The notes under the pieces: generated by a model
The model's input: only the letters and a program-made list of their open reading frames with translations
Databases searched by the model: none
What the model was told of the DNA's origin: nothing
From: a bacterium
Lineage (GTDB): Bacteria > Patescibacteriota > Saccharimonadia > Saccharimonadales > SZUA-47
NCBI GenBank assembly: GCA_030427365.1
Contig: JAUHWW010000001.1
Span: 31,963-95,962, forward strand
DNA length: 64,000 nt
Direction of reading: 5' to 3'
Program-made: the position numbers and the translations under genes
Shown: positions 1 to 64,000 of the stretch, piece by piece
Layout of the letters: every line of letters begins with the position of its first letter
Position numbering within the stretch: position 1 is the stretch's first letter

Positions 1-863
1 GAAAAACTCAAAACAAGTATCGCCAGAATTGCGCATAGCCCGGGAATAAGTCCGTCAGCTCTTGTGAGGAATATTGAGCCAAAGGAAACTCCAGCTGCAG
101 CTGCGAGCAAATTAGCTTTTTGAGATTTTTCTCTAATTGCTAATACAAGTAGGCTCAAAGAAGTTAGAAGTAATGTCGCGGACAGCGGTTCAGTAAATGT
201 ATCCCTGGAAAAGTAAACGAGAGGAAAAGATAGCGAGAATGAAACCGCACCAAAGACCGCCCATCGAGGCTTCATATAGAGTGTCATCAGTAAATACAGA
301 GAAAGAATGGCAGTTGCTCCGAATAATGGAGCAACGTCCAGCATTCTTTTTTCCCCTATAAACTTGCCGGCTCCGCCTAGCAGTGCAGGTAGCATGTGTA
401 GACCCTGTGGATCGATCTCGTCCTTATTTGTAACACTTCTCCCAAATCCTGCAGCAGTAAACTCTAAATCGTATTCTGATGAATTTGGATGCTCATTGAC
501 TATTGTTATTGTTTCATTATCGATGAGGTGTCTCCCGCTCACGGTATAGATTGCTGGATCTCTATTAACAAATATGTCTTCAGCGCTGAGAGGGACGTTA
601 TAAAGAAACCATCCAAAAGAAAAAATGAGCATCAAGATACTCGCAATTAGCCACTCCTTAGAAATCTGAGCTTTTAAACCGCTATAGGATGCTTTTGCTA
701 CGAATACGCCAATACTTATTGACACTAGCAAAGCGAGAGCTACTGCAAATGTCAAAAATAGCTTCAGTAAAAGTAATACTATCAACAGACTGCCAAAAAC
801 TGGAAGTGCTATTAGTGGTGTTAGAACAGCCAGAAAAACATAAAAGGATACATTCTTCATCAT
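1..863 (-). CDS. polytopic membrane protein, 5' part only (3' end beyond window edge); GT-C-like glycosyltransferase fold suspected; paralog of 860..2005
   Basis: Continuous open frame on minus strand from ATG at 861-863 (ATGA overlap with stop of upstream gene) to window edge; translation MMKNVSFYVFLAVLTPLIALPVF... with many hydrophobic helices; absent from ORF track because no stop in window. Confidence 0.45.
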   Translation of the reverse strand, partial: MMKNVSFYVFLAVLTPLIALPVFGSLLIVLLLLKLFLTFAVALALLVSISIGVFVAKASYSGLKAQISKEWLIASILMLIFSFGWFLYNVPLSAEDIFVNRDPAIYTVSGRHLIDNETITIVNEHPNSSEYDLEFTAAGFGRSVTNKDEIDPQGLHMLPALLGGAGKFIGEKRMLDVAPLFGATAILSLYLLMTLYMKPRWAVFGAVSFSLSFPLVYFSRDTFTEPLSATLLLTSLSLLVLAIREKSQKANLLAAAAGVSFGSIFLTRADGLIPGLCAILAILVLSF

Positions 864-2005
864 TTATTTTTAGCCTTTTTCATTTTACTAGTTATCCAAG
901 TTTGAGATTCTTTTAAGAAAACGACCGTAGCAAAATTAAATAGAATTAACACCGGTGAAAAATATCTAATACAGTGAAAGGCCAGTTTCTGAGCAGACAC
1001 GTTAGAACCTGCAAGATAGAATCCTAAAAGACCTATAGAAACAAGGGAGTAGAACTTGATTGAAAAAGGATATCTGCGTCCAAACAGGATTAGCAGAATT
1101 CCTGGCAACGCAAGCCAGAGCCACGGTGAGGCCTGAAAAAGCGCTTTCCGGCGAACCTCTGGTCGCTCATCCTCATTACTATCTATGAGCACTTCATTAG
1201 TGTTGCGGACGAGGTTATCTGGCTGAAAATACTTCTCACCGACAGTAACTGAGTAGCTATCATCGTGACCTGATGTTGTGAGACTGCCGAAGGCATTTAA
1301 CTTCGAAATAAGTTGCGGCATTAAAGCGAAGAAAAAAACTGCTCCTGCAACCAAAAACTTCTTCAGGCTGGCTTTTGTAATCAGAAGATAGCCAAGCAAC
1401 AATATAGGCGTAAAAAGTATATACTCTTCTCTTGTTGTAACTCCAAATCCTGCAATAAAACTACTCAAAATTACCATAGTCAAGGACGAACTGTGGTTCT
1501 TTCGTGAAAAAAGCCAGAAAAAGTATGCAAATATGAATATCCCAACTTGATTATTCCAAGGAACAAGAAATACTTCTGTAAGTGTATGGAGTGTTCTTGC
1601 TACACCGTCCCATACAAGCAAAAAACCCAAGAACATTACTGCCCAGCCTCGTCCGAGCAAATTAGATGCAGCTTTAAAAGCAAAAACTACCGTAGCACTA
1701 AGTAGTAGATAGGAAACCAATAAAAATGGGTGCGTAGGCAGAAGGAGCCCCCCAAGCAACCCGAGCAATGAAAAACCAACAGGAAAGTGCAGTTGTGCTC
1801 TACTCGGCAACATCCCCTCTCTCAGAGATGTCACGGTGTTTGTGTATAGCTCTTGATCAGCCCAACCCGCGCCGTTCGTAACGACAGAGTCATCAAAAAA
1901 AACACCTACCCAGAAGGACATGCTACTGACTGCCAAGACTAGCAGAAGTACCCAGTTGCGTTTTGCAAAACTATACACACTCTCGTAGTAGTCACTTATT
2001 TTCAT
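860..2005 (-). CDS. polytopic membrane protein, possible GT-C family glycosyltransferase (ArnT/PMT-like)
   Basis: 381-aa ORF with ~10 predicted TM helices, short cytoplasmic N-terminus; sits at head of glycan locus. Confidence 0.5.
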   Translation of the reverse strand: MKISDYYESVYSFAKRNWVLLLVLAVSSMSFWVGVFFDDSVVTNGAGWADQELYTNTVTSLREGMLPSRAQLHFPVGFSLLGLLGGLLLPTHPFLLVSYLLLSATVVFAFKAASNLLGRGWAVMFLGFLLVWDGVARTLHTLTEVFLVPWNNQVGIFIFAYFFWLFSRKNHSSSLTMVILSSFIAGFGVTTREEYILFTPILLLGYLLITKASLKKFLVAGAVFFFALMPQLISKLNAFGSLTTSGHDDSYSVTVGEKYFQPDNLVRNTNEVLIDSNEDERPEVRRKALFQASPWLWLALPGILLILFGRRYPFSIKFYSLVSIGLLGFYLAGSNVSAQKLAFHCIRYFSPVLILFNFATVVFLKESQTWITSKMKKAKNK

Positions 2006-2103
2006 AGGTTCCCTCTAGTATACAGTCGATTGTATACCGGACCGCTAGTTATCATAAGTAAGCACTAGCGTTTTTTGTAAAATTATGTTATCATCATGAA
2101 GTA

Positions 2104-2658
2104 ATGCGTAATAAAAATCCCCAAAAACAAAAATTACTAATAGGCCTGATTGTACTCCTTATTTTAGGAGCTCTAGCTGCTTTGGTCTACATATCAAATC
2201 GAGATAACAATTCTGCAAATGAGCAAAGCGACGGCAACGTCCAGTCACCGCAGGATATGATCAACTTAGAGCCCCCGACTTCACAAGAACAAGAAGCTGG
2301 GGACGCAATAAAACCTCAGCTTCCCGATGCAGATAGTGAGCCTCAAAACGGAAATTCTGGCGACAGAACAGTCGATCTCGTCATAACCGACGCAAGCCAG
2401 TATGACGATACAATTGAGGTGCGCTCGTTTGTTGCAAACTATATTGAGGATGGAACGTGTACTATGACTTTCAGTCTTGGAAACGAAACTATTACTAGAG
2501 AAACCGTCGCAAAAGCAGATGCATCAACAACTCTTTGTTTAACACTAAACGTGCCTAGAGCTGATTTCCCAAAGAGCGGTAATTGGAAATTAAAAGTCTC
2601 GTACGACGATGGCAAGAGTGCATCAGGTAGCGCAGAGACAACAGTGGTAATAGAATAA
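2104..2658 (+). CDS. membrane-anchored/secreted hypothetical protein with acidic low-complexity linker
   Basis: N-terminal hydrophobic helix LLIGLIVLLILGALAALVYI, D/E/Q-rich linker, ATGA-type overlap with next gene (TAATG at 2656-2660). Confidence 0.45.
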   Translation: MRNKNPQKQKLLIGLIVLLILGALAALVYISNRDNNSANEQSDGNVQSPQDMINLEPPTSQEQEAGDAIKPQLPDADSEPQNGNSGDRTVDLVITDASQYDDTIEVRSFVANYIEDGTCTMTFSLGNETITRETVAKADASTTLCLTLNVPRADFPKSGNWKLKVSYDDGKSASGSAETTVVIE

Positions 2659-4664
2659 TGAACGTAAAAGTTTTTAGAGCAAAATCTGTAAAAATAACGT
2701 TAGCTCTATTACTTTCTGTATTGCTATGCAGTACGTTTCTATTTCAAATGATAGGTGGTCGTTCCGTTAGTGGACTTTCGGGATCAGACTTCGATGCCGG
2801 CAATATAATAAGTGATTCTATATTCTACAATTCTTCGTCTATGTCTACTTCACAGATACAGAGTTTTTTGGACTCTAAAGTACCTGTATGCGACACCAAT
2901 GGTACACAACCCTACGGAGGCACAACCCGTGCAGCATATGGCGCATCAAGGGGCTACCCTGCTCCATATACGTGCCTAAAAGACTACTCACAAAGCGTAC
3001 CCTCTATTACCAATAGTGGAAGTGACCTGTGCGGCGGGAGCATAAGCGGGGGCACAAAATCTGCAGCTCAAATTATCTATGACGTTTCGAAAGCGTGTGG
3101 CATAAATCCTCAGACACTAATTGTTCTATTGCAGAAAGAGCAGTCACTTGTAACGGATGACTGGCCGTGGTCAATACAGTACCGCTCAGCAACAGGATAC
3201 GGCTGTCCCGACACTGCTCCATGTGACAGTGAATACTATGGGTTCTTTAATCAAGTCTACCAAGCAGCCAAGGCTTTCCGTCGCTACGAAGCTAATCCTG
3301 ATAGCTATAACTACAAAGCAGACCGCAATAATTATATCTACTATCATCCTAGTTTGGCTGCTTGCGGAGGTACAAATGTTTTCATTGATAACCAAGCGAC
3401 TGCAAATCTTTATATATATACCCCGTACCAACCAAACACAGCTGCATTAAATAACCTCTATGGAACTGGTGATGGGTGTAGCGCGTATGGCAATCGTAAT
3501 TTTTGGCGTATGTTTAATGATTGGTTTGGATCAACACAATTAAATTACGCAGCTGAAATGATTGAAAGTAAACTCTATACCGATCCAGCTAGAACAAACG
3601 AAACCTCAGGCCTTACGGGATATCCTGCAGGGACGAAACTATATGCCAGAATTACTGCAAAAAATGTTGGCAGTAGAACATGGCTAAAAAGCACAACGAG
3701 GGTTGGTACAAGAAGTCCATTTAATCATGCGAGTAGGTTTTACGATCCCTCGACATGGTTGAGTGCAGCTAGGCCAGCAACCATGAGCGAAAATTCTGTC
3801 CAGCCAGGGGAAGAAGCGACTTTTGATTTTACTTTGCTACTCGACGAAGACAATGGTCAGTATACTGACCAGTTCCAGCTTATCGTAGAGGGTCAGGCGT
3901 GGATGGAATATCGTTCAAGGTTCGATATCACAGCTACATTAGATACTCCTTATCGAGCAAAGCTTGTTTCTAGACGTGTTTATTTAGACCAAGCTCAAAC
4001 AGCAAAAGTTGGAAATACCATTCGACCAGGTGAAAAGCTTTACTGGGAAGTGAAGTATAAAAATACAGGATCAGTTACTTGGACAAACGTTAGCACAAAA
4101 ATAGGTACCGTTGATCCATTGAATCGATCTAGTAGTTTCTTCGACCCAGCGACTTGGGAGTCTGCAAGCCGTCCAACACTCATGGAAGAGTCATCTGTCG
4201 CCACGGGTCAAATTGGTACATTTTTGTATACCTCTGTCTCACCCGGATCTGATGGCTTCTTTACCGAGTCTTTAGGTCTGGTGGTTGAGTCGATGGCTTG
4301 GATAAGCAACTCTCATTTCTCTGATGTCATAAGATCCTCAAGTACTATTGACAGGCTATTTGGCGGAGAGAGACTGCTGCCGGGTACTGAGCTCCGTTCT
4401 AGTGGTCACCGACTTATAATGCAAGGTGATGGAAACCTGGTTGTCTACAATCCAGAAGGGCAAGCAACTTGGAACTCTGGAACGTCTGGTGGTAATCGAT
4501 TCATTATGCAAGGTGATGGAAACCTAGTTATGTACAATTCGAGTAATAAGGCGATTTGGTCAAGTGGGACCAAAGGTGGTAATCGATTCATTATGCAAGG
4601 TGATGGAAACCTGGTTATGTACAATTCGAGTAATAAGGCGATTTGGAGTTCAGGAGCTAATTGA
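2658..4664 (+). CDS. secreted protein with C-terminal bulb-type (B-/GNA-like) mannose-binding lectin domain and two internal ~85-aa repeats
   Basis: Signal/TM at N-terminus; three consecutive QxDxNxVxY motifs (MQGDGNLVVY, MQGDGNLVMY x2) in last ~95 aa = one beta-prism II lectin domain; internal repeat TRVGTRSPFNHASRFYDPSTWLSAARPATMSENSV / TKIGTVDPLNRSSSFFDPATWESASRPTLMEESSV. Confidence 0.7.
   Translation: MNVKVFRAKSVKITLALLLSVLLCSTFLFQMIGGRSVSGLSGSDFDAGNIISDSIFYNSSSMSTSQIQSFLDSKVPVCDTNGTQPYGGTTRAAYGASRGYPAPYTCLKDYSQSVPSITNSGSDLCGGSISGGTKSAAQIIYDVSKACGINPQTLIVLLQKEQSLVTDDWPWSIQYRSATGYGCPDTAPCDSEYYGFFNQVYQAAKAFRRYEANPDSYNYKADRNNYIYYHPSLAACGGTNVFIDNQATANLYIYTPYQPNTAALNNLYGTGDGCSAYGNRNFWRMFNDWFGSTQLNYAAEMIESKLYTDPARTNETSGLTGYPAGTKLYARITAKNVGSRTWLKSTTRVGTRSPFNHASRFYDPSTWLSAARPATMSENSVQPGEEATFDFTLLLDEDNGQYTDQFQLIVEGQAWMEYRSRFDITATLDTPYRAKLVSRRVYLDQAQTAKVGNTIRPGEKLYWEVKYKNTGSVTWTNVSTKIGTVDPLNRSSSFFDPATWESASRPTLMEESSVATGQIGTFLYTSVSPGSDGFFTESLGLVVESMAWISNSHFSDVIRSSSTIDRLFGGERLLPGTELRSSGHRLIMQGDGNLVVYNPEGQATWNSGTSGGNRFIMQGDGNLVMYNSSNKAIWSSGTKGGNRFIMQGDGNLVMYNSSNKAIWSSGAN
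4405..4664 (+). repeat. 81-bp-period in-frame tandem repeat (3 copies, last two near-identical at nucleotide level) encoding the three lectin sub-sites
   Basis: ggtaatcgattcattatgcaaggtgatggaaacct[a/g]gttatgtacaattcgagtaataaggcgatttgg occurs at ~4495 and ~4576; diverged copy at ~4414. Confidence 0.7.
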
Positions 4665-4714
4665 AGCGTGGAAAGTGACTACCCTAGTCTTCGTGACTGA
4701 TATAATTATTCGAC

Positions 4715-5884
4715 ATGGCTGTTAATAATATTTTCTTTGAAGGTCTTGGCTTGGTAGAGGGGCACTTTAGCGGAATTGGTCAATATATCCTAGGAATCCT
4801 AAAAGGTGTAGATGAAGAGATTGATAAGAGAATGCTCATGGGTGAACAAACCCCAAAGGTGTTCGTTATCATTCCATATGACACGTACCCCCGCTTTCAG
4901 GAGTACAATTTTAAACACATACGAGCAAAAAAGCTCCCTTTGAAGTTTAAGTACGTGGCGGCTTTGTGGCACAGAGGAATGATGCCTCCGCTGGATTTAT
5001 TTTTTGGAAAAGGTCATTATATCTTTACTCGTTTTGTAACTATGCCCGTCTTGTTTAGTAAGTCTTCAGTTGTTATATACGATCTCTCTTTTGAACTATA
5101 CGCAGACTTTGCTGATGCTAAAAATGCTAAGTTCTTATCCAAAGGTACTCGAAAATCAATTAAGTCAGTCGATAATGTATTCACAATTTCACAAAACTCC
5201 AAACGCGAAATTGCAGATTTCTACGGTTTTCCAAAATCAAAAATCTATGTCGCGACACCTGCTGCCGATCAGGCCTACTTTTACCGACGTAGTGATAAAG
5301 AAATAGAAAATATAAAGAGAAAGTACGGCATAGGGAAAAACTATATCCTTGCTCTTTCAAATCTAGAGCCCAGAAAAAACCTTGAGACACTTGTTGACGC
5401 ATACTGTCAGCTCCCCGCAAATATAAGAAATACGTACAGCCTTCTTTTGGTGGGAGTAAGTGGATGGAGAACTGATGCCCTTTTTTCAAAAATCAAAGAT
5501 CTTGTTGCAGAAGGCTACGATATTATCCGGCCGAATGAATACGTCTCTGACATTGATAAGCCAGCAATTATTTCTGGCACTTCAGTCCTTGTATATCCTA
5601 GCCATTATGAGGGGTTTGGCATGCCGCCCCTTGAAGCACTTGCATGTGGAGTACCTGTAATTACGGCTGATAATTCTTCCTTGCCAGAAGTAGTGGGAGA
5701 CGCAGGCACCATGCTGGACTGTAATGATGTTGATGGCTTCACAAGACAGATTGCAAAACACCTGGAAAATTCCGAGAAGACAAAAAAGGAATTCATGAAA
5801 ACCGGACCAATACAAGCAGAGAAATTTGATTGGCAAAAAAGTGCAAACGTCTACTTATCGGCTGTGCTCGGAGATAGAGAATGA
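4715..5884 (+). CDS. glycosyltransferase family 4 (GT-B, retaining)
   Basis: C-terminal EGFGMPPLEALACGVPVI motif (E-x7-E GT4 signature). Confidence 0.8.
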   Translation: MAVNNIFFEGLGLVEGHFSGIGQYILGILKGVDEEIDKRMLMGEQTPKVFVIIPYDTYPRFQEYNFKHIRAKKLPLKFKYVAALWHRGMMPPLDLFFGKGHYIFTRFVTMPVLFSKSSVVIYDLSFELYADFADAKNAKFLSKGTRKSIKSVDNVFTISQNSKREIADFYGFPKSKIYVATPAADQAYFYRRSDKEIENIKRKYGIGKNYILALSNLEPRKNLETLVDAYCQLPANIRNTYSLLLVGVSGWRTDALFSKIKDLVAEGYDIIRPNEYVSDIDKPAIISGTSVLVYPSHYEGFGMPPLEALACGVPVITADNSSLPEVVGDAGTMLDCNDVDGFTRQIAKHLENSEKTKKEFMKTGPIQAEKFDWQKSANVYLSAVLGDRE

Positions 5885-7170
5885 GAATCGGGATAGACCT
5901 TACAGTGTTACAAACCGCTCATCGTATGAGAGGCATAGGCTATACTCTCATAAACTTTCTTAACTACATGCCCGAAGCACAAAAAAAAGACCACACCTTT
6001 ATCTTCTACATAGACAGCGCTTCAGACGACCCACTTCAGTTAGTGAATCTAGATGGTTATAAGTATGAAAAACGATTAGTTTCGGGTACCTCAGTAAAAG
6101 TTGAAAATTCAAGAGATAAGGGTAAGGTACATTTTATAAAAACAGGCGTCCGTAATCAGTTTGTCGTACTTCGAGATTCAGTATTCGGTGATTCAAGAAT
6201 TACTAATCTTGAAGACGTTGACTACTTCATACAGTTTGATCAGAACCAACCAGTTCCAAATAAACGAAAGGTGCGCTCTACCCTTATACTGTATGACCTA
6301 ATACCTTTTGTTATGGAGTCTGACTATTTATGGGGCTACAAAACTGCTCGTGCACATGGTAGGAGCAGGAAGAACGCAGCTAGACTAGCTGCAAAAAGAC
6401 TTACGTATTATTGGACAACCAAACTTAACTGCAAGAATGCCGATTCTCTTATTGCGATATCGGAGCATACTAAAAAAGACTTTATAAAATTCTTATCAGT
6501 TCCTAAAGAGAAAATTAGTGTTGTTCTGTTGGGGGTGGAAAATGATAAGGCTAAAAGCAGTAAGAAACCTTCATTTAGTCGATTTATTGAAACGAGTTGG
6601 GGCCCAATGCCTCGCAAAACTAAATTACCTGAAAAATTCATTCTGTATTTGGGGGGTGGTGATCAGCGCAGGAAACTTGTCGACCTATTAGCTGCATTTA
6701 ACAGCCTTCGTGCGCAAGAAAAAGAAATTTCACTAGTAATGGCGGGTGATATCATGAGAGGTCCAGGCACAACACCTATCAAGGAGCATAGGGACTACTA
6801 CAAATCAGTATCCTATATTGATGATATCTATTTTCTTGGCTTTGTATCTGATGATGAGAGACAGTATCTCTATGAAAATGCTCTAGCCTGTGTATACCCA
6901 AGTGTCTATGAGGGGTTTGGGCTGCCCGTACTAGAGGCTATGAAACACAGTTGTCCTGTTATCACCTATAATAATTCTTCGATTCCTGAAGTTGGGGGTG
7001 ATGCAGCTCTCTATGCATCAGACCAAAAAACGATTAGAAAGCAGCTCGTGAAACTAATTGATGACAATAGCTTCAGAAAAGAAATGGTTGAGAAAAGCGA
7101 AAAACAAGCTCAAAAGTTTGGCTGGGAGCAAACGGCCACATCTATTTTAGAAGAAATTCTTAAGTCTTAG
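5881..7170 (+). CDS. glycosyltransferase family 4
   Basis: EGFGLPVLEAMKHSCPVIT motif; ATGA overlap with upstream GT4. Confidence 0.8.
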   Translation: MRIGIDLTVLQTAHRMRGIGYTLINFLNYMPEAQKKDHTFIFYIDSASDDPLQLVNLDGYKYEKRLVSGTSVKVENSRDKGKVHFIKTGVRNQFVVLRDSVFGDSRITNLEDVDYFIQFDQNQPVPNKRKVRSTLILYDLIPFVMESDYLWGYKTARAHGRSRKNAARLAAKRLTYYWTTKLNCKNADSLIAISEHTKKDFIKFLSVPKEKISVVLLGVENDKAKSSKKPSFSRFIETSWGPMPRKTKLPEKFILYLGGGDQRRKLVDLLAAFNSLRAQEKEISLVMAGDIMRGPGTTPIKEHRDYYKSVSYIDDIYFLGFVSDDERQYLYENALACVYPSVYEGFGLPVLEAMKHSCPVITYNNSSIPEVGGDAALYASDQKTIRKQLVKLIDDNSFRKEMVEKSEKQAQKFGWEQTATSILEEILKS

Positions 7171-8031
7171 ATAAAGCTCTGCAAAAAATCTTCTACTTAG
7201 ATATTTGATACTATGCTGTTTGCTGGAAAGATCTGCGTAGTTGTTTGAGATCGCAACAAGCTCTGAGTGCTGCTTTTCAGTAATATGCACATACTCTTCA
7301 AGCTTGACTAATATTGATTTCTTTTCTTGTTTAAATGCTTTTGCGTGATGCTCTCGGATCGAGCGGTGGGCTATCTTTGCTGCCTCTTCAGCAAAACCAC
7401 TCAACATGGCCTGTTTTTCAGAATTAAGCAAGTAATACTCATTGAGTCCGTCAAAAATTGCCATACTGTAGCCAGACTTTTCAAGAAACTTATTCCACCC
7501 ATCCTTGCTGTTTCGATGATTCGCTTCTATGCAAATTACTCTTGGATGAAATAGCTTCCAATCATTACTTCTTACTACAGCACCTTCGGCGCCTTCTACA
7601 TCTATCTTTATAAAGTCTACCCTAGTATTTTTTGCATATTTAGCAAAAATCTCTTTTAAGGTAATCGATTTTACCCTATAGTCTAGGAAATCAATTTTTG
7701 TACCTGTTTCTTTTATTGACTCTGTGTCTGTGGTTGATAACCCATCATGATTAGGGTACTCTCTGAATTCTACTGTCCCCGGAGTGTCAGAGACAACTGC
7801 CTGTATATTTATATCTCTAGTTCGTTTTTTGTCGAATTTCTTTATTAGCCTTTCAATAGGTTCTACATTGACTCCTGACCATCCTTTCTTATAAAAATAC
7901 TTTGTTACTGAATGATACTCTTCGTGATTTGCTCCTACATCAATATAGAAGCCTTTTTTCACATTTCTAAGTAAAGCAGCTAAAACAATGTCTTCATGAT
8001 ACTGAGCGTAAACTACGTCTAAGTTGTCCAT
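7147..8031 (-). CDS. FkbM-family SAM-dependent methyltransferase
   Basis: YIDVGANHEEY and FIKIDVEGAEGAV motifs typical of Methyltransf_21/FkbM. Confidence 0.7.
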   Translation of the reverse strand: MDNLDVVYAQYHEDIVLAALLRNVKKGFYIDVGANHEEYHSVTKYFYKKGWSGVNVEPIERLIKKFDKKRTRDINIQAVVSDTPGTVEFREYPNHDGLSTTDTESIKETGTKIDFLDYRVKSITLKEIFAKYAKNTRVDFIKIDVEGAEGAVVRSNDWKLFHPRVICIEANHRNSKDGWNKFLEKSGYSMAIFDGLNEYYLLNSEKQAMLSGFAEEAAKIAHRSIREHHAKAFKQEKKSILVKLEEYVHITEKQHSELVAISNNYADLSSKQHSIKYLSRRFFAELYLRLKNFF

Positions 8032-8043
8032 GCGGCGTAAAAT

Positions 8044-9030
8044 CTAGCCTTCCTTTTTGTGTTTATTTACTAGTGAAGCTAATAGTGCAACATCTTCTTC
8101 AGGAGACCTAAATAGCGAATCGTCACTGTGACATAAAGACGTCTCTATGCGCAAATCTTTATCTTCATTTGAGAATGATGCAACTATTAACCCATCGCCA
8201 CTGAACGATTCGGCAATGGTATGAGAGGATACTATGTGTGCGCCGTTTTCCCTTAAGAATGTCAAACATTCGCTATGTGTGTTCGGATTCCTCGAGAAAT
8301 AATAATGATGCGTAGAAACAAATACAAACCTAATTTTTTGTTGTTTGATAGATTTTATTGACCCTTTTAGTGCATCGAGTTCAACACCCTGAACATCCAT
8401 GTGTAAAATACCTACTTTTTTGATCGAATTCTCTGAAACAATGGAATCAACGCTTCTTACTTCAACTGTAACTTCCTCGGCTGGATTCGAGTCGAGGGGT
8501 AAACTAATCTTGACACCATTTTGACTCCCGGCAGCTGCGCTTAAGAAAGTGGCATCCATGCCGTTCAATTCCGCATTTAACTCTCCGACGGCTCTATTTT
8601 TTGGGTCTGGTTCCGAGCAAAATGCTTTAGATCCTTTTATAGCTGAGAGAAACCACAGTGAATAATAGGACCAAAAGCTACCGAGCTCAATTATTGCTGA
8701 GCCTGCCTCTACCCTTTTCAGCACTTCATAAAAAAGTTTCTCTTCTTGGGGTTCATGATGACCTTTTAAGTCTTTGATTATTTCCGACATCCACTCACCA
8801 TGATATCCCCCCAAAGAAACCCTGAGCCCATTGTGCATTATTTGTACTTTTCCTTTGGTTGTATCCTCAATTAATCCTGCATGTTCAACTTTTGGAATAT
8901 AATCAGTGTCTCTGCATGAAACAGTCATCTGCTTGCGCTGATGCTCGTCTTTAGACCAAAGTCCCGGGGCATCAATTAGATATTGAACGGGGTCGGGCAT
9001 TTGATTATGTTTGGTCTTTTTTCTTAACAT
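8044..9030 (-). CDS. FkbM-like methyltransferase (divergent)
   Basis: IELGSFWSYYS and LHMDVQGVELDAL positionally equivalent to FkbM motifs; 1-nt overlap with ABC ATPase gene. Confidence 0.5.
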   Translation of the reverse strand: MLRKKTKHNQMPDPVQYLIDAPGLWSKDEHQRKQMTVSCRDTDYIPKVEHAGLIEDTTKGKVQIMHNGLRVSLGGYHGEWMSEIIKDLKGHHEPQEEKLFYEVLKRVEAGSAIIELGSFWSYYSLWFLSAIKGSKAFCSEPDPKNRAVGELNAELNGMDATFLSAAAGSQNGVKISLPLDSNPAEEVTVEVRSVDSIVSENSIKKVGILHMDVQGVELDALKGSIKSIKQQKIRFVFVSTHHYYFSRNPNTHSECLTFLRENGAHIVSSHTIAESFSGDGLIVASFSNEDKDLRIETSLCHSDDSLFRSPEEDVALLASLVNKHKKEG

Positions 9031-10223
9031 TACTTAGCTCCTTTTAGGGTCACGCTGCACTTCACTTCAGGATTTGTAATCGATGGTACGCGCCTTTTTC
9101 CTTTCATCAGAAGTTGCACTGCATCCTCTTGCCAATCAAAAACCGTTACCCCGTCACCACCTAAAACTGCCAGGTCTACTGTATGTATGCCGTTATTCAG
9201 GTAGTTCGGCATGTCAAAGCTAACAAGATACCTTTCTTTTTCATTAAGACCAATTGTTTCAAGCTCTAATAATTTTGAATTGGAGGCTATAATAGACAAT
9301 CCTTCACCGTTCTTTATCGAAAATCCATAGACAATGTCCTGAATCTTTCTATGTGCTTTAATTTGAAATTTAATACTGATACCTGTTTTTGATGCTTTAG
9401 CCTGAATGTCTTCGATTGTCGCCTCCATTGTGCCCCACCGACTGTCACTATTTCTAGTTGAGAGTGATTCAGTTTCCGTAAATAGCTGCGTGTATTTCTT
9501 AGCGGCAGTCCTCGCATCGCCATACTCTGCTACCTTACCGTCGTCTATTAGAACTGCCTTGTCACAATACTCTCTAACTGCATCCATGTCATGGCTGACA
9601 AAAACGACCGTCTTCTTGTTTTTCTTCAGTGTCTTGAAATAATCAAAGCATTTCCGTTGAAAATCCGCATCACCAACGGCCAGCACTTCGTCTAGCAGCA
9701 GTATGTCTGAGTCGGCGAGGATGGTTGCAACAGAAAATGCCAGGCGTACCTGCATGCCCGAGCTGTAGTTCTTGAGCTTTTGACCCATGAACTTTTCGAG
9801 TTCTGCGAACTCAACAATAGCATCGTACTTTTCATCGACTTGTTTTTCAGTGAAGCCCAGCAGTGCGCCATTGAGATAGACGTTGTCACGACCACTAAGC
9901 TCTGGGTTAAACCCAACACCAAGTTCAATAAATGGTACGATTTTCCCTGTGGTTTCAATTGAACCTTTTGTAGGTTGGTAAATACCAGCAAGCATCTTGA
10001 GCAGCGTACTTTTTCCGCTTCCGTTGCGGCCAACAATGCCAAAGAATTCGCCCTTTTTTACCTCAAAACTAACCCCATGTAAGGCTTTCTGCACTTCGAA
10101 CTCGCGGTATTTTTTAAGCTTCGCCATGTTTGTAAACAAGGTCTTAATTGATCCGGCTTTTGACGTCGGCAAACGGAATGATTTGTGGACGTTCTTTACT
10201 GAAATGACTGTTTGATCATCCAT
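9030..10223 (-). CDS. polysaccharide ABC exporter ATP-binding protein (Wzt/TagH-type) with ~150-aa C-terminal extension (putative glycan-binding domain)
   Basis: Walker A GRNGSGKST, signature YSSGMQVRLAF, Walker B ILLLDE; C-terminal beta-rich extension as in Wzt. Confidence 0.85.
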   Translation of the reverse strand: MDDQTVISVKNVHKSFRLPTSKAGSIKTLFTNMAKLKKYREFEVQKALHGVSFEVKKGEFFGIVGRNGSGKSTLLKMLAGIYQPTKGSIETTGKIVPFIELGVGFNPELSGRDNVYLNGALLGFTEKQVDEKYDAIVEFAELEKFMGQKLKNYSSGMQVRLAFSVATILADSDILLLDEVLAVGDADFQRKCFDYFKTLKKNKKTVVFVSHDMDAVREYCDKAVLIDDGKVAEYGDARTAAKKYTQLFTETESLSTRNSDSRWGTMEATIEDIQAKASKTGISIKFQIKAHRKIQDIVYGFSIKNGEGLSIIASNSKLLELETIGLNEKERYLVSFDMPNYLNNGIHTVDLAVLGGDGVTVFDWQEDAVQLLMKGKRRVPSITNPEVKCSVTLKGAK

Positions 10224-10225
10224 AA

Positions 10226-11047
10226 CTATATCTCCTCCGCAAAGGATTTGGCTTTTTTGCTGAAGTACAGTGATGAGACAGCAAAAATCAGAATTGTTAA
10301 AACGACAGGGACAATCCTAATTGCTTCGTTACCGTCAAATACATCGGCAATTGTCGCGGTGTCTTTGGACACGAGTAAATAGCGCATATCCTGGATGATC
10401 TGAGCCATCGGATTGAGCATGAGAGTCTTCTGTGCCCAGAGCGGCGCAAACGTGATCGGGAAAAGGATCGGCGTGAGATAGAACAAGGCCTGCATAACAA
10501 CATCCCATATGTAATTAACATCGCGCAGCTTTACATACGCTGTCGCCAGAAAATAGCCGATGCCCAGGCTAAGCACGAAAAGCTGGAGAAATAAAAGTGG
10601 CAACACAAGCGTTTCAAGCGATATGCTTGCGCCTCCGATAGCTAGGAACACGGCAACCACAAAGAGGTTAAGCGCTAGGTTGATAAGCGCAGAGTATGTG
10701 ACCGCCTGGACAATGACTTTTTTAGGAAAGTTTAATTTACGGATCAAATCGCCTTTTCCAACTATTGACGTGACGCTGCCCCCCGTGACCTCAGAGAAAA
10801 ATGACCAGATAACGATACCAAGCAGCAGATACGCCCCTGAGTTTTCTACGCCGTAGTCAACCTTCACGATTTCAACAAAGACGATATAGAGAATACCGAA
10901 TAGAAATAGCGGCTTTAAAAGCGACCATAGATAACCGAGGGCTGATCCCTGATAACGGAGCTTAAAATCAGTCTTAACAAGCTGCCGCAGCAATATCAAA
11001 GAATAAGCTGGACTTGTTCTTTTAACACTGTTCATTTTCACTACCAA
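10226..11047 (-). CDS. ABC-2 type polysaccharide exporter permease (Wzm/TagG-type)
   Basis: 273 aa, 6 TM helices, immediately upstream of Wzt-like ATPase. Confidence 0.8.
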   Translation of the reverse strand: MVVKMNSVKRTSPAYSLILLRQLVKTDFKLRYQGSALGYLWSLLKPLFLFGILYIVFVEIVKVDYGVENSGAYLLLGIVIWSFFSEVTGGSVTSIVGKGDLIRKLNFPKKVIVQAVTYSALINLALNLFVVAVFLAIGGASISLETLVLPLLFLQLFVLSLGIGYFLATAYVKLRDVNYIWDVVMQALFYLTPILFPITFAPLWAQKTLMLNPMAQIIQDMRYLLVSKDTATIADVFDGNEAIRIVPVVLTILIFAVSSLYFSKKAKSFAEEI

Positions 11048-11097
11048 TAGTATACGTTACTACTCTAGAAAACCCTTGCAAATGCTATGATGGGTGC

Positions 11098-12045
11098 ATG
11101 AGAAAGACAGTTCTGGTCACAGGGGTTAATGGATTTGTTGGTCATCACGTTGCACGTTTGCTAGCAGAGCGTGGAGTTTCAGTTGTCGGTGTGGGCAATC
11201 AACCAGCACTAGAGGACGATCTGCAAGACGTTGTCGATACCTACACATCGTGTGACCTTACCGACCCTGACGAGGTTGCCTCAATCAATCTCAGCGATAT
11301 TGGCGCCATCATAAACCTAGCCGGATTCGCAAAAGTCGGTGATTCGCACGGTCAAGGAGACTTATACAACAAAGTAAACATTGGTGTCCACACCGTTCTG
11401 TACGATGAAGTGCTTCGCCAGAACATACGGCCACGAATCATCGCTGTCAGCACCGGCGCCGTCTACGATCCGAACCAGCCGCTACCAATTACCGAAGACT
11501 CTCAGCTTATCCCACGTGACAAGACGAACGAATACGTTGTTAGTAAACAAAAGATGGAGGAGGCGGTGCGCAGCTTTAGGGGCAAAGGTCTTGATGTGAT
11601 TATCGTGCGGCCTTTCAACCATTCAGGACCTGGCCAATTGCCAGGGTTTTTACTCCCTGATCTAGGCGAGCAAATCGCAGATGCATCACGAGACAACACA
11701 CCTCTACTCGTTGGTAACCTCGAAACAAAGCGTGATTATACTGACGTTCGAGATGTTGCGAGAGCCTACGTCGAACTAGCGCTGGCCGATTCCCTCAACT
11801 ATGACCTGTACAACATCTGCTCCGGTCAAAGCACGAAAGGCACCGATATCTTAGATTTGCTAAAAAAAGCCTTTGGTGCAAGCGATGTTGAGGTAAAAGT
11901 TGACCAATCACGCATCCGCCCAAATGATGTCATGGATATTTATGGTTCACGACAACGATTGACAGATGACACTGGCTGGGAACCGCAATTTAGCGTCGAG
12001 CAAATGGTGCGTGATTACGCTGCCTGGAAACAACTCAATGATTAA
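11098..12045 (+). CDS. NAD-dependent epimerase/dehydratase, likely GDP-4-keto-6-deoxy-D-mannose reductase (Rmd-like)
   Basis: VLVTGVNGFVGHHVARLL Rossmann motif, YVVSK catalytic YxxxK, RPFNHSGPGQ; adjacent gmd. Confidence 0.65.
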   Translation: MRKTVLVTGVNGFVGHHVARLLAERGVSVVGVGNQPALEDDLQDVVDTYTSCDLTDPDEVASINLSDIGAIINLAGFAKVGDSHGQGDLYNKVNIGVHTVLYDEVLRQNIRPRIIAVSTGAVYDPNQPLPITEDSQLIPRDKTNEYVVSKQKMEEAVRSFRGKGLDVIIVRPFNHSGPGQLPGFLLPDLGEQIADASRDNTPLLVGNLETKRDYTDVRDVARAYVELALADSLNYDLYNICSGQSTKGTDILDLLKKAFGASDVEVKVDQSRIRPNDVMDIYGSRQRLTDDTGWEPQFSVEQMVRDYAAWKQLND

Positions 12046-12568
12046 TAAGTGGAAGAAGATTTCATCAAAGAAGCTATTCTCTCATCCACGGTTGTCCCTG
12101 TACGAAGATAAAGCGCAGCTCCCAAACGGGAAAATCGTTGACTATCTGCATTTTGGCGACATGCCCGATACAGCCATGGTTATTGCAAAACGAGAAGACG
12201 GGAAGCTCCTCATGCAAAAAGAGTACAGTTACCCTCCTGACGAGGTGTTATTGCAGTTTCCTGGTGGTGTCGTCGAAAAAGGTGAAGACCCTGAAACGGG
12301 TGCAGCTCGAGAATTAGCAGAAGAAGGAAAACTAAAAGGTACCTTGCAGAAAATCGGATGGATGTATTTCAACAACAGAAGGACTGGCAGTAAGATGCAC
12401 TTTTTTGTGGCAACGAACCTGGAAAAACTCAACCTTCCAGCTGATCCTGAAGAGTTTCTTGAAGATCACTGGCTCACCGAAGCCGAGATTGACAAGCTAA
12501 TTGCGACAAACGAAATCCGCCACTACACAGCCCTCGCAGGCTGGACGTTTTATAAGAGCAGACTTTAA
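12038..12568 (+). CDS. NUDIX hydrolase
   Basis: NUDIX box GGVVEKGEDPETGAARELAEEGKL; start chosen at ATG 12038 (ATGATTAA overlap with upstream stop) rather than ORF-track 11966. Confidence 0.6.
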   Translation: MINKWKKISSKKLFSHPRLSLYEDKAQLPNGKIVDYLHFGDMPDTAMVIAKREDGKLLMQKEYSYPPDEVLLQFPGGVVEKGEDPETGAARELAEEGKLKGTLQKIGWMYFNNRRTGSKMHFFVATNLEKLNLPADPEEFLEDHWLTEAEIDKLIATNEIRHYTALAGWTFYKSRL

Positions 12569-12581
12569 GGCCATAGCGAGC

Positions 12582-13040
12582 TTAGCGAATATTTTCTAAC
12601 CCAAGGCGTAGATAATGAGCGTACATTGCACCTACTCTTTTGGGTATTTCCTTCGTTATCATCATCTCACTAAAATGATCTTTATTCATCACAATATGTT
12701 CATCACCCGCAAGCTCAATCAAATAGCATGTTGAGATGTCTTGGCGATTTTTCTCTGTCTTGAATTTTCCAACATATTGACCAACTAATACTTTATTGGT
12801 TGTATCTACGTTTATTCCCAATTCATTCTTGGCAATTCTCTTTAATGTATCTTCGATGGTTTCGCCTTTGTACATTCTAAGTCCAGGTAGCGCCCAGACA
12901 TTTTTGTAAGGCTCGATTTTTCTTTTAAGAACAATGAAGCCGCTGTCTCCGTAGCGCAGCAACAAATCAAAAGTTGGAATAACCGACCACTCAAGTATTT
13001 CTTCGAAAACTTCTCGTGGTGCAAATTTTGGATGGCCCAT
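12582..13040 (-). CDS. NUDIX-family hydrolase, GDP-mannose mannosyl hydrolase-like
   Basis: GLRMYKGETIEDTLKRIAKNELGI NUDIX-like box; directly downstream of gmd as in gmd-gmm arrangements. Confidence 0.5.
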   Translation of the reverse strand: MGHPKFAPREVFEEILEWSVIPTFDLLLRYGDSGFIVLKRKIEPYKNVWALPGLRMYKGETIEDTLKRIAKNELGINVDTTNKVLVGQYVGKFKTEKNRQDISTCYLIELAGDEHIVMNKDHFSEMMITKEIPKRVGAMYAHYLRLGLENIR

Positions 13041-13046
13041 TAGAAG

Positions 13047-14081
13047 CTAAGCTTCGACTTCGAGGTCTTTTTCCACCATCAATTTGACGAGGCCTGGGAA
13101 GTCTACGTTACGTTTCCAGCCAAGTTCTTCTTCAGCAGCAGTCGGATTACCAAGAAGTAGATTAACTTCTGCGGGACGATAAAACTGAGGGTTCACCTTG
13201 ACTCTGACGATGCCGTTTTGATCAACGCCTTCTTCATCTTCTGCTTCACCGCGCCATGAAATGTCGAGACCAATTTCCTTAAATGCTAGTTCAACGAATT
13301 CGCGCACTGAGTGCGTTTCACCAGTCGCTAGAACGTAGTCTTTCGGTTTGTCTTGCTGCAGCATTCGCCACATTCCCTCGACATAGTCTCCTGCATAGCC
13401 CCAGTCACGCTTTGAGTCCATGTTGCCGAGCTCCATAAACTCTTGCTTACCGTGTTTGATGCGCGCGACGGTCTTCGTAATTTTGCGTGTGACAAATTCC
13501 GGTCCGCGCCTGTCACCCTCGTGGTTAAACAATATGCCGCTGAGCGCGAACATGCCGTAACTTTCACGGTAATTTTGCGTAATCCAATGTCCGTACAGCT
13601 TCGCGACACCGTATGGGCTGCGCGGATGAAAGGTTGACTCTTCGGTGTAACCAGTTTCTGGGCGGTTATAATCAAGTCCGCCAAACATTTCTGATGTCGA
13701 TGCCTGGTAAAATCGTGTTTTATCTGCGAGACCAGCAAGGCGAATCGCCTCCAAGACGTTCGTAACGCCTTTGCCGGTAACGTCTGCTGTTAGTAGCGGG
13801 TCTCTGAATGAATAGCCGACATGGCTGATTGCAGCAAGATTGTACACCTCATCTGGCTGAATTTCTTGCATTGCATGCGTCAACGAGGATAGGTCAAGCA
13901 AGTCTGCAAAAACGAGATTAACGTATGGAAACTCTTCGAGGAATTTCTGAGCGCGAGGGTGAGAAGCCTCCATCTGACCGCGCATGACGCCATAGACTTT
14001 GTAGCCCTTATCATTTAATAACTTGGCAAGATGTCCACCATCCTGTCCATTAACTCCGGTAATAAATGCTGTTTTACTCAT
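13047..14081 (-). CDS. gmd: GDP-mannose 4,6-dehydratase
   Basis: MSKTAFITGVNGQDGGHLAKLL, YQASTSEMFG, YGVAKLYGHW (YxxxK) - canonical Gmd. Confidence 0.9.
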   Translation of the reverse strand: MSKTAFITGVNGQDGGHLAKLLNDKGYKVYGVMRGQMEASHPRAQKFLEEFPYVNLVFADLLDLSSLTHAMQEIQPDEVYNLAAISHVGYSFRDPLLTADVTGKGVTNVLEAIRLAGLADKTRFYQASTSEMFGGLDYNRPETGYTEESTFHPRSPYGVAKLYGHWITQNYRESYGMFALSGILFNHEGDRRGPEFVTRKITKTVARIKHGKQEFMELGNMDSKRDWGYAGDYVEGMWRMLQQDKPKDYVLATGETHSVREFVELAFKEIGLDISWRGEAEDEEGVDQNGIVRVKVNPQFYRPAEVNLLLGNPTAAEEELGWKRNVDFPGLVKLMVEKDLEVEA

Positions 14082-14109
14082 ATAAAAATTATAGCAGGTG
14101 CCCGAAGGG

Positions 14110-15492
14110 TTATTTTCTTGATTTCGTTGCAGTATTTACAGAGCCGATGGCTGCACCGGTGAGGAGCCACCACTGGAGGGCTATGGCTTCGTTGGACCAA
14201 AGATGGATGAGAAGGCTATAAAACAGAAGCCCGGCTAGTGAGGCAAGCAGTATTACTGCAAGCGATGAAGCTTCTGATTTCTTATTGCAAGAAATTTGCA
14301 ATTGGCGAGCAAGCAGATAGATGATTGCGACGAATAACGCCAATCCTAGCCAGCCGACTTCGTACGCCACCTGCAAATAATAGTTTTCCGTCAGCAATCC
14401 GCCTTTTGGATTGGTGATGGCGACCAGTCCTGCACTTCCCGGCCCCTCTCCAAGCGGTGTCTCTGCGATGTCCTCGAGCGCTTCAGCTTGCAGACTCACG
14501 CGTTTTGCATTCGGATCCTGCTCGTCGGTGCTGACGGCAGCGTGCAGGACGTAGTCTTGTACGAAAGCGCTGTTACGCGCTGCGTAGACCGTACCGATGC
14601 TGAAGATGAGCGTGAGGATGAGGGGCAGCCCAAACTTTTTAGCAAACAGGATGAGTTTCTCGCGGCTGATGAGAAAAACGAGGACGGCAGACGAAATAGC
14701 CAGCCCGAGCAAAGCCCCCCGAGAAAACGTTAGCCAGAGCGCAAATAGATGTATAGCCAACAGAACGCTCAAGGTTTCGCGGCGTAATGGCCTGATAAAT
14801 AACTGTTTGTTGGCTGCCCTGCTTTTCAGGCTGTAGCCGAGCGCCAGAATCGGCAGGATGAGGTAGGCGCCAAGCGAGTTTGGATCTTTCAGCGTGCTCA
14901 TAACGCGCGGCAATTCTGGCCGATCATCAATGAAAAACAGAGGCTTCACCCCCCGCTCGAGCGAGTATCCAACGTTTTCGAGCAGATCAGGCGGGAGAAA
15001 ATATTGCATGACGCCGAAGAGCGCGACTAGCGAGGAGACCAACACCGCTGCCGTCATAAGGATTTTTAAATGGCGCTGCGGCGTTTTACTCAGACGAAGC
15101 GCAACGTAGCCGAGCAAGAAGTAGCCCATCAGCCGCGTGTTGTAGACGCTGGCGACAATCGTAGAATAGGTATCATCGTTTTGATCAAATAGGACAAATA
15201 ACAGATGTAAAAAAGCATAGCAAGCGCTTAAAATAACGATTAATCTGAAGTGTTTATCGCGAAACAGATCCTTGCGCCACGCCAGGAATAACAGCAGTGG
15301 CACGAGAGCAAACAATAGAACGTCCTTTGCCGCCTTCCACACTTCCAGCCCGCCAGTCAGCAAACTCGCCGACTGCACAATAAACACATGCAGCGGCATA
15401 TAGATAACGAACGCGAGTGATAAGTAAAAGGTAAAGGGTAGAACGTAGCGCTGAATCATTACTACTAGTGTAGCGACTGAAGACAAAAACAA
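14110..15492 (-). CDS. O-antigen ligase / polymerase-like polytopic membrane protein (Wzy_C family)
   Basis: ~11 TM helices with large extracytoplasmic loop near C-terminal third; glycan locus context. Confidence 0.55.
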   Translation of the reverse strand: MFLSSVATLVVMIQRYVLPFTFYLSLAFVIYMPLHVFIVQSASLLTGGLEVWKAAKDVLLFALVPLLLFLAWRKDLFRDKHFRLIVILSACYAFLHLLFVLFDQNDDTYSTIVASVYNTRLMGYFLLGYVALRLSKTPQRHLKILMTAAVLVSSLVALFGVMQYFLPPDLLENVGYSLERGVKPLFFIDDRPELPRVMSTLKDPNSLGAYLILPILALGYSLKSRAANKQLFIRPLRRETLSVLLAIHLFALWLTFSRGALLGLAISSAVLVFLISREKLILFAKKFGLPLILTLIFSIGTVYAARNSAFVQDYVLHAAVSTDEQDPNAKRVSLQAEALEDIAETPLGEGPGSAGLVAITNPKGGLLTENYYLQVAYEVGWLGLALFVAIIYLLARQLQISCNKKSEASSLAVILLASLAGLLFYSLLIHLWSNEAIALQWWLLTGAAIGSVNTATKSRK

Positions 15493-15602
15493 GAAGCTAA
15501 CCTAAAAGCGGATTCCTGTCCCGTACGCAGACTTGTCTTGCTACGGGATAAATCCGCTTTTGCTTTCTTTGAGAAAAGTTCGAAACAGTTTACACTTGAG
15601 AC

Positions 15603-16121
15603 ATGAAAAAGCTTAAGCATTTGCATCCGGTGAAGCGATGGAAGAAGTTAAGTGACACCAAACGACTGTTTGTTGCTCTATCTGTCTTCGTGATAGTTGT
15701 AGGTGGCTTGATTGGGTGGGCACAATACCAAGATTGGCGCAATGAACAGCTGTTGCGAAATATATCTGCTGATTTTGCACAGTTAGAGCGTGATCTGGAG
15801 GCAGAGCTAGGTATCGATGTTGAAAATAAGAGTGGCTGTTTCACGACCCAGGAGAAATTTGGTGACGGGAAAACTGGATGTTTTATGCGACTTGAGACAA
15901 CATCAGGAGAAAAAACAGATGCAAATAAACTCGACTTTATAGTTAGCTCAAATACAGTGTTTAAAGATAGATCTCAATTTAGAGAACAGGGTTTTTCAGC
16001 TACCTACGGAGGCTGGGAGTGTACATATGGTACGTGGATTTTTGGAGATGCTGTGCTTTATCTTGAGTGCCCTGTTCCAGTCAGAGCCGGAAACGCCAGC
16101 CTCGTCGATGAGTTGTTCTAG
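15603..16121 (+). CDS. hypothetical membrane-anchored protein
   Basis: N-terminal TM LFVALSVFVIVVGGLIGW; Cys-containing ectodomain. Confidence 0.4.
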   Translation: MKKLKHLHPVKRWKKLSDTKRLFVALSVFVIVVGGLIGWAQYQDWRNEQLLRNISADFAQLERDLEAELGIDVENKSGCFTTQEKFGDGKTGCFMRLETTSGEKTDANKLDFIVSSNTVFKDRSQFREQGFSATYGGWECTYGTWIFGDAVLYLECPVPVRAGNASLVDELF

Positions 16122-18912
16122 GCTGTTTATCAACCACCGGGCAATCAAATTTATCGTATAGTTTTTGCACAAGTGGCCTTAGGAATCGTGGCAGAGCTGT
16201 TTCAAGCTTGCGCAACACTTTGCAGATTTGTGGCTCAGGTTCTGGTGGTTCAGGTGGGTTAACAACTGGAATAACCTCATCGTCGCAAGAATCATCCACC
16301 CCGTCCTGATCTTCGTCAGTTCCGCTATTTTGAATGGTGCTGCATGAGTCTTCTTCATTTGGCACGCCATCTCCGTCAAAGTCGATGTCAGATGATGCAA
16401 TCATGATCGGCTCATATATTGTCACTTCTTGGCCAAACTTATCTGTTCCAGTAATAAAGACTGTATGCGTACCAGGTTCGATAGACTCAGGAACATCTAC
16501 TTCAAAGCGCAATACCCCATTTTCATCCACAGTGTAGGTGCCTAGGTCGGTTGGCGTTGACTCTATCCAAGACTCCGCCTCGCTGCCAGCAAGCATGTTA
16601 TCTAAAATAAAGACGAACCTTTGTCCCGTGCTTGCACCCAGGCTCAGCAGTGAACCAGCCTGAGGCACCACCAAAACACTGCTACCAAACTGACTATTCT
16701 CCGCGTTCACATAAGCCCTCGTGAGTTCGCCAAAAACGCCTTCCGGGGGCAATGGGATGTTTTGTGGTTGCGGCTCTGGCATTGCAGCCGTTAAGTCGTT
16801 AGTGGCCAGCTGAATTCGCTCTGCGTACTTCTCATGACCTGCTGGGCGAGGATGGTATGTCTCGTTTCCTGCACAACCAGCGCGCCATGAGCAAAGTCCA
16901 ACACCTAATATTCCTGGGTCTATATCATTCCCACCTGTAATGCCATTAAACAATAGTTCATCGTTATCTCTTGTGTCACACAACCTGCCACCAATTAAAA
17001 TATCTTCAACATCAACATAGAAAACGCCTGCTTCTAATGCCGCCGCCTCTATGATGTCATTCATATAAGAGACTCCCTGGGAGGCAGCGATGCGTTCCTG
17101 CAGGTTTAGCTGCACATTGAAATTGCACGTTTCAACTCCTTCAATTTCTGGATTCAGAAATTGTGGGTAACCATGAACATACACACGAGCTTCAGGTGCA
17201 CTTGTTTTAACCTTTTTAAATGACTCAACGAGTCGATGTTTTTGCTGGGCCATTCTCACTCCAAGGTAATCGTTACCGATAGAACCTTCGCTTGCCTGAT
17301 CACACGTGAGACTGTCTGGTCTCGGCCCAAGACACGACATAATAAAACCACCAAAATCCGCGTCATTTCCACCTATTGATATTGAAATCGCCTCGGGCTG
17401 TAAATTATTAACCTGCATTAAATCGATTTGTGATCTATAACCTGGTTGAAAGACTCCTAGAGTTGTTCCATCGATTGGTCGAAACTGATTATCTGTATCT
17501 TGAAATGCAGTTGCATCACCGTCACCTTCAAAAATTCCAGTGCCGCCAATAATATTGTGAATCTTGGCGCCGGAGCAGGCGACTGAATGGAATAAACCAT
17601 CGGCTGGTGGCGTAGATGGAGAGCTCAAATAGCCAAGGTCTACAGCCATCAAGTAAGGATAGCTGCGACGTGACAAATGACAGAGGTTGCGGCCAGCAAA
17701 AGTTTCTTTATCGCCCTGCTCGTCAGTTCCTGGCTCATACCACTCGCCGCCTTGCAGATCACCCTCACCAGACACAAAACTATCACCCATTGCCAAATAA
17801 CCTTGGGCTGTTGAGACATAATCTTCAGCCGTAATCGCAATTTCTCTCCATGTGTAGTCAGGCTGACCTGAAAACTTCTCGCCGAACGCAAAGGTGAGCG
17901 TATCACCCACTAAATCAAAATATGCGCGTCTGTATTGGCGGTTTGCATTACCCGAATATATGTCGATGATCCCATTGCTATGCGCGTACTCGAGCAGATT
18001 TCCTGACACCACGCAGCCTGGTGGATTCTCGGCGAATCCATGATTTTGCCAGCTACCAAACGCGTAGGTGCTCTCGCAACCCTCAGAATCAACAACTGAT
18101 AATGAGTTGCTGGTTTGGTGTGCTATGTAGCGTCCGTTTGAGCTAATTGAAAGAGAAATCGACCGATTACTGTTGCCAGGAACGTATTTCACAGGTGTCA
18201 TTTCTAGCGTATCGAGATCGATCTTATGTAGCCACACGCCCGCCTGCGCCACAACATAGCGTCCATTCGGTGAAAAAGCGTGGATCGTCACTTCATATTC
18301 GTTGCCATTACTGTACGTGAAAGGAATCCGAGCTGTTGATAACCCGTTAAACCGATGAATCACCTGGATATTGAGCTGCCTGCCGAGCGATGTGTCATCG
18401 CGGAAATTTGGGGCGTAGGCTAACCGGTACGTCGCACTAGATGGAAAGCGCCAATTCTTCAGCAAGACATGCGGGCCTGATGGTGCCGGGCTCGGTACTT
18501 CCGATCCGGTATCAAGCTCCATATAGTTGGTTAACCCGCCTGCTGGCGCGTACAACTTCTTGCTAGAGATATCCGGATTGTTGAAGTTACCTTGGGCGTT
18601 TCGATAAACGCACTGGTTCGCCTGGATCTGAATAGTGTCAAAACTGTTTAATAACTCGACTATTGAAAGGTTTGACCCTGTTGGGCCGCGAACAACTCGC
18701 TCCAAAACTGTTTGAAGTTCACAATTAGGGTCTATGGTAGTTAACGCTTCTGGGATTGAGCCGCGGTCTTCAAATGATAGTTGGCCGTCCCAGAGGTGAT
18801 TAGGAGCCTCTTGAGCTGTTGCCGTCTGGAAAGCTGGGGTAGATGAGAATAAAAGCGTGACAGACAATAAGACAGCAAACGCAAAACTCACAAAACGCCT
18901 CATAGGCTTCAC
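16081..18912 (-). CDS. secreted SGNH/GDSL-family hydrolase with beta-propeller-like N-terminal region and thrombospondin-type-3-like Ca-binding Asp repeats
   Basis: Signal peptide; SGNH blocks MGDSFVSGEG, SIGGNDADF, ETYHPRPAGH; C-terminal DFDGDGVPNEEDSCS...DEDQDGVDDSCDDE. Confidence 0.6.
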   Translation of the reverse strand: MKPMRRFVSFAFAVLLSVTLLFSSTPAFQTATAQEAPNHLWDGQLSFEDRGSIPEALTTIDPNCELQTVLERVVRGPTGSNLSIVELLNSFDTIQIQANQCVYRNAQGNFNNPDISSKKLYAPAGGLTNYMELDTGSEVPSPAPSGPHVLLKNWRFPSSATYRLAYAPNFRDDTSLGRQLNIQVIHRFNGLSTARIPFTYSNGNEYEVTIHAFSPNGRYVVAQAGVWLHKIDLDTLEMTPVKYVPGNSNRSISLSISSNGRYIAHQTSNSLSVVDSEGCESTYAFGSWQNHGFAENPPGCVVSGNLLEYAHSNGIIDIYSGNANRQYRRAYFDLVGDTLTFAFGEKFSGQPDYTWREIAITAEDYVSTAQGYLAMGDSFVSGEGDLQGGEWYEPGTDEQGDKETFAGRNLCHLSRRSYPYLMAVDLGYLSSPSTPPADGLFHSVACSGAKIHNIIGGTGIFEGDGDATAFQDTDNQFRPIDGTTLGVFQPGYRSQIDLMQVNNLQPEAISISIGGNDADFGGFIMSCLGPRPDSLTCDQASEGSIGNDYLGVRMAQQKHRLVESFKKVKTSAPEARVYVHGYPQFLNPEIEGVETCNFNVQLNLQERIAASQGVSYMNDIIEAAALEAGVFYVDVEDILIGGRLCDTRDNDELLFNGITGGNDIDPGILGVGLCSWRAGCAGNETYHPRPAGHEKYAERIQLATNDLTAAMPEPQPQNIPLPPEGVFGELTRAYVNAENSQFGSSVLVVPQAGSLLSLGASTGQRFVFILDNMLAGSEAESWIESTPTDLGTYTVDENGVLRFEVDVPESIEPGTHTVFITGTDKFGQEVTIYEPIMIASSDIDFDGDGVPNEEDSCSTIQNSGTDEDQDGVDDSCDDEVIPVVNPPEPPEPEPQICKVLRKLETALPRFLRPLVQKLYDKFDCPVVDKQPRTTHRRGWRFRL

Positions 18913-18948
18913 TATACAAGAATTAGTTACCGTGTAAAGTGATCATGG

Positions 18949-19374
18949 TTACTTTTTATAAACAAGAGCCGTTGAGGATATGAGCAAGATGGCAACGAGC
19001 ACGCTCAGGGTGGCGACGCTGCCTGTTTCTGCCAGCACAGCCTGCTTGTCATCAGTCTCTGCAAGTACGGCGCCTTCATCGAGCACTTCCTCAGTGCCTG
19101 CGACGGTCTCTTCGCTGACCTCACCTTTGGGCACGTTGCCGTCGTTTTCCTCAGGAGTTGTCTGCTCGTCTTCAATTGTTTCAACCTGCTCTGTTTCACA
19201 GAGATCATTAACGCCATTCTCGTCAAGGTCGACGATTTCTTCGGCTTCACATTGATTTTCAACAGGAGGTGCTTGTTGAGCTGACACTGAAGGCGCAGCA
19301 AACCACGCGGCAATCAGCACCCATAACAATGCATAGGTGAAAAAGGCTCTTAAGTGAATTGGTTTTATTGCCAT
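18949..19374 (-). CDS. small acidic surface protein with C-terminal sortase sorting signal (LAETG)
   Basis: Signal peptide, D/E-rich body, ...LAETGSVATLSVLVAILLISSTALVYKK (motif + hydrophobic span + basic tail). Confidence 0.6.
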   Translation of the reverse strand: MAIKPIHLRAFFTYALLWVLIAAWFAAPSVSAQQAPPVENQCEAEEIVDLDENGVNDLCETEQVETIEDEQTTPEENDGNVPKGEVSEETVAGTEEVLDEGAVLAETDDKQAVLAETGSVATLSVLVAILLISSTALVYKK

Positions 19375-19413
19375 AAGCGTCTCTTTTCTCTGTTAATGCT
19401 ATCATACTCTTGT

Positions 19414-20526
19414 ATGAGTCAGAAAAAACACATTGTCATCGATGCCCGAATACGCCCTGCTTCGACAGGACGACCGATCGCACGGTTGCTTGAACACTTG
19501 CAGGAGATCGATAAAGAGCATCGTTATACCGTCCTTATAAAAAAAGATGATGACTGGCGACCAACAGCCAAGAACTTTACCGCAAAGCCGATCGACTACC
19601 CAATATTTAGTTTCAACCCGCTGAACCAAATTGGCCTGGCACTGGCACTCCACAGGCTAAAGCCTGACCTTACCTATTTTGGGCTTACTCCATCGCAGCC
19701 GCTATTTTACTCAAGGAAATACATCACACTTACGCATGACTTGGGTATGTTGCGTTTCGCACGGGCAGGCCGTTTGCCAGAGTGGCTACACAAAATCCGT
19801 ATGGCTGGCTACCGTTTTCTGCTGCGACAAGCCCATAAGCGTGCGGCGCATATTGTGACACCAACGGAGTTTGTCGCGGAAGATGTCAAGAAATACCACC
19901 TCTTCACCAGCCGTAAAGTGACTACTATCTATGAGGCGAGTGAGCCGCCGCTGCCCGGTAAAGCACAGCAGCCAGTTAACCCGCCCAAGGAATTCATTAT
20001 GTACACCGGTAGCGCCTTCCCGCACAAGAACCTTGATCGCTTAGTCAGTGCCTTCACCATCCTTCGTGAGCAGCACCCAAATCTGAAGCTGGTGCTTGTC
20101 GGAAAGCGTGAATATCACAGCAAGCAGCTGGAGCGAAAAATTAATAAACAGGAGCTACTGCAGCGCATCATCTTTACCGGCTTTATCCCTGATGAAGAAC
20201 TCAAATGGTACTACCAAAACGCCCGAGCCTACGTCTTCCCAAGCCTCAATGAAGGCTTCGGCCTGCCAGGCCTCGAGGCGATGGTGCATGGCTGTCCAGT
20301 GGTGAGCTCTGATGCCAGCTGTTTGCCTGAGGTAAACGGCGATGCAGCGCATTATTTTAACCCGCTGGATGTGCAAGAAATGGCAGTGAAAATAGACGAG
20401 GTAATTAGCTCAGAAAAACTAAGAAACGATCTGATCAAAAAGGGCTATGAGAACGCCAAGCGTTTCAGTTGGAAAACTTTTACGAAGAAACACCTTGAAC
20501 TATTTCGGCACTATTTGAATCACTAG
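19414..20526 (+). CDS. glycosyltransferase family 4
   Basis: EGFGLPGLEAMVHGCPVVS; start chosen at ATG 19414 (MSQKKHIVIDARI) to avoid overlap with divergent gene. Confidence 0.8.
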   Translation: MSQKKHIVIDARIRPASTGRPIARLLEHLQEIDKEHRYTVLIKKDDDWRPTAKNFTAKPIDYPIFSFNPLNQIGLALALHRLKPDLTYFGLTPSQPLFYSRKYITLTHDLGMLRFARAGRLPEWLHKIRMAGYRFLLRQAHKRAAHIVTPTEFVAEDVKKYHLFTSRKVTTIYEASEPPLPGKAQQPVNPPKEFIMYTGSAFPHKNLDRLVSAFTILREQHPNLKLVLVGKREYHSKQLERKINKQELLQRIIFTGFIPDEELKWYYQNARAYVFPSLNEGFGLPGLEAMVHGCPVVSSDASCLPEVNGDAAHYFNPLDVQEMAVKIDEVISSEKLRNDLIKKGYENAKRFSWKTFTKKHLELFRHYLNH

Positions 20527-20669
20527 GATCGTGACCAATTATTGCTACCAGCTCGGAGCTACTTAGATAACCTCTTCGAATTCGCGTTCTAAATACATTG
20601 CCTGTTTCTGGATCTTCTAAAACACATGTGGGCATGCTTCGTTCCCGCTCGAAGTCAGATGCTGGCAAC

Positions 20670-21146
20670 TTATTCTCCTGCTGGCTTGAGAACGATGTGG
20701 CGGTCGCGGCCTTCGCCCTCTGATTCTGTTTCGAGACCGTGCTCGCCGGCAAGCTTGTGAATGGTGCGGCGATCGGCAGCGTTCATTGGCTTGAGGTGCA
20801 TTGGCTCGCCTGACTCTTTCACCTGTTTGAGCCATTCTTCGGCGCGGTCTTCCAAGCGCGAGGCGCGCTGTTTTTTGTAATCAGCGATATCAACGTTGAC
20901 GCGCTCGAGTTCATATTCGGCAGTCTTTAGCGCCATTGAGGTCAAAAATTGCAGGGAGCGCATTGTCTCACCGCGGTTACCAATGAGAAAGCCGTTCAGA
21001 TGCGTGCTCGGCACGTTTAACTCGATCACTTCGCCGTCTTCACTCGTGGCATAGACGTCGACATTTAGGCCAAAAAACGACAAGATGTCTTCAAGATACT
21101 TCTTGGCAAATAGAATTGCTGCCTCGGCGTTTCGCTCGTCGCTCAT
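20670..21146 (-). CDS. jag: Jag/KhpB-like RNA-binding protein (KH + R3H domains)
   Basis: C-terminal R3H motif ...DRRTIHKLAGEHGLETESEGEGRDRHIVL; downstream of yidC with 4-nt overlap. Confidence 0.75.
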   Translation of the reverse strand: MSDERNAEAAILFAKKYLEDILSFFGLNVDVYATSEDGEVIELNVPSTHLNGFLIGNRGETMRSLQFLTSMALKTAEYELERVNVDIADYKKQRASRLEDRAEEWLKQVKESGEPMHLKPMNAADRRTIHKLAGEHGLETESEGEGRDRHIVLKPAGE

Positions 21147-22087
21147 TTCTTCCTCTTTCTACTCGTCTTCGGCTTAGAAGTTTTCGAAGAAGCGGTCTTT
21201 TTACTGGTGGTTTTCGAAGAAGCTGTCGACTTTTTCTCATCTAAGCGAGTCTTGCTGACCACTTTCGCGGTCGAACGCATCAATGTCTCGTCCTGGCTTA
21301 GCAGATGACGCTGCTGGAGGTAGGCAATGAGCCCGCTGGTAAACCAGTAGAGTGCTAAGGCGGCCGGGAAGCCGATAGTGATGATGAATATCAAGATTGG
21401 CATAAACAGCCCCATATTGCGGCCCATAGCGGCATTGACTTCGCTGTTATCAGGCTCCTTGCCTGATTTTGCATCGTTTAGAATATCCCGCAGCTTGCGG
21501 GCATTTTCTTCTTTTGGCATCGTTTGGCGAATCTGGAAGAACTGCGTCACAGCTGAACCGAGCACAAGCAAGAACGCCGGGAAGTAGAATCCGGCTTCAC
21601 TGTCTACGGCCGAGCGGCCAAGATCGACAATACCGAACAAGGTGTTATCAAACTTTGTCGGGTCTTCAGCGAGTTCCTGCATCGTGCCAAGGTTCTGAAT
21701 CGGCTCATACGAAAAGCTCACGAGCTGGCTTGGGTCGTTCACAATGCGGTTGAGCCCAGAAAACAGCGCGAGGAAAATGACAATCTGGACGACAAGCATA
21801 CCAATAAAGCTGAGCGGCTTGATCTCTTTCTCTTTGTAGAGCTCCATCATCATCATGGACTCTTGTTGGCGATTGCCTTTGGAAGCTTTCTTTATCTTCT
21901 TGATTTCTGGCGCCATTTCGCGCATCGCACGGGTGTGCTTGAGCTGTTTGCGCAGCAAAGGATACATCACCCAGCGGGCAAGAATAGTGAAGATAATGAT
22001 AGCTAAACCGAAGTTATGCCCTGGCAGCAGCGCATAAATAAGGCTCAGAACGTTAAAAATAGGTTGCACAAAAAGCGTGGTTAACAC
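21143..22087 (-). CDS. yidC: membrane protein insertase YidC/Oxa1 (short monoderm type)
   Basis: 5 TM, IIIFTILARWVMYPL motif, Lys/Ser-rich C-terminal tail. Confidence 0.85.
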   Translation of the reverse strand: MLTTLFVQPIFNVLSLIYALLPGHNFGLAIIIFTILARWVMYPLLRKQLKHTRAMREMAPEIKKIKKASKGNRQQESMMMMELYKEKEIKPLSFIGMLVVQIVIFLALFSGLNRIVNDPSQLVSFSYEPIQNLGTMQELAEDPTKFDNTLFGIVDLGRSAVDSEAGFYFPAFLLVLGSAVTQFFQIRQTMPKEENARKLRDILNDAKSGKEPDNSEVNAAMGRNMGLFMPILIFIITIGFPAALALYWFTSGLIAYLQQRHLLSQDETLMRSTAKVVSKTRLDEKKSTASSKTTSKKTASSKTSKPKTSRKRKK

Positions 22088-22120
22088 GAAGTGGTTCTCC
22101 TCTTTGGACTTCTTTACTAA

Positions 22121-22468
22121 CTAGTGTAGCACGCGGGCAAGTATTTTTTTGGTGAGGCTCGCAACTTCGGTCTGGAGCTCATCATTCGATAGGGCCGCAA
22201 GCGACTCGTCCTTTACGTATATCACGCAGTCAACCGGCAAGTTGTCTAAACGGCGCTGCGTGCGGACTGCTTCAAACAGTCTGCGCCGAATACGATTACG
22301 CCGGACAGCTTTTGCAGCCGTTTTTTTACTTACCACCACCGCCAGTCGATAATCATCACGTTTGGGGTTTTTGCTAGCGCGTGCACTAAGCAAATCAGTA
22401 TGCACGCTTGCGCCGCGTAAACGACGAACGGCGTGCGGACCGTGAAAACGATTTTTGCGATTAATCAT
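22121..22468 (-). CDS. rnpA: ribonuclease P protein component
   Basis: Basic 115-aa protein with RNRIRRRLFEAVR motif; rpmH-rnpA-yidC-jag synteny. Confidence 0.85.
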   Translation of the reverse strand: MINRKNRFHGPHAVRRLRGASVHTDLLSARASKNPKRDDYRLAVVVSKKTAAKAVRRNRIRRRLFEAVRTQRRLDNLPVDCVIYVKDESLAALSNDELQTEVASLTKKILARVLH

Positions 22469-22564
22469 AATAACTAGTATGGATGAAATTATTGTTTGTA
22501 TCTAGTGCAACAAATAGGCGCTTTACGCACATTCAAAACCGTGGGTACTTCGCGCTTCCCTGTT

Positions 22565-22598
22565 AAAAAAGCTTATTGCAAGTTTTTTGCAATAAGCT
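22565..22598 (-). terminator. hairpin + T-run between rpmH and rnpA (attenuator/terminator)
   Basis: On minus strand agcttattgcaa-aaaac-ttgcaataagct followed by TTTTTT. Confidence 0.5.
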
Positions 22599-22623
22599 CC
22601 TTCCGGATTTAGGGTACTGCTGT

Positions 22624-22761
22624 TTAGTGAGTAAGACGAGCGCGGCCCTTTTCACGGCGACGCTTCACGACTGACTTCCCCTGCCGGGTAGACATGCGCT
22701 TCAAAAAGCCATGGACGCGTGATCGATGTCGTTTTTTCGGTTGGTAGGTTCGCTTTGGCAT
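22624..22761 (-). CDS. rpmH: 50S ribosomal protein L34
   Basis: Not in ORF track (<60 aa); revcomp translates [45 protein letters not shown]. Confidence 0.9.
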
Positions 22762-22959
22762 AAAAATCCTTTATGAAACACCCTTTCAGGGTTTCTCATC
22801 GCGCAGGGCGAGTCGGTAAAGCCGGCTTACTCTGGCTACTCTTCCCGAGCTGCAGGTTGCAATGAGAGTGGGTGCACTACTTCTTAACTTGGCTTATTAC
22901 TTTAGCAGAAATAAGAGAAGTTATCAAGGTGTTTCAGGAGTCCTTTTTACCATCACCAA

Positions 22960-23150
22960 TGCTGTGGAGAATAGCGACTCCATTGTTTGGAAAATGATGC
23001 AAAACTCTCGCCTTATCAGCAGAATTATCCACTATCCACACCTATTGTCCACACAATTTACAGAGGTCGTTTGTGGCTGTGGAAAATTCTACCCCTATTC
23101 TGCTGTTTTTCTGGCTTTCTTTGGTGTTGTGAAAGTAGCTGTGGAAAAGT
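22960..23150. promoter_or_regulatory. cluster of >=6 DnaA-box-like 9-mers (candidate oriC / dnaA autoregulatory region)
   Basis: TTATCCACT 23026, cTATCCACA 23032, TTGTCCACA 23045, TTTTCCACA (as tgtggaaaa) at 23073 and 23142, TTCTCCACA at 22965; between rpmH and dnaA. Confidence 0.55.
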
Positions 23151-23219
23151 CACTGCTCTTTTTGGTACTATACGCATACCTAAGTAAAGCAAAAACGTGA
23201 GCGAGGGAGTAGAACGTAA

Positions 23220-24602
23220 GTGCAGGCAACTGGCGGAATATGGCAGGCAGTGCTCGGCGAGATCGAGCTAAGTGTAACGCGAGGACAATACGTCACGTGG
23301 TTTAAAAACACCGAACTGCTCGAGTATTCTCCAGAAACAGCCGTTATTGGCGTGCCGAATGTTTTTATCAAGCAGCAGCTTGAGCGTCGCTACCAAGACA
23401 CCCTACTCGACCTACTTGACAAGAACGGCGTGCGACCAAAGACGATGGAGTTTAAGATCTATAGTTCACCGTCGACGCGTTCAAGTAAGCGACGAAATAC
23501 AGATGCAGTTGAGCTGACGCCTGATCTAGACGCAACCTCCCCTCGAAAAAAGAAGCTCGAAACCAGCTCAGGCGTCGCACATAAATACCGCCAAGGATTA
23601 AACAAGAAGTACACTTTTGACTCCTTTATTGTCGGTGGTGCCAACGACTTAGCGTACGCCGCCTGTCAGGCAGTTGCCGCTTCACCGGGAGAAAAATACA
23701 ACCCATTGTTTGTCTATGGCGGCGTAGGTATTGGAAAAACGCACCTTATCCAGGCAGTTGGCAATGAAATATTAACTCAAAACCCAAGTGCTCACGTCGT
23801 CTATGTATCAACTGAGCAATTTGTGCAGGAGTTTTTGGACGCAATCCGCTTTAAAAAGAACACTGAATTCGCCGGTCACTATCGCAGCGCCGACGTGCTG
23901 ATTATTGATGATATTCAGTTTATTACCGGCAAAGAAAAGACGCAGGAAGAATTTTTTCATACCTTTAATGCGCTTCACCAGGCGAACAAGCAAATCATTA
24001 TCAGCAGTGACAAACCGCCGCACGAAATCGCCACACTGGAAGAACGTCTCAAAAGCCGCTTTGCAATGGGCATGACCGTTGATATGCGCACGCCAGAGTT
24101 TGAGACCAGGGCAGCGATTGTGCAGGCCAAGGCTGAGGCGCAGCGGCTGAATTTACCAGCCGATGTCGTAGAGTTCCTCGCAAATCATGTGAAGACAAAC
24201 ATTCGTGAACTTGAAGGCGCCCTGAACCAGCTGGTTGCCTTTTGCGAGATGAAGGGGCTCGATCCTGACTTGGCTGTCGCTAAAGTGGTGCTGGCTGGAA
24301 ACTCAACTCGGGCAAAGCACATTACCCCGAAAAAGCTTGTCGAAACCGTCGCTGACTACTACTCCGTTCCGATGGTCGACATCATGAGCCCAAAGCGCGA
24401 TAAGGAAATTGTCGTGCCGCGGCAAATTGCGATGTACCTTATGCGTGAAGAACTACACCTTAGTTTTCCGAAGATCGCTCATGAGTGCGGCCGTAAAGAC
24501 CACACGACCGCCATCCATTCGGTAGATAAAATCAGCAAGGAGTTGGCCATCAACCCAATGCTGCGTCAGCAAATCACTGACATTAAGGAGCGCATAAAAT
24601 GA
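23220..24602 (+). CDS. dnaA: chromosomal replication initiator protein DnaA
   Basis: GTG start; AAA+ Walker A GGVGIGKTHL, Walker B LIIDDIQF, sensor/helix-turn-helix C-terminus. Confidence 0.95.
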   Translation: MQATGGIWQAVLGEIELSVTRGQYVTWFKNTELLEYSPETAVIGVPNVFIKQQLERRYQDTLLDLLDKNGVRPKTMEFKIYSSPSTRSSKRRNTDAVELTPDLDATSPRKKKLETSSGVAHKYRQGLNKKYTFDSFIVGGANDLAYAACQAVAASPGEKYNPLFVYGGVGIGKTHLIQAVGNEILTQNPSAHVVYVSTEQFVQEFLDAIRFKKNTEFAGHYRSADVLIIDDIQFITGKEKTQEEFFHTFNALHQANKQIIISSDKPPHEIATLEERLKSRFAMGMTVDMRTPEFETRAAIVQAKAEAQRLNLPADVVEFLANHVKTNIRELEGALNQLVAFCEMKGLDPDLAVAKVVLAGNSTRAKHITPKKLVETVADYYSVPMVDIMSPKRDKEIVVPRQIAMYLMREELHLSFPKIAHECGRKDHTTAIHSVDKISKELAINPMLRQQITDIKERIK

Positions 24603-24865
24603 TGCTGCGAGTGTGTGGATTAAGTGCGGAAAAGGTGCGAGTAAAGACGATCGGAAGCGTGCATAATTTGTGCAGAACACTCATCATGTCCACACCCGCA
24701 GTAGACGGCCTAGTGGCTTTCCACTGGTTTGTCCGAGCGCTTTCCATGAGGCTTCCACGATTTTCCACCGCCAAAATAACAGCGGTTGTAACGGGGTTTT
24801 CCCACGTTTCCACTGCCCCTATAACAATAACTAAGTATATATAAAGAAAAGGAGCATCTAACGCC

Positions 24866-25960
24866 ATGAGACTGACAGTCCACCAAGAAAACCTCGCGAA
24901 GGCCCTTGCGAGTGTGTCACGAGTCGCCAGTAGTCGGGCCAGCCTCCCGGTACTTTCAAATGTTCTTTTGCGCACTAGTGGGAATCGGCTAACAATCGCC
25001 GCGACGAATCTTGATATTGCCATTACCGAACATATTGGCGCGAAAGTCACCACTCAAGGAGCCATTACCGTACCAGCGCGCCTCATGCAGGATTTTGTAG
25101 CCAGCCTCCCTCCTGGGCAGTTAAAGCTTGATGTCGACGGCGTGAAGCTGCATATCGAAGCTGAGCGCTTTAGCTCGACTATCAATGGTATGCCAGCTGA
25201 TGAGTTCCCTGCCATGCCGACTATTGAGAGCGCTAAAGAGATTGTGTGGCCTGCTAGCGAATTAAAGGAAACATTATCACAAGTTCTGTTCGCTTCCTCG
25301 AGTGACGAAACTCGCCCAGTATTAACAGGCGTTCTCTTGCGTGAACAAAAGGGCTTGCTTGTGTGCGCTGCAACCGACTCTTATCGGCTGGCAGAAAAGC
25401 GTCTATCTCATAAAGTGTCAGAGGGGTTAAGCGTCCTGTTGCCGGCAAGCTCATTAGCAGAAGTGTCTCGAGCGATTCGGGATGATTCAGGCGATATTGT
25501 TATGTCATACGATGACAATCAAGCGCGATTTTTGGTTGATGAGGTTGAGATCGTGACCCGGCTGGTGGACGGGCAGTACCCGGAGTATAGCCGCCTATTG
25601 CCGAGTTCATTTGAGACCACCGCGACGGCTGAGCGGAGTGCAATTAGTGAAATCACCAAGGTCTCGAGCTTATTTGCCCGCGAATCAGCTGGCAGCGTCA
25701 CGCTCAATATAGATGCGGCTAAAAAACAAATCAGCATTAACTCTATCGCTTCGCAGGTTGGAGAAAATACCGCTAGTGCTGAAGCTGACGTGAGTGGCGA
25801 CGCGGTTATTACCCTTAATTCTCGCTATATTCTAGACGCTCTCGGAGCTTTTAAGGGCAGTCGGCTACAAGTGAATGTAAATGGTAAGCTCGATCCGTGC
25901 GTGCTAACCGATCCGGATGACGATTCATACCTCCATGTGATTATGCCGGTGAAGAGCTAG
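24866..25960 (+). CDS. dnaN: DNA polymerase III beta sliding clamp
   Basis: 364 aa, three-domain clamp pattern; strong RBS AAAGGAG upstream. Confidence 0.9.
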   Translation: MRLTVHQENLAKALASVSRVASSRASLPVLSNVLLRTSGNRLTIAATNLDIAITEHIGAKVTTQGAITVPARLMQDFVASLPPGQLKLDVDGVKLHIEAERFSSTINGMPADEFPAMPTIESAKEIVWPASELKETLSQVLFASSSDETRPVLTGVLLREQKGLLVCAATDSYRLAEKRLSHKVSEGLSVLLPASSLAEVSRAIRDDSGDIVMSYDDNQARFLVDEVEIVTRLVDGQYPEYSRLLPSSFETTATAERSAISEITKVSSLFARESAGSVTLNIDAAKKQISINSIASQVGENTASAEADVSGDAVITLNSRYILDALGAFKGSRLQVNVNGKLDPCVLTDPDDDSYLHVIMPVKS

Positions 25961-26000
25961 CTGTGGTCTATACGCATCTCCCCGCTATACTAAAGACACA

Positions 26001-27044
26001 ATGATTCGGTCACTACAGCTGCAGCAGGTGCGCTCTCATAAGAGCAGCTTATTTTCGTTTGAAAGCGGCGTAAATATTATTGTTGGACCCAATGCGAGTG
26101 GAAAAACAAATACGCTTGAGGCGATTCACATGCTTCACACTGGTCGGTCGTTTCGTAGTAGTGACAGCGACATGGTGTCATTTGATGAAGAATGGGGGCG
26201 GATTGATGGAGAGGTCGCCGGCGAGAACCGAGTCGTGAAAATTACGAGCGGCGGCAAAAAAAGTTTTGAGATTGCCGACGTTGCCTATAAACGCCTTCCC
26301 TACCGTTTGCAGCTGCCCGTGGCGGTATTTGATCCATCACACCTTTTGCTTTTAAGTGGTGATCCTGAGGGACGGCGGCGCTATATTGATGATTTCATCT
26401 CCCAGATTGATCCACTCTATGCGGAAAGCCTCTCAAAGTATCGACGAGCCTTGCAGCAACGAAACAGATTGCTAAAATCCGACAACTTGCAGCCTGATCA
26501 GGTCTTCGTCTGGGATGTGCAGCTGGCGCAACATGCCGGTGACATTACCAGGCTTCGCTTGCAGTATATAAAATCACTCGAGGAAGTTGCTGCTCAGGCA
26601 TACCAAAGTATTAGTTCATCAGATGATGCTTTGACGATTGCGGTTGAAAGTAAATTACCCCTAGATAACTATGCAGACGGGCTGGCAAAAAAACTACGCG
26701 ATTCGTTTGAGCTGGATAGGTTGCGCGGATTTACTGGCGCCGGGCCGCACCGCGACGACCTGCTGTTCACATTAAACGGCCACGATGCGCGAGTGTCGGC
26801 ATCACGCGGAGAAAGCCGGAGCATCGTACTAGCGTTGAAGTTAGCCGAAATGCAGCAGCTGAGCGACTTCTCTGAAGTGCAGCCTATTTTTCTTCTTGAC
26901 GATGTATTCAGCGAACTTGACGGCAAGCGCCGCCGCACGCTAGCAGATACGCTGCAGCACTATCAGTCATTCATAACCACTACTGATGCCGACATCGCCG
27001 CCGAACACTTCAGCGACAGCAACGTTATCCCAATTTCACGATGA
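26001..27044 (+). CDS. recF: DNA replication and repair protein RecF
   Basis: Walker A GPNASGKTN, signature LSxGE-like, Walker B FLLDDVFSELD. Confidence 0.9.
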   Translation: MIRSLQLQQVRSHKSSLFSFESGVNIIVGPNASGKTNTLEAIHMLHTGRSFRSSDSDMVSFDEEWGRIDGEVAGENRVVKITSGGKKSFEIADVAYKRLPYRLQLPVAVFDPSHLLLLSGDPEGRRRYIDDFISQIDPLYAESLSKYRRALQQRNRLLKSDNLQPDQVFVWDVQLAQHAGDITRLRLQYIKSLEEVAAQAYQSISSSDDALTIAVESKLPLDNYADGLAKKLRDSFELDRLRGFTGAGPHRDDLLFTLNGHDARVSASRGESRSIVLALKLAEMQQLSDFSEVQPIFLLDDVFSELDGKRRRTLADTLQHYQSFITTTDADIAAEHFSDSNVIPISR

Positions 27045-27060
27045 CTGCTTCGCGGTGTGT

Positions 27061-27789
27061 TTACGGAGTGTTTTGTGGGCTGTTCGTAAACTTAACTACC
27101 TCATCAAAAGTTACTCTACCTACGGAGTTTATGTTATAAATCACACCATCATTGAGACTGTCATCACTGTTTGTTTTAAGAATTTGTGACACGGCCTGGA
27201 TGTCTTGCTGGGTATAGCCGAGATAAAAAGTAACAACTAAGTCGTTGGAAGAGTTTAGATAACGTATAGAATACCGCTCTTCCTCTATAGGGAGTTGTCT
27301 TAAGACGGTACTTTTTTGGCCATTTAGCTGCAAGGCATCGTCTATGTTTGCCCCTGTCACCGTATTGGTAATCGACAAGATGGCAAACCCAAGTTCAGAA
27401 TACTGAACCTTGAGCTCAATCTCTTCTTCGAGACCGTAATAGAAACCTGTATGTACGTACATTTCACCATCGGTGGCAAACCCATCAGAAAAAGTAAACC
27501 CAATCAACTGCTGCTCATTAATAAAAGCACTGCTTGTCGTTTTTGCAAATAGTGCCAAATCCTCCTGTGCTAGCCGAAAAATTCGTTCATCCTGGTTTAT
27601 GTGCGGAAAAAACTCATCGGAATTATAAATAATTGCATAGTCGCGGCCTGCTCTTGGGTCGTCATACGGATTTTGTTTTGCAGGATTAACCGGACCACCC
27701 TCGCTAGTAAAATAGGCAACAGTTATCCCTAGTAATGCAAACACTATAACGATAACAAAGCTGAGTTTTCTAATAACCTGCATATTCAT
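27061..27789 (-). CDS. bitopic membrane protein of the T4SS-like block (VirB8-like topology, unassigned)
   Basis: N-terminal TM FVIVIVFALLGITVAYF + ~210-aa ectodomain; last gene of minus-strand block. Confidence 0.35.
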   Translation of the reverse strand: MNMQVIRKLSFVIVIVFALLGITVAYFTSEGGPVNPAKQNPYDDPRAGRDYAIIYNSDEFFPHINQDERIFRLAQEDLALFAKTTSSAFINEQQLIGFTFSDGFATDGEMYVHTGFYYGLEEEIELKVQYSELGFAILSITNTVTGANIDDALQLNGQKSTVLRQLPIEEERYSIRYLNSSNDLVVTFYLGYTQQDIQAVSQILKTNSDDSLNDGVIYNINSVGRVTFDEVVKFTNSPQNTP

Positions 27790-27801
27790 ACTATTTCCTC
27801 C

Positions 27802-29787
27802 CTAATTTCCGTCTATTGACCAGTGCCATGCTTCATACCCCTCAGAATCACGATCTTGCCCCCGACCAAACTCATACAAACCGTAACTTGATGCATTAGA
27901 AACAAGCCAGTTAAAACACTCATTGTCTAGGGCCTCACTATAAGCTCTCGGTAACAACACTTCATTACACTCAATATCTAAGGCTAAGCCCAGCTGATGA
28001 TTTGAATACCCAGGAGGGGCACCTCCAGGACAGCTTTGATAATCCTCAAGCGGTTTAGGATACGGTCCCGGGGTTGGCGTGTAACCTCCTGAGCTACAGT
28101 GAGATTCATAGATTGCTACTTGCCCGTCCATCGTTCTAAAGCCACCACCCCCTCCACCGGTAAAGGTTATGTTCGCCCCAGCAGCTCTCGCGTCGTCGAT
28201 TAACGATTTTACCGCAGCTGAAATCTGCGAATTAACAACTGCGCCCTCATATTCACAGGTGCGGATACGGTACTCTTCACCGTTTCTGAAGCCGAGAGCA
28301 TTCTCGTCGACAGTTCTTGTGCCTGTAGCACAAAGAATCGCAGTTGTATCTCTTGACTCGGTGTCGACCGTAGTGCCTGCTGCACAGCTCGCTCCCGTGT
28401 AGCTGCCTCCAGTTCCAGTATATTCGTTAAATATTCGATTTGCTCTCTCTCGACGATTATTAATCTCATTTTGTCGGCTGGCCCCTCCATCAATAACAGA
28501 TCTTGGCCTTTCGAATTCAAGAAGAAAGCTGTCAGAAGCCTCATTTATGGTAACGGATGGGTTCTCCATAACCGCAAGAACGCCAGTGAACAGTTCACTC
28601 AATTCCTTGAACAAAAAGTCTAGCTGTAGATCCATGCTTCCTGTTGAGCGTCCCGTTTCTGTGGCGTAAGCAATAAGCGCGTCCTGTCTTGTCTCAAAAG
28701 TCCACTGAGCAAGCCCATAACCATAACTGCCTCGAAATATCGGACCCTTGCTTCCTGTAGCTGCTGTAAAGTCAATTGGTATCTCAGGACTTCTGTTGTC
28801 TGGATAACCAGCCGAAAATTCAACCACTTGCGGATCCATTGTGCCAGCAGATTCGACTTCCAAGTTACCCATGATTCCTGCAGCCGCTTGTTCTGATAAT
28901 CCGATGCCAGCAGCCTCGTCTGTTAGGTAATTCCAGGCATTTTGATACCGCTCTTCTTTTGTTGTAGCGCTTTCCACGATAGGACTATTGACGTTACAGC
29001 TACAGCCGGCAAGGCCCGCCGGACCCGAAAACTCCTCTTCTGGGTCTGTAAGTTGTGTAATTATGTATCGTGTCATCGCTGGGTAATTTTCGGGGTGCAG
29101 ACCATCACCCGATAGATTAGATGCAGCGACACTACTGGAGCCCCACGGAATAATAGATACGTTAGTTTGGCTGCTCGCGACATTTTCAATGCCCTGGTTG
29201 ATAACAGGCCCCGCTATGGTCAAGTTGTTGCCCGCACTCGAACCACGAATGTATGTTGTTATCCATCGAATTTCAATAGCTGGGTTTATAGTGGTTGCAG
29301 CCGTAACGAGTGATGAAGCTAGTTCGGTAATTAGCTCCTCGCCTCCTTCGACCACTTCAGATCCATTGACGACATCAGCAACATTATTTGTTCCCAGACC
29401 AACAACAAGCACGTCACTATTAGACACCTCGGTCTGACGCGCGTTTATTTGCTCAACTCCCCAACTAATACTTCGTCCAATTTCTGCAACAACTCCACTA
29501 ACTTGCCAGCCAGCTTCTTCAACGGCTCCGCTAAGGTCGCCCAGATCTCTCATGCCGACTGTTAGCGAATCCCCCAGAAAGAATAGTTGAGAGCCTGCGG
29601 CGATTTCATCGACGGTAGTTGCTAGGGTTGGAGCAGTGCAGTATATGGTTTCTTCAATATCAAAATACGATGATCCGCTGTCAATAACCCTGCGCTGCTC
29701 AGGATCAAGTGCGTGTACCGAAGGTACGGTAATGGTAAGAACAAAAAACAGTGAAAGAGCGAGGCAAGAAATAATGCGCAATCTCAT
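27802..29787 (-). CDS. secreted tri-domain cell-wall hydrolase: SGNH/GDSL esterase + lysozyme-like (GN..ES...GLAQW) + M15/VanY-type D-Ala-D-Ala peptidase
   Basis: Signal peptide; FFLGDSLTVG, VVGLGTNNV, GDGLHPE (SGNH blocks I/III/V); GIMGNLEVESAG...GYGLAQWT; C-terminal SNHQLGLALDIEC (SxHxxGxAxD zinc-peptidase motif). Confidence 0.6.
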   Translation of the reverse strand: MRLRIISCLALSLFFVLTITVPSVHALDPEQRRVIDSGSSYFDIEETIYCTAPTLATTVDEIAAGSQLFFLGDSLTVGMRDLGDLSGAVEEAGWQVSGVVAEIGRSISWGVEQINARQTEVSNSDVLVVGLGTNNVADVVNGSEVVEGGEELITELASSLVTAATTINPAIEIRWITTYIRGSSAGNNLTIAGPVINQGIENVASSQTNVSIIPWGSSSVAASNLSGDGLHPENYPAMTRYIITQLTDPEEEFSGPAGLAGCSCNVNSPIVESATTKEERYQNAWNYLTDEAAGIGLSEQAAAGIMGNLEVESAGTMDPQVVEFSAGYPDNRSPEIPIDFTAATGSKGPIFRGSYGYGLAQWTFETRQDALIAYATETGRSTGSMDLQLDFLFKELSELFTGVLAVMENPSVTINEASDSFLLEFERPRSVIDGGASRQNEINNRRERANRIFNEYTGTGGSYTGASCAAGTTVDTESRDTTAILCATGTRTVDENALGFRNGEEYRIRTCEYEGAVVNSQISAAVKSLIDDARAAGANITFTGGGGGGFRTMDGQVAIYESHCSSGGYTPTPGPYPKPLEDYQSCPGGAPPGYSNHQLGLALDIECNEVLLPRAYSEALDNECFNWLVSNASSYGLYEFGRGQDRDSEGYEAWHWSIDGN

Positions 29788-30351
29788 CTACTGACTGCCT
29801 TCTGTGATGTAGTTAATAACGGATCGTGGGTAATTTAACTCCGACAGATACTCTTCGTCATAACCAGTTCCCGACTCGCGCAGCTTCCATCCCTGTGAGA
29901 TGGTATATTCGTGAATAGTAAGATAGCCTTCAACCGTTCCGTCACTGCCAATATAGCTAACAAGCCAACCATCATCTTCCAATAGCTCAGCATCTAGTAT
30001 GGTAAAGCGGTTATCTTCTAGGTTGATAAGCACGCTGCTCAGCTCAATCGCTGAAAGCTGTCTTGAGTCCAAGACAACGCTTTTCGAGGAAAAGGGCTGT
30101 AATGATACTGTTTCAGAAACAGGACTCGTTCGCTTCCCACTAGCCCCTATAGAGTATGTACCGGGTCTTAAGCGAAAAGTAGGGTCTGAATTTATTTCTA
30201 TTGTCGGGTAGGTTTTCTCCCCGATTGTTATAGTTTCAAAATCGCTACTATTCTCCAAGGATACAGTTCCAAACCAAAATAATTGATAGAATAAAGTTGC
30301 TATTCCTGCTGTCAACAGGACTGAAATAATCACAAGGACTCTTCTGTTCAT
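29788..30351 (-). CDS. bitopic membrane hypothetical protein (T4SS-like block)
   Basis: N-terminal TM VLVIISVLLTAGIATLFYQLFWF; translationally coupled at both ends. Confidence 0.35.
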   Translation of the reverse strand: MNRRVLVIISVLLTAGIATLFYQLFWFGTVSLENSSDFETITIGEKTYPTIEINSDPTFRLRPGTYSIGASGKRTSPVSETVSLQPFSSKSVVLDSRQLSAIELSSVLINLEDNRFTILDAELLEDDGWLVSYIGSDGTVEGYLTIHEYTISQGWKLRESGTGYDEEYLSELNYPRSVINYITEGSQ

Positions 30352-33300
30352 GGTGACGACCCCGGACCGATATATCGCACTGCATAGGGGTAGTAGCTTG
30401 CATCCCTCGTGTAATAGCCAGTACGTCTTTCTCCCTCGTCGTTTCTGCTGGCTGATGATTCCATCGTTAAGAATTCACCGCTCGGTAGACGCTCGGCCAG
30501 AATCCCTATGTGGCCGTTGTTTCCACATGTGCGGCTTTTTATCAAGAAGTCTCCTGTCCTTGCTTCCCCAGGACTTATTTGTGTAAAATAATCTGTTCTG
30601 TCGAGATATCCTGCTGAGCAGGTTGGTCCTATTTCCACACCGAATGCTTCGTAGATGGCAACGTTTGTAAAGCCACTGCACTCCATGAAGTCGTTGGAGC
30701 CATTCACTACGCGTTCCTCTATCCACTCTCGTGGTCTTTGCCCCAGGCTCCCTTCAATTGTACTAACCCCCCATTCTTCCAGCCACCGGCTGCCTGTACC
30801 AACGTTGTAGTTAGCGTATCTCACTCCGAAATAGTTTTGCGCAGCACAGGTAATTCGTTCGTTGCCTGTAATATTTGAACACTCACCTGTGCTCGTGTTT
30901 TCCTCTGCGACTACTGATCCTATTGGCTCATTGTTAAAGCCTAGGAGTGCACACGACTCCTCAGAGCTAACTACAGTCGCCTCATCTCCAGCGTTATCGG
31001 GTAGGTAGCAGTTGAGACTGTGGCTTGTAAGAGTGTCATTTATGTAGAAGCGGTAGTCTAGGTAATCTGCATTGTCCCTAAAGCCATCACATTCCTCTGG
31101 TTGATTGAACGGCGAGCTTGCCATCTGGTCACTTTGCACGATTGGATCGAGAGTGTCTACGTCAATTCGTGTCGGAAAACATTGGCCATATCTGCTTTCG
31201 AGATCGGCGATATTTGCCTCAACTCTGCTTGCCACCGCGTAAGGATCCTGCACCTGTTCAGCGTCTTGTTCGCTAGCCGAAAAGCCTATTTCGCTGAAGC
31301 CATAATCAAACGGCTCTGAAGCCTCCGCTGCACCTGCCTTAGCGCTAGAGAACAGGCTAAATGGATTCGATATCGCAGCAAACATATTTGAGTGCAGAGA
31401 ACTGACAGACGATATTACTGACGTAGGCACAGAGCGCAAAGTTATCGCAGCTAGTGAGTCTGTCGAATCAAGATCAAATACGCGTGCAAAGAACGATTGC
31501 TTACTCCTCAAATCCTCTTTTAATTGTTGATTTCTGGCATCAAGTATTCCCACTTCTTGATTAGTCAACTCTTCTCCCCCCATGCCGAAGCCGAGCATTC
31601 CAGCAGCCAGTCGTGCCCCGTAGTTGGCAACGTTTCCGAGTGCTGGCCCTACCACATCAGTAACTACTCCATCGCCTGCCAGCCATGAGGCGACGCTGAG
31701 AGCAATATCTTGGGGTGTTGGCAGGCCAAGCCCAGTAAGCACTCCGCTTAGTGCAGCATCAGACAACTGCCCGACCTGAGCTATGACTGGGAGCCCGGAA
31801 ATCCAGCTGCTCACACCGCAGGCAGTGCCGAGACCTGGTATGTTGTCTATTGCTACAAAAAGCTTTGGTTTACCTTTAATACTATCTGGCTTCACTGATG
31901 GATCAATATCTGGCCCAGTAATCGGTTTGCCCATTTCATGCTGGATACTCGCCGCCGCATATACACTTCCTGTTTCGGGGTCATTCAGTTCTTTTACAAA
32001 AAAACCGATTTCATCTAGAGATAAGTCAGAGGTTGGCGAGGAGAAAGCGAGTATCTGTGCTCCTTTTGACATCCAACGGAAACCGGTCCGAAGCATTGGA
32101 AGGATCGTGTTTTGAAATTGAATTTCCTCAGCCTGGTTGCCGACGTCACGAACAGCGCATAGCACCCCAACGACGGCGGCAGGACCCGAGGCTTTGCTAA
32201 TAATGCTTCTACCAATACCCCTCAACCTGCTTAGGCGGCTTCCCTCACCTTCTAGTGCAGCTGCTGCCTCTCGTGACGCTTCATTTCCAAAGTCTGCAGC
32301 ATCAATGTTTTCTGGAGGAGTATCAGGAACTCCATCTCCATTTAAGTCTTGATCGGCTTCCCCGGTCAGCGTACGCGCCCTTACGTCACTCACACCATTT
32401 CTTATGTCTGCGTTTCTGGTCGTCCGCACTCGATTATAGTATGAGAGTAGCGTCTCCCCAGGGCGCCGCACAGTTTTAAACGGATGAAAATCGACACCTC
32501 CGAGCCGCTTTAGAATACGTGATGCCACTATTTGCGACCTTTTTTTGAGTCCGCTGTTCTCTAGTATTTGATCGACGCCAAGACGGCGATTGCGGTCAGA
32601 GCCTCCGATGACAACAATACGTTTTTCGGTAGGACTTCCGTCAATTCTTGTGACTGAACTTGGGGGGTCTCCTGATGAGTCGATATTTTTGAGAAAGTCT
32701 CTAGCCTTATTCTCATCTAAAACTTCTAGTCCGACGAACCTTCCCCTGTCGCCTGGATCAAATACTGGTCTCACGCCTACCTGGTCTATGAGCTTTGTTT
32801 CATAGCTGTTGGCAACACGATTGCCGACCGCGCCCAAACGAGTCTGTTGGATATTTCCACTTTTTGCGTAACGATAGAGAATTCTTGAACTTCTATCGTC
32901 GCCGAAGGCCTGGATGTTCGTAAAGTGAAATTGCTCAAGTAATTGAGCAAACTGGACAATCTGAAATGGTCCAGAAACAGTGAGAAAAACAAGAAATGAC
33001 GCGACAACTCCACCACCAATGCCGCCACCTATTAACACTCTTCGACGCGTAATGCGCTTTCGAAGTCGCTTAAACCCACTCTCTTCTTCTACTTCACCAG
33101 AATTATTGTAAAGACTATCGACTTCTTTTTTATCGACACCACTAGTGTCCTGTCCATCCGATTCAGTTGGTTGGTTTTCCTTTTTCGCCGTGTCATTGGC
33201 TTGCTCAGTAGGATCGGTATTGGCGCGTTCTTTTGCTTCATCGGCGTTTGACGCGTCTTTCGCGTCTTCATCAAGCGTTGGGTCGCCGTTCTCATCAATA

Positions 33301-33632
33301 TTTCCTTCTGCGAGCCGGTCGCTGGCCTCTGGCGGCGCAAAGGCTTGATTAGTGCCTCGGCTCTCAGGAAGTGCTGGCCCGTAATCATCGATGCCAACAC
33401 CACCTTCAAGGTTTTGACTAGGGGCATCATTCTTGTTTATGGACGCTCGGTCAACATCTGGTTTTTGAGATGTCTTCGTTCGCTGTCCACCACCCTTAAA
33501 CGTTGGGCTGGTTGCATAAGGATTTTTACCGCCAACCGTATGGCGACCTTTGCTGCTAATGCGTCGCCGGCCAGTTACTTTGACCTTTGCTTTTCGTCTG
33601 TTATCTCCTGGTGCGGGAGCGGTGGTTGCCAT
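30348..33632 (-). CDS. large bitopic membrane protein with basic N-terminal cytoplasmic tail and C-terminal CHAP/NlpC-P60-like peptidoglycan amidase/peptidase domain (VirB1/PrgK-like role)
   Basis: 1094 aa; Lys/Arg-rich N-terminus, single TM LIGGGIGGGVVASFLVFLTV, C-terminal ECSGFTNVAIYEAFG ... NNGHIGILAE (Cys/His pair). Confidence 0.6.
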   Translation of the reverse strand: MATTAPAPGDNRRKAKVKVTGRRRISSKGRHTVGGKNPYATSPTFKGGGQRTKTSQKPDVDRASINKNDAPSQNLEGGVGIDDYGPALPESRGTNQAFAPPEASDRLAEGNIDENGDPTLDEDAKDASNADEAKERANTDPTEQANDTAKKENQPTESDGQDTSGVDKKEVDSLYNNSGEVEEESGFKRLRKRITRRRVLIGGGIGGGVVASFLVFLTVSGPFQIVQFAQLLEQFHFTNIQAFGDDRSSRILYRYAKSGNIQQTRLGAVGNRVANSYETKLIDQVGVRPVFDPGDRGRFVGLEVLDENKARDFLKNIDSSGDPPSSVTRIDGSPTEKRIVVIGGSDRNRRLGVDQILENSGLKKRSQIVASRILKRLGGVDFHPFKTVRRPGETLLSYYNRVRTTRNADIRNGVSDVRARTLTGEADQDLNGDGVPDTPPENIDAADFGNEASREAAAALEGEGSRLSRLRGIGRSIISKASGPAAVVGVLCAVRDVGNQAEEIQFQNTILPMLRTGFRWMSKGAQILAFSSPTSDLSLDEIGFFVKELNDPETGSVYAAASIQHEMGKPITGPDIDPSVKPDSIKGKPKLFVAIDNIPGLGTACGVSSWISGLPVIAQVGQLSDAALSGVLTGLGLPTPQDIALSVASWLAGDGVVTDVVGPALGNVANYGARLAAGMLGFGMGGEELTNQEVGILDARNQQLKEDLRSKQSFFARVFDLDSTDSLAAITLRSVPTSVISSVSSLHSNMFAAISNPFSLFSSAKAGAAEASEPFDYGFSEIGFSASEQDAEQVQDPYAVASRVEANIADLESRYGQCFPTRIDVDTLDPIVQSDQMASSPFNQPEECDGFRDNADYLDYRFYINDTLTSHSLNCYLPDNAGDEATVVSSEESCALLGFNNEPIGSVVAEENTSTGECSNITGNERITCAAQNYFGVRYANYNVGTGSRWLEEWGVSTIEGSLGQRPREWIEERVVNGSNDFMECSGFTNVAIYEAFGVEIGPTCSAGYLDRTDYFTQISPGEARTGDFLIKSRTCGNNGHIGILAERLPSGEFLTMESSASRNDEGERRTGYYTRDASYYPYAVRYIGPGSSP

Positions 33633-33675
33633 CGTGTTTGCGCCCTTTGATGGTTAGTGTTTGTTTGGTCTAAAA

Positions 33676-35592
33676 CTACCGTAAATTAACTGATTCATTA
33701 TACCCCGTTTGGTCAAGGTTGACCTGTTGCTGTTGCCGCTGTTCTTCTATCTGCCTGACCTCATCAGGATTAGTAGTGATGAGTGAGGTTTCGGTTGGTG
33801 ATGCGGTAATCTGAATATGAACATGGTTTTCACCGGCAAAGAACAATCCCTGTCCGACTGGAAATTGGCTGAGACGTTTCTTTTCTTCACTGGTGAGCTT
33901 GAAGGTGTTGGCGAGCACGTCGACAGCTGAAGCGGATTGTTTCAGCAATATCTGCATACTAGCGTTGGCGACAATAGCACGCCCCATCTTGCTATCCATG
34001 AAGTCTTCAACGTCTTGCGTCACAGTAGTGATGCCGAGGTTGTACTTTCTGGCTCGCTTCGCCAAAGAGAAGAGGAAGTTTGCGGAATCTTCATATTTCA
34101 TGAGCTGCCATGCCTCATCAACAACCAGCATGCGCTTTTTACGATCAGTCTTTGTCTTGTTCCAAATGTAATTCAGGACAATGTACATTGCGACTGGACG
34201 TAGTTCATCCTCGAGGTCGCGGACATTGAACACTACCATCGGATTATCAATGTTGATGTTGCTTTGCTGAGAGAAAATGCCCGCAAATGTGCCGGTGGTA
34301 TATTTACGCAAGCGCTGCGCGAGCTCTGGGCCAGTTCCACCCATATGTAGCAGCGTGTCGTAGAGGTCATTAATGGTCGGCGCCGGCGTGTTGTGGGTCA
34401 GTGGGTCGTTGGTAATGCCAGCTTTTGCGTAGGTTTCGATCAGCGCAGCATCGAGGTCGGACTCTTCGACTGGGCTGAGCGCTGGCATCATGACTTGCCC
34501 GCCCTGGCTGGCCATTTGCGCCTGCGCACCGCCCATCATCAATCGCAGCAGTCCGTGCAAGGTAATAAGGTTGCTGCGCAGTGCGTCATCGGCTTCGGCG
34601 TCATCGGTGACTTTTGGCAGATCAAACGGATTAATACGCGTTGAGCTGTTAAGACTGAGGCGCACGTAGGCGCCACCGACGGCGTCTGCAAGGCGCTCGT
34701 ACTCGTTCTCAGGATCGATAATAAACACTTCGGTGCCGAACATCATACTGCGCAGCGCTTCGAGCTTGACGGTGAAGCTCTTACCAGCACCAGACTTTGC
34801 AAAGACAACACTGTTGCCATTCTCGAGACTGAAGCGATCAAAGATAACCAGCCCTGAGTTGTGCATGTTAACCCCATAGAGGACGCCGTCGTCTTGAGTG
34901 AGGTCGGCAGAGGTAAATGGGAAGCTGGTTGATATGGCGCCGGTATTCATGTTGCGGCGAACCTGCAACTGGTCGGTGAACTGCGGTAGCGTGGAGTTGA
35001 GCCCCTGCTCTTGCTGAGCACTGGCTGGCTTGCTGTATACGAGCTGCTGGGCTAAGACACTTTCTACTTTGTGGCTGACAAACTCCATTTCTTCAACGTC
35101 ATTTGCATAAACGGTAAAGTAGAAGCCGAATCGGAAGAAGCGCTCTTCTCCCACTTGCAATTTGTCGCGCAATTCCTCGGCGTCGTTGATGGCGGCTTGT
35201 TTTCCTGGATCGCGAGCACGGCCTTTTTCAGCATCAATCTGCAGGCCTGCTTCAAGCTGTCCGACCTTTTTCTTGAGGTTTTCCAGCACTACCTGACTCT
35301 CAACTGGGTAGACGAACAGGGATAAATCAATGACTTCATCGAGATTAATCATGCTTGATAACCAGCCGGTGTAGATTTGCCGCGGATACCCAAAGACGTA
35401 GTAGGTGCGACCAATTCGCGTGCCAATCTTGAACTGACTGCTTTCGAATTCGAGGGACGCCGGCGCGATAAAGTCACGCAGCGCGGTAATACCCTTTTGG
35501 AAGGCTGCCTGCACTTCAGCTTGTTCTTGCGCAGATTGCACTTGCGCCTGCGCGACAGGATCGGGCATCTTTTTACCGCCAAATAAGCCCAT
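33676..35592 (-). CDS. VirB4/TrbE-family type IV secretion ATPase
   Basis: Walker A VFAKSGAGKSFT, Walker B MLVVDEAWQL, 638 aa as in monoderm VirB4 (PrgJ/TcpF/Orf16-like). Confidence 0.8.
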   Translation of the reverse strand: MGLFGGKKMPDPVAQAQVQSAQEQAEVQAAFQKGITALRDFIAPASLEFESSQFKIGTRIGRTYYVFGYPRQIYTGWLSSMINLDEVIDLSLFVYPVESQVVLENLKKKVGQLEAGLQIDAEKGRARDPGKQAAINDAEELRDKLQVGEERFFRFGFYFTVYANDVEEMEFVSHKVESVLAQQLVYSKPASAQQEQGLNSTLPQFTDQLQVRRNMNTGAISTSFPFTSADLTQDDGVLYGVNMHNSGLVIFDRFSLENGNSVVFAKSGAGKSFTVKLEALRSMMFGTEVFIIDPENEYERLADAVGGAYVRLSLNSSTRINPFDLPKVTDDAEADDALRSNLITLHGLLRLMMGGAQAQMASQGGQVMMPALSPVEESDLDAALIETYAKAGITNDPLTHNTPAPTINDLYDTLLHMGGTGPELAQRLRKYTTGTFAGIFSQQSNINIDNPMVVFNVRDLEDELRPVAMYIVLNYIWNKTKTDRKKRMLVVDEAWQLMKYEDSANFLFSLAKRARKYNLGITTVTQDVEDFMDSKMGRAIVANASMQILLKQSASAVDVLANTFKLTSEEKKRLSQFPVGQGLFFAGENHVHIQITASPTETSLITTNPDEVRQIEEQRQQQQVNLDQTGYNESVNLR

Positions 35593-36389
35593 TACTGCAT
35601 CTCCCTCTCTAGGTTCGGGTTGACCGCCTGACCTTGGCCTTTTGTGATGACCGGCGCGGTCAAATCACTAAAGTTTTTGAGCTGCTGACGAGTGGCGGTA
35701 TCGGGGTTGTAAGCGTCGTAGTACAGTTCAATCAACTCTTGTGTATCGAGTGGCAACGACTTCACCTGACACTGCACGAGGCCGTTCATGGTGGCCTGAA
35801 TACGGTTTTTCAGCTCTGTTTTTGCGCGCTCCAGGTCAATTTCGTTGATAACGACCTTCTCTTCTTTCTTGCCGAAAATTGTCTGGAAAAACCCGCGTGA
35901 TGCTTGCACCACTTTCTGAGCATCCATTTTTGGCTCAAACGGGATGACCACGTAAAATTTCTTATCCATGATGTTGGTCTGCTGCGCGATAATTTCCATG
36001 TAATTGATGTAGTCTTCCATAAGGAGCGCAAGCAACATATTGTCATGTTCGGTGCGGATTTTATCGAGCTTTTCGATATATGGGCGGATGTCGATCTTCT
36101 GCGAGCGAACAAATACCTGAATCGGGAAATACAAAGAGTTTAAAAAGCCTTGGTAGGCGAACTCAACCGCCTCACGCTCATTTGGGCTCATAAGATCAAA
36201 GTTGATGCTCTGACACATCAGCACGGCGCGGAATGAGCCGTCGTTCATGATAACGATGCCGTCACGTATTTCGGCAATCTCTAAAGAGTTTTGTGTACTC
36301 GTCGGATTTGTCTGAGGCCCAGGCGGCGGCGGTCCGGCCTGTGGGGCGGTCACCTGGGGCTGAGCTGGTTGTTGCTGATTCGGATTCAC
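35592..36389 (-). CDS. hypothetical protein with Pro/Gln-rich N-terminus (T4SS-like block)
   Basis: TAATG overlap with virB4-like gene; no TM; MNPNQQQPAQPQVTAPQAGPPPPGPQTNP... Confidence 0.4.
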   Translation of the reverse strand: MNPNQQQPAQPQVTAPQAGPPPPGPQTNPTSTQNSLEIAEIRDGIVIMNDGSFRAVLMCQSINFDLMSPNEREAVEFAYQGFLNSLYFPIQVFVRSQKIDIRPYIEKLDKIRTEHDNMLLALLMEDYINYMEIIAQQTNIMDKKFYVVIPFEPKMDAQKVVQASRGFFQTIFGKKEEKVVINEIDLERAKTELKNRIQATMNGLVQCQVKSLPLDTQELIELYYDAYNPDTATRQQLKNFSDLTAPVITKGQGQAVNPNLEREMQ

Positions 36390-36422
36390 GCTATATCTTA
36401 CTTCCCACCCTTATTCAGCGGA

Positions 36423-37487
36423 CTAATGAAGTGGAACAACAACTTCACCGCTATCATCAGGTTCTTGATGACTCATCTCACGTTGGAATGACGAAATCGA
36501 GCGGTCATCGTTTTGACTTGCCATCAGTATAGCAGGATTTACGGGGGTAGCACTAGCGCTTTGCGCTTCGCTTTTGCGCCTAGCCGCCTCGGCCTCTTCT
36601 TCCGCCTTTCTCTTGGCCTCAGCTTCTCTCTCGGCCTGGGTTGGTATGCGCTTTTCATGGCTGCTTAGGCGTATCTTCTTTTGAGCTTCTTGCTCTTTGT
36701 GGAGCTTATCAAGCAGTTTCTTTTCATCAGCAGCTGTGAGCGTGCTCTTCACCTTTGGCGAAGCCTTCATTGAAGCGTGTTGCGGGCTGACTGGTGGCAA
36801 AGAAATGCTGCCCGTTAGTGTGTCTGCACCATTCCTTCTACTACCTTGCTTTGTGGTGTCACTAGTTTTTGCCTGCGCAACAAGATCGAGCGCCTCTTTG
36901 CGGTGCTCATTTTCTGATCTTTGTATCAATTCATCAACTTGAGATGAGCGCTCCTCAAGAATGTCAGGCGTGCGTTTAGCATTAATTTCCTCAGGGCTTT
37001 CCTGCCGAGGCGAAGGTGCTACCAGCCGGTCAGAATCATCTGGACGGGCTGCGTTTTTGACCGCCCACCCTCTTGAATCAACGACATTTGATAGAGCAGC
37101 AAAACGACTTTTAACTTCTTCTTGCGTTAGGCCATCTGTGTAGTAGTGGACTTCACGCTTAGGGACGGTAATTGTCACAAGATCTTTCATGCCCGACTGA
37201 TCCCAGATGCGCTTTCGTTTCATGAACAAGAAGCGGATGCGTGATGCGAGAAAGAGATCGGTCGGCTGATCTTTCGACCAAGGAATGGTAAAAACGAGTG
37301 AGATCAAAAAGAATGGCAGAAATAGGATCACCAGCCACGGAAGCGGACTGGTAAGCACTAAAAATGACAAGTAGCCTGTCACCATCGTCGCCATTGCAAA
37401 GAGGAATTGCTTGAAAGTCAACGGACCGATAAATTTGTCTTCGGCCTCTACGTCTTGTGGAACTTTATACTGCGCCATTGTAAGCAT
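36423..37487 (-). CDS. membrane protein, possible VirB3-like component with long charged coiled-coil tail
   Basis: Two N-terminal TM helices (FLFAMATMVTGYLSFLVL / LPWLVILFLPFFLISLVF) then KRKAEEEAEAARRKSEAQ-type charged region; immediately upstream of VirB4 partner genes. Confidence 0.4.
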   Translation of the reverse strand: MLTMAQYKVPQDVEAEDKFIGPLTFKQFLFAMATMVTGYLSFLVLTSPLPWLVILFLPFFLISLVFTIPWSKDQPTDLFLASRIRFLFMKRKRIWDQSGMKDLVTITVPKREVHYYTDGLTQEEVKSRFAALSNVVDSRGWAVKNAARPDDSDRLVAPSPRQESPEEINAKRTPDILEERSSQVDELIQRSENEHRKEALDLVAQAKTSDTTKQGSRRNGADTLTGSISLPPVSPQHASMKASPKVKSTLTAADEKKLLDKLHKEQEAQKKIRLSSHEKRIPTQAEREAEAKRKAEEEAEAARRKSEAQSASATPVNPAILMASQNDDRSISSFQREMSHQEPDDSGEVVVPLH

Positions 37488-37525
37488 AAGTATAGCTTAC
37501 ATAGGACATTTCGTTAACCGTGCGT

Positions 37526-39301
37526 TTAGCTACTTTTCTCTTTATGTAACCGAAGCAGTTCATCGACAGCATCATCGTATTTTTGAATTCTTTTTTCGTG
37601 GTCAACATCAGAAAATTTTTTCGGATCCCTCATGAGCTCACGCCGAATCTCTATTTCTCGAGGATTAATAGGACGTGGAATACTATAGTCTCGTGTAAAG
37701 CGAACTATAGAATCCCGCAAGGCCTGCGCTTCTTTTTCTTCGCCGCTTTGTATGATGTCGTCGGTTATTCCCTCAGCACGTTTTTTCAGATATCTAATGT
37801 AGGCGGTTTCATGTGTCATTTGGTTGGCAGCGCGCGCGTGCATGTCCATGTTTGTTTCGTCTTGGATCAGGACGGTTTTTCCAGTGTCGTCTTTACTTAC
37901 CTTAAGTCCTTCAGGAACTCCCCCGCTTTCCAAGAGCGACACTTCTATCGCTGCGTCAACTATTAAATGACCAGCAAATCTACCTGCCTCGTATAGCTGT
38001 CTCCGCAAACTTAAGGCATGTTCGAAATCCAAAGACCCTTCGACCTCAACCGTTCCTCTTGGTAGGTGTAATTCAGTCACGTCATCTCTATAGCTGATTA
38101 AGCGAACACCTGAGCCGTCTGTGAGTGATTTATTATTCGGGTTCCAGGTGAGTGTTGCTTCATCACCAAACTTATGGAGTACACCCCAGGCATCAACGTA
38201 TTTATCGCCAATTGTTTGATCGGAAAGAGGCTCATACTTAAAAGTGTGTTTCTCAACAGGTAATTGTGGTTCGACATATGGCGCTGGTTCAACTTTAGGC
38301 AGTGCATCATAATCTTCCTGCGTGTTACGTTTTACAGCTGTAATGATTTGAGCAGCTAGCTCAGGCGCCCTTCTAAAAGCTTGCTCTACGAAGTATTTCG
38401 CATTTTCTTGCAGGTGGTGTGCGGCTTCTTTTCTTGCTTCCTGGCGATTTTTTATTTTTTCTGCCTTATCGTCTGGAAGCTGCATACCAGGGTGAAAAGG
38501 ATCAATAGCCGTCTCAGTTTGCTTAAAGTGAGCTGCATCTCTTCGCGTTTTCGCAAGATGTCGGCCCATTTTCGTGGCATGTTGAACATCTGCATCGAGG
38601 TATGGCACAACCTGCACCAATTTGCGAATAGCGAGTGGGAGTGCTCTAGGACCAGTTTTTGTTGGATCTGATTCTTCGTAAGGCACAGAGGTACCCTTAC
38701 CTGCTGCGAGGCGCTCAGAGATGAAATGATCGGTTGCGACGGCTCTAAGCGCTTCAAGAAGTCCAGTATCTCCAGTGCTTAGTTCGGTTTTTATGCCTTT
38801 TTCAGCCTTGTGTGCTCTCTCGTTGGCACTTGTAATTCTTTTGAACACGGCTGCGATATCTTCCGTGCTTATATCTGCGGGCAGCATAGTTCTCTGTCCT
38901 TGCGAGCTACTGGATGGCGGCAAGTAACTGCCAATCGCCCATCTTACATACTCAGCCGCTACATACTCGTCCGGGACGCGGTTTAGGTCTTCAGAATAGT
39001 ATTCTCTTAGATCTGGTGAGGTAAAGCAGAGATCTTGCGTTGGCTTGCCTAAATCAACGGGCGCATAAGCAGAGGTGTTTACTAAGCTGTCAGAGTAGGG
39101 CGAAAGAGGACTTGTATGGTTCCACGATTTTCGGGTCGTGCTGCGAAATCCTCCGTCACCAGGCCCTACGGGCTGTCGATCATCAACAATCTCTACAAAG
39201 TTAACATCTAGGCTATCAGGTTTAGGGTGCTGGGGCTCTAAAGCGGGAGCGTGTTCGCCGGACATAGTATAAATATTACCAGAAATAGGCAATAAAGTCA
39301 A
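37526..39301 (-). CDS. hypothetical soluble protein (591 aa) in T4SS-like block
   Basis: No TM/signal, no recognisable catalytic motif by eye. Confidence 0.4.
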   Translation of the reverse strand: MTLLPISGNIYTMSGEHAPALEPQHPKPDSLDVNFVEIVDDRQPVGPGDGGFRSTTRKSWNHTSPLSPYSDSLVNTSAYAPVDLGKPTQDLCFTSPDLREYYSEDLNRVPDEYVAAEYVRWAIGSYLPPSSSSQGQRTMLPADISTEDIAAVFKRITSANERAHKAEKGIKTELSTGDTGLLEALRAVATDHFISERLAAGKGTSVPYEESDPTKTGPRALPLAIRKLVQVVPYLDADVQHATKMGRHLAKTRRDAAHFKQTETAIDPFHPGMQLPDDKAEKIKNRQEARKEAAHHLQENAKYFVEQAFRRAPELAAQIITAVKRNTQEDYDALPKVEPAPYVEPQLPVEKHTFKYEPLSDQTIGDKYVDAWGVLHKFGDEATLTWNPNNKSLTDGSGVRLISYRDDVTELHLPRGTVEVEGSLDFEHALSLRRQLYEAGRFAGHLIVDAAIEVSLLESGGVPEGLKVSKDDTGKTVLIQDETNMDMHARAANQMTHETAYIRYLKKRAEGITDDIIQSGEEKEAQALRDSIVRFTRDYSIPRPINPREIEIRRELMRDPKKFSDVDHEKRIQKYDDAVDELLRLHKEKSS

Positions 39302-39325
39302 TACGCTTATGCTGGTAATAATCTC

Positions 39326-40171
39326 TTAGGCCTCTTGGTCGTCAGCGCCAGCCCGGCTCTCTTGCTGTCGTCGCATCATCTCGAGCTCTTCCTGTGTCAT
39401 ACCCGCTTCGCGGCTAACCGATCTCGCACCTTCTATAATTGCTCTTAGCTCAGGAGGTACATCCGCTTCATTCATGCGCTCCCTAACAATCTTAGTAACT
39501 GGCTGTCCATTTTCGACGACAGTAACTGTTCGCTCTACCATTGGCCAGCTTGCACCCGCTTCTATGAGATCTGATAGAGTATTTGCATCCTTGCCATCAA
39601 TAGTAAATTTGAAGTTCTCGTCTTTCGTTTTTGGTCTTGGGAGATCAAAGCCATTCGCAACAATCCTTTGAACTTCGCCGTTTGCTGTCGCATTAACATT
39701 TTGCCGCATGCTTTTCATCTGACCAATGCGTTGTCCCATAAGTCGCAAATCAGCTTCTCTTTTTTCGCCAGCAGTTTGAGTGACCCTTCCTTCCTCATCA
39801 ACGCTATCAGTGTATTTGTTTTGTGAGAGGCGAGTTTCAATTTCCTGTACGTCTGCACCTAGCATAGATACAAGATTTTTTGCATCCGTCGGATGGATGT
39901 TGTTCCAGTCGTAGGTACCCATGGCATCAAGCGTCTTTTGCTTCATGCGCAGGTTAATATCTTCTTTGGTCATGCCGGCTTTAATTGTATGTGTTTCACC
40001 AGTAATTTCATCTTGGTAAGTAATATCTTGTGTCGTCGCATCGCCACCACTGGCATTTATCATACGGTTTGCCTGTGCGAGAGCGAGACCCTCACCAAAT
40101 GAGATACGAGATAGCATATATCGCCTGGTTGTAGGCTTCGGCGTAGAGCACTGTATTTCCATGAGTACCAA
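39326..40171 (-). CDS. hypothetical soluble protein (T4SS-like block); start may be downstream ATG (~40063) to avoid 80-nt overlap
   Basis: ORF track; hydrophilic; overlaps 3' end of VirB6-like gene. Confidence 0.35.
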   Translation of the reverse strand: MVLMEIQCSTPKPTTRRYMLSRISFGEGLALAQANRMINASGGDATTQDITYQDEITGETHTIKAGMTKEDINLRMKQKTLDAMGTYDWNNIHPTDAKNLVSMLGADVQEIETRLSQNKYTDSVDEEGRVTQTAGEKREADLRLMGQRIGQMKSMRQNVNATANGEVQRIVANGFDLPRPKTKDENFKFTIDGKDANTLSDLIEAGASWPMVERTVTVVENGQPVTKIVRERMNEADVPPELRAIIEGARSVSREAGMTQEELEMMRRQQESRAGADDQEA

Positions 40172-42122
40172 CCTCTATGTCATCCAGCATTTCTGTGGCG
40201 CCATTAATATGCGACGTTTTTGAGCCTGCTTTTGCGGCAGCCGCCATGCCTCCGAGCGAGTCACCATAGGTGTTGTAGAGTGTTCTCGCCTGGGCAATCT
40301 CACCCTCCGCGTCTAGTCCAACAATACCGTTTTTCTCAAGTTCAATTTTCGCCTCTAATTCGTTTCCTTCGGCCCTTGCGAGCGCCAAGTATGCTTGAAC
40401 AAAATTGTCGTTTGCAAATTTCGTCCCAACATTCTTGTCTTCTCCAGCATGCCTCTCGTGCTCTCTATGAAGTCGATCTGCAGCTGCCTTTCTGTTTCCA
40501 GCACTGAGCTTATCCTTCAGACTGTCATCTGTACCCAGAGACTCTTTTAGAGCGAGACCGCTTTTCGTTGCGCTGTTCAAGCGGCTTCCAAAGCGAGATT
40601 TTGCGGCCTTGCTACCCGGCCGTAATAGCCCTCTTTGCTGCACCCGTTCCCAGTCCTTCTTTCCCCTTTCCCGGCGGAACTTCTTTTGTCTATCAAAGAT
40701 ACCTTTACCACGATCATTGACCATGCCGGCGAGGTTGGCGAATGCGCCGCCAAGGTATTTGAATGCGGCTGGAATGGCAAAGAACGGACCAATGTAGGCA
40801 ATGAACTTTAGGAACAAGCTGAATACGCCCTCTAAGCCCTCAAGATCAGAAGTAAAGACGACAGCTGCGAAGCCCCTGCCTGCATAGAGAAGCAGGATAA
40901 TAAGTGGGAATATCATTAGTAACTTGCTGAATGTTGACCACCATAGTTTCCACAGCTTGTCATTGCCGGGGAAAATCCATGACACGATCGCGATCGGCGC
41001 CATAATAATAAGGAAGATTATCAGGAGCTCTCTCACTGAGAGAAGTGCAAAGATAATTATTACTGCCAGAGCCGACGTGAACAGAAAGCTCATGAGAATG
41101 CTGATCGATACAATGCCAACAGCAAGTGCAGCGACAATACCGACAAGACCAACACCCAGTGTTGCGGTTGTTGCAGCCCCTTCTCCTATAGAGAAGACAT
41201 CTGTAAATTCGAGTGCTCCTTTACCGCCAAATGGCGCCGCCACCAGCCCTCCAACGCCATTACCGACATTGTTGGTGAACTCAATTAAGAACACACATAT
41301 ATCAAACGAGAGTGCCATAAATATGACGGCAATGAAGAGTCGTGGCATTGCTCGCTTCACGGTGTAGGCGTCGACAAACTGGAAACCCAATGCAGTTGAT
41401 ATCACCATCACGAGCAAGACTGGTATGAGCAAAATATAGCTGATATTACGGAAGCTCGACCAGACAGCGCGCAATTCAGGGGTCGAGTAGTATTCTTCCT
41501 TTACTTCCAGCGCATCAATGATCTGCTGATCAACCTCTTCAATGACTTCGGCAGAGCCATAGATGATCGGACAGAGTAGCCATCCCCATCCATCCCCACT
41601 TTGTTCACAACTATCTTGCTCAACCACGTCGCCTTCTTCAGGAACATCTGAACTACCGACACCGTCGGGGTTATCGCTGAGCAAAGGACTAATGCTGCCA
41701 CAATCTACCGGAAGAGCTTGACCAGACAGATAGCAGAGACCATTCCCAACACCAACCTCTTGTTGAGGGTTACACTCAGCTTCATCGTAGAAGCCAGCTT
41801 GACTTCCGCTATCAAGTAGTTCGTAACAGCCGGGAGGAGCAGAACTCCCAACTCCGCCTGGGTTGTCGCTAAGCAGCGGCGTAATACTGTTACAGTCTAC
41901 CGGAAGAGCTTGACCAACCAGATAACAGTTTCCATTTCCAACTCCAGCTTGTTGAAGTGAATTACACTCACCTTCATCATAAAAGCCATTTTGAGGTCCA
42001 CCAGAGAGTAGTTCGTAACAGCCAGGATCGGCTGCAAAAGCAGTTTCTGTTGGGATCAGACTTAGTCCAAAAGCTCCAATCAGTACAAAAAATGCTGCGA
42101 AGAAGTAATGTAGAATTTTCAT
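40092..42122 (-). CDS. VirB6/TrbL-like polytopic T4SS channel protein with duplicated Cys-rich N-terminal ectodomain modules
   Basis: Signal peptide, two ~60-aa modules each with 4 Cys (PGCYELL...GFYDE.ECN...GVGNG.CYL.GQALPVDC), then ~8 TM helices, charged C-terminal tail. Confidence 0.6.
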   Translation of the reverse strand: MKILHYFFAAFFVLIGAFGLSLIPTETAFAADPGCYELLSGGPQNGFYDEGECNSLQQAGVGNGNCYLVGQALPVDCNSITPLLSDNPGGVGSSAPPGCYELLDSGSQAGFYDEAECNPQQEVGVGNGLCYLSGQALPVDCGSISPLLSDNPDGVGSSDVPEEGDVVEQDSCEQSGDGWGWLLCPIIYGSAEVIEEVDQQIIDALEVKEEYYSTPELRAVWSSFRNISYILLIPVLLVMVISTALGFQFVDAYTVKRAMPRLFIAVIFMALSFDICVFLIEFTNNVGNGVGGLVAAPFGGKGALEFTDVFSIGEGAATTATLGVGLVGIVAALAVGIVSISILMSFLFTSALAVIIIFALLSVRELLIIFLIIMAPIAIVSWIFPGNDKLWKLWWSTFSKLLMIFPLIILLLYAGRGFAAVVFTSDLEGLEGVFSLFLKFIAYIGPFFAIPAAFKYLGGAFANLAGMVNDRGKGIFDRQKKFRRERGKKDWERVQQRGLLRPGSKAAKSRFGSRLNSATKSGLALKESLGTDDSLKDKLSAGNRKAAADRLHREHERHAGEDKNVGTKFANDNFVQAYLALARAEGNELEAKIELEKNGIVGLDAEGEIAQARTLYNTYGDSLGGMAAAAKAGSKTSHINGATEMLDDIEVGTHGNTVLYAEAYNQAIYAISYLIW

Positions 42123-42227
42123 GGCTAGGTAATTATGTACTGAAACTATAACAAAATTTTACCTCTTTTGCTTATCTGATTTTGCTAAGTAGTTATCGAG
42201 CAGGTATTATCTACTATAGATATCACC

Positions 42228-42629
42228 ATGAAAATACTAAAATCACTGCTTATTTTAACCCTTTTTCTAGCACCAGCTAGCCAGGCTGCGAACGCTTCTG
42301 CAAGCGCCACAGATTCAGATAATTTTCGTTTTTCCGCAGCGTTAAACTTCAGTGCTGAGTGCGATCCGCCGCCGAACCAAGACTTGACATCAGAAAATTG
42401 CGGCATCGTTGCGTACCTCGTACTTGCAATTAATGTCCTCTCAGCTGTTGCAGGAATAGCAATTGTTGCGTCGATTATGATAGCCGGATTTCAGTATATG
42501 ACGGCTCGGGATAATGCTGGACAAGTTGAGGCGGCACGTAAACGGATTGTCTGGGCGCTGTTAGCATTGCTGATATTCATATTCACCTATGCCTTTCTAA
42601 ACTTCGTTGTCCCGGGAGGCGTCTTGTGA
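42228..42629 (+). CDS. VirB2/TrbC-like pilin paralog 1
   Basis: Signal peptide, 2-Cys variable segment, two C-terminal hydrophobic helices separated by ARDNAGQVEAARKR loop. Confidence 0.5.
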   Translation: MKILKSLLILTLFLAPASQAANASASATDSDNFRFSAALNFSAECDPPPNQDLTSENCGIVAYLVLAINVLSAVAGIAIVASIMIAGFQYMTARDNAGQVEAARKRIVWALLALLIFIFTYAFLNFVVPGGVL

Positions 42630-43330
42630 TAATCCGTAGGCTACTCAGCTTTACAACGTTGGTTCTTTTTGCCGCAGTTTTACCCCTCAATAGTAGTTCA
42701 TTTGTGAGCGCTCAAACTGGTGAGGACATCTGTCCAAACCCCGGAACCTCAAGCTACGTAGCTTGTGTGCAGGAAGTGAATCAGAAGTTATCTGCATGTG
42801 ATGCGCTTGGAACAGGAACAACAACATGGCAGAGCTGTAGGGAAGAGATATTTGATGATTACGGTTTTTCTGCAGGAGACGGCCCGGAAGTGGATGAGGG
42901 GTTGCCGGCTGGCGCCGCTGTCACTGCAATAAGAGAGGATCCGTGCGGCGAGAATGAGTATGCAACAGATATTTTAGGCATTCCTGTCTGGTACAAGTAT
43001 CTTGATGTTAGGAAGGATGTTTATGAGTACGACAGTGGTGATGAAGTTGAAGGAAAGTGTACGCCTCGTCTAAGTGAGTCAGGCGGCGGTATTGACCCCA
43101 CCTCAGCGTTACCAATCGGGCTAGCGGTACTCGAGGCCATGATGGTCATAGCCGGCTTAGTCGCGGTCGTGATGATTTTCTGGGGCTCCTTCCTTTACCT
43201 GGTCAGCCAGGGTGAGTCAGACAAGGCTGCCGGGGCGCGTAAAACAGTTATCAACGCGGCGATTGGTTTGGTGATCGTGATAATCGCGACGCGTGTCGTA
43301 TCATTTATAGCAACGAGGCTAACAAGCTGA
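42626..43330 (+). CDS. VirB2/TrbC-like pilin paralog 2 (long 6-Cys N-terminal domain)
   Basis: Signal peptide; C-terminal ...MIFWGSFLYLVSQGESDKAAGARKTVINAAIGLVIVIIATRVVSFI; ATGA overlap with paralog 1. Confidence 0.5.
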   Translation: MIIRRLLSFTTLVLFAAVLPLNSSSFVSAQTGEDICPNPGTSSYVACVQEVNQKLSACDALGTGTTTWQSCREEIFDDYGFSAGDGPEVDEGLPAGAAVTAIREDPCGENEYATDILGIPVWYKYLDVRKDVYEYDSGDEVEGKCTPRLSESGGGIDPTSALPIGLAVLEAMMVIAGLVAVVMIFWGSFLYLVSQGESDKAAGARKTVINAAIGLVIVIIATRVVSFIATRLTS

Positions 43331-43629
43331 TGCTGCAAAAAATTACACAGTTCATCGCACAGATAAGTATCGACGAAGGCGATATTGACATTCCTACCAA
43401 CGTTGATCCGGATTCTGGTTCAATTGATACACTTTTGACTCTCATGTTTAGTGTCATGGGTGGGATTGCCCTGCTCGTGATCATCATCGCAGGTATGCAA
43501 TTTGTCCTTAGCCGTGGTGATGCAGAAAAAGCTGCTAAAGCTCGCCGCACTATTATCTATGCCGCTGTTGGGCTCGTGATTGCCGTTATGGCCTTTACCA
43601 TTGTTAGCTTTGTTGTAGGGAGTGTGTGA
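43330..43629 (+). CDS. VirB2/TrbC-like pilin paralog 3 (short, no obvious signal peptide)
   Basis: C-terminal IIIAGMQFVLSRGDAEKAAKARRTIIYAAVGLVIAVMAFTIVSFVV. Confidence 0.45.
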   Translation: MLQKITQFIAQISIDEGDIDIPTNVDPDSGSIDTLLTLMFSVMGGIALLVIIIAGMQFVLSRGDAEKAAKARRTIIYAAVGLVIAVMAFTIVSFVVGSV

Positions 43630-44048
43630 TGTTACGCCGAGCCCTACTCTCACTTCTTGTTTTAGCCTTCTTACCACTGGCTATGACCTCAAGTGTGTCG
43701 GCAGGTGGTTTTGACCCTCTAGGCCGTGCATGTACTACGACAAACGAAGACGGAGAGACAATAAGAATAGAATCGGCTGCATGTGAGGAGAGTGAAACTG
43801 GTCAAGGCTCAGATAACCCGGTCACAGGAGAGACAGGTATTGTGGAACGTGTTGCGAACATTCTCGCGATTGTTACGGCGATTATTGCCATCATTATTAT
43901 CGTCATCGCAGGTATGACGATGTCGCTTTCTGGGGGTGACTCTACAAAGGTGCAGAATTCACGCAACGCCATTATCTACGCCGCTGTTGGCCTAGTGGTT
44001 GTCGCGCTTGCACGAACTATAGTAGTATTTGTGGTAAATAGATTATGA
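43626..44048 (+). CDS. VirB2/TrbC-like pilin paralog 4
   Basis: Signal peptide; 2 Cys; IIVIAGMTMSLSGGDSTKVQNSRNAIIYAAVGLVVVALARTIVVFVV. Confidence 0.5.
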   Translation: MMLRRALLSLLVLAFLPLAMTSSVSAGGFDPLGRACTTTNEDGETIRIESAACEESETGQGSDNPVTGETGIVERVANILAIVTAIIAIIIIVIAGMTMSLSGGDSTKVQNSRNAIIYAAVGLVVVALARTIVVFVVNRL

Positions 44049-44500
44049 AAAAGATACTATCGTTTTTTGTTAGCCTTACCTTGCTCAGCGGTTTTTTCGC
44101 ATTCGTGTATGGGCCCCAGCCAGTCATGGCATCTGACGCAGCGAAAGACGCCATCTGTTCAGGCATCGTAGCGGCAGGTGAAGATTGCGGTACGGACGCT
44201 GATGCTGACAGCAGTTCGGTAAGCTCTACTATCGAGACGGTGATCAATATCCTTTCTGTTATCGGAGCCGTTATAGCGGTCATCATGATCATTATTGGTG
44301 GTATGAAGTTCATTACCTCACAGGGTGATGGCAATTCCACAGCTGGTGCGCGCAATACGATTATCTACGCTGTTGTCGGATTGGTCATCATTGCGCTCGC
44401 GCAAGTGATTGTGCAGTTCGTTGTAGGACGGGTTGGCAGTGATCCGCCAGCCTCTCAAAATGTTCCTCCTCCACTACCTCCAGACGGTGGCCCGAGTTAA
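44045..44500 (+). CDS. VirB2/TrbC-like pilin paralog 5 (Pro-rich C-terminal tail)
   Basis: Signal peptide; 2 Cys; IIIGGMKFITSQGDGNSTAGARNTIIYAVVGLVIIALAQVIVQFVV + PPASQNVPPPLPPDGGPS. Confidence 0.5.
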   Translation: MKKILSFFVSLTLLSGFFAFVYGPQPVMASDAAKDAICSGIVAAGEDCGTDADADSSSVSSTIETVINILSVIGAVIAVIMIIIGGMKFITSQGDGNSTAGARNTIIYAVVGLVIIALAQVIVQFVVGRVGSDPPASQNVPPPLPPDGGPS

Positions 44501-44570
44501 AAAGGATTGAGCTCCGATGGAGCTTGTGGTATAAAGTACATAAACAAAGTAATAAGGAATTAGACTAATC

Positions 44571-45014
44571 ATGACAAGACTAAAACGACTATTAGCAAGT
44601 TTTATGCTGACATTCAGCTTTGCAGTGCCAGCGCTCGTGCCGGCTGTAGCTGCGGCTCAAGGCACCAATAACACGGATCAATTATGTGCGGGGGCTAATC
44701 TTGAGTTCACGCTTGATCCAGAAGCAGGTGTCTGTGAAGGAGACGGGGAGGAAGGAAATGCGGGGGACACACTTACCGGTATTGTCACGACTATCATTAA
44801 TATCCTATCAGTGGTCGTTGGTATCGTGGCAGTCATCATGATTATCGTCGGTGGCTTCCAATACCTCACGTCACAAGGTGATTCAGGCAAGGTAACAAAT
44901 GCGAAGAACACGATCCTCTATGCAATTGTTGGTCTCGTAATAGTAGCGCTGGCTCAAATCATCGTCCAGTTCGTGACTGGTCGACTCGGAAACGCACCAG
45001 CATCCGATGGTTAA
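44571..45014 (+). CDS. VirB2/TrbC-like pilin paralog 6
   Basis: Signal peptide; 2 Cys; IIVGGFQYLTSQGDSGKVTNAKNTILYAIVGLVIVALAQIIVQFV; good RBS AAGGAA. Confidence 0.5.
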   Translation: MTRLKRLLASFMLTFSFAVPALVPAVAAAQGTNNTDQLCAGANLEFTLDPEAGVCEGDGEEGNAGDTLTGIVTTIINILSVVVGIVAVIMIIVGGFQYLTSQGDSGKVTNAKNTILYAIVGLVIVALAQIIVQFVTGRLGNAPASDG

Positions 45015-45033
45015 CAGAGCACTTAACTCTAGT

Positions 45034-45066
45034 AAAAATCTCCCTGCTGTTACGGGGAGATTTTTA
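45034..45066. terminator. bidirectional rho-independent terminator after pilin array
   Basis: aaaaatctccc-tgctgttacg-gggagattttt (A-run/stem/T-run). Confidence 0.5.
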
Positions 45067-45101
45067 TTTAGCTACTGGTTACTCTACAAAAGCAGCAATT
45101 A

Positions 45102-45131
45102 AAAAACCGACGTATAGCTACGTCGGTTTTA
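45102..45131. terminator. bidirectional rho-independent terminator after hsp20
   Basis: aaaaaaccgacgta-tagc-tacgtcggtttta. Confidence 0.5.
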
Positions 45132-45148
45132 TCCTAGTTCGCTTTGTG

Positions 45149-45646
45149 CTAGTTGATCGTAATCTTCTTGACTGTGTCTTGTTTGAGCTTGTTGAAGCTG
45201 ATGGTTAGAACGCCGTCTTTAAGCATGGCTTCAATTTCATCTTCCTTCACAGGTACTGGCAGTGCGATGCTGCGGCTAAATTCGCCCCAGTAGCATTCCT
45301 GCACGAAGTAGTTCTCCACGCCCTCTTCAGCGCCAGCTGATAGTGTGCCGCGAATTGAAAGCGTATTATCAGCGATACTGACGTCGAGATCGTCTTTGTT
45401 CACGCCAGCGGTGCGGGCTTTTACGACCAACTTCTCTTTCGTCTCATAAACATCAACAGCGAGCTGACCAGGAACAGCCTCGTCCTCATCCCATTCATCG
45501 GCGGCAGGCGCTTCTTGCATCGGCTCATCACCGGCCATATCATCAACTGGGTCAGCAGTTTGTGGCTGATCCATCTCATCACCCAAAAAGGCTGCAGTTA
45601 ACTCATCTTCTAGTAGTAAGTCGTCGTCACGGTTGCGTCGTGCCAT
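45149..45646 (-). CDS. Hsp20/alpha-crystallin small heat-shock protein with acidic N-terminal extension
   Basis: ACD motifs LSIRGTLSAG...GEFSRSIALP...DGVLTISF. Confidence 0.75.
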   Translation of the reverse strand: MARRNRDDDLLLEDELTAAFLGDEMDQPQTADPVDDMAGDEPMQEAPAADEWDEDEAVPGQLAVDVYETKEKLVVKARTAGVNKDDLDVSIADNTLSIRGTLSAGAEEGVENYFVQECYWGEFSRSIALPVPVKEDEIEAMLKDGVLTISFNKLKQDTVKKITIN

Positions 45647-45912
45647 CAGTGTGTACCCTCTCCTTATAATTGTGTGCTCAGGTAGAAAGGGCGCTTGTTG
45701 GCTAACGCAATGCGTAGAGCCATAGAACCGCGCCCTCCCCTTTTCTACCGATTTTTGTGTTACTTCATAGTATAGCGCTTGTGTAAAGCTTGGTTCAACA
45801 GCTAGATGGGTTATTTACAACACTATTTACACAACGCTTACGGCAGCTGCATGTAAGTAGGACACAACGGTTGTGGTTGAGTGTAGGAGTCAGCAGTTCT
45901 ATACTTCAGCGT

Positions 45913-46584
45913 ATGTCAGTTGTCGATACTGTAATTGAGAAGCTCGCCCCATACGAGTGTATTGCTTGTCAGCGCCTTGGTGATCCTTTGTGCGCTCATT
46001 GCCTGTCGCTGGCCGGTTCCCCTCCCCCGGCTCGCTGCGCAGGCTGCAAGAAAATATCAAGCGCAAGCCAGACGTGCAGTACCTGCAAGAAATGGCTTCC
46101 CCTTGGAGTAATATATGTTGCCACGACACTCGATGGGATAGAGGAACGACTCTTGCACGCCTACAAGTTTGATCTGCAGCGCAGCGGCTCAAAAGCTATT
46201 GTCACGCTCATGAAGCAGGTGCTTGAAGGTGGAGAATATGACGTCATGACGTGGGTTCCCACCGCGCCAGCCCGTATCCGCTCAAGGGGTTTTGATCATG
46301 CTCGTTTGCTTGCAAAGGAACTCGCAAAGCATGAAGGCCTGCCGCCAATGGCTCAGCTGCTTCACCGGCGCAGCAACGTGCGTCAGCTCGGTGCTTCACG
46401 CAGAGAACGCCTCGAGCATATGGCCGAGGAGTTTATGCCAACAAATGCGCCTATAAAAGGCAAGAAAGTATTACTTATTGATGATGTCATGACGACTGGT
46501 GCATCTCTGGCCGCAGCAGCAAAAATGTTGAAGCAGATGGGGGCTCGCCAAGTTGACGGCCTCATCTACGCACAAAAACTATAA
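45913..46584 (+). CDS. comFC: ComF family protein (ComFC-type phosphoribosyltransferase with N-terminal Cys4 zinc finger)
   Basis: CIACQRLGDPLCAHC...CAGCKK...CSTC; PRTase motif VLLIDDVMTTGASL; start at ATG 45913 preferred over ORF-track 45790. Confidence 0.7.
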   Translation: MSVVDTVIEKLAPYECIACQRLGDPLCAHCLSLAGSPPPARCAGCKKISSASQTCSTCKKWLPLGVIYVATTLDGIEERLLHAYKFDLQRSGSKAIVTLMKQVLEGGEYDVMTWVPTAPARIRSRGFDHARLLAKELAKHEGLPPMAQLLHRRSNVRQLGASRRERLEHMAEEFMPTNAPIKGKKVLLIDDVMTTGASLAAAAKMLKQMGARQVDGLIYAQKL

Positions 46585-46586
46585 GG

Positions 46587-48032
46587 CTAAAAGGTAAGGC
46601 GCTCAACGGGCGCAAAATCATCGGTCAAAATGCTGCTAGGATCAACGGGAATGAGACTGCTGGCAAAGGCTTGACGAAGCGGAGCAATAATTTCTGTATC
46701 TCCCGCAACAACAATAAAGTTCTGCTTCCGATTTGGAGTAATTGCAGAGCCATCTGTTATGACAATCACGTCTTCAAACACCGATGCTTGCGTCGCCACC
46801 GCGCTCTGCATATATCCATCTGGATAGCGAGAGATAATGTTGCTAATAAACACGCCATAGCCCTGTAGACGCTGCTGCACGGCTGCTGCAGCCTCTTTTG
46901 TGGTCAAATGAAACGGCGGTGTTGTGGCAGAGAAGGCGTCCATAATAATCACATCGAATTGCTCGTCACTGTTTTTCAAAAAGGTTCTACCGTCTTCGTA
47001 GATGGTTTCGACAGTATCGCTGGTATGTCCAAAGTAGCTTCTAGCAATTTCATCAAGTGCTGGGTCGATCTCGACTGATACAACGCGTGAGATATTGTGC
47101 GCGCTCGCGTACTGCCTTGGCAAGGAGTGCACCGCCCCACCGATGATGGCGAGTGAATCTGGTGAAGCTGACAAACGTGTGATGACGTCGTTGATGCGCC
47201 GTCCGTAGTCCAGGACGATGGAGTCAGGACTATCAGGAAACACGCCCGACTGGATGCTTTGACCATCGGTTAATAGGTAGTGAACTGGTTGCCCGTCTCG
47301 TTTGCCCTGGAGCACCTTGTAGCGGGCGTGTGCTGTGTCAGTGTCTAGTAGCACCGCACTTGCGGCAGGCGTCGGCGCAATGAGAAGAAGTAGCACTCCA
47401 GCCACAGCAAGCAGCATTCTTCCCCAAAACAGACGGCTGGACTCTGCGATAAAGGAGCTGAGTATAAGGATAAGTGACAGAAAAATGCCAATATCACGCG
47501 AGCCGAAATAGCCAAGAAGCACGTAGCCGCTAACAAATGTTCCAAAGATGCTGCCGAGTGCGCTGGCAGCTTCGAGCCGCCCAATCGATTCACCGCTTGT
47601 TTTGAGCGAGGTAACGCGGATTTTCGCCAGGTGCGGCGTGATAAAGCCGATCAGCAAGCTGGCTGGTCCAAACAGCACCCCAGCAGACAGGAGTGCGCTC
47701 ACGCGAGTGTCCAAGGAGAAGCCATTAATCAGCGATAGCACCGGTTCGGTTAACAAGTTTGATATCAGCAGGCTAAACCCGCCCATCGCGATGATAATGC
47801 CGATATCTTTTGTTGGGTTGTCGCGGTCAGCAACTCGTCCACCCAGCCAGTAGCCGAGAGAGAGAAAGCTTAAAATAGTGCCGATCATCGCCGTCCATAC
47901 GTAGCTGGAAAGCCCAAAGTACGGCGCGAGCAGTCGTCCGCCGGTTATTTCAACGCTCAGCAGCACTGCACTGGTGATAAATGCCACCAGCTCGTAGCGG
48001 TAGCGATTATAAAAGTGTGATAGGTTATTCAT
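46587..48032 (-). CDS. membrane-anchored spermidine/spermine synthase-family (aminopropyltransferase-like) protein
   Basis: ~7 N-terminal TM helices + C-terminal SAM-MTase-like fold (VVSVEIDPALDEIARSYFG, FDVIIMDAFS); start moved to ATG 48032 to clear tRNA. Confidence 0.55.
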   Translation of the reverse strand: MNNLSHFYNRYRYELVAFITSAVLLSVEITGGRLLAPYFGLSSYVWTAMIGTILSFLSLGYWLGGRVADRDNPTKDIGIIIAMGGFSLLISNLLTEPVLSLINGFSLDTRVSALLSAGVLFGPASLLIGFITPHLAKIRVTSLKTSGESIGRLEAASALGSIFGTFVSGYVLLGYFGSRDIGIFLSLILILSSFIAESSRLFWGRMLLAVAGVLLLLIAPTPAASAVLLDTDTAHARYKVLQGKRDGQPVHYLLTDGQSIQSGVFPDSPDSIVLDYGRRINDVITRLSASPDSLAIIGGAVHSLPRQYASAHNISRVVSVEIDPALDEIARSYFGHTSDTVETIYEDGRTFLKNSDEQFDVIIMDAFSATTPPFHLTTKEAAAAVQQRLQGYGVFISNIISRYPDGYMQSAVATQASVFEDVIVITDGSAITPNRKQNFIVVAGDTEIIAPLRQAFASSLIPVDPSSILTDDFAPVERLTF

Positions 48033-48037
48033 AATTT

Positions 48038-48129
48038 TGGCGGAGAGGATGGGATTCGAACCCACGAAACGAGTCGCCCCGCTTACACGCTTTCCAAGCG
48101 TGCTCCTTCAACCACTCGGACACCTCTCC
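48038..48129 (-). tRNA. tRNA-Ser (anticodon GGA), long variable arm, genomically encoded CCA
   Basis: Revcomp GGAGAGGUGUCCGAGUGGUUGAAGGAGCACGCUUGGAAAGCGUG...GGGUUCGAAUCCCAUCCUCUCCGCCA; anticodon loop UUGGAAA. Confidence 0.85.
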
Positions 48130-48245
48130 GTAGCTACCGCTTTATTCTAGCAGCTTACCAGGGTAAAAAATTGCAGAAAAAACACCTTGCTTACGCTTTG
48201 AAACCAGTGATTAACAGGTTAAACTATAGGAAAGCAGCAAAAACT

Positions 48246-49118
48246 ATGGCAAAAAAGCAGCAAACACCAGTAATCAGTATTGAAGACGTCTCCAAGGTCT
48301 ATGGCTTTGGTGATGCAACAACCGTGGCGCTTGATGAAGTAACGCTCGAGGTTAACAAAGGCGAATTTATCGCTGTCATGGGGCCAAGTGGTTCGGGAAA
48401 AACGACGCTGATGAACATTATCGGTTTGCTCGACCGACCCTCACACGGCCGCTATATGCTGAGTGGCCGCGACGTATCACGCGTGAGCAAAAACCGACGC
48501 GCCAAAGTGCGTCGAGACAACATTGGCTTTATTTTTCAGTCATTTAATCTTTTGCCGAACATGACGGCTTTGGAGAACGTGGCCCTTCCGCTTGCCTACA
48601 AAGGTCGCACAAAAACGCGCCGGCTCAAACTTGCTTCGAACGTGCTGGACCGGGTTGGCTTGTCTGACCGCGAATATTATTTGCCGACGCAGCTCTCGGG
48701 CGGACAGTTGCAACGCGTGGCGATTGCCCGTGCTCTCGCCAATGACCCAAGCATTATTATCGCTGATGAGCCGACCGGTAATCTTGATAGCGTGTCAGCC
48801 CGCGTCGTGATGGAGATGCTCAGTGACATACATAAAACCGGCAATACGGTGATTATGGTGACGCATAACCCTTCCCTGACCCGCTACGCTGACCGCATTA
48901 TCTACATGCTCGATGGCAGCATCGTGTACGACGAAGCGAGTGCGGTGGGCGAGGTACCAAGCCGCGTGCAACGAGCGGTCAACGCACTGCGCCAATCTGA
49001 TGACGATGAGAAATTAGCGAATGTTTCAGCTATGATCGAGACAATGCCTGATAGCAAAAGCGACGACAAGCCGAAGAAGAAGCGGAAGTACAAAAAGCGG
49101 AAGAAGGCGAAGAAATGA
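48246..49118 (+). CDS. ABC transporter ATP-binding protein (MacB/LolD/FtsE-type) with Lys-rich C-terminal tail
   Basis: [42 protein letters not shown]; tail [14 protein letters not shown]. Confidence 0.85.
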
Positions 49119-50341
49119 AGCTTTTAATCGAATACTACAAAATGGCGCTGCAGTCGATTCGGGCAGCTCGTTTCCGCTCACTTCTAACGATGTTCGGCAT
49201 CATTATTGGCGTGAGTTCGGTGGTTACAGTTATCTCGCTTGGCGAAGGCGTTCGTCAACAGGTCACGACGCAAGCTGGTGAGGTGTCTGATTCGCTGATC
49301 GTTGTACGCCCTGGCCGCGAGCGCGAAGCTAAGGCTTTTTCGTTGGATTCCCTGCGCTCCTACGTTAACAACAACACCGGCAGTCTGAGCGAGAAAGATT
49401 GGCGTGATACGCAAAAAGTCGAAGGTGTTCGCTCGAGCGTGCCTGTCGGCATCGTTAGTGGCATCGCTGAGTATGAGGAGCGAGAATACTCCGGAAGCAT
49501 TATCGCCAGCACGGAGCGCTTGCCAGTGCTGCTTAACCAAGAGGTAGAGTTCGGTGAGTTCTACGAAGACACTGCGTCATCCAGGCAGAAAACCGCGGTT
49601 ATAGGCCGTGACGTGGCGGAGCAGTTATTCGAAGAAAATGTGCCAATTGGCAAATCATTTCAGATACGCGGCGAAAAGTTCATCGTTATCGGCGTGTTTG
49701 CGCAGCAAGATTCTGGGACGTTTGCTGCGATCAACGTCAACACCTCAATTATGATTCCGTTTGATGCCGCTCGCGATATTGGCGGCACGATCCAGCTGCT
49801 ACAGATTTATATCGAAGCAGCGGAGTCGGCGGATGTTTCGATGGTATCTCAGGCAGTTCGAAAAACGCTGATAGAGAATCACGCTGGTCAGGAGGATTTT
49901 ACCCTGCTGGAGCGTGAGGAAGCGCTTGAAGCGACCAACGCCGTGTTTTATCAGCTTACCGTCTTTATCGCTGGTGTTGCCTTTATCTCATTCATTGTTG
50001 GCGGCATCGGCATCATGAACATTATGTTTGCCACCGTCAGTGAACGTACACGGGAGATTGGCATCCGCAAGGCGATTGGCGCAACAAATTCGCAGATTTT
50101 GGGCCAGTTTATGATGGAGGCAACGGTTCTCAGCCTGGTTGGCGGGATATTTGGCATTGGTCTGGCGCTACTAGCAAATGGGATCATTCGCGTCACATCA
50201 GACTTGCAGCCGGTTACTACGTGGCAAGTTGTCGTTATCGCTGCGGTGATTTCTGTACTGACTGGGATTGTATCTGGGCTTTTACCTGCTGTACGCGCTG
50301 CGAGGAAGGATCCGATTACATCCCTTCGCTCCGGTATCTAA
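49115..50341 (+). CDS. ABC transporter permease, FtsX/MacB-type
   Basis: N-terminal TM, large extracytoplasmic domain, 3 C-terminal TM with GIGIMNIMFATVSERTREIGIRKAIGA. Confidence 0.8.
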   Translation: MKLLIEYYKMALQSIRAARFRSLLTMFGIIIGVSSVVTVISLGEGVRQQVTTQAGEVSDSLIVVRPGREREAKAFSLDSLRSYVNNNTGSLSEKDWRDTQKVEGVRSSVPVGIVSGIAEYEEREYSGSIIASTERLPVLLNQEVEFGEFYEDTASSRQKTAVIGRDVAEQLFEENVPIGKSFQIRGEKFIVIGVFAQQDSGTFAAINVNTSIMIPFDAARDIGGTIQLLQIYIEAAESADVSMVSQAVRKTLIENHAGQEDFTLLEREEALEATNAVFYQLTVFIAGVAFISFIVGGIGIMNIMFATVSERTREIGIRKAIGATNSQILGQFMMEATVLSLVGGIFGIGLALLANGIIRVTSDLQPVTTWQVVVIAAVISVLTGIVSGLLPAVRAARKDPITSLRSGI

Positions 50342-50376
50342 ACGAACAGTGTGACAAAAAAGGTACAATTAAATAG

Positions 50377-50994
50377 ATGAAGCTTACTCTCAGGCGGTTT
50401 AATAATTTTTTGTCGGTCATCGTTATAGTGCTTGGCCTCTACATCGCTATTACGCCGTTCTTGCCCGTGATAGGCTACTGGTTTACAGACAAGTCGCCGG
50501 AAGCGAGCGCACCGTACGGTGGAGGTTTGGCTGAGCGAGTTGGTAGCTCGAGCGACGCTCCCCCACCCCAGGAGAACCGAATCGTCATTCCGTCTATTCA
50601 GGTGAACGAGCCAATTTTAGAGAGTTCAAACATCGGCGTCATCAATGATGGTGGTACGTGGCGTCGTCCAAACACAGCGACGCCGACTGAGGATGACAAC
50701 ACGGTGATTGTCGGTCATCGTTGGTTTGGTAATGAAGTCTCCACGTTCTATCACCTGGATAAAGTCCAGCCAGGGCAGACTTTGGCGCTGTATTGGGAGG
50801 GTGAAGAACTCTTGTATGAAGTCGTTGCCAAAGAAATTGTCGATGCGACGGCAGTGCAAATCGAAGCGCCAACGGATGAAAAACTGCTAACAATCTATAC
50901 ATGCGATCCAATTTGGACGGCCAGAAATCGGCTCGTTATTGTCGCGAAACCGCTTGTGAATGATACGAATGCTCAGGAGACAGAGGATGTTTAA
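50377..50994 (+). CDS. sortase (class E-like transpeptidase)
   Basis: N-terminal TM anchor; catalytic His in VIVGHRW, Cys in LLTIYTCDP (TLxTC), Arg in ARNRLVIVA. Confidence 0.75.
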   Translation: MKLTLRRFNNFLSVIVIVLGLYIAITPFLPVIGYWFTDKSPEASAPYGGGLAERVGSSSDAPPPQENRIVIPSIQVNEPILESSNIGVINDGGTWRRPNTATPTEDDNTVIVGHRWFGNEVSTFYHLDKVQPGQTLALYWEGEELLYEVVAKEIVDATAVQIEAPTDEKLLTIYTCDPIWTARNRLVIVAKPLVNDTNAQETEDV

Positions 50995-51124
50995 GAAACT
51001 GCGAAACTGGCAGCTAACAGAAAAGCAACGAACGATTATTTTGCTGTTATTGCTCGCCTTCGCCATCGGGTTTATCATCTGGACCCGCCAGCAGTATTCC
51101 ACGAATTTTGTTGATAGCTTTTAG
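50987..51124 (+). CDS. possible 45-aa single-TM small protein overlapping sortase stop
   Basis: ATG 50987; MFKKLRNWQLTEKQRTIILLLLLAFAIGFIIWTRQQYSTNFVDSF*; not in ORF track. Confidence 0.3.
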   Translation: MFKKLRNWQLTEKQRTIILLLLLAFAIGFIIWTRQQYSTNFVDSF

Positions 51125-51786
51125 CTGGCCAAGGAATCAAGCAGTTTTTTATCAAGCGCAGTTAAGCTGTGGAGTTTTAGATCGGCGGTGTTAATGAACG
51201 GGTGGTCAAAGTGTTCTTCATCAGGCACCGCAATACACGTCATTTTTGCGGCTTTTGCCGCCAGCACACCTGAAGGTGAATCTTCAAACACGAGGCAGTG
51301 CTGCGGCTCGACGTTGAGGTGTGAGGCGGTCGATATAAATACTGCCGGATGAGGCTTCCCATGAGTTTCATGTTCTGCAGAGAACAGCTCGACAAAGTAA
51401 TCACGTATGCCGAGTGTGCTGATGACCACATCGATGAGTTCTGATGAAGAGCTTGATGCGACTGCGAGGGGCACGTTTAGAGATTTACAGATATCAAGTG
51501 TTTCCTTGACGCCATCTCGCAGGGTGCCCTCTGCTTTGACCAGCTCAAGTACGCCGTCAATAATACCGGCTTCGATGTCTTTACGAGATTTACCTTCCCA
51601 GGGACGCTCATGAAACCAGTGTTCGACCACCTCATCGATTCGTCTTCCCATTGTCGACTTCATGTCTTCTTCTGTCAGATCAACGCCGACGCTTGCAAAC
51701 ACCTCTTTTGAAGCGCGTCTCCAAAACGGCTCGCTGTCAATTAGCAATCCATCCATATCAAAAATAATTGCTTTGATGTTACTCAT
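51121..51786 (-). CDS. HAD-superfamily hydrolase (beta-phosphoglucomutase-like)
   Basis: Motif I IIFDMDGLLIDSE; 221 aa. Confidence 0.8.
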   Translation of the reverse strand: MSNIKAIIFDMDGLLIDSEPFWRRASKEVFASVGVDLTEEDMKSTMGRRIDEVVEHWFHERPWEGKSRKDIEAGIIDGVLELVKAEGTLRDGVKETLDICKSLNVPLAVASSSSSELIDVVISTLGIRDYFVELFSAEHETHGKPHPAVFISTASHLNVEPQHCLVFEDSPSGVLAAKAAKMTCIAVPDEEHFDHPFINTADLKLHSLTALDKKLLDSLAS

Positions 51787-52810
51787 CCAAAGCTTTCTTC
51801 ATCTTCTCGACGAGGTCTACTGGGGCTGGGTCGACGCCGTTTAAGAGCCCGGTGTACATGCTGACGAAATCGCCGAAGGCTACGAGGTAGAGGATGTGCT
51901 CAAGAATCGTTTCTCCCTTGGCGTCAACAACGTGTGGACTTGGGCGCAGGCCAGATAAGACGCGCTCGGTGACGGTAAAGCGCTTTTGCACGCGCTCATG
52001 CTCGAAGCTAGAGCGCAAATCAATCACGCTGTAGGGTTTATCAACCGGATGCGATGACCAGCCAATGAGTTCGTTGTGCGAGAACTCCGGGATTTCGTTG
52101 CACCAGGCGACGTTTTTGGCGTTTTCGTTGAAGCTTATTTTCCATTTATAGGCGGCTGGGAACATCTTGCTGCCGGCGTAGATCACTGGAGAGGTGCCAG
52201 CGACCTCCAGTGCGAGTTGTTTGGCGGGATTATTTTCAGTTGGGACGTCTGGTAGCCAGTTGGCAATTTCGCTTTTCAAAAAATCAGCTGCTTCGTGAAG
52301 CGTTTTCTCAGCGCCTTCAGCCGCAACCAAACCAGCCCGCTCGAGGATGGTCACCAGTGATTTGAGGCCATTGAGTGCTGCGTAGCGTGGCTGAGCAGAT
52401 TTCGGGAGCAGCGTGAGCGGGTAGCCTTTTGCTTCGGCAATCTCAACGAGTTTACCGCCGCTGGCCGCAACGACGATTTGTGCACCGGCATTTTCGCCGG
52501 CTTCGAGTGCGGATAACGTCTCTTCGGTATTGCCGGAGTAGCTAGAAACGATGAGCAAGGTCTTGTCAGATATGTAGGATGGCGCATCATAGCGGCGCCA
52601 GATTTCAAACGGCACGCTGAAGCCAGGCCAGGTTGTTGCTATCAGCGCCCAGAGTGCTGACCCGCCCATACCGGCAAAGACAATGTTCTCAACTTCGAAG
52701 TCAAGCTGGGGAAGGTCGTACTCGGTTGTGAGCATGTGCCACTGTCCGGCAGCTAAGCCCAGAGCGTCCTGAGTGTCTTTTTGGTGAATGTATTTTAGAT
52801 CGTCTAGCAT
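51779..52810 (-). CDS. bifunctional phosphoglucose/phosphomannose isomerase (SIS-domain PGI/PMI family)
   Basis: 343 aa; GMGGSALWALIA and second SIS repeat; overlaps HAD gene by 8 nt. Confidence 0.65.
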   Translation of the reverse strand: MLDDLKYIHQKDTQDALGLAAGQWHMLTTEYDLPQLDFEVENIVFAGMGGSALWALIATTWPGFSVPFEIWRRYDAPSYISDKTLLIVSSYSGNTEETLSALEAGENAGAQIVVAASGGKLVEIAEAKGYPLTLLPKSAQPRYAALNGLKSLVTILERAGLVAAEGAEKTLHEAADFLKSEIANWLPDVPTENNPAKQLALEVAGTSPVIYAGSKMFPAAYKWKISFNENAKNVAWCNEIPEFSHNELIGWSSHPVDKPYSVIDLRSSFEHERVQKRFTVTERVLSGLRPSPHVVDAKGETILEHILYLVAFGDFVSMYTGLLNGVDPAPVDLVEKMKKALDE

Positions 52811-52877
52811 TGTGCCTCTTCCCTTTTATGCTCTATACTATAGCGCAAAGCAATAACAACAAATAAGGGTGGGGTGA

Positions 52878-53465
52878 ATGTTCGGACAGCCAGACGATCA
52901 ACAAATGGGAGCACAATCAGGCGTCGTGCCGCCGCAAAATCCGGCGATGCTCGATAACGTATCAACAGGCCAGCCGAGCGGTGGGCAACAACAACCTGAT
53001 CCAACATTTACCCCGATGGGCGATGGCTCAAATGGGCAGCAGCAACCATCACAGCCAGTCATGAATCAGCCGATGCCGCCGCAGCAGTCGATGGGCACGC
53101 AACAAATGCAGCAACCTGGTCCGATGTACCAGCCACCTGCTGATCACACGCATCATTATCAGCCTCCAGCACAGTCGAGTTCGCAAGCTTCGTTTGCCCC
53201 GGATGTTGGCGGTATCGACAGGCAGAAATTGAACGATCTGAAGAAAGCCGCCATGCACGAGCTGGAAGGGCTTGTCGATAAAATTGATGGCGATCCGGAG
53301 CAAGTTTTCCGCACGACTATGATGATGATTCAGGCGAACGACAATCATGCCTTGCTCGATAGGGCGCTTGAGACGGCCAAGAAGATTACTGATGATAAGA
53401 AGCGCGCCGAAGCGCTGATGGATGTAGTGAACGAGATTAATTATTTTAGTCAGAGCTCTCAATAA
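52878..53465 (+). CDS. hypothetical protein with Gln/Pro-rich low-complexity N-terminal half and helical C-terminal domain
   Basis: QQQPDPTF...QQPSQPVMNQPMPPQQSMGTQQMQQPGPMYQPP. Confidence 0.45.
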   Translation: MFGQPDDQQMGAQSGVVPPQNPAMLDNVSTGQPSGGQQQPDPTFTPMGDGSNGQQQPSQPVMNQPMPPQQSMGTQQMQQPGPMYQPPADHTHHYQPPAQSSSQASFAPDVGGIDRQKLNDLKKAAMHELEGLVDKIDGDPEQVFRTTMMMIQANDNHALLDRALETAKKITDDKKRAEALMDVVNEINYFSQSSQ

Positions 53466-53552
53466 AAAGCCCTGTTCCGACGGGCAAACGGCCAATATTT
53501 TTGACGTCAAAAATATTGGATAAAAACCGCTCGCGGTTCAGAAAAACATCTT

Positions 53553-53674
53553 GGCAATACCCGGAAAAACTAACGTTCCTGCGGAACGCTCAAAGGCGGC
53601 CAGCAACTGTTCTCCTAGTTATTTGTTGCTGGCTGGTCCTCGGAAGTGACTCGCTAGTTTTTCCGGGTATTGCC
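53553..53674. repeat. 122-bp element bounded by 23-bp near-perfect inverted repeats with two internal hairpins (candidate structured sRNA or MITE-like element)
   Basis: GGCAATACCCGGAAAAACTAACG ... CGCTAGTTTTTCCGGGTATTGCC (22/23 complementary); internal cgttcc-tgc-ggaacg and gccagcaac-N20-gttgctggc. Confidence 0.4.
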
Positions 53675-53724
53675 AGAGTTTACTGAAAGCGAGAGAGCGG
53701 CTAGAGCTGGGAGCTCTGCGCCGT

Positions 53725-54249
53725 CTAGCCAAAGAGAAGTTTATGCGCTTTGCGTATGATGTCGGGGTATAGGGGGTATGAGAATTCAAGGGAATCTATC
53801 TCATCAAGATCGTAAAATTCTACCCCTGCAACGTCATCATGGGCTTGTATATCTTTTTTATTGACGATGATTGCAAAGTCCATGGTTAGCGTCGATACAG
53901 ATTCATTGCTGAACTCGTAGTCGTCTGCAGTCCAGCTACAACAAAATAAAGGCGTACTGTAGTCATCACGCTCAAGTTCTAGCTCTTCTAATATCTCTCG
54001 TGACAGGCCGTCTTCTACCGTTTCATTAAGCATGATAAAGCCGCCTGGGAGGTCTTTCTTGCCTTTATTCGGGTCAATTCCTCTTGTTGAAACAAGAACT
54101 TGGCCGGCCGGATTAAAAATCACAGCCTCGGCGCACGGACGAGAGTTTTCATAACAAAGATTGCCGCAGCTGGAGCATTCCCATGGCTGCTCTTTGCCAT
54201 CAACGTATTTTGCTCCACATAAGTGGCAGTAGTTTTTTACAATCTTCAT
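53725..54249 (-). CDS. NUDIX hydrolase with N-terminal Cys4 zinc ribbon (NudC-like)
   Basis: CHLCGAKY...CSSCGN; NUDIX box GGFIMLNETVEDGLSREILEELEL. Confidence 0.6.
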   Translation of the reverse strand: MKIVKNYCHLCGAKYVDGKEQPWECSSCGNLCYENSRPCAEAVIFNPAGQVLVSTRGIDPNKGKKDLPGGFIMLNETVEDGLSREILEELELERDDYSTPLFCCSWTADDYEFSNESVSTLTMDFAIIVNKKDIQAHDDVAGVEFYDLDEIDSLEFSYPLYPDIIRKAHKLLFG

Positions 54250-54344
54250 TGAGATTATTTTATCATCGAAAGCCTAGCGAAGCTGGCGTTTAAGACTGAG
54301 ACAGTAGCCGAGTTCCTTTGTTTAGAGTAGGGCTTCAGCATCTG

Positions 54345-54848
54345 CTATGTATTGTATGTTACTTCAAAAGAATGCGGTTTTGGGTGCCACTCAATAGAGA
54401 CGTATGATCCAACACCTTCAAAATGATACGGCAGAGATTCTACCGCTACGTCGATAACACCCGAGATTTTATCGTAAAGTGCTCCTTCTGGATCATCCTC
54501 ATCATTACCTGGGTCGTGCCGAAGTACGGCTCTGTGTGGTGAGAAGTCTTTCGAAGTAAAAAAATCAGTAGCCACCTGTAAAAATTCTATTTGCTGAGCA
54601 CTATAATATCTTTGGGCATGACTAAGATAGATCGCTACTTCATCCTCATGAACGAACCCAACCGCAAGAGCATTGCATGAAACGAGTCCACCTGTGTTCA
54701 TAGCCAATCTGGAGCTACTCGGCCCAGATATAGCAGCTGCTTCTGGATATCCAACGTTCATTCGAGGATGCAATAACTTTCGGGGGTTCTCCCAGTTGCT
54801 CGAGAGACGCTTCTGGCCGGGAGCATAGTACTCACCGTAGAATTTCAT
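54345..54848 (-). CDS. hypothetical protein
   Basis: ORF track, 167 aa, no recognisable motif. Confidence 0.4.
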   Translation of the reverse strand: MKFYGEYYAPGQKRLSSNWENPRKLLHPRMNVGYPEAAAISGPSSSRLAMNTGGLVSCNALAVGFVHEDEVAIYLSHAQRYYSAQQIEFLQVATDFFTSKDFSPHRAVLRHDPGNDEDDPEGALYDKISGVIDVAVESLPYHFEGVGSYVSIEWHPKPHSFEVTYNT

Positions 54849-54852
54849 CTAA

Positions 54853-55473
54853 TCAGTCAGAAATTAGTGATTTTTGTTGATGTCTACGGCTGATGTAGTA
54901 GCCGAGAACTATTGTCACTGCAGGGATAGCGAATAGGATGTCGCCTGCGCCGGTGCTTGGGAGGTCTTCGTCGTTTGAGTCATTGCGAGTAGTATTTGTT
55001 GAAGTATTACTATCACCAGCAACATCGCGAGTGATTGACGCAGCTTCGTCTGAAACCACCCCGCCTTCTTCTACCGCTGATTCATCGCTAGAAGTTGCGC
55101 CATCATTGTCGGTGGTCGAGTCAGCATTGCTCTGATCATTGTCATCTTGGCCAAGTACTGCAATTACTTCGTCATCATCGCTTCGTGGATCAGTTGTCAG
55201 TGGATTCGTGCCATCGACAGTTACTTCACCCTGAGGGGTGTCTTCCTGCGTCGTAGTTTCTGAAGATGAGTCATTATCCGAGATGGTGTCGTACAGCCAC
55301 TTGCCTGCAAAGAATAGGCCGGCGATCACCGCCAGAGTAATGATGAGGCTAAGTAGCGCCATCGCCCAGGCTTTACCTGTGCGCGTACCACTAGAGTTAT
55401 AGCTCGAGCCATAATAATTCTCGAGTTCGGCAATTGTTTGATTGCTGTCTTTGCGGCTAAATGGACTTCTCAT
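54853..55473 (-). CDS. Ser/Thr/Asp-rich surface protein with N-terminal TM and C-terminal LPSTG sortase sorting signal
   Basis: ...DEDLPSTGAGDILFAIPAVTIVLGYYISRRHQQK; consensus promoter upstream. Confidence 0.6.
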   Translation of the reverse strand: MRSPFSRKDSNQTIAELENYYGSSYNSSGTRTGKAWAMALLSLIITLAVIAGLFFAGKWLYDTISDNDSSSETTTQEDTPQGEVTVDGTNPLTTDPRSDDDEVIAVLGQDDNDQSNADSTTDNDGATSSDESAVEEGGVVSDEAASITRDVAGDSNTSTNTTRNDSNDEDLPSTGAGDILFAIPAVTIVLGYYISRRHQQKSLISD

Positions 55474-55526
55474 CTGTTATCTCCCAGGTTGTTACAGTTT
55501 TGACACTCTCCCACCTGTATCTATTC

Positions 55527-55555
55527 ATTTTACCACAGAAAGGGTAAAAAGTCAA
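55527..55555 (-). promoter_or_regulatory. sigma70-type promoter for LPSTG-protein gene
   Basis: Minus strand TTGACT-17-TAAAAT. Confidence 0.4.
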
Positions 55556-55570
55556 TCCATCTAGGGGTCG

Positions 55571-57208
55571 CTACATGCCGAGGCCCATTTGAGGGGCGGC
55601 TCCAGATGTTTCTTCCTTCTCTGGCACGTCGACGACAAGCGCGCCCATGGTCATGCTGGTGCCGGCGATTGAGCTGGCATTCTGCACGGCTTGTTTAGTA
55701 ACGAGGACTGGGTCAACGACGCCGGCTTTCTTCATATCGACGAGCTTATCAGGACTGTTAACGTTAACGCCCTGCCCTGCCTTCGCTGCTTTGACCTTCG
55801 GTAGCCACTCATCTGCGTTGAGGCCGGAGTTTTCCATCAAAATGCGGAAAGGTTGCTGTAAGGCGCGCGCCAAAAGCTGTGCACCGGCGTTTTCTGTCTC
55901 GTCTTTCAGAGATTTTATATCGCTGGATAGATTAACAAGGGTGACACCACCGCCAGGGACGATGCCCTCGTTCATGGCTGCTTTGACGGCCGCAACGGCG
56001 TCATCGACGCGGTATTTCTTCTCTTCGATTTCGGTTTCGCTGGCGCCGCCGACTTTGATAACGGCCACTTTGCCAGAGAGCGCAGCCGAGCGCTTAGTAA
56101 GTTCACCGCGGTCGTAGGAGCTGGTTGAGGCTTTCGCTTGATTTTTTATCTGCGAAACGAGCGCTTTGACATCTGATTTTGCACCTGCACCTTCGACTAT
56201 GGTTGTTTCATCTTTGCTAATTATAACTTTGCGGGCTCCTCCCACAACTTCTTGAGGTGCATCAGCTAAGCTCGCACCTAGCTCAGTCGAAACCACCATT
56301 GCGCCAGTTAATATTGCAATATCATTTAGCACGTCTGTGCGGCGATCTCCGAAGCTCGGGGCTTTGATTGCAACTGTTTTAAAGCCGCCTTTGAGCTTGT
56401 TGAGAATGAGCATCGTCAGCGCGTCGCCTTCGATGTCTTCGGCGATAAGGAAGAGCTCTTTTTTGCCCATGTTGGCGACGAGCTCTAGTACCGGCTGCAT
56501 CTCCTCAACCGTGCTGAGTTTGGCGTCGGTAATGACGATAGCTGGGTTATTGAGAACTGCTTCGAGACGGTTGCCGTCAGTGATCATGAAAGGACTGATG
56601 TAGCCCCTATCGATAGTGAATCCTTCGACGATATCGCTTTCTAGTTCGAGGCCTTGACCCTCTTCGACGGTGACAACGCCGTCCTTACCAACGGCCTCCA
56701 TGACGTCTGCAATCAGCGCACCAATAGCTTTGTCGCCAGCAGATATGGTTGCTACTTCAGCGATGCGGTCTTTACTGCCGGAAATGTCCTCAGCTTGTTT
56801 ATCGAGGCCCTTGATGACGTCTTCCGCCGCTTTTTCTAGCCCTTTGCGCAGCAGCATTGGGTTGTGCCCTGCTGCGATGAGTTTGTTAGCCTCAGACAGG
56901 ATGTGATACGTCAGCACGGTGACGGTTGTGGTGCCATCACCAGCCACGTCATTCATCTTGCTAGCGGCTTGTTTGATAAGTTCAGCGCCGACGCTGTAGC
57001 CGAGCGTTTCATCGTCGACATCAGCGATTTCCACACCTTTTGCCACCGTAACGCCGTCGTGCGTGACGGATGGTCCGCCGTAGCTCTTCGCGATGACGAC
57101 ATTGCGGCCCTTTGGCCCCATCGTGGTTTTTACCGCGTTATACAGAACCTGCGCTCCACCTAAAACTCTGCGGCGGGCGTCTTCGTCATAAAAAACTTTT
57201 TTAGCCAT
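55571..57208 (-). CDS. groL: chaperonin GroEL
   Basis: 545 aa, canonical motifs (AAVEEGIVPGGG-like), C-terminal GGM-type tail MGLGM. Confidence 0.95.
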   Translation of the reverse strand: MAKKVFYDEDARRRVLGGAQVLYNAVKTTMGPKGRNVVIAKSYGGPSVTHDGVTVAKGVEIADVDDETLGYSVGAELIKQAASKMNDVAGDGTTTVTVLTYHILSEANKLIAAGHNPMLLRKGLEKAAEDVIKGLDKQAEDISGSKDRIAEVATISAGDKAIGALIADVMEAVGKDGVVTVEEGQGLELESDIVEGFTIDRGYISPFMITDGNRLEAVLNNPAIVITDAKLSTVEEMQPVLELVANMGKKELFLIAEDIEGDALTMLILNKLKGGFKTVAIKAPSFGDRRTDVLNDIAILTGAMVVSTELGASLADAPQEVVGGARKVIISKDETTIVEGAGAKSDVKALVSQIKNQAKASTSSYDRGELTKRSAALSGKVAVIKVGGASETEIEEKKYRVDDAVAAVKAAMNEGIVPGGGVTLVNLSSDIKSLKDETENAGAQLLARALQQPFRILMENSGLNADEWLPKVKAAKAGQGVNVNSPDKLVDMKKAGVVDPVLVTKQAVQNASSIAGTSMTMGALVVDVPEKEETSGAAPQMGLGM

Positions 57209-57361
57209 CTATTTCTTCTCCTTCTCTAACTTTGCAATCTTTTTCTGAAGCTCTTTGATGTCATCAGTGTTTTTCTTGATAGTGCTGAATTTCTCGAAAA
57301 TCCATAATACCGTTCCGATGATGATGACAATCTGCAGAATGAAAAATATAAATGAAACCAT
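57209..57361 (-). CDS. 50-aa small membrane protein (one TM + Lys/Glu coiled-coil tail) encoded between groES and groEL
   Basis: Not in ORF track; MVSFIFFILQIVIIIGTVLWIFEKFSTIKKNTDDIKELQKKIAKLEKEKK*; starts 5 nt after groES stop, stop codon abuts groEL ATG. Confidence 0.4.
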   Translation of the reverse strand: MVSFIFFILQIVIIIGTVLWIFEKFSTIKKNTDDIKELQKKIAKLEKEKK

Positions 57362-57366
57362 TTCTC

Positions 57367-57672
57367 TTAACTCAACTTCGCGTAGATATTTTCGTTGCGA
57401 ACGAGCAAGTATTCTTCGCCCTCGACTTTGATGTCGGTGTTACTGTAGCCACCAAAGATGACGCGGTCACCGGCTTTGACATCCTTCACCATCGGTCCGA
57501 CGGCGAGTACTTTGGCAAACTTTGGTTTCTCAGTGCCCTTATCTGGCAGGTAGAGCCCACTCGCGGTTTTATTCTTTGCCTCTTCCTGTTGCATCACCAC
57601 ATAGTCAGCGAGTGGCGTGATTGGTACTTTGTTCATATATCCTCCCGCAGTGGTTTTGGAGCGGTCATCCAC
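57367..57672 (-). CDS. groS: co-chaperonin GroES (true start possibly ATG at 57636)
   Basis: ...TASGLYLPDKGTEKPKFAKVLAVGPM... Confidence 0.9.
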   Translation of the reverse strand: MDDRSKTTAGGYMNKVPITPLADYVVMQQEEAKNKTASGLYLPDKGTEKPKFAKVLAVGPMVKDVKAGDRVIFGGYSNTDIKVEGEEYLLVRNENIYAKLS

Positions 57673-57813
57673 TTCTCTCCTGCGTCAATTTTGCTCGTCG
57701 TATGCTTGATACGCCACCGCAAAATGTGCTCGGTTAGAAGCAAATGACCCTTGGCCAAAAGCCACTGCTCATTAAGTGATACCCTCTGAATCGTAAAGGT
57801 GAATCAGCAAGCA

Positions 57814-57870
57814 TTAGCAATTAAACTAAATGAGTGCCAATTTCTAGCACTCATCATACTGGTCTGCTAA
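57814..57870. promoter_or_regulatory. nested palindrome upstream of groES (CIRCE-like but everted): TTAGCA-N12-GAGTGC-N9-GCACTC-N12-TGCTAA
   Basis: ttagcaattaaactaaatgagtgccaatttctagcactcatcatactggtctgctaa. Confidence 0.35.
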
Positions 57871-57925
57871 CGAACTCGTCAAGCTGTATTCTAGGCCTAG
57901 TTTCGATGAATTAGAAGCATAAGAA

Positions 57926-58897
57926 TCACTTATTAATGAGATCCCTGAGCTCGTTAATAAGCTCTTTCCTTGACTGTGTTCTATCACCTTTTTGTTGTGC
58001 ACCAAAAAAAGCACTACGCCAATTCAGGTATGCTTCATAAAAATGCTCGTCGAACAATTCTTTCAGTTCTTGCTTTGAATATCCTTCGCGCTTAGTTGTC
58101 TCAACGAAGTCCATTTCAAGTGATCGAACGTCATGAAAAGCGGTGTTTATATCAAGTTTTTTTGCGTCACCGTCTGCTATGTTCGATCTACCCCAATCGA
58201 TCAGGTACGGTCCACCGCCGCTTTGAGGGTCGGGTAAAACAATATTACGAAGTGCAACGTCGCCGTGCGCGATGCCTTTTGCATGCAAGAATGCAAGCTC
58301 TTTTGCAACTCGTCCTAAGACGGATGAATTATTGTCACCCTCAGTGATTGCTTCAACTGAAAATTTGTCCAAAGAGCGAATCGATCTATCTAGCAGAGAA
58401 ATGGTTCCGCCTCCTCCGTTCTCAGTTAGGTAAAAGCCAAGTGTTTGTGTGTTGTCTAGCCCTAGGTGTCTTGCGAACATGTTACGTGCAAAGTCTTCAA
58501 GGACACTGTCCGAAGATTTAGGGTTGTGCGGTCGAAAAGCGAGTGAAAAATGCCTATCCGTCTCTGGGCTAGAAAATTCATGCGCGAAAAAGCCGTCAGC
58601 AGAAGAGGAGCCTCTTGTGTCAATTCTGGCTCCTGGAACCATTTTGTCGAAAGGCAACGGGATGCTGTCATCCTGTAGATAGTCTGATCCGAATGTCGGG
58701 TCTAAGAGATATGTACCGGGCGGTAAGTACTCTTGCAACTCAGTTACTCTCTCAACGTATGTTTGATAATCATCGTCAACACCCACCTGGCAAAAATCTG
58801 GCAGATCGTTGACGATAGGGTTTTCGTGGAGATCATCGAGGTACTGTCGACGAAAGATTTCAGATTTAGGTTCGGTTTGAAGCGTTTCTGTTTTCAT
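57926..58897 (-). CDS. protein-kinase-like fold phosphotransferase (APH/choline-kinase/Kdo-kinase-like)
   Basis: Catalytic loop HGDVALRNIVL and metal-binding IDWG (DFG-equivalent). Confidence 0.5.
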   Translation of the reverse strand: MKTETLQTEPKSEIFRRQYLDDLHENPIVNDLPDFCQVGVDDDYQTYVERVTELQEYLPPGTYLLDPTFGSDYLQDDSIPLPFDKMVPGARIDTRGSSSADGFFAHEFSSPETDRHFSLAFRPHNPKSSDSVLEDFARNMFARHLGLDNTQTLGFYLTENGGGGTISLLDRSIRSLDKFSVEAITEGDNNSSVLGRVAKELAFLHAKGIAHGDVALRNIVLPDPQSGGGPYLIDWGRSNIADGDAKKLDINTAFHDVRSLEMDFVETTKREGYSKQELKELFDEHFYEAYLNWRSAFFGAQQKGDRTQSRKELINELRDLINK

Positions 58898-58924
58898 GTT
58901 GGATTTTTTTAGTCTTTGGTGTGC

Positions 58925-59374
58925 TTATGAATTTGTTGCAAGTCCTCCGATTGCTCGAAAGCGCTGCATACCGGAAACGAAAGTCGGTAGCAATCGGATG
59001 GGAGCATCTCCCTCTGTAGCGAAATTCATATGGACGAGGTGCATACGTAGCTGCTCGGATTCAATCCCACTGATTTGCTCCCCTCGCTTTAGTGAGTCGA
59101 ATATTTCATCCTCGTACGCAGCAGTTATATCAGCAGAGAGCGCGGTGATTGGCACGACACCTATCGGTATTTCATAACGACGTAAATATCCTGATTGCAC
59201 ATCGGCTCTTTGGGCAGCTAATAAGCCTGCTGCCTCTGCTCTATCAAGTGCCGCCGCCTGCTCAGCAGTTAACTGGTGACGTTCAGCTTCTACAAAAAAT
59301 ACTCCGTCATTCTCATGTAAAACTTCAAATGGTGTCGTGGGCATTTTTTCTATCCAAGTGTTATTCATATGCAA
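58925..59374 (-). CDS. hypothetical protein
   Basis: ORF track, 149 aa. Confidence 0.4.
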   Translation of the reverse strand: MHMNNTWIEKMPTTPFEVLHENDGVFFVEAERHQLTAEQAAALDRAEAAGLLAAQRADVQSGYLRRYEIPIGVVPITALSADITAAYEDEIFDSLKRGEQISGIESEQLRMHLVHMNFATEGDAPIRLLPTFVSGMQRFRAIGGLATNS

Positions 59375-59421
59375 TAAAGTGAACTAATTATAACACTTTA
59401 TTTATACTTTGAAAAATATTC

Positions 59422-59523
59422 TTACTTCTTTACGTGAACTTCGATTTTTACGGGTTCGACGTCTTCGAACTTCAGATCAAAGTGTTTTGTGGCTTCGTGA
59501 GCCTGGGGTGTTTCGTTTTTCAT
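59422..59523 (-). CDS. possible 33-aa small ORF behind a consensus promoter (could instead be the 5' part of an sRNA)
   Basis: MKNETPQAHEATKHFDLKFEDVEPVKIEVHVKK*; promoter 59560-59588. Confidence 0.3.
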   Translation of the reverse strand: MKNETPQAHEATKHFDLKFEDVEPVKIEVHVKK

Positions 59524-59559
59524 AGTGATGCAATCTTTTTGTTTTAGATTAACATTGAC

Positions 59560-59588
59560 ATTATAGCAAAAAGCTTATGTATTGTCAA
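59560..59588 (-). promoter_or_regulatory. consensus sigma70 promoter with extended -10 (TTGACA-17-TGCTATAAT)
   Basis: Minus strand TTGACAatacataagctttttgcTATAAT. Confidence 0.55.
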
Positions 59589-59851
59589 GTTTCTCTTGTA
59601 CTCGGTGGTCGTTCAGGATAATGAGTGAAAGAGCTGTTATTCATCTTAAATAGCACCCCTTCTCCTAACAGTCTGTAAGTACCATCATCTACTAAATCAG
59701 TAATGGGTTGTCTATCGTCAGTGAGAAATTTATTGGCCTCTACTAGCATTGGACGTCGTCCTACGTGGAGTGATACTTGGTCTCCTGGTTGGACTTCAGA
59801 AAGGTCTGGGCTTCCGTCAACTGTAGTAATAGAGGGTTTTTTATTTTCCAT
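59585..59851 (-). CDS. hypothetical 88-aa protein
   Basis: ORF track; consensus promoter immediately upstream. Confidence 0.4.
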   Translation of the reverse strand: MENKKPSITTVDGSPDLSEVQPGDQVSLHVGRRPMLVEANKFLTDDRQPITDLVDDGTYRLLGEGVLFKMNNSSFTHYPERPPSTRET

Positions 59852-59877
59852 GAGCTTCTATTTTTTTGAGTATTTAT

Positions 59878-59906
59878 ATCATAGCAAAAAATGTGCGATT
59901 TGTCAA
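59878..59906 (-). promoter_or_regulatory. consensus-like sigma70 promoter with extended -10 (TTGACA-17-TGCTATGAT)
   Basis: Minus strand TTGACAaatcgcacattttttgcTATGAT. Confidence 0.5.
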
Positions 59907-59915
59907 TATTTGCGA

Positions 59916-61160
59916 CTAGCAGTCTTCATCTTCATCGTCGTCGGAGTACAGATAGTCAAGTTTTCCGTCCTTGATCAGCGTCATAACTATTGTGTTGAAA
60001 TCAATTTGCTCGTGCATGTTAATGACGTTGTTGCCATTCCACAGCATCCCATCGCTGTGTATATGCCAGTGCATGTCGCTGCCAGGATTGAGCCAGTTGT
60101 ACGCTGCGATACCTTCGTAAATTGCCTCGTCTTTCAACGCATCCGATACCCCAATATCATCCAAGTATCTCCATGGCACCTGAGTTCTATCGGCGTTGAG
60201 TAAATCTTCGGTAGCAGGGATAAGAGAGCTCTGCTCAGCGGGCGCTGCTGGCTCGATCGGTTCGCTCGTCGCTTGTGTTGGCTCCTCCTCAGCTGGGGTG
60301 TCTGCTTGATCTGACTGAGGCTCTTCGACATGTGGCTCCGGTTCAGGCTGCGGAATCGGATCGAGGACACTGGCTGAAGCATCTTCAATATCATCTTGTA
60401 ATTCAGCGACGTCTTCCTGTAATTCACTCACTTCATCTCTCAGGTCGGCAACTTCTTCCTGTAATTCATGAATCACCTCTTGTGCTTCGTCGATAGATAT
60501 GGAGACTTCATTAAACGTATCCCTTGCCTCGGCTACTTCCTCCTGAAACGCTGCTACAGCAGGAGCAATGCTATTTTCAAAAGACTCGACGGCTTCATCA
60601 TGGGCAGCGGTGATAATGCCGGCAAAATCGAACTGATCCTCAGCAGCCATTTCATCACTCACATCACCCCCGTGCGTGCAGGTTTCTGGATCAAGCTTGC
60701 GTACCATCTCCTCCAGGTCTTCCCTTTCTCCATTCAAAACGTTTTCGGCAACGCAGTCGCTCCAAGCGGCCAATGAATCAGCATCATTGTCATCTGCCTT
60801 GTCCCTTACGAGGAATAACGAGCTGATCTGCAGCCCAACCATACCGATGGCTGCAAGTTTTCGTCTATTTCTTTTCAGCCAGCTCGGTCTGTTGTCTTTT
60901 GGGCGGTCTGGATTTGTGGCCTCGCGCAGCGCGCTGTAGTTGACTGAACTTCTTGGATCCGGGTAGGGTGAGGGCTCGGTCAAGTTGAACTCGTACTCGA
61001 GGGCGTCGGCAGGCTGCTGCATCAGACGGTAGGCGTCAGCTCTTCGTACCATTGTTCCTGCCGATTCAGTATCGCCCACAATGTGATAGCGTCTCGTCGC
61101 CTCATTGAAATGGACGTGCTCTGCTTCGTAGGTGTTCCCTGCTTTACTGGTAATAGTCAT
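59916..61160 (-). CDS. hypothetical membrane-anchored coiled-coil protein, acidic
   Basis: One TM (LAAIGMVGLQISSLFLV), long E/D-rich heptad region, C-terminal DDDEDEDC. Confidence 0.4.
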   Translation of the reverse strand: MTITSKAGNTYEAEHVHFNEATRRYHIVGDTESAGTMVRRADAYRLMQQPADALEYEFNLTEPSPYPDPRSSVNYSALREATNPDRPKDNRPSWLKRNRRKLAAIGMVGLQISSLFLVRDKADDNDADSLAAWSDCVAENVLNGEREDLEEMVRKLDPETCTHGGDVSDEMAAEDQFDFAGIITAAHDEAVESFENSIAPAVAAFQEEVAEARDTFNEVSISIDEAQEVIHELQEEVADLRDEVSELQEDVAELQDDIEDASASVLDPIPQPEPEPHVEEPQSDQADTPAEEEPTQATSEPIEPAAPAEQSSLIPATEDLLNADRTQVPWRYLDDIGVSDALKDEAIYEGIAAYNWLNPGSDMHWHIHSDGMLWNGNNVINMHEQIDFNTIVMTLIKDGKLDYLYSDDDEDEDC

Positions 61161-61294
61161 TTGGTCAACTACCTCAAATCAGAAATTGGAAGATTAGTCA
61201 TAGATGTATTGTAGCTTGTAACTGTACGTAAATTTTGTCAAGTATCTCACAGTAAATCTATAAAGTCGCTTGTATGGCTTGATATGATTGCTGC

Positions 61295-62404
61295 ATGATT
61301 GTGTTAGGAATTGAGACCAGCTGTGATGAGACCGCAGTGGGGATCGTGCAGGATGGAGAGACATTGCTGGCGAACGCCGTGGTGAGCTCTATGGATTTGC
61401 ACGCGGCGTTCGGCGGCGTCGTCCCAGAGATTGCTGCTCGCTCTCATATTGAGGTGATGACTCCCGTTATAAAGGAGGCGCTGCAAACTGCTTTCCCCGA
61501 TCTGGACGAAAAGGCGGTATGGGAACAAATTGATGCGATTGCGGTGGCATATGGTCCGGGTCTTGGCGGCAGTTTGCTGGTTGGCGTCATGGCAGCGCGG
61601 GCCTTGGCGACTGCGAAGGACAAGCCACTTTTTGGCGTAAACCACGTGATTGCGCATGCCTATGCTAGCTTCCTTACGAAGACGGAGCTGGAAAACTACT
61701 CGCTGCCTGATACGCAGCCGACATTTCCGATGTTGGCGCTTACCGTAGCGGGAGGGCATTCGCAACTGACACTGTACCGTGACCACTTCGACTACGAAGT
61801 GCTGGGAAAAACGCGTGATGATGCCATTGGCGAGGCGTTTGATAAGGTCGCAAAGATACTCGGCCTCCCCTACCCTGGTGGCCCGTCGATCGCCACACTC
61901 GCAGAGCAGGGCGATGCGCACAAGTACAAGCTGCCAAAAGCGAAGCTAGACGAACCATACAGCTGGAGTTTTTCTGGGCTAAAGACGGCCGTCTTGCGGC
62001 TTGCGCAAGAGTTAATTGGGGAGGATTTCACGTTTCCATCCTACGCGCTGCCAGAGCGGCTCTCTGATAGCCAGAAGGCTGACATAGCCGCTAGTTTCCA
62101 GCGTGTTGCGATCGAAACCATCGTCGATAAAGTAGTTGATGCTGAGCGCGAGTTTCAGCCAGCGACTGTCGTGGTCGGCGGGGGTGTGGCGGCGAGCCAG
62201 GAACTGCGATCGCAGCTAAAGGCTGCGCTTCGGTCAAAGGTCGAAGGTCAAAGGTCGAAAAAAGAAGTGCTGCACTTTACTGAAATGAAATTGTGTACTG
62301 ATAACGGCGCCATGATCGCCACGCTTGGGTGCTTTATGGCGATGAAAGATCAACCAACTGCTGATCCAAGCACTCTCTCGATAGAGCCTAATCTATCAAT
62401 GTAG
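61295..62404 (+). CDS. tsaD: tRNA N6-adenosine threonylcarbamoyltransferase TsaD
   Basis: MIVLGIETSCDETAVGIV, HxxAH metal site (VIAHAYA), C-terminal DNGAMIA. Confidence 0.9.
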   Translation: MIVLGIETSCDETAVGIVQDGETLLANAVVSSMDLHAAFGGVVPEIAARSHIEVMTPVIKEALQTAFPDLDEKAVWEQIDAIAVAYGPGLGGSLLVGVMAARALATAKDKPLFGVNHVIAHAYASFLTKTELENYSLPDTQPTFPMLALTVAGGHSQLTLYRDHFDYEVLGKTRDDAIGEAFDKVAKILGLPYPGGPSIATLAEQGDAHKYKLPKAKLDEPYSWSFSGLKTAVLRLAQELIGEDFTFPSYALPERLSDSQKADIAASFQRVAIETIVDKVVDAEREFQPATVVVGGGVAASQELRSQLKAALRSKVEGQRSKKEVLHFTEMKLCTDNGAMIATLGCFMAMKDQPTADPSTLSIEPNLSM

Positions 62405-62406
62405 GT

Positions 62407-63708
62407 TTATTGAGACTGTTCTCCTGCAGATTGTTGGTTGTTGAGCATCGAGAATGATGAGGTGTTTTTCTTATAGCCCTTTTTATAGCCGTTAACTTTG
62501 ACTCGATAATTTGCAGACCCACCAGGATTAGACGGATCGAAGTCGTTTATTGTCTCACCAAGTTCATAGCCCAAAACTTTTGCAATCTGAATATAGAATG
62601 AAGCCATCCCGAACCGTTCAGCCATGCCCGTAGGGATAACAAGTTCACCCTGTTCAGCCATCTTGGTAACCTCTACCATGTGTTCGGCAAGACGTTCGGG
62701 ATGATCCTCGAAGTCGCTACGGAACTTATCAAAGAAAAGCGCCGCGTTTTTGATGTGCTCTTGCTCCCTGTCAGGATTGCTTGCTGTGTCTTTGAAGACG
62801 GCTTGACTCTCATTATTAGGCAACACTGAGACTGGTAAAGCCAAAGCATCAGTCACCTCTTGCTGATTTGGCAAGCGAAAACTAGCATATGTCGCCTCTG
62901 CTTGTGGCGTGTCTATAACGCGGAGATCTTCTACTATGAAACCGATACTTCTGGCAGCATTAACCATGACAGCAAATGGTAGCTGATCTGCTTCATCGAT
63001 TCCTTCTAGTCCGGCACCCTGCACGATGTCATGCTTGAGATATCTTGAAAGTAGTGACGGCTGGGAGGATCCTTTATACATCAAGAACGGCGCTTCAGCT
63101 TGTGCCCTCACATTGAACCCTGGATCTATGCCCTGCTCAAGCATGGCATCGGTTTTTCGAGCAAGCGCGGCGGGAGCGGTGCCTTCATAGTTGAAGGCAG
63201 CTTCAGCTTTTGCTTTCACTTCTGGTGGAAGCTGAAATTTTGCTTGGATTGCATCCATCGGATCAGGCAAAGTTTCTTCTCGGTTGTCTGCTGGCACCCC
63301 CGTTGAAATCTCTGCTACCTCCGGTTCTTGTACGTTTTCAGTTGAGATTAATGACGAAATGACTCCTCCGCCGCGTTCTTTGGCGCGTTTTTTCTCTGCC
63401 GCCGCGTCACGCTTCTCAACATATTCAGAGAACGGCATTTGTTTTGTTGTACCGTCGTCCATCGTTTTGACGATCTGCGGCATTCTTACCGGAGAATCAT
63501 CGCTGCGAGTTGTGACAAATTGCTCATCCGGCTGTAGGGTTATCTCACGGTTATCACCGGTAGTGCTATCGATAAACGAGACACGGCCTGCATCATTTCC
63601 TTCACTATCAACTAGTCTTGAAGCAAACATTGGATCAATGTTCATCGGCCCTCCAGGGAGGTCCCAGTCTATTGATTGAGCTGCTGCAGGTGTAAGTTGT
63701 TCTGACAT
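62407..63708 (-). CDS. hypothetical protein (start placed at ATG 63708 downstream of consensus promoter)
   Basis: ORF track 62407..63846; TTGACA-17-TATAAT promoter lies inside the annotated N-terminus so the shorter start is preferred. Confidence 0.45.
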   Translation of the reverse strand: MSEQLTPAAAQSIDWDLPGGPMNIDPMFASRLVDSEGNDAGRVSFIDSTTGDNREITLQPDEQFVTTRSDDSPVRMPQIVKTMDDGTTKQMPFSEYVEKRDAAAEKKRAKERGGGVISSLISTENVQEPEVAEISTGVPADNREETLPDPMDAIQAKFQLPPEVKAKAEAAFNYEGTAPAALARKTDAMLEQGIDPGFNVRAQAEAPFLMYKGSSQPSLLSRYLKHDIVQGAGLEGIDEADQLPFAVMVNAARSIGFIVEDLRVIDTPQAEATYASFRLPNQQEVTDALALPVSVLPNNESQAVFKDTASNPDREQEHIKNAALFFDKFRSDFEDHPERLAEHMVEVTKMAEQGELVIPTGMAERFGMASFYIQIAKVLGYELGETINDFDPSNPGGSANYRVKVNGYKKGYKKNTSSFSMLNNQQSAGEQSQ

Positions 63709-63732
63709 TTTTGTGTTTGATCTAACGAGTAC

Positions 63733-63761
63733 ATTATAGCAAAAAATATGCTTTTTGTCAA
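63733..63761 (-). promoter_or_regulatory. perfect consensus sigma70 promoter with extended -10 (TTGACA-17-TGCTATAAT)
   Basis: Minus strand TTGACAaaaagcatattttttgcTATAAT. Confidence 0.55.
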
Positions 63762-64000
63762 TCCCAGGAGTAAGCTGACTGCTACTACAGGACAAGAGTT
63801 GCTTATGCTTCTCTTCCCTGTTATGCTTATGATTGAAAACAAACACGGGCGTAAGTACTTCCCTGCCTGACTAGCTGGGATGAACATCTGGCGAGCATGC
63901 CGAACAAAAAGCGAACACAACTGCGAAGGTTCGCGCGAGGGTAGCTGAGAAGCACTAAGCATGAGAGGTTTCACGTGAAAAAACCTTTGATGTGTGTTGC

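Follow-up and report, generated by a model that had tools for sequence, protein, structure and literature searches.

Tandem arrays of VirB2-type pilin genes are already known from the Patescibacteria: according to the searched text of Quinonero-Coronel et al. (2025, Microb Genom, PMC12102498), there are 441 of them, with 2-11 pilin genes each and a mean within-array identity of ~25%, abundant in Saccharimonadia and lying near virB4 and often near dnaA. In Southlakia epibionticum ML1, SEML1_0014-0019 form an essential six-gene pilin array (Wang et al. 2023, Cell, PMC10633639); in Tn-seq on a single host each of the six was depleted of transposon insertions, being scored as growth-defective and then as essential. 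S. epibionticum is the sole Saccharibacterium tested genetically: both T4SS and pilin array are essential to its epibiotic life, and it is in strain ML1 alone, by Tn-seq, that the requirement of the array for epibiotic growth has been established (PMC10633639). Transposon essentiality of upstream pilin genes could in part be a polar effect. As to what such genes build, the literature treats a T4SS pilus as a possibility only, and a 2026 preprint describes tubular structures, perhaps T4SS pili, where parasite and host meet.

The window examined here (the whole analysed stretch of 64,000 nucleotides, from another, uncultured Saccharibacterium) carries a Saccharibacterial T4SS pilin array beside an oriC-proximal, monoderm-type T4SS. 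Its six pilin ORFs, numbered #1 to #6, lie on the + strand at 42228-45014, exactly where the first-pass annotation had placed them, and all are intact and in an operon-like arrangement. Genes overlap only at junctions 1-2, 2-3, 3-4 and 4-5 (by 4, 1, 4 and 4 nt), while #6 is separated from #5 by a 70-nt spacer containing a predicted promoter; translational coupling, proposed earlier for all six, therefore does not extend to #6. Directly upstream, on the opposite strand, stands the T4SS machinery (PrgI/VirB3, VirB4-like, TraC-like and VirB6-like proteins and a wall hydrolase). A VirB6-like polytopic membrane protein is encoded divergently from the pilins at 39326..42122 (- strand), its gene broken in the window by a 26-bp deletion into ORFs of 676 aa and 281 aa; in L001, L082 and L084 it is a single 940-aa gene with a weak match to PF19590 TrbL_3. 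The rest of the cluster, read from ORFs and family matches, occupies 27061..39301 (- strand) and includes a GDSL + lysozyme + VanY hydrolase (27802-29787, - strand), a VirB4-like ATPase (33676-35592, - strand), a PrgI/VirB3-like protein (36423-37487, - strand) and further proteins of 242 aa, 187 aa, 1094 aa, 265 aa (TraC-like) and 579/591 aa, with dnaA, dnaN and recF (23220-27044) adjoining. A relaxase and a coupling protein were looked for in this oriC-proximal system and not found, nor was a VirB5 detected. Downstream of #6 a terminator-like hairpin on the + strand (45035..45069; AAAAATCTCCC, a loop of ~10 nt, GGGGAGATTTTTATTT) can be read from the sequence; it was missed by the hairpin scan because the loop limit of that scan is 8 nt. 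The same layout, with the array divergent from the VirB6-like gene, followed by a convergent hsp20 and near dnaA, recurs in L001, L082 and L084.

Judged by gene layout, gene sizes and family matches, the locus agrees with that of ML1 gene for gene: a tandem row of six PF18895 genes runs on the other strand from the T4SS genes, follows immediately on the VirB6-like gene, precedes a convergent hsp20 and lies within a few kb of dnaA-dnaN-recF. Both arrays have a short third gene (312 nt in ML1, 99 aa in the window) and a spacer before the sixth (83 nt and 70 nt, respectively), TrbC is detectable on ML1's last genes as it is here, and the gene order of the T4SS cluster is that of SEML1_0001-0013. 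The two loci differ in #2, which an additional four-Cys module lengthens to 234 aa in the window against 185 aa in ML1, in the Pro-rich tail of #5, and in the VirB6-like gene, which is broken in the present assembly.

By sequence, the six ORFs are anciently diverged paralogues of the VirB2/TrbC-like T4SS pilins, belonging to the PF18895 family. The T4SS_pilin profile PF18895 matches all of them far beyond chance (E 4.7e-4 to 9.8e-15), and five of six pass its gathering cut-off of 26.6 bits (#2 38.0, #3 45.4, #4 37.9, #5 45.4 and #6 54.8 bits). Pilin #1 falls below it (20.6 bits, E 4.7e-4); its position-1 orthologues reach up to 58 bits with the same profile, its orthogroup profile (G1) aligns to those of the other orthogroups with an hhalign probability of 98.7-99.5%, and every pair of orthogroups is homologous at a probability of at least 98.7%. 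The TrbC profile PF04956 (cut-off 27.9 bits) is passed, narrowly, by #6 alone (28.2 bits, E 2.2e-6), with #5 at 24.9 and #3 at 19.7 bits below it and no match for #1, #2 or #4, and the 'pilin-like conjugal transfer protein' model NF045849 scores the window proteins at 21-40 bits, at or below its cut-off of 40. Together with the T4SS gene neighbours, these matches uphold the pilin assignment of the first-pass annotation. What the six have in common is a C-terminal core of ~70 aa, at 24-34% identity to #1 and with 4 invariant columns only, whose consensus in the alignment of the six, IIIAGFQYxTSQGDSxKVAxARNTIIYAAVGLVIVALA, agrees with the motif noted before. Two hydrophobic segments around a short loop are found in 6/6 pilins, and AF2 models those of #6 and #2 as a hairpin (helices 64-100 and 105-140 in #6, 158-193 and 198-233 in #2; core pLDDT 77-90), in line with the proposed pair of hydrophobic helices around a charged loop, the charge being basic. 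Foldseek against the PDB returned nothing at E <= 0.001 (best E-value 1.2); its non-significant helical matches included two entries for the T-pilus, 8exh and 8cue, at E 5.9-6.7 with a TM to target of 0.34-0.44, and one for the pilus of A. pernix, 8dfu, at E 4.6 with a TM to target of 0.62. A sequence search of the PDB with the pilins gave no match.

Comparison with 61 complete Saccharibacteria arrays places these genes in a wider order. Copy number ranges from 5-8, with six genes in 35 arrays and seven in 21, so that six copies, at first regarded as unusual for a T4SS, are within the rule for this group and have already been published as such. The six pilin types keep one fixed order: the best match in another locus stands at the same position for 50/54, 56/57, 57/57, 52/57, 42/57 and 53/56 tests of #1 to #6 (74-100%). 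Ectodomains are far more variable across species (identity 0.06-0.32) than cores, which bears out the description of hypervariable N-terminal segments on a constant scaffold. From these patterns we infer six old, ordered and distinct subunit types rather than redundant copies.

Each type has its own build. A heuristic for signal peptides based on hydrophobicity and charge, which looks for a hydrophobic stretch after a K/R at the N-terminus, finds one in #1, #2, #4, #5 and #6 and none in #3, the same pattern as first reported, and the cysteines of the mature N-terminal parts (2, 6, 0, 2, 2 and 2 from #1 to #6) agree with the earlier counts, including the six of #2. Pilin #1 (133 aa, orthogroup G1; 42228..42629, + strand) has a signal peptide, an ectodomain with a Cys45/Cys58 pair, the two-helix core and a conserved C-terminal VPGG motif, and the G1 ectodomain is the most variable across species, at 6% identity. 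Pilin #2 (234 aa from a GTG start, G2; 42626..43330, + strand) begins with a signal peptide and an N-terminal module with four Cys that is specific to the strain, followed by a small beta-sheet domain and then the core; the beta-sheet domain is conserved and membrane-proximal (C107..ILGIPVWYKYL..GKC145), and the AF2 model of #2 has a pLDDT of 77. Pilin #4 (G4; 43626..44048, + strand; 140 aa if it starts at GTG 43626, while gene calling gives 139 aa, with the start at ATG 43629) has a signal peptide, a Cys36/Cys53 pair and the core. Pilin #5 (151 aa, G5; 44045..44500, + strand) adds to signal peptide, Cys38/Cys48 pair and core the Pro-rich C-terminal tail that had been remarked upon, a lineage-specific feature present in 2/57 orthologues. 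Among G4, G5 and G6 the homology seen by hhalign extends from end to end. Pilin #3 (99 aa, G3; 43330..43629, + strand), without cysteines, is an acidic N-tail of ~30 aa followed by the two-helix core. It had been suspected of being a donor cassette or pseudogene, and that suspicion can be dismissed: a member of <=121 aa stands third in 52/61 arrays, a signal-peptide-like region is seen in 0/57 third members, #3 finds its positional counterpart in 57/57 tests, and its counterpart in S. epibionticum, SEML1_0016 (312 nt), is essential (PMC10633639).

Pilin #6 (147 aa, G6; 44571..45014, + strand) carries a signal peptide, a conserved LCxGAN..C disulfide loop (Cys39/Cys55) and the core, and core identity across species is higher in its group than in the others (0.64-0.82 vs 0.36-0.58). 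Its predicted promoter (44507..44535, + strand) comprises a -35 element TTGAGC at 44507-44512 and an extended -10 element TGGTATAAA at 44527-44535, with a spacer of 17 nt, and an AAGGA Shine-Dalgarno-like sequence lies ~13 nt ahead of the ATG. Such an element is widespread, with TGnTATAA preceding the last pilin gene in 40/52 intergenic regions (shuffled mean 0.95, maximum 5), 25-45 nt ahead of the start codon and with TTG at the -35 position in 37/40. The last gene is overlapped by the preceding one in 0/56 loci (median gap 73 nt), and the additional copies in seven-gene arrays are of the #6 type. Given its most conserved core and its own conserved predicted promoter, #6 is probably the major, or bulk, subunit.

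Variation between strains is concentrated in one gene. Two near-clonal haplotypes have zero mismatches over 7.8 kb upstream of the array; in the ectodomain of #2 these two share 50-71% identity and differ by indels, on a core that is 100% identical, and this ectodomain is the only strongly diverged stretch within ~20 kb, the hot spot lying at roughly 42560-43400. In the same pair #1, #3, #4 and #5 show little or no difference, and #6 differs at 5% of residues with a dN/dS of 0.04. Of the expected sequence variation among related strains, these two haplotypes show a strong form in the #2 ectodomain only. Diversifying selection along the genes, also anticipated, was not seen: dN was not found to exceed dS, dN/dS is <=0.38 wherever measurable, and saturation of the synonymous sites makes positive selection impossible to demonstrate in the variable part. 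No DNA repeats fit for gene conversion occur between the copies (the longest tract is 33 nt, with 79% and 70% identity), nor is there a silent, truncated or promoterless donor among the six, the only atypical copy being the positionally conserved #3. Cassette exchange of the pilE/pilS kind is not supported, given old types in fixed order, the lack of long shared DNA tracts and a dN/dS of <=0.38 where measurable. Of the receptor-specificity or antigenic variation once proposed for the whole array, there is partial support for one gene alone: the diverged ectodomain of #2 fits a specificity-determining surface.

It seems rather probable to us that the six pilins are subunits of one heteromeric pilus or conduit. 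Under such a mechanism five of the six would be exported by Sec and lose their signal peptides, and the third would insert without one. In the hairpins both termini would be extracellular and the short basic loop cytoplasmic. The charge bias favouring this topology is modest. A VirB4/VirB3/VirB6 platform would then extract the pilins from the membrane and polymerise all six, none standing in for another, into a single filament or conduit, in which #6 would probably supply the bulk and #1 to #5 would act as low-copy specialised subunits (at initiation, tip or base). The filament would display the disulfide-stapled ectodomains on its outside, the highly variable ones of #1 and #2 being the likeliest host-contact surfaces, and new alleles of these two appear to arrive by homologous recombination between strains. 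A fuller version is more tentative and less likely than not: an obligate heteromeric VirB2-type filament of one separately transcribed #6-type major and five conserved minors, #3 inserted by another route, with a division into major and minor pilins like that of type IV pili. In it the #1/#2 ectodomains would confer host specificity, and naturally competent Saccharibacteria would exchange them between strains by recombination.

Other readings draw on some of the same observations. One holds the six to be an interchangeable repertoire, each able to build a pilus by itself and used on a different host strain or as an escape from being recognised, #3 and any other silent or defective copy serving as donors. 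Pilin variation of this sort, by analogy with Bartonella and Anaplasma, is suggested in the searched text of Quinonero-Coronel et al. (PMC12102498), and the high divergence of the paralogues, their variable Cys-bracketed ectodomains and the strongly different #2 ectodomains of near-clonal strains would suit it. It is nonetheless improbable, since the six types are old and keep their order across Saccharibacteria, ML1 needs each of the six on a single host, #3 is conserved and, in ML1, essential, the best inter-copy DNA repeat, 33 nt at 79%, does not suffice for gene conversion, every ORF is intact, and four of the genes (#1, #3, #4, #5) differ little or not at all from one haplotype to the other.

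A second reading, which we consider unlikely yet would weigh above the repertoire, dispenses with an extended pilus and makes the six structural components, embedded in the membrane, of the translocon of a monoderm T4SS: a short stalk, for instance, or the lining of a channel through membrane and wall. Homologues do lie in conjugation loci of Bacillota and Mollicutes, where pili are not known, as with NF045849, a Mycoplasma ICE family, and a Pontibacillus tandem pair beside VirB6-like, VirB4 and hydrolase genes; the absence of a significant fold match to solved pili and the guarded stance of the literature point the same way. Set against this are the TrbC/VirB2 homology of #6 above the Pfam cut-off, the large, fast-evolving, disulfide-bonded extracellular domains, better suited to an exposed surface than to a buried channel, and the tubular interface structures of the 2026 preprint. 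Hardly credible, finally, is the idea that the six are small Sec-secreted effectors delivered to the host: papers on TM7x speak of 'putative effector genes' or a 'Sec secreted array', and 5/6 have heuristic signal peptides, but each of them has, at its C-terminal end, two long hydrophobic helices that would keep it in the membrane, and all six match pilin families.

The comparison turns vague 'variable tandem pilins' into testable statements: that there are six old, ordered types; that #6, with its own predicted promoter, is probably the bulk subunit; that the conserved #3 is made without a signal peptide; and that #1 and #2 carry fast-evolving surfaces, #2 holding the only strongly diverged stretch between near-identical strains. 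Such points can guide experimenters to the genes worth tagging, depleting or swapping in work on the existence of a pilus and on host range.

Set beside known systems, the array resembles the diderm VirB2/TrbC/TraA pilins (PF04956; T-pilus, F-pilus) in signal peptide, two helices and short basic loop, in being encoded with VirB3, VirB4 and VirB6 homologues, and in the passage of the TrbC cut-off by #6; it differs in its monoderm host, in having six paralogues rather than one, in the lack of a detected VirB5, in the extra disulfide-bonded N-terminal ectodomain and in a non-significant fold match. With Mbov_0395 and MMCAP2_0565 of Mollicutes ICEs and with Bacillota elements (NF045849) it shares the core within monoderm T4SS loci. 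On the megaplasmid of Pontibacillus sp. ALD_SL1, for instance, two tandem genes, both coding for a signal peptide, a Cys pair and an ITSQGD..AK core, lie upstream of the genes for VirB6-like, VirB4 and hydrolase proteins. Such loci carry a single copy or a pair where the window has six, and they are part of mobile elements, not of a chromosomal, essential system. Several pilin copies with variable surface parts are likewise seen in the virB2 paralogues of Anaplasma and Bartonella and in Neisseria pilE/pilS, where the copies are recent and similar or are silent cassettes that undergo recombination; in the window, by contrast, they are 24-34% identical, share no DNA tracts, are all intact and in fixed order and, going by ML1, are all required. 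With the major and minor pilins of type IV pili and of the pseudopili of type II secretion a functional analogy is possible, in a single abundant subunit accompanied by a conserved group of low-copy ones whose operon order is fixed, although protein fold and assembly machine are unrelated. As a member of the Patescibacterial VirB2 array class delineated in the searched text of PMC12102498, the array is of a kind already described, and the window reveals no new system. That same searched text makes no mention of a fixed order, of a third member without signal peptide or of a separately promoted last member, and it frames the arrays as tandem amplification with variation, whereas here six old types stand in a fixed order.

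Six open reading frames (ORFs) lie head to tail on the plus strand between 42228 and 45014: pilin #1 (42228-42629, 133 aa), #2 (42626-43330, 234 aa, with a GTG start), #3 (43330-43629, 99 aa), #4 (43626-44048, 140 aa, or 139 aa from the ATG at 43629, as in the gene call), #5 (44045-44500, 151 aa) and #6 (44571-45014, 147 aa). The part that can be aligned across all six is a C-terminal core of ~70 aa, 24–34% identical to that of #1 and with four invariant columns, in which two long hydrophobic segments enclose a short polar loop carrying one to five K/R. By a simple test of hydrophobicity and charge, a signal-peptide-like start (K/R followed by a hydrophobic stretch) is present in #1, #2, #4, #5 and #6; the same test found none in #3. 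Cys residues before the core number 2, 6, 0, 2, 2 and 2 from #1 to #6. The first-pass annotation described these features of the array accurately, and the Pro-rich tail that it reported on #5 is real in the alignment of the six. Its suggestion of translational coupling holds for #1 to #5, where successive junctions overlap by 4, 1, 4 and 4 nt, but not for #6, which is set apart from #5 by a spacer of 70 nt.

All six proteins match PF18895 (T4SS_pilin), #2–#6 at 38–55 bits against a cut-off of 26.6 and #1 under it at 20.6 bits. PF04956 (TrbC/VirB2) is passed narrowly by #6 (28.2 bits against 27.9), with sub-threshold matches in #5 and #3, and NF045849 (NCBIfam 'Mbov_0395 family pilin-like conjugal transfer protein') is matched by all six at or below threshold; given these profiles and the T4SS context, the original assignment to pilins was right. 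The homologues of #6 carry Saccharibacteria or Saccharimonadales annotations. AlphaFold2 models the core as a helical hairpin both in #6 (helices 64–100 and 105–140; pLDDT 64, with the ectodomain, the variable part between signal peptide and core, at low confidence) and in #2 (helices 158–193 and 198–233; pLDDT 77), where a confident three-stranded sheet at 99–147 sits above the hairpin. Foldseek comparison of both models with the PDB returned nothing at E ≤ 0.001, the solved T-pilus and archaeal conjugative pilins appearing only among non-significant helical matches, and searching PDB sequences with a profile of #6 orthologues gave spurious matches only (the best being cytochrome bd, E 0.059). 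As Foldseek found no significant match, comparison of the predicted folds neither confirms nor contradicts VirB2 homology; since there is no significant PDB neighbour in either structure or sequence, that homology rests on profile matches and gene context, not on fold. The same genes were labelled putative effectors in earlier TM7x papers; that they are soluble secreted effectors is ruled out, since every pilin has two membrane helices at its C-terminus.

Directly upstream of the array, on the opposite strand, lies a monoderm-type T4SS, for which Pfam and gene calls give a VirB6-like polytopic protein (weak TrbL_3 match), a 579/591-aa protein, PrgI/VirB3, a TraC-like protein of 265 aa, a VirB4-like ATPase, a 1094-aa protein and a wall hydrolase (27802-29787, minus strand) with GDSL lipase-like, phage-tail lysozyme and VanY D,D-carboxypeptidase domains; a separate 943-aa protein at 16081-18912 (minus strand) also has a GDSL lipase domain. 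No Pfam match was obtained for the minus-strand cluster genes at 30348-33632, 37526-39301, 29788-30351 and 27061-27789 (1094, 579/591, 187 and 242 aa), whose positional counterparts in Southlakia epibionticum ML1, such as SEML1_0007, are essential (Wang et al. 2023, PMC10633639). Just past the T4SS cluster are dnaA, dnaN and recF (23220-27044), with a YidC gene at 21143-22087, and downstream of the array is a convergent hsp20. No relaxase or coupling protein was found among 46 ORFs scanned with Pfam, a subset of those in the window, and an Rfam scan of 41800-45400 gave nothing near any gathering score. A sortase gene with the same sequence in both haplotypes described below is located 5 kb downstream of the array (50377-50994, plus strand); no obvious LPXTG motif occurs in the six pilin sequences. 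The VirB6-like gene (39326-42122, minus strand) is one 940-aa ORF in the near-clonal strains L001, L082 and L084. The window is without 26 bp at 40120/40121 (TCGCCCACCTCGCTCGGCTGCTGCTC, with flanking TCGCC repeats), a deletion that splits the gene into ORFs of 676 and 281 aa; because the ML1 counterpart is essential, the split probably reflects an error in assembly or a variant carried by a minority. The start codons of the divergent VirB6-like gene and of pilin #1, whose products both start MKIL, lie in the two arms of a 14-nt inverted repeat (42111-42124 and 42226-42239; complementarity 93%). This may be coincidental, or the two genes may share a feature that acts in regulation or in translation initiation.

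For comparison, 80 Saccharibacteria loci were fetched with the #6 profile and scanned with an HMM of the pilin family made from the array. Among the 61 arrays clear of contig ends, 35 have six genes, 21 seven, four have five and one has eight, and the gene layout is constant. The first gene varies greatly in length (124–425 aa, 0–22 Cys), the second is usually of ~139 aa, the short third (87–121 aa) usually lacks Cys and never has a signal-peptide-like region, and the last three are of ~135–142 aa with exactly two Cys each in ~90% of cases. Pfam recovered only the pilin core, and no adhesin domain, from the largest position-1 and position-2 proteins of relatives (263–425 aa). When the arrays are sorted into positional types 1–6, a protein's best BLAST hit in another locus falls at the same position in 50/54, 56/57, 57/57, 52/57, 42/57 and 53/56 cases respectively, and the same picture emerges when relatives are compared with the window's own six. 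In profile-profile comparison all six types are homologous (probability at least 98.7%), types 4, 5 and 6 over their whole length and types 1–3 sharing the core only. This combination of positional orthology and relations between types points to paralogues that are old and ordered, and rules out recent tandem amplification. Likewise ruled out is the reading of #3 as a pseudogene or donor cassette, put forward on first inspection: the short third member is conserved at its position across arrays, orthologous in 57/57 and essential in ML1. Across species, core identity is 0.64–0.82 for type 6 against 0.36–0.58 for the other types; ectodomain identity is low in all (0.06–0.32), that of type 1 being essentially unalignable. 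About a third of arrays carry an extra #6-like copy at their end (e.g. L003, L007, L023, L030 and L036); the window array has six copies only.

The last gene is also set apart in its regulation, to judge from its upstream region. It is overlapped by the preceding gene in 0/56 arrays (median gap 73 nt), and an extended -10 box, TGnTATAA, occurs in 40 of 52 spacers before it, against 0.95 on average and at most 5 in shuffled spacers; the box lies 25–45 nt before the start codon, with TTG at the -35 position in 37/40. Identified from sequence and by comparison, the candidate promoter of #6 on the plus strand comprises TTGAGC (44507-44512), a 17-nt spacer and TGGTATAAA (44527-44535), with AAGGA downstream, and a hairpin with a T-run follows #6 at ~45035-45069 (plus strand). 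A generic promoter and terminator scan missed both the TGnTATAA element (-10 hexamer ending in A) and the hairpin terminator (loop >8 nt). The last gene thus has a predicted promoter of its own and, from this promoter, its conservation, the best family scores and the #6-type extra copies in seven-gene arrays, we infer that type 6 is the probable main structural subunit.

Public assemblies contain two haplotypes of this species: the window array is identical to that of L001, and those of L082, L083 and L084, from three other samples, are mutually identical and constitute the second. There are no mismatches between them over 34693-42466, 43568-44567 and 48768-55000, sharp divergence over ~42560-43400 (a 200-column block holds as many as 78 mismatches and 45 gap positions), and moderate divergence (2–12%) from 44568 to about 48700. 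The sharply divergent patch corresponds to the signal peptide and ectodomain of #2: identity is 38% in the signal peptide, 50% in the N-terminal Cys module (with 34-aa and 13-aa indels) and 71% in the membrane-proximal domain (dN/dS 0.12); the core is 100% identical as protein, with a dS of 0.27, and both alleles keep six Cys. Between the two haplotypes, strong variation of an ectodomain is seen in #2 only: no residue changes in #1, #4 or #5, two change in #3, and #6 keeps 95% identity (dN/dS 0.04). The dN/dS values of #2 are 0.12–0.38 where measurable and 0 in the core; with two haplotypes and saturated synonymous sites in the variable part (pS 0.67–0.75) they do not demonstrate positive selection on #2. 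Searching a collection of 5.8 billion proteins for further #2 alleles gave the two haplotypes and distant orthologues only. The pattern in #2 is consistent with a diverged allele having entered by homologous recombination, as is plausible for a naturally competent lineage (2025 review). Recombination between copies is unlikely, as the longest tract common to any two is 33 nt at 79% identity. The milder tract, 44568-48700, covers pilin #6, hsp20 (dS 0.18, no amino-acid changes), genes for a phosphoribosyltransferase-like protein and a membrane protein resembling spermidine synthase, and the first part of an ABC transporter, and itself looks like a recombination tract.

VirB2-type pilins are membrane hairpins with both ends outside, extracted by a VirB4-containing platform; once packed, their loop lines the lumen and their termini face outward. 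Taking family membership, gene context, hairpin architecture, the six-type order and the essentiality of the ML1 counterparts as established, we propose that #1, #2, #4, #5 and #6 would be exported by Sec and then trimmed, that #3 would be inserted without a signal peptide, and that all six would be built into one structure, type 6 forming the bulk and types 1–5 occupying special positions. The disulfide-stapled ectodomains would face the host, those of #1 and #2 being the likeliest contact surfaces. Such a heteromeric filament is a proposal, and the charge bias that supports the suggested topology is modest.

One heteromeric structure is preferred over a set of alternatives because the types are conserved in order and every gene is insertion-depleted in ML1 on a single host; polar effects may be involved in the essentiality scored there by Tn-seq. 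A repertoire of pilins for antigenic or host variation, the possibility raised in the first-pass annotation, fits the behaviour of #2 between haplotypes, but is otherwise contradicted by the age and fixed order of the types and the near-uniformity of the other copies, and its cassette-style form is unsupported, as the copies share no long DNA tract. A purely membrane-embedded role for the six is a less likely possibility, somewhat strengthened by homologues in elements of Bacillota and Mollicutes, where pili are not known; the Pontibacillus locus described below is an example.

The array is of a kind already published and genetically tested. Quinonero-Coronel et al. (2025, PMC12102498) reported 441 arrays of 2–11 pilin genes in 383 Patescibacteria assemblies, with ~25% identity within arrays, and likened them to the virB2 paralogues of Bartonella and Anaplasma; a 2025 review repeats the finding and speculates on a pilus-like conduit, and the T4SS is described in a 2024 perspective as having a 'completely unknown' role. 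The ML1 map matches that of the window, with dnaA-dnaN-recF, then minus-strand SEML1_0004-0013, six plus-strand genes and a convergent hsp20 (PMC10633639); the pilin genes measure 399, 558, 312, 381, 384 and 417 nt in order, and all six were called growth-defective, then essential (PMC10633639 Table S1). The gap before the last gene is 83 nt in ML1 (Table S1) and 70 nt in the window. In PMC10633639 Table S2, PF18895 is assigned to at least SEML1_0014-0016, 0018 and 0019, and PF04956 to the last two; a solitary non-essential pilin gene, SEML1_0024, lies a few kb from the ML1 array (PMC10633639). To these accounts can be added the six ordered types, a conserved last gene with its predicted separate promoter, a conserved member that lacks a signal peptide, and a hot spot of divergence between strains in #2; these refinements could guide experiments on the pilin system.

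Monoderm T4SS classes have been stated to be without VirB2 homologues (PMC12102498). A tblastn search of plasmids with #6 gave a single hit. On the Pontibacillus sp. ALD_SL1 megaplasmid NZ_CP062975.1 (locus L085, 11785-12697), a tandem pair of genes encodes pilin-like proteins of 151 and 145 aa, both of which have a signal peptide, a pair of Cys and the core ITSQGD..AK. Next come genes for a polytopic (VirB6-like) protein of 779 aa, a small protein resembling PrgI, a VirB4 of the CD1110 family and a wall hydrolase. The pilin family therefore also occurs in T4SS loci of Bacillota, which bears on the published claim of absence, and the locus shares its gene design and neighbours with the window, in two tandem copies rather than six.

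Follow-up and report, generated by a model that had tools for sequence, protein, structure and literature searches.

The groES and groEL genes form one of the most conserved two-gene operons of bacteria, and the spacer between them is usually taken to be non-coding. Our search of the literature returned no gene between groES and groEL and no tricistronic groESL operon; the papers found deal with spacer length and with the interaction of GroES and GroEL. Several described membrane proteins also bear on the locus reported here. AcrZ, MgtS, YohP and others are Escherichia coli small proteins of <60 amino acids (aa) that belong to the membrane proteins of stress responses. LapA (YciS) is a heat-shock-associated inner-membrane protein in which the last transmembrane (TM) helix leads into a short cytoplasmic coil. 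Subunit b of the F-type ATPase, the stator stalk, anchors a soluble oligomeric machine to the membrane. In FtsB, DivIC and FtsL, one TM helix precedes a leucine-zipper-like helix.

The window analyzed here is the whole 64,000-nt stretch of contig JAUHWW010000001.1, from a bacterium of the Saccharibacteria. Its groESL operon resembles the canonical HrcA/CIRCE-type operon in gene order, in the placement of both genes on one strand, in a CIRCE-like palindrome at the promoter and in a Shine–Dalgarno sequence belonging to groEL itself. It differs from the canonical operon in its spacer, which holds a conserved cistron packed against both neighbours.

A third cistron between groES and groEL

Adjacent, co-oriented genes for Cpn10 (PF00166) and Cpn60 (PF00118) identify the locus as groESL, and the GroES and GroEL of the window both align with those of relatives. 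The short non-coding spacer of a bicistronic operon was not found; instead, the 158-nt spacer is wholly occupied by a conserved, selected open reading frame (ORF). The locus is a tricistronic groES-X-groEL variant of the groESL operon, laid out as follows.

57367-57636, minus strand: groES (Cpn10), 89 aa from its ATG, TAA stop; PF00166 match on the identical gene of contigs L028-L031
57209-57361, minus strand: small ORF of type A (subtypes below), the third cistron, 50 aa plus TAG; identified by sequence, homologues, selection and codon usage
57218-57223, minus strand: groEL Shine–Dalgarno sequence AAGGAG, within the small ORF's final codons and 9 nt ahead of the groEL ATG
55571-57208, minus strand: groEL (Cpn60), 545 aa; PF00118 match on the L055 orthologue and full-length alignment with relatives

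The small ORF starts at an ATG at 57361, separated from the groES TAA by a 5-nt gap (GAGAA), and encodes the 50-aa product MVSFIFFILQIVIIIGTVLWIFEKFSTIKKNTDDIKELQKKIAKLEKEKK. Its TAG (57211-57209) abuts the groEL ATG at 57208, and the two ORFs share one frame. A sequence-only reading of this stretch had described a 50-aa ORF lying 5 nt after groES with its stop codon touching the groEL start, and the sequence agrees with that layout in every detail. The same reading had called the ORF unlisted. This holds in the sense that it has neither a name nor a Pfam domain, but the identical protein has already been gene-called in NCBI, ENA and Logan.

A small-protein family confined to groESL

Relatives were sought without regard to genomic context, using the window and L002 proteins as a profile against 1.84 billion representative proteins. 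This profile search returned P0003 (49 aa, E 1e-6) and P0005 (48 aa). P0009 and P0010 came from a word-indexed search that used a wider alignment; word-indexed protein searches with the ORF alone or with a two-sequence alignment returned only the queries. Four contigs have the P0003 gene between those for Cpn10 and Cpn60. The genes for P0008, P0009 and P0010 likewise lie between Cpn10 and Cpn60, that for P0010 in L060. In L059 two small proteins follow one another in the order groES, P0009 (58 aa, type B), P0005 (48 aa, type A), groEL. The ORF of L002 encodes 53 aa (MDVVYNLTFSLLLVIVLFGLLYIVVKKSGISPYSSRRINELEDKVEKLEKENK) and ends in a TAG abutting the groEL ATG, and that of L035 encodes 55 aa (MDDMTLYNLAGIITIFLVPALIYSLVSLFGTVRHYQKEVEKLNRRVVLLEAKNKE) and fills its spacer.

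All seven distinct family proteins are thus encoded in the groES-groEL spacer, at six Saccharibacteria loci of which L059 holds two. The sequence-only reading had proposed to check conservation of the ORF in related groESL loci, and the ORF recurs in the same spacer at these six. The suggestion of a third cistron made in that reading is borne out by this shared position in other Saccharibacteria and by the purifying selection described below. Three subtypes can be told apart.

Type A: window, L055 and L059
Type B: L035, L059 and L060
Type C: L002

Identity across subtypes is only 18-47%, and the hydrophobic helix and heptad pattern are still kept. Profile-profile comparison (hhalign) gave homology probabilities of 93% for A-C, 78% for A-B and 72% for B-C. 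These comparisons make homology likely between types A and C and probable between A and B and between B and C; part of the "family" could be convergent, because A-B homology is no better than probable at 78%. The small proteins are a new, unnamed family of predicted bitopic membrane proteins, found solely in the groESL of some Saccharibacteria.

Viral-contig, phage and plasmid collections contained no relatives of the small protein, and sequence searches of Pfam, NCBIfam, PHROG and PDB gave nothing above threshold. Four candidate relatives (P0006, P0007, P0011 and P0012) were set aside as generic TM or coiled-coil look-alikes from unrelated contexts, P0012 for example lying after the end of a PilM-like gene. 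Profile matches P0004 and P0013 were dropped as repeat or coiled-coil proteins.

Evidence that the spacer is coding

The small ORF is almost certainly a genuine protein-coding gene. Dinucleotide-preserving shuffles of the 158-nt spacer gave an ORF that fills it in 34 of 20,000 cases, and mononucleotide shuffles did so in 7 of 20,000. An ORF of at least 45 aa was found in none of 44 other groES-groEL spacers, which measure -4 to 226 nt and in many cases 80-226 nt.

Substitutions across the family are mostly synonymous and concentrated at third codon positions. Pairs of type B members have dN/dS values of 0.14-0.21. In type A pairs the synonymous sites are saturated (pS 0.87-0.93) and pN is 0.20-0.28. 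The pN of the small ORF is about that of groES (0.10-0.23) in the same locus pairs, and synonymous divergence of the type B ORF is below that of the flanking genes. Taken separately, the TM half and the tail half each show pS much greater than pN, which argues that the tail is not kept merely as an RNA or ribosome-binding element. Part of the tail conservation is nonetheless not protein-driven, since the C-terminal Lys and Glu residues are partly set by the purine-rich groEL ribosome-binding site, which certainly shapes the last codons. Contigs L028-L031, which encode the identical protein, match the window at 99.9-100% identity, and L055-L058 do not differ from one another; neither set yielded a population-level dN/dS.

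Composition points the same way. The GC content of the window ORF is 0.33 overall, a value that comes from codon positions 1 and 2, and its GC3 of 0.54 is host-like. Codon usage scores +10.5 bits (log-odds) in the frame of the ORF and is positive in no other frame. Folded as RNA, the spacer has an unremarkable structure score (z = +1.36) and an Rfam scan of 55000-59000 gave no match, which together rule out the spacer as a structured RNA.

Predicted architecture and topology

Two segments of the small protein were mapped.

57296-57352, minus strand: predicted TM helix, codons 4-22, FIFFILQIVIIIGTVLWIF; hydropathy and AlphaFold2
57227-57259, minus strand: heptad motif IKELQKKIAKL, codons 35-45; motif present in all seven members

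The TM 19-mer of the window protein has a mean Kyte–Doolittle hydropathy of 2.80, within a range of 2.1-3.1 across the seven members. The three type A members share an invariant glutamine in the middle of this helix (Q10), and type B members conserve a mid-helix proline together with an N-terminal YNL motif. The N-terminal flank is 0-10 residues long, acidic or neutral and devoid of Lys and Arg, and no member has the positively charged n-region of a signal peptide. The flank on the C-terminal side of the TM helix is rich in Lys and Arg, and the charged, net positive C-terminal tail is 26-30 residues long. Every one of the seven tails contains [IV]xxLxxx[IV]xxL, two heptads with their a and d positions filled, and L38, L45 and E46 are invariant across the family. 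AlphaFold2, given the seven-sequence alignment, models a single helix over residues 2-49 with a pLDDT of 86. The best PDB matches of the tail, all non-significant, are designed or GCN4-type coiled-coil peptides.

Hydropathy, motif and AlphaFold2 agree with the single TM helix and coiled-coil character of the earlier description, the tail being charged and heptad-patterned. With a single hydrophobic stretch of 19 or more helical residues, a length under 60 aa and no signal-peptide features, the proteins have the predicted properties of small bitopic membrane proteins. Their topology is likely N-out/C-in, as predicted from hydropathy, from the positive-inside rule and from the difficulty of translocating a charged tail. 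Types B and C give a clear prediction; that for type A is weaker, because the charges flanking its TM helix are weak.

Among known protein families, LapA_dom (PF06305) was the commonest sub-threshold Pfam match, found in four of the seven members at 10-17.6 bits versus a cut-off of 28. The alignment covers the C-terminal half, with the last TM and coil, at profile positions ~21-63 of 64. LapA itself differs in having two TM helices, against one here, and a LapB partner, which is absent here. To our knowledge Saccharibacteria are without LPS, and a role in LPS assembly is not expected. With its best score below the 28-bit cut-off and a single TM helix, the family was not assigned to LapA_dom, and the resemblance is a functional analogy alone.

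AcrZ, MgtS, YohP and similar proteins are alike in size (48-58 aa here), in their single TM helix, in stress co-expression and in being dispensable and lineage-restricted. They differ in that they share no sequence relationship with the small proteins, and none lies between chaperonin genes or is doubly coupled to them. The F-type ATPase subunit b' profile was matched by one member at 12.7 bits versus a cut-off of 174. Subunit b offers a likeness in its N-terminal TM anchor and cytoplasmic coiled coil; this is an analogy only, and its tail is far longer than ~28 residues.

Operon signals and translational coupling

Two elements precede groES on the same strand.

57832-57882, minus strand: promoter-like site TTGACG-18-TATGAT (57882-57853), overlapped by a CIRCE-like element and a palindrome
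57640-57762, minus strand: long imperfect hairpin in the groES 5' leader, conserved in structure; nhmmer, cmsearch and covariation

A degenerate CIRCE, TTAGCAGAC-N9-GAGTGCTAG, overlaps the promoter-like site at 57870-57844. A perfect palindrome, GAGTGC-N9-GCACTC, occupies 57852-57832, and the same palindrome stands upstream of groES in L001. Canonical CIRCE elements were found upstream of groES in L009, L010, L011, L014 and others. Inside the small ORF and flanking it, neither strand carries a promoter-like or terminator-like site. The leader hairpin was recovered in four copies by nhmmer (E 1e-45 to 2e-24) and in a fifth by cmsearch. It shows compensatory changes at 18 of its 38 pairs and corresponds to no Rfam family. 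This hairpin belongs to the operon leader and not to the small ORF.

Packing of the small ORF is tight on both sides at all family loci, with -1 to +5 nt between the groES stop and the ORF start and 0-5 nt between the ORF stop and the groEL ATG. Those ORFs that directly follow groES pair poorly with the anti-Shine–Dalgarno sequence (-0.7 to -3.6 kcal/mol; window ORF -2.9). The corresponding duplexes measure -8.4 to -10.3 kcal/mol for groES, except in L035 (-2.4), and -7.7 to -9.3 kcal/mol for groEL (window -9.3), except in L059 (-4.4). The type A ORF of L059, the sole member that does not come directly after groES, has a strong Shine–Dalgarno sequence of its own (-8.6 kcal/mol).

From the lack of an own Shine–Dalgarno sequence in ORFs that follow groES, and from the groEL Shine–Dalgarno sequence within the last codons of the ORF, we infer translational coupling on both sides. 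Ribosomes that end groES probably reinitiate on the small ORF, given that only -1 to +5 nt lie between the groES stop and its start and that it lacks a Shine–Dalgarno sequence of its own. Translation of groEL would combine coupled and independent initiation. With its stop 0-5 nt ahead of the groEL ATG and the groEL Shine–Dalgarno sequence inside it, the small ORF would also share the CIRCE-type regulated mRNA of the chaperonin.

Patchy distribution

GroES-based scans of genome and metagenome collections assigned the window to the Saccharibacteria (TM7, CPR) and gathered 19 related Saccharibacteria loci, chosen blind to the ORF. Only two of the 19 (L002 and L035) contain a spacer-filling ORF, and most spacers are 6-56 nt long. 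Locus L001, 92% identical to the window over GroES and the first 125 GroEL residues, has a 12-nt spacer without the ORF. Over the same region L009 is 96% identical to L060, and its 109-nt spacer holds no ORF.

On a neighbour-joining tree of GroES and the first 125 residues of GroEL the ORF-bearing loci are scattered; the tree is unbootstrapped, and the order of gains and losses is therefore tentative. The sub-cluster formed by L059 (types B and A), L055 (A), L060 (B) and L009 (none) looks like differential loss from an ancestor that had both B and A. Closest relatives manage with spacers of only 9-48 nt, which indicates that the gene is dispensable and not needed for chaperonin function. The small gene is an accessory one that is often lost, but in the loci that have it, it evolves under purifying selection.

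The sequence-only reading had held that absence or frameshift in close relatives would speak against the ORF. Absence is what we found in the nearest relative, L001, whereas the more distant relatives keep an intact ORF with mostly synonymous change. This pattern argues for loss or gain of an accessory gene and not for a spurious ORF.

Proposed role and alternatives

On balance, we consider it probable that the small ORF is the third cistron of a heat-shock-type operon and that its product is a dispensable membrane accessory protein at the cytoplasmic face. The product would be a bitopic protein of ~50 residues with a minimal N-terminal extension, one TM helix and a ~28-residue charged C-terminal helix of two heptads. 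Its N-terminus would lie outside and its tail in the cytoplasm. Through the heptad motif and the conserved polar intramembrane residue it probably self-associates or binds a partner. We hypothesize that, each time the chaperonin is induced, it works on the cytoplasmic side of the membrane, probably as an oligomer. There it could protect the membrane or control a partner protein, possibly through docking of the chaperonin; that it binds GroEL or GroES directly is a narrower and unproven form of this proposal. An ultrasmall, genome-reduced episymbiont lineage keeps a selected small predicted membrane protein, and sometimes two, exactly between its chaperonin genes.

The gene might instead have arisen or landed in a well-expressed spacer and act on a membrane protein unrelated to the chaperonin (cf. 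AcrZ, MgtS and MgrB), a possibility that we take seriously and still regard as rather unlikely. The spacer is plastic in this clade, being empty in some loci and occupied in others by ORF A, by ORF B, by the two together or by a structured RNA element, and the small gene is frequently lost. T-rich and A-rich DNA easily yields hydrophobic and Lys-rich peptides, and the conserved intramembrane Gln of type A and Pro of type B suggest helix-helix contacts within the membrane. Such a free-standing function is harder to reconcile with a family that has never been seen outside the groESL spacer (seven of seven proteins) despite the context-blind profile search, and with constraint equal to that on GroES. 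Even if the protein does not act with the chaperonin, the locus would offer a clean natural case of a gene for a small protein that resides in the spacer of an essential operon and may have been born there.

We think it unlikely that the small protein is a dedicated tether or regulator of the chaperonin, in which the coiled-coil tail binds GroEL or GroES, or in which membrane insertion drags the groESL polysome along. A share of the chaperonin would then work at the membrane. Several observations are consistent with this: the spacer position is kept for all seven proteins, the two-sided coupling links synthesis of the small protein to that of GroES and GroEL, and the predicted tail shares the cytoplasmic compartment with GroEL. 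F-ATPase subunit b provides a precedent for a TM anchor and coil that hold a soluble ring. The idea is kept plausible by the membrane association of GroESL under heat stress, reported by Torok et al. (1997) as cited in a passage of PMC11763710. Against it, a full-length alignment contains no GroEL column that discriminates loci with the ORF from loci without it, close relatives manage without the small ORF, and the interface would be limited to two heptads. Should the small protein work together with the chaperonin, bacterial group I chaperonins would have their first accessory factor encoded in the operon itself, and the long-discussed association of chaperonin with membranes would gain a genetic handle. 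More doubtful is the specific reading of the small N-out/C-in protein as a dedicated membrane receptor, made stoichiometrically from the groESL mRNA, that docks GroEL/GroES or the translating groESL polysome at the cytoplasmic membrane. If this is true, the genome itself would encode a "membrane-tethered chaperonin", and the small protein would be the first accessory subunit within a bacterial groESL operon.

Translation of the small ORF could also matter for its own sake, with ribosomes crossing a long spacer to keep groEL initiation coupled and a peptide that has no function. The start of the ORF at the groES stop, its own stop 0-5 nt from the groEL ATG and the groEL Shine–Dalgarno sequence inside it would all suit such an upstream ORF. 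A non-functional leader peptide would be free of constraint, however, and both halves of this protein show purifying selection at the amino-acid level (dN/dS 0.14-0.21; pS much greater than pN in each half). The helix and heptads are also preserved across subtypes of 18-47% identity, and relatives couple well with spacers of 9-48 nt and no ORF. We therefore rejected a non-functional leader peptide, and a role in coupling alone is very unlikely.

It is highly improbable that the small protein belongs to the divisome alongside FtsB, DivIC and FtsL, or that it damages membranes as a type I toxin, holin or viroporin-like peptide would. The TM-plus-coiled-coil shape is similar, and weak sub-threshold matches were obtained to DivIC (PF04977; 18.7 bits versus a cut-off of 28.9, in one of seven members), FtsL (NF049847; 16.2 versus 50), YonT (14.4 versus 45), Vpu (three of seven members) and holin and spanin PHROGs (E ~0.04-0.1). 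All are far under the curated cut-offs and vary by member. FtsB, DivIC and FtsL have the N-in/C-out topology with an extracytoplasmic coil, opposite to the predicted cytoplasmic tail here. They measure ~90-120 aa with a C-terminal domain, about twice the length of the small proteins, which at 48-58 aa end within the zipper. Their genes lie in cell-division neighbourhoods, and all the small ORFs lie instead between groES and groEL. Membership in this group was rejected on profile score, predicted topology, length and genomic context, and the FtsB/DivIC likeness drawn in the sequence-only reading reduces to one of shape. The toxin and holin class was rejected as well: the ORF lies in sense orientation within an essential, highly expressed operon, no promoter-like site of its own or antisense to it was detected, no profile matched above threshold, and the phage, viral and plasmid collections searched contain no relatives.

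A chance ORF in a non-coding spacer, as might be suspected of a short, AT-rich frame that has no database name or domain and is missing from the nearest relative, is effectively refuted by the comparative data, namely the 34 of 20,000 shuffles and 44 ORF-free control spacers, recurrence at six divergent loci, dN/dS of 0.14-0.21, the three-base periodicity of substitutions and the frame-specific codon-usage score. For annotation, the locus shows that ORFs of ~50 codons in "spacers" can be real genes.

The small ORF is in frame with groEL at each of the four loci of types A and C, and one stop codon plus 0 or 3 nt separates the two. A still bolder version of the receptor reading builds on this shared frame: occasional read-through of the stop would yield a TM-anchored GroEL subunit.

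Reading frame and arrangement of the spacer ORFs

The small predicted membrane proteins encoded between groES and groEL fall into subtypes A, B and C. In each of the four loci with a type A or type C ORF next to groEL, the two share a reading frame, and nothing but the stop codon and 0 or 3 further nt stands between them (TAG ATG or TAA NNN ATG), at the following junctions.

Stop of small ORF and start of groEL
57206-57211, window, type A
about 3430-3438, related locus L002, type C
3148-3156, L055, type A
1969-1977, L059, type A

Read-through of these stop codons would join a membrane anchor to GroEL. The shared frame probably just follows from how the ribosome-binding site is spaced. At the two type B loci the ORF ends 4-5 nt from groEL and is not in its frame.

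1542-1971, L059, groES-groEL spacer of 433 nt with three ORFs

This spacer is packed with a type B ORF (58 aa), a putative 34-aa ORF 'X' (MKKIINFVKTVIINLFADAKQQSEVKKTFTKRGK), seen a single time, and a type A ORF (48 aa), with the junctions TAAATG, TAGAAATG, TAATG and TAAGCTATG.

Synonymous change is lower in type B ORFs than in the genes on either side, with a synonymous-site divergence of 0.35–0.54 vs 0.65–0.75 for groES and 0.79–0.81 for groEL in the same locus pairs (L035, L059 and L060). Lateral cassette exchange, an added constraint at the RNA level and AT-biased codon choice are all possible explanations.

A candidate chaperonin leader RNA

Chaperonin genes of the window and three related loci lie directly 3' of a conserved, structured RNA-like element of ~120 nt.

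57640-57762, extending to about 57794, window, minus strand, immediately 5' of groES
250-372, L009
2225-2346, L008
975-1098, L032
481-603, L032

In the window, L009 and L032 the element stands before groES; L008 and L032 have it before groEL, within the spacer that separates the two chaperonin genes. Its copies were matched with nhmmer at E-values of 1e-45 to 2e-24, and a covariance model recovers a fifth copy at 32.5 bits. It has the form of a long imperfect hairpin with compensatory changes at 18 of 38 pairs and the invariant motifs ACGAGCAC, CGTAT...ATACG and CGCAG. An Rfam scan assigned it to no family. The element may represent a new leader RNA of chaperonin genes, a candidate thermosensor, attenuator or processing site.

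Promoter region of groES and neighboring genes

57832-57882, window, minus strand, groES promoter-like site with overlapping degenerate CIRCE heat-shock operator and third arm
115-135, L001 (nearest relative of the window), palindrome GAGTGC-N9-GCACTC
57926-58897, window, minus strand, gene for a 323-aa protein, upstream of the groESL promoter
575-2217, L056 (one of four mutually identical contigs), groEL called in two pieces (462 aa and 56 aa)

The degenerate CIRCE of the window, TTAGCAGAC-N9-GAGTGCTAG, is followed by a third arm, TTGGCACTC, and together they yield a perfect 'arm-swapped' palindrome, GAGTGC-N9-GCACTC, which recurs in L001. Other Saccharibacteria loci, in contrast, carry the canonical CIRCE TAGCACTC-N9-GAGTGCTA.

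The 323-aa protein contains a kinase-like motif (HGDVALRNIVL...IDWG), with no precomputed Pfam matches on the contigs identical to the window. Its gene is not kept beside groESL in the other loci, which have a Mur ligase gene upstream instead. L056 is a metagenome contig of low coverage, and its split groEL call probably reflects a frameshift or an error of assembly.
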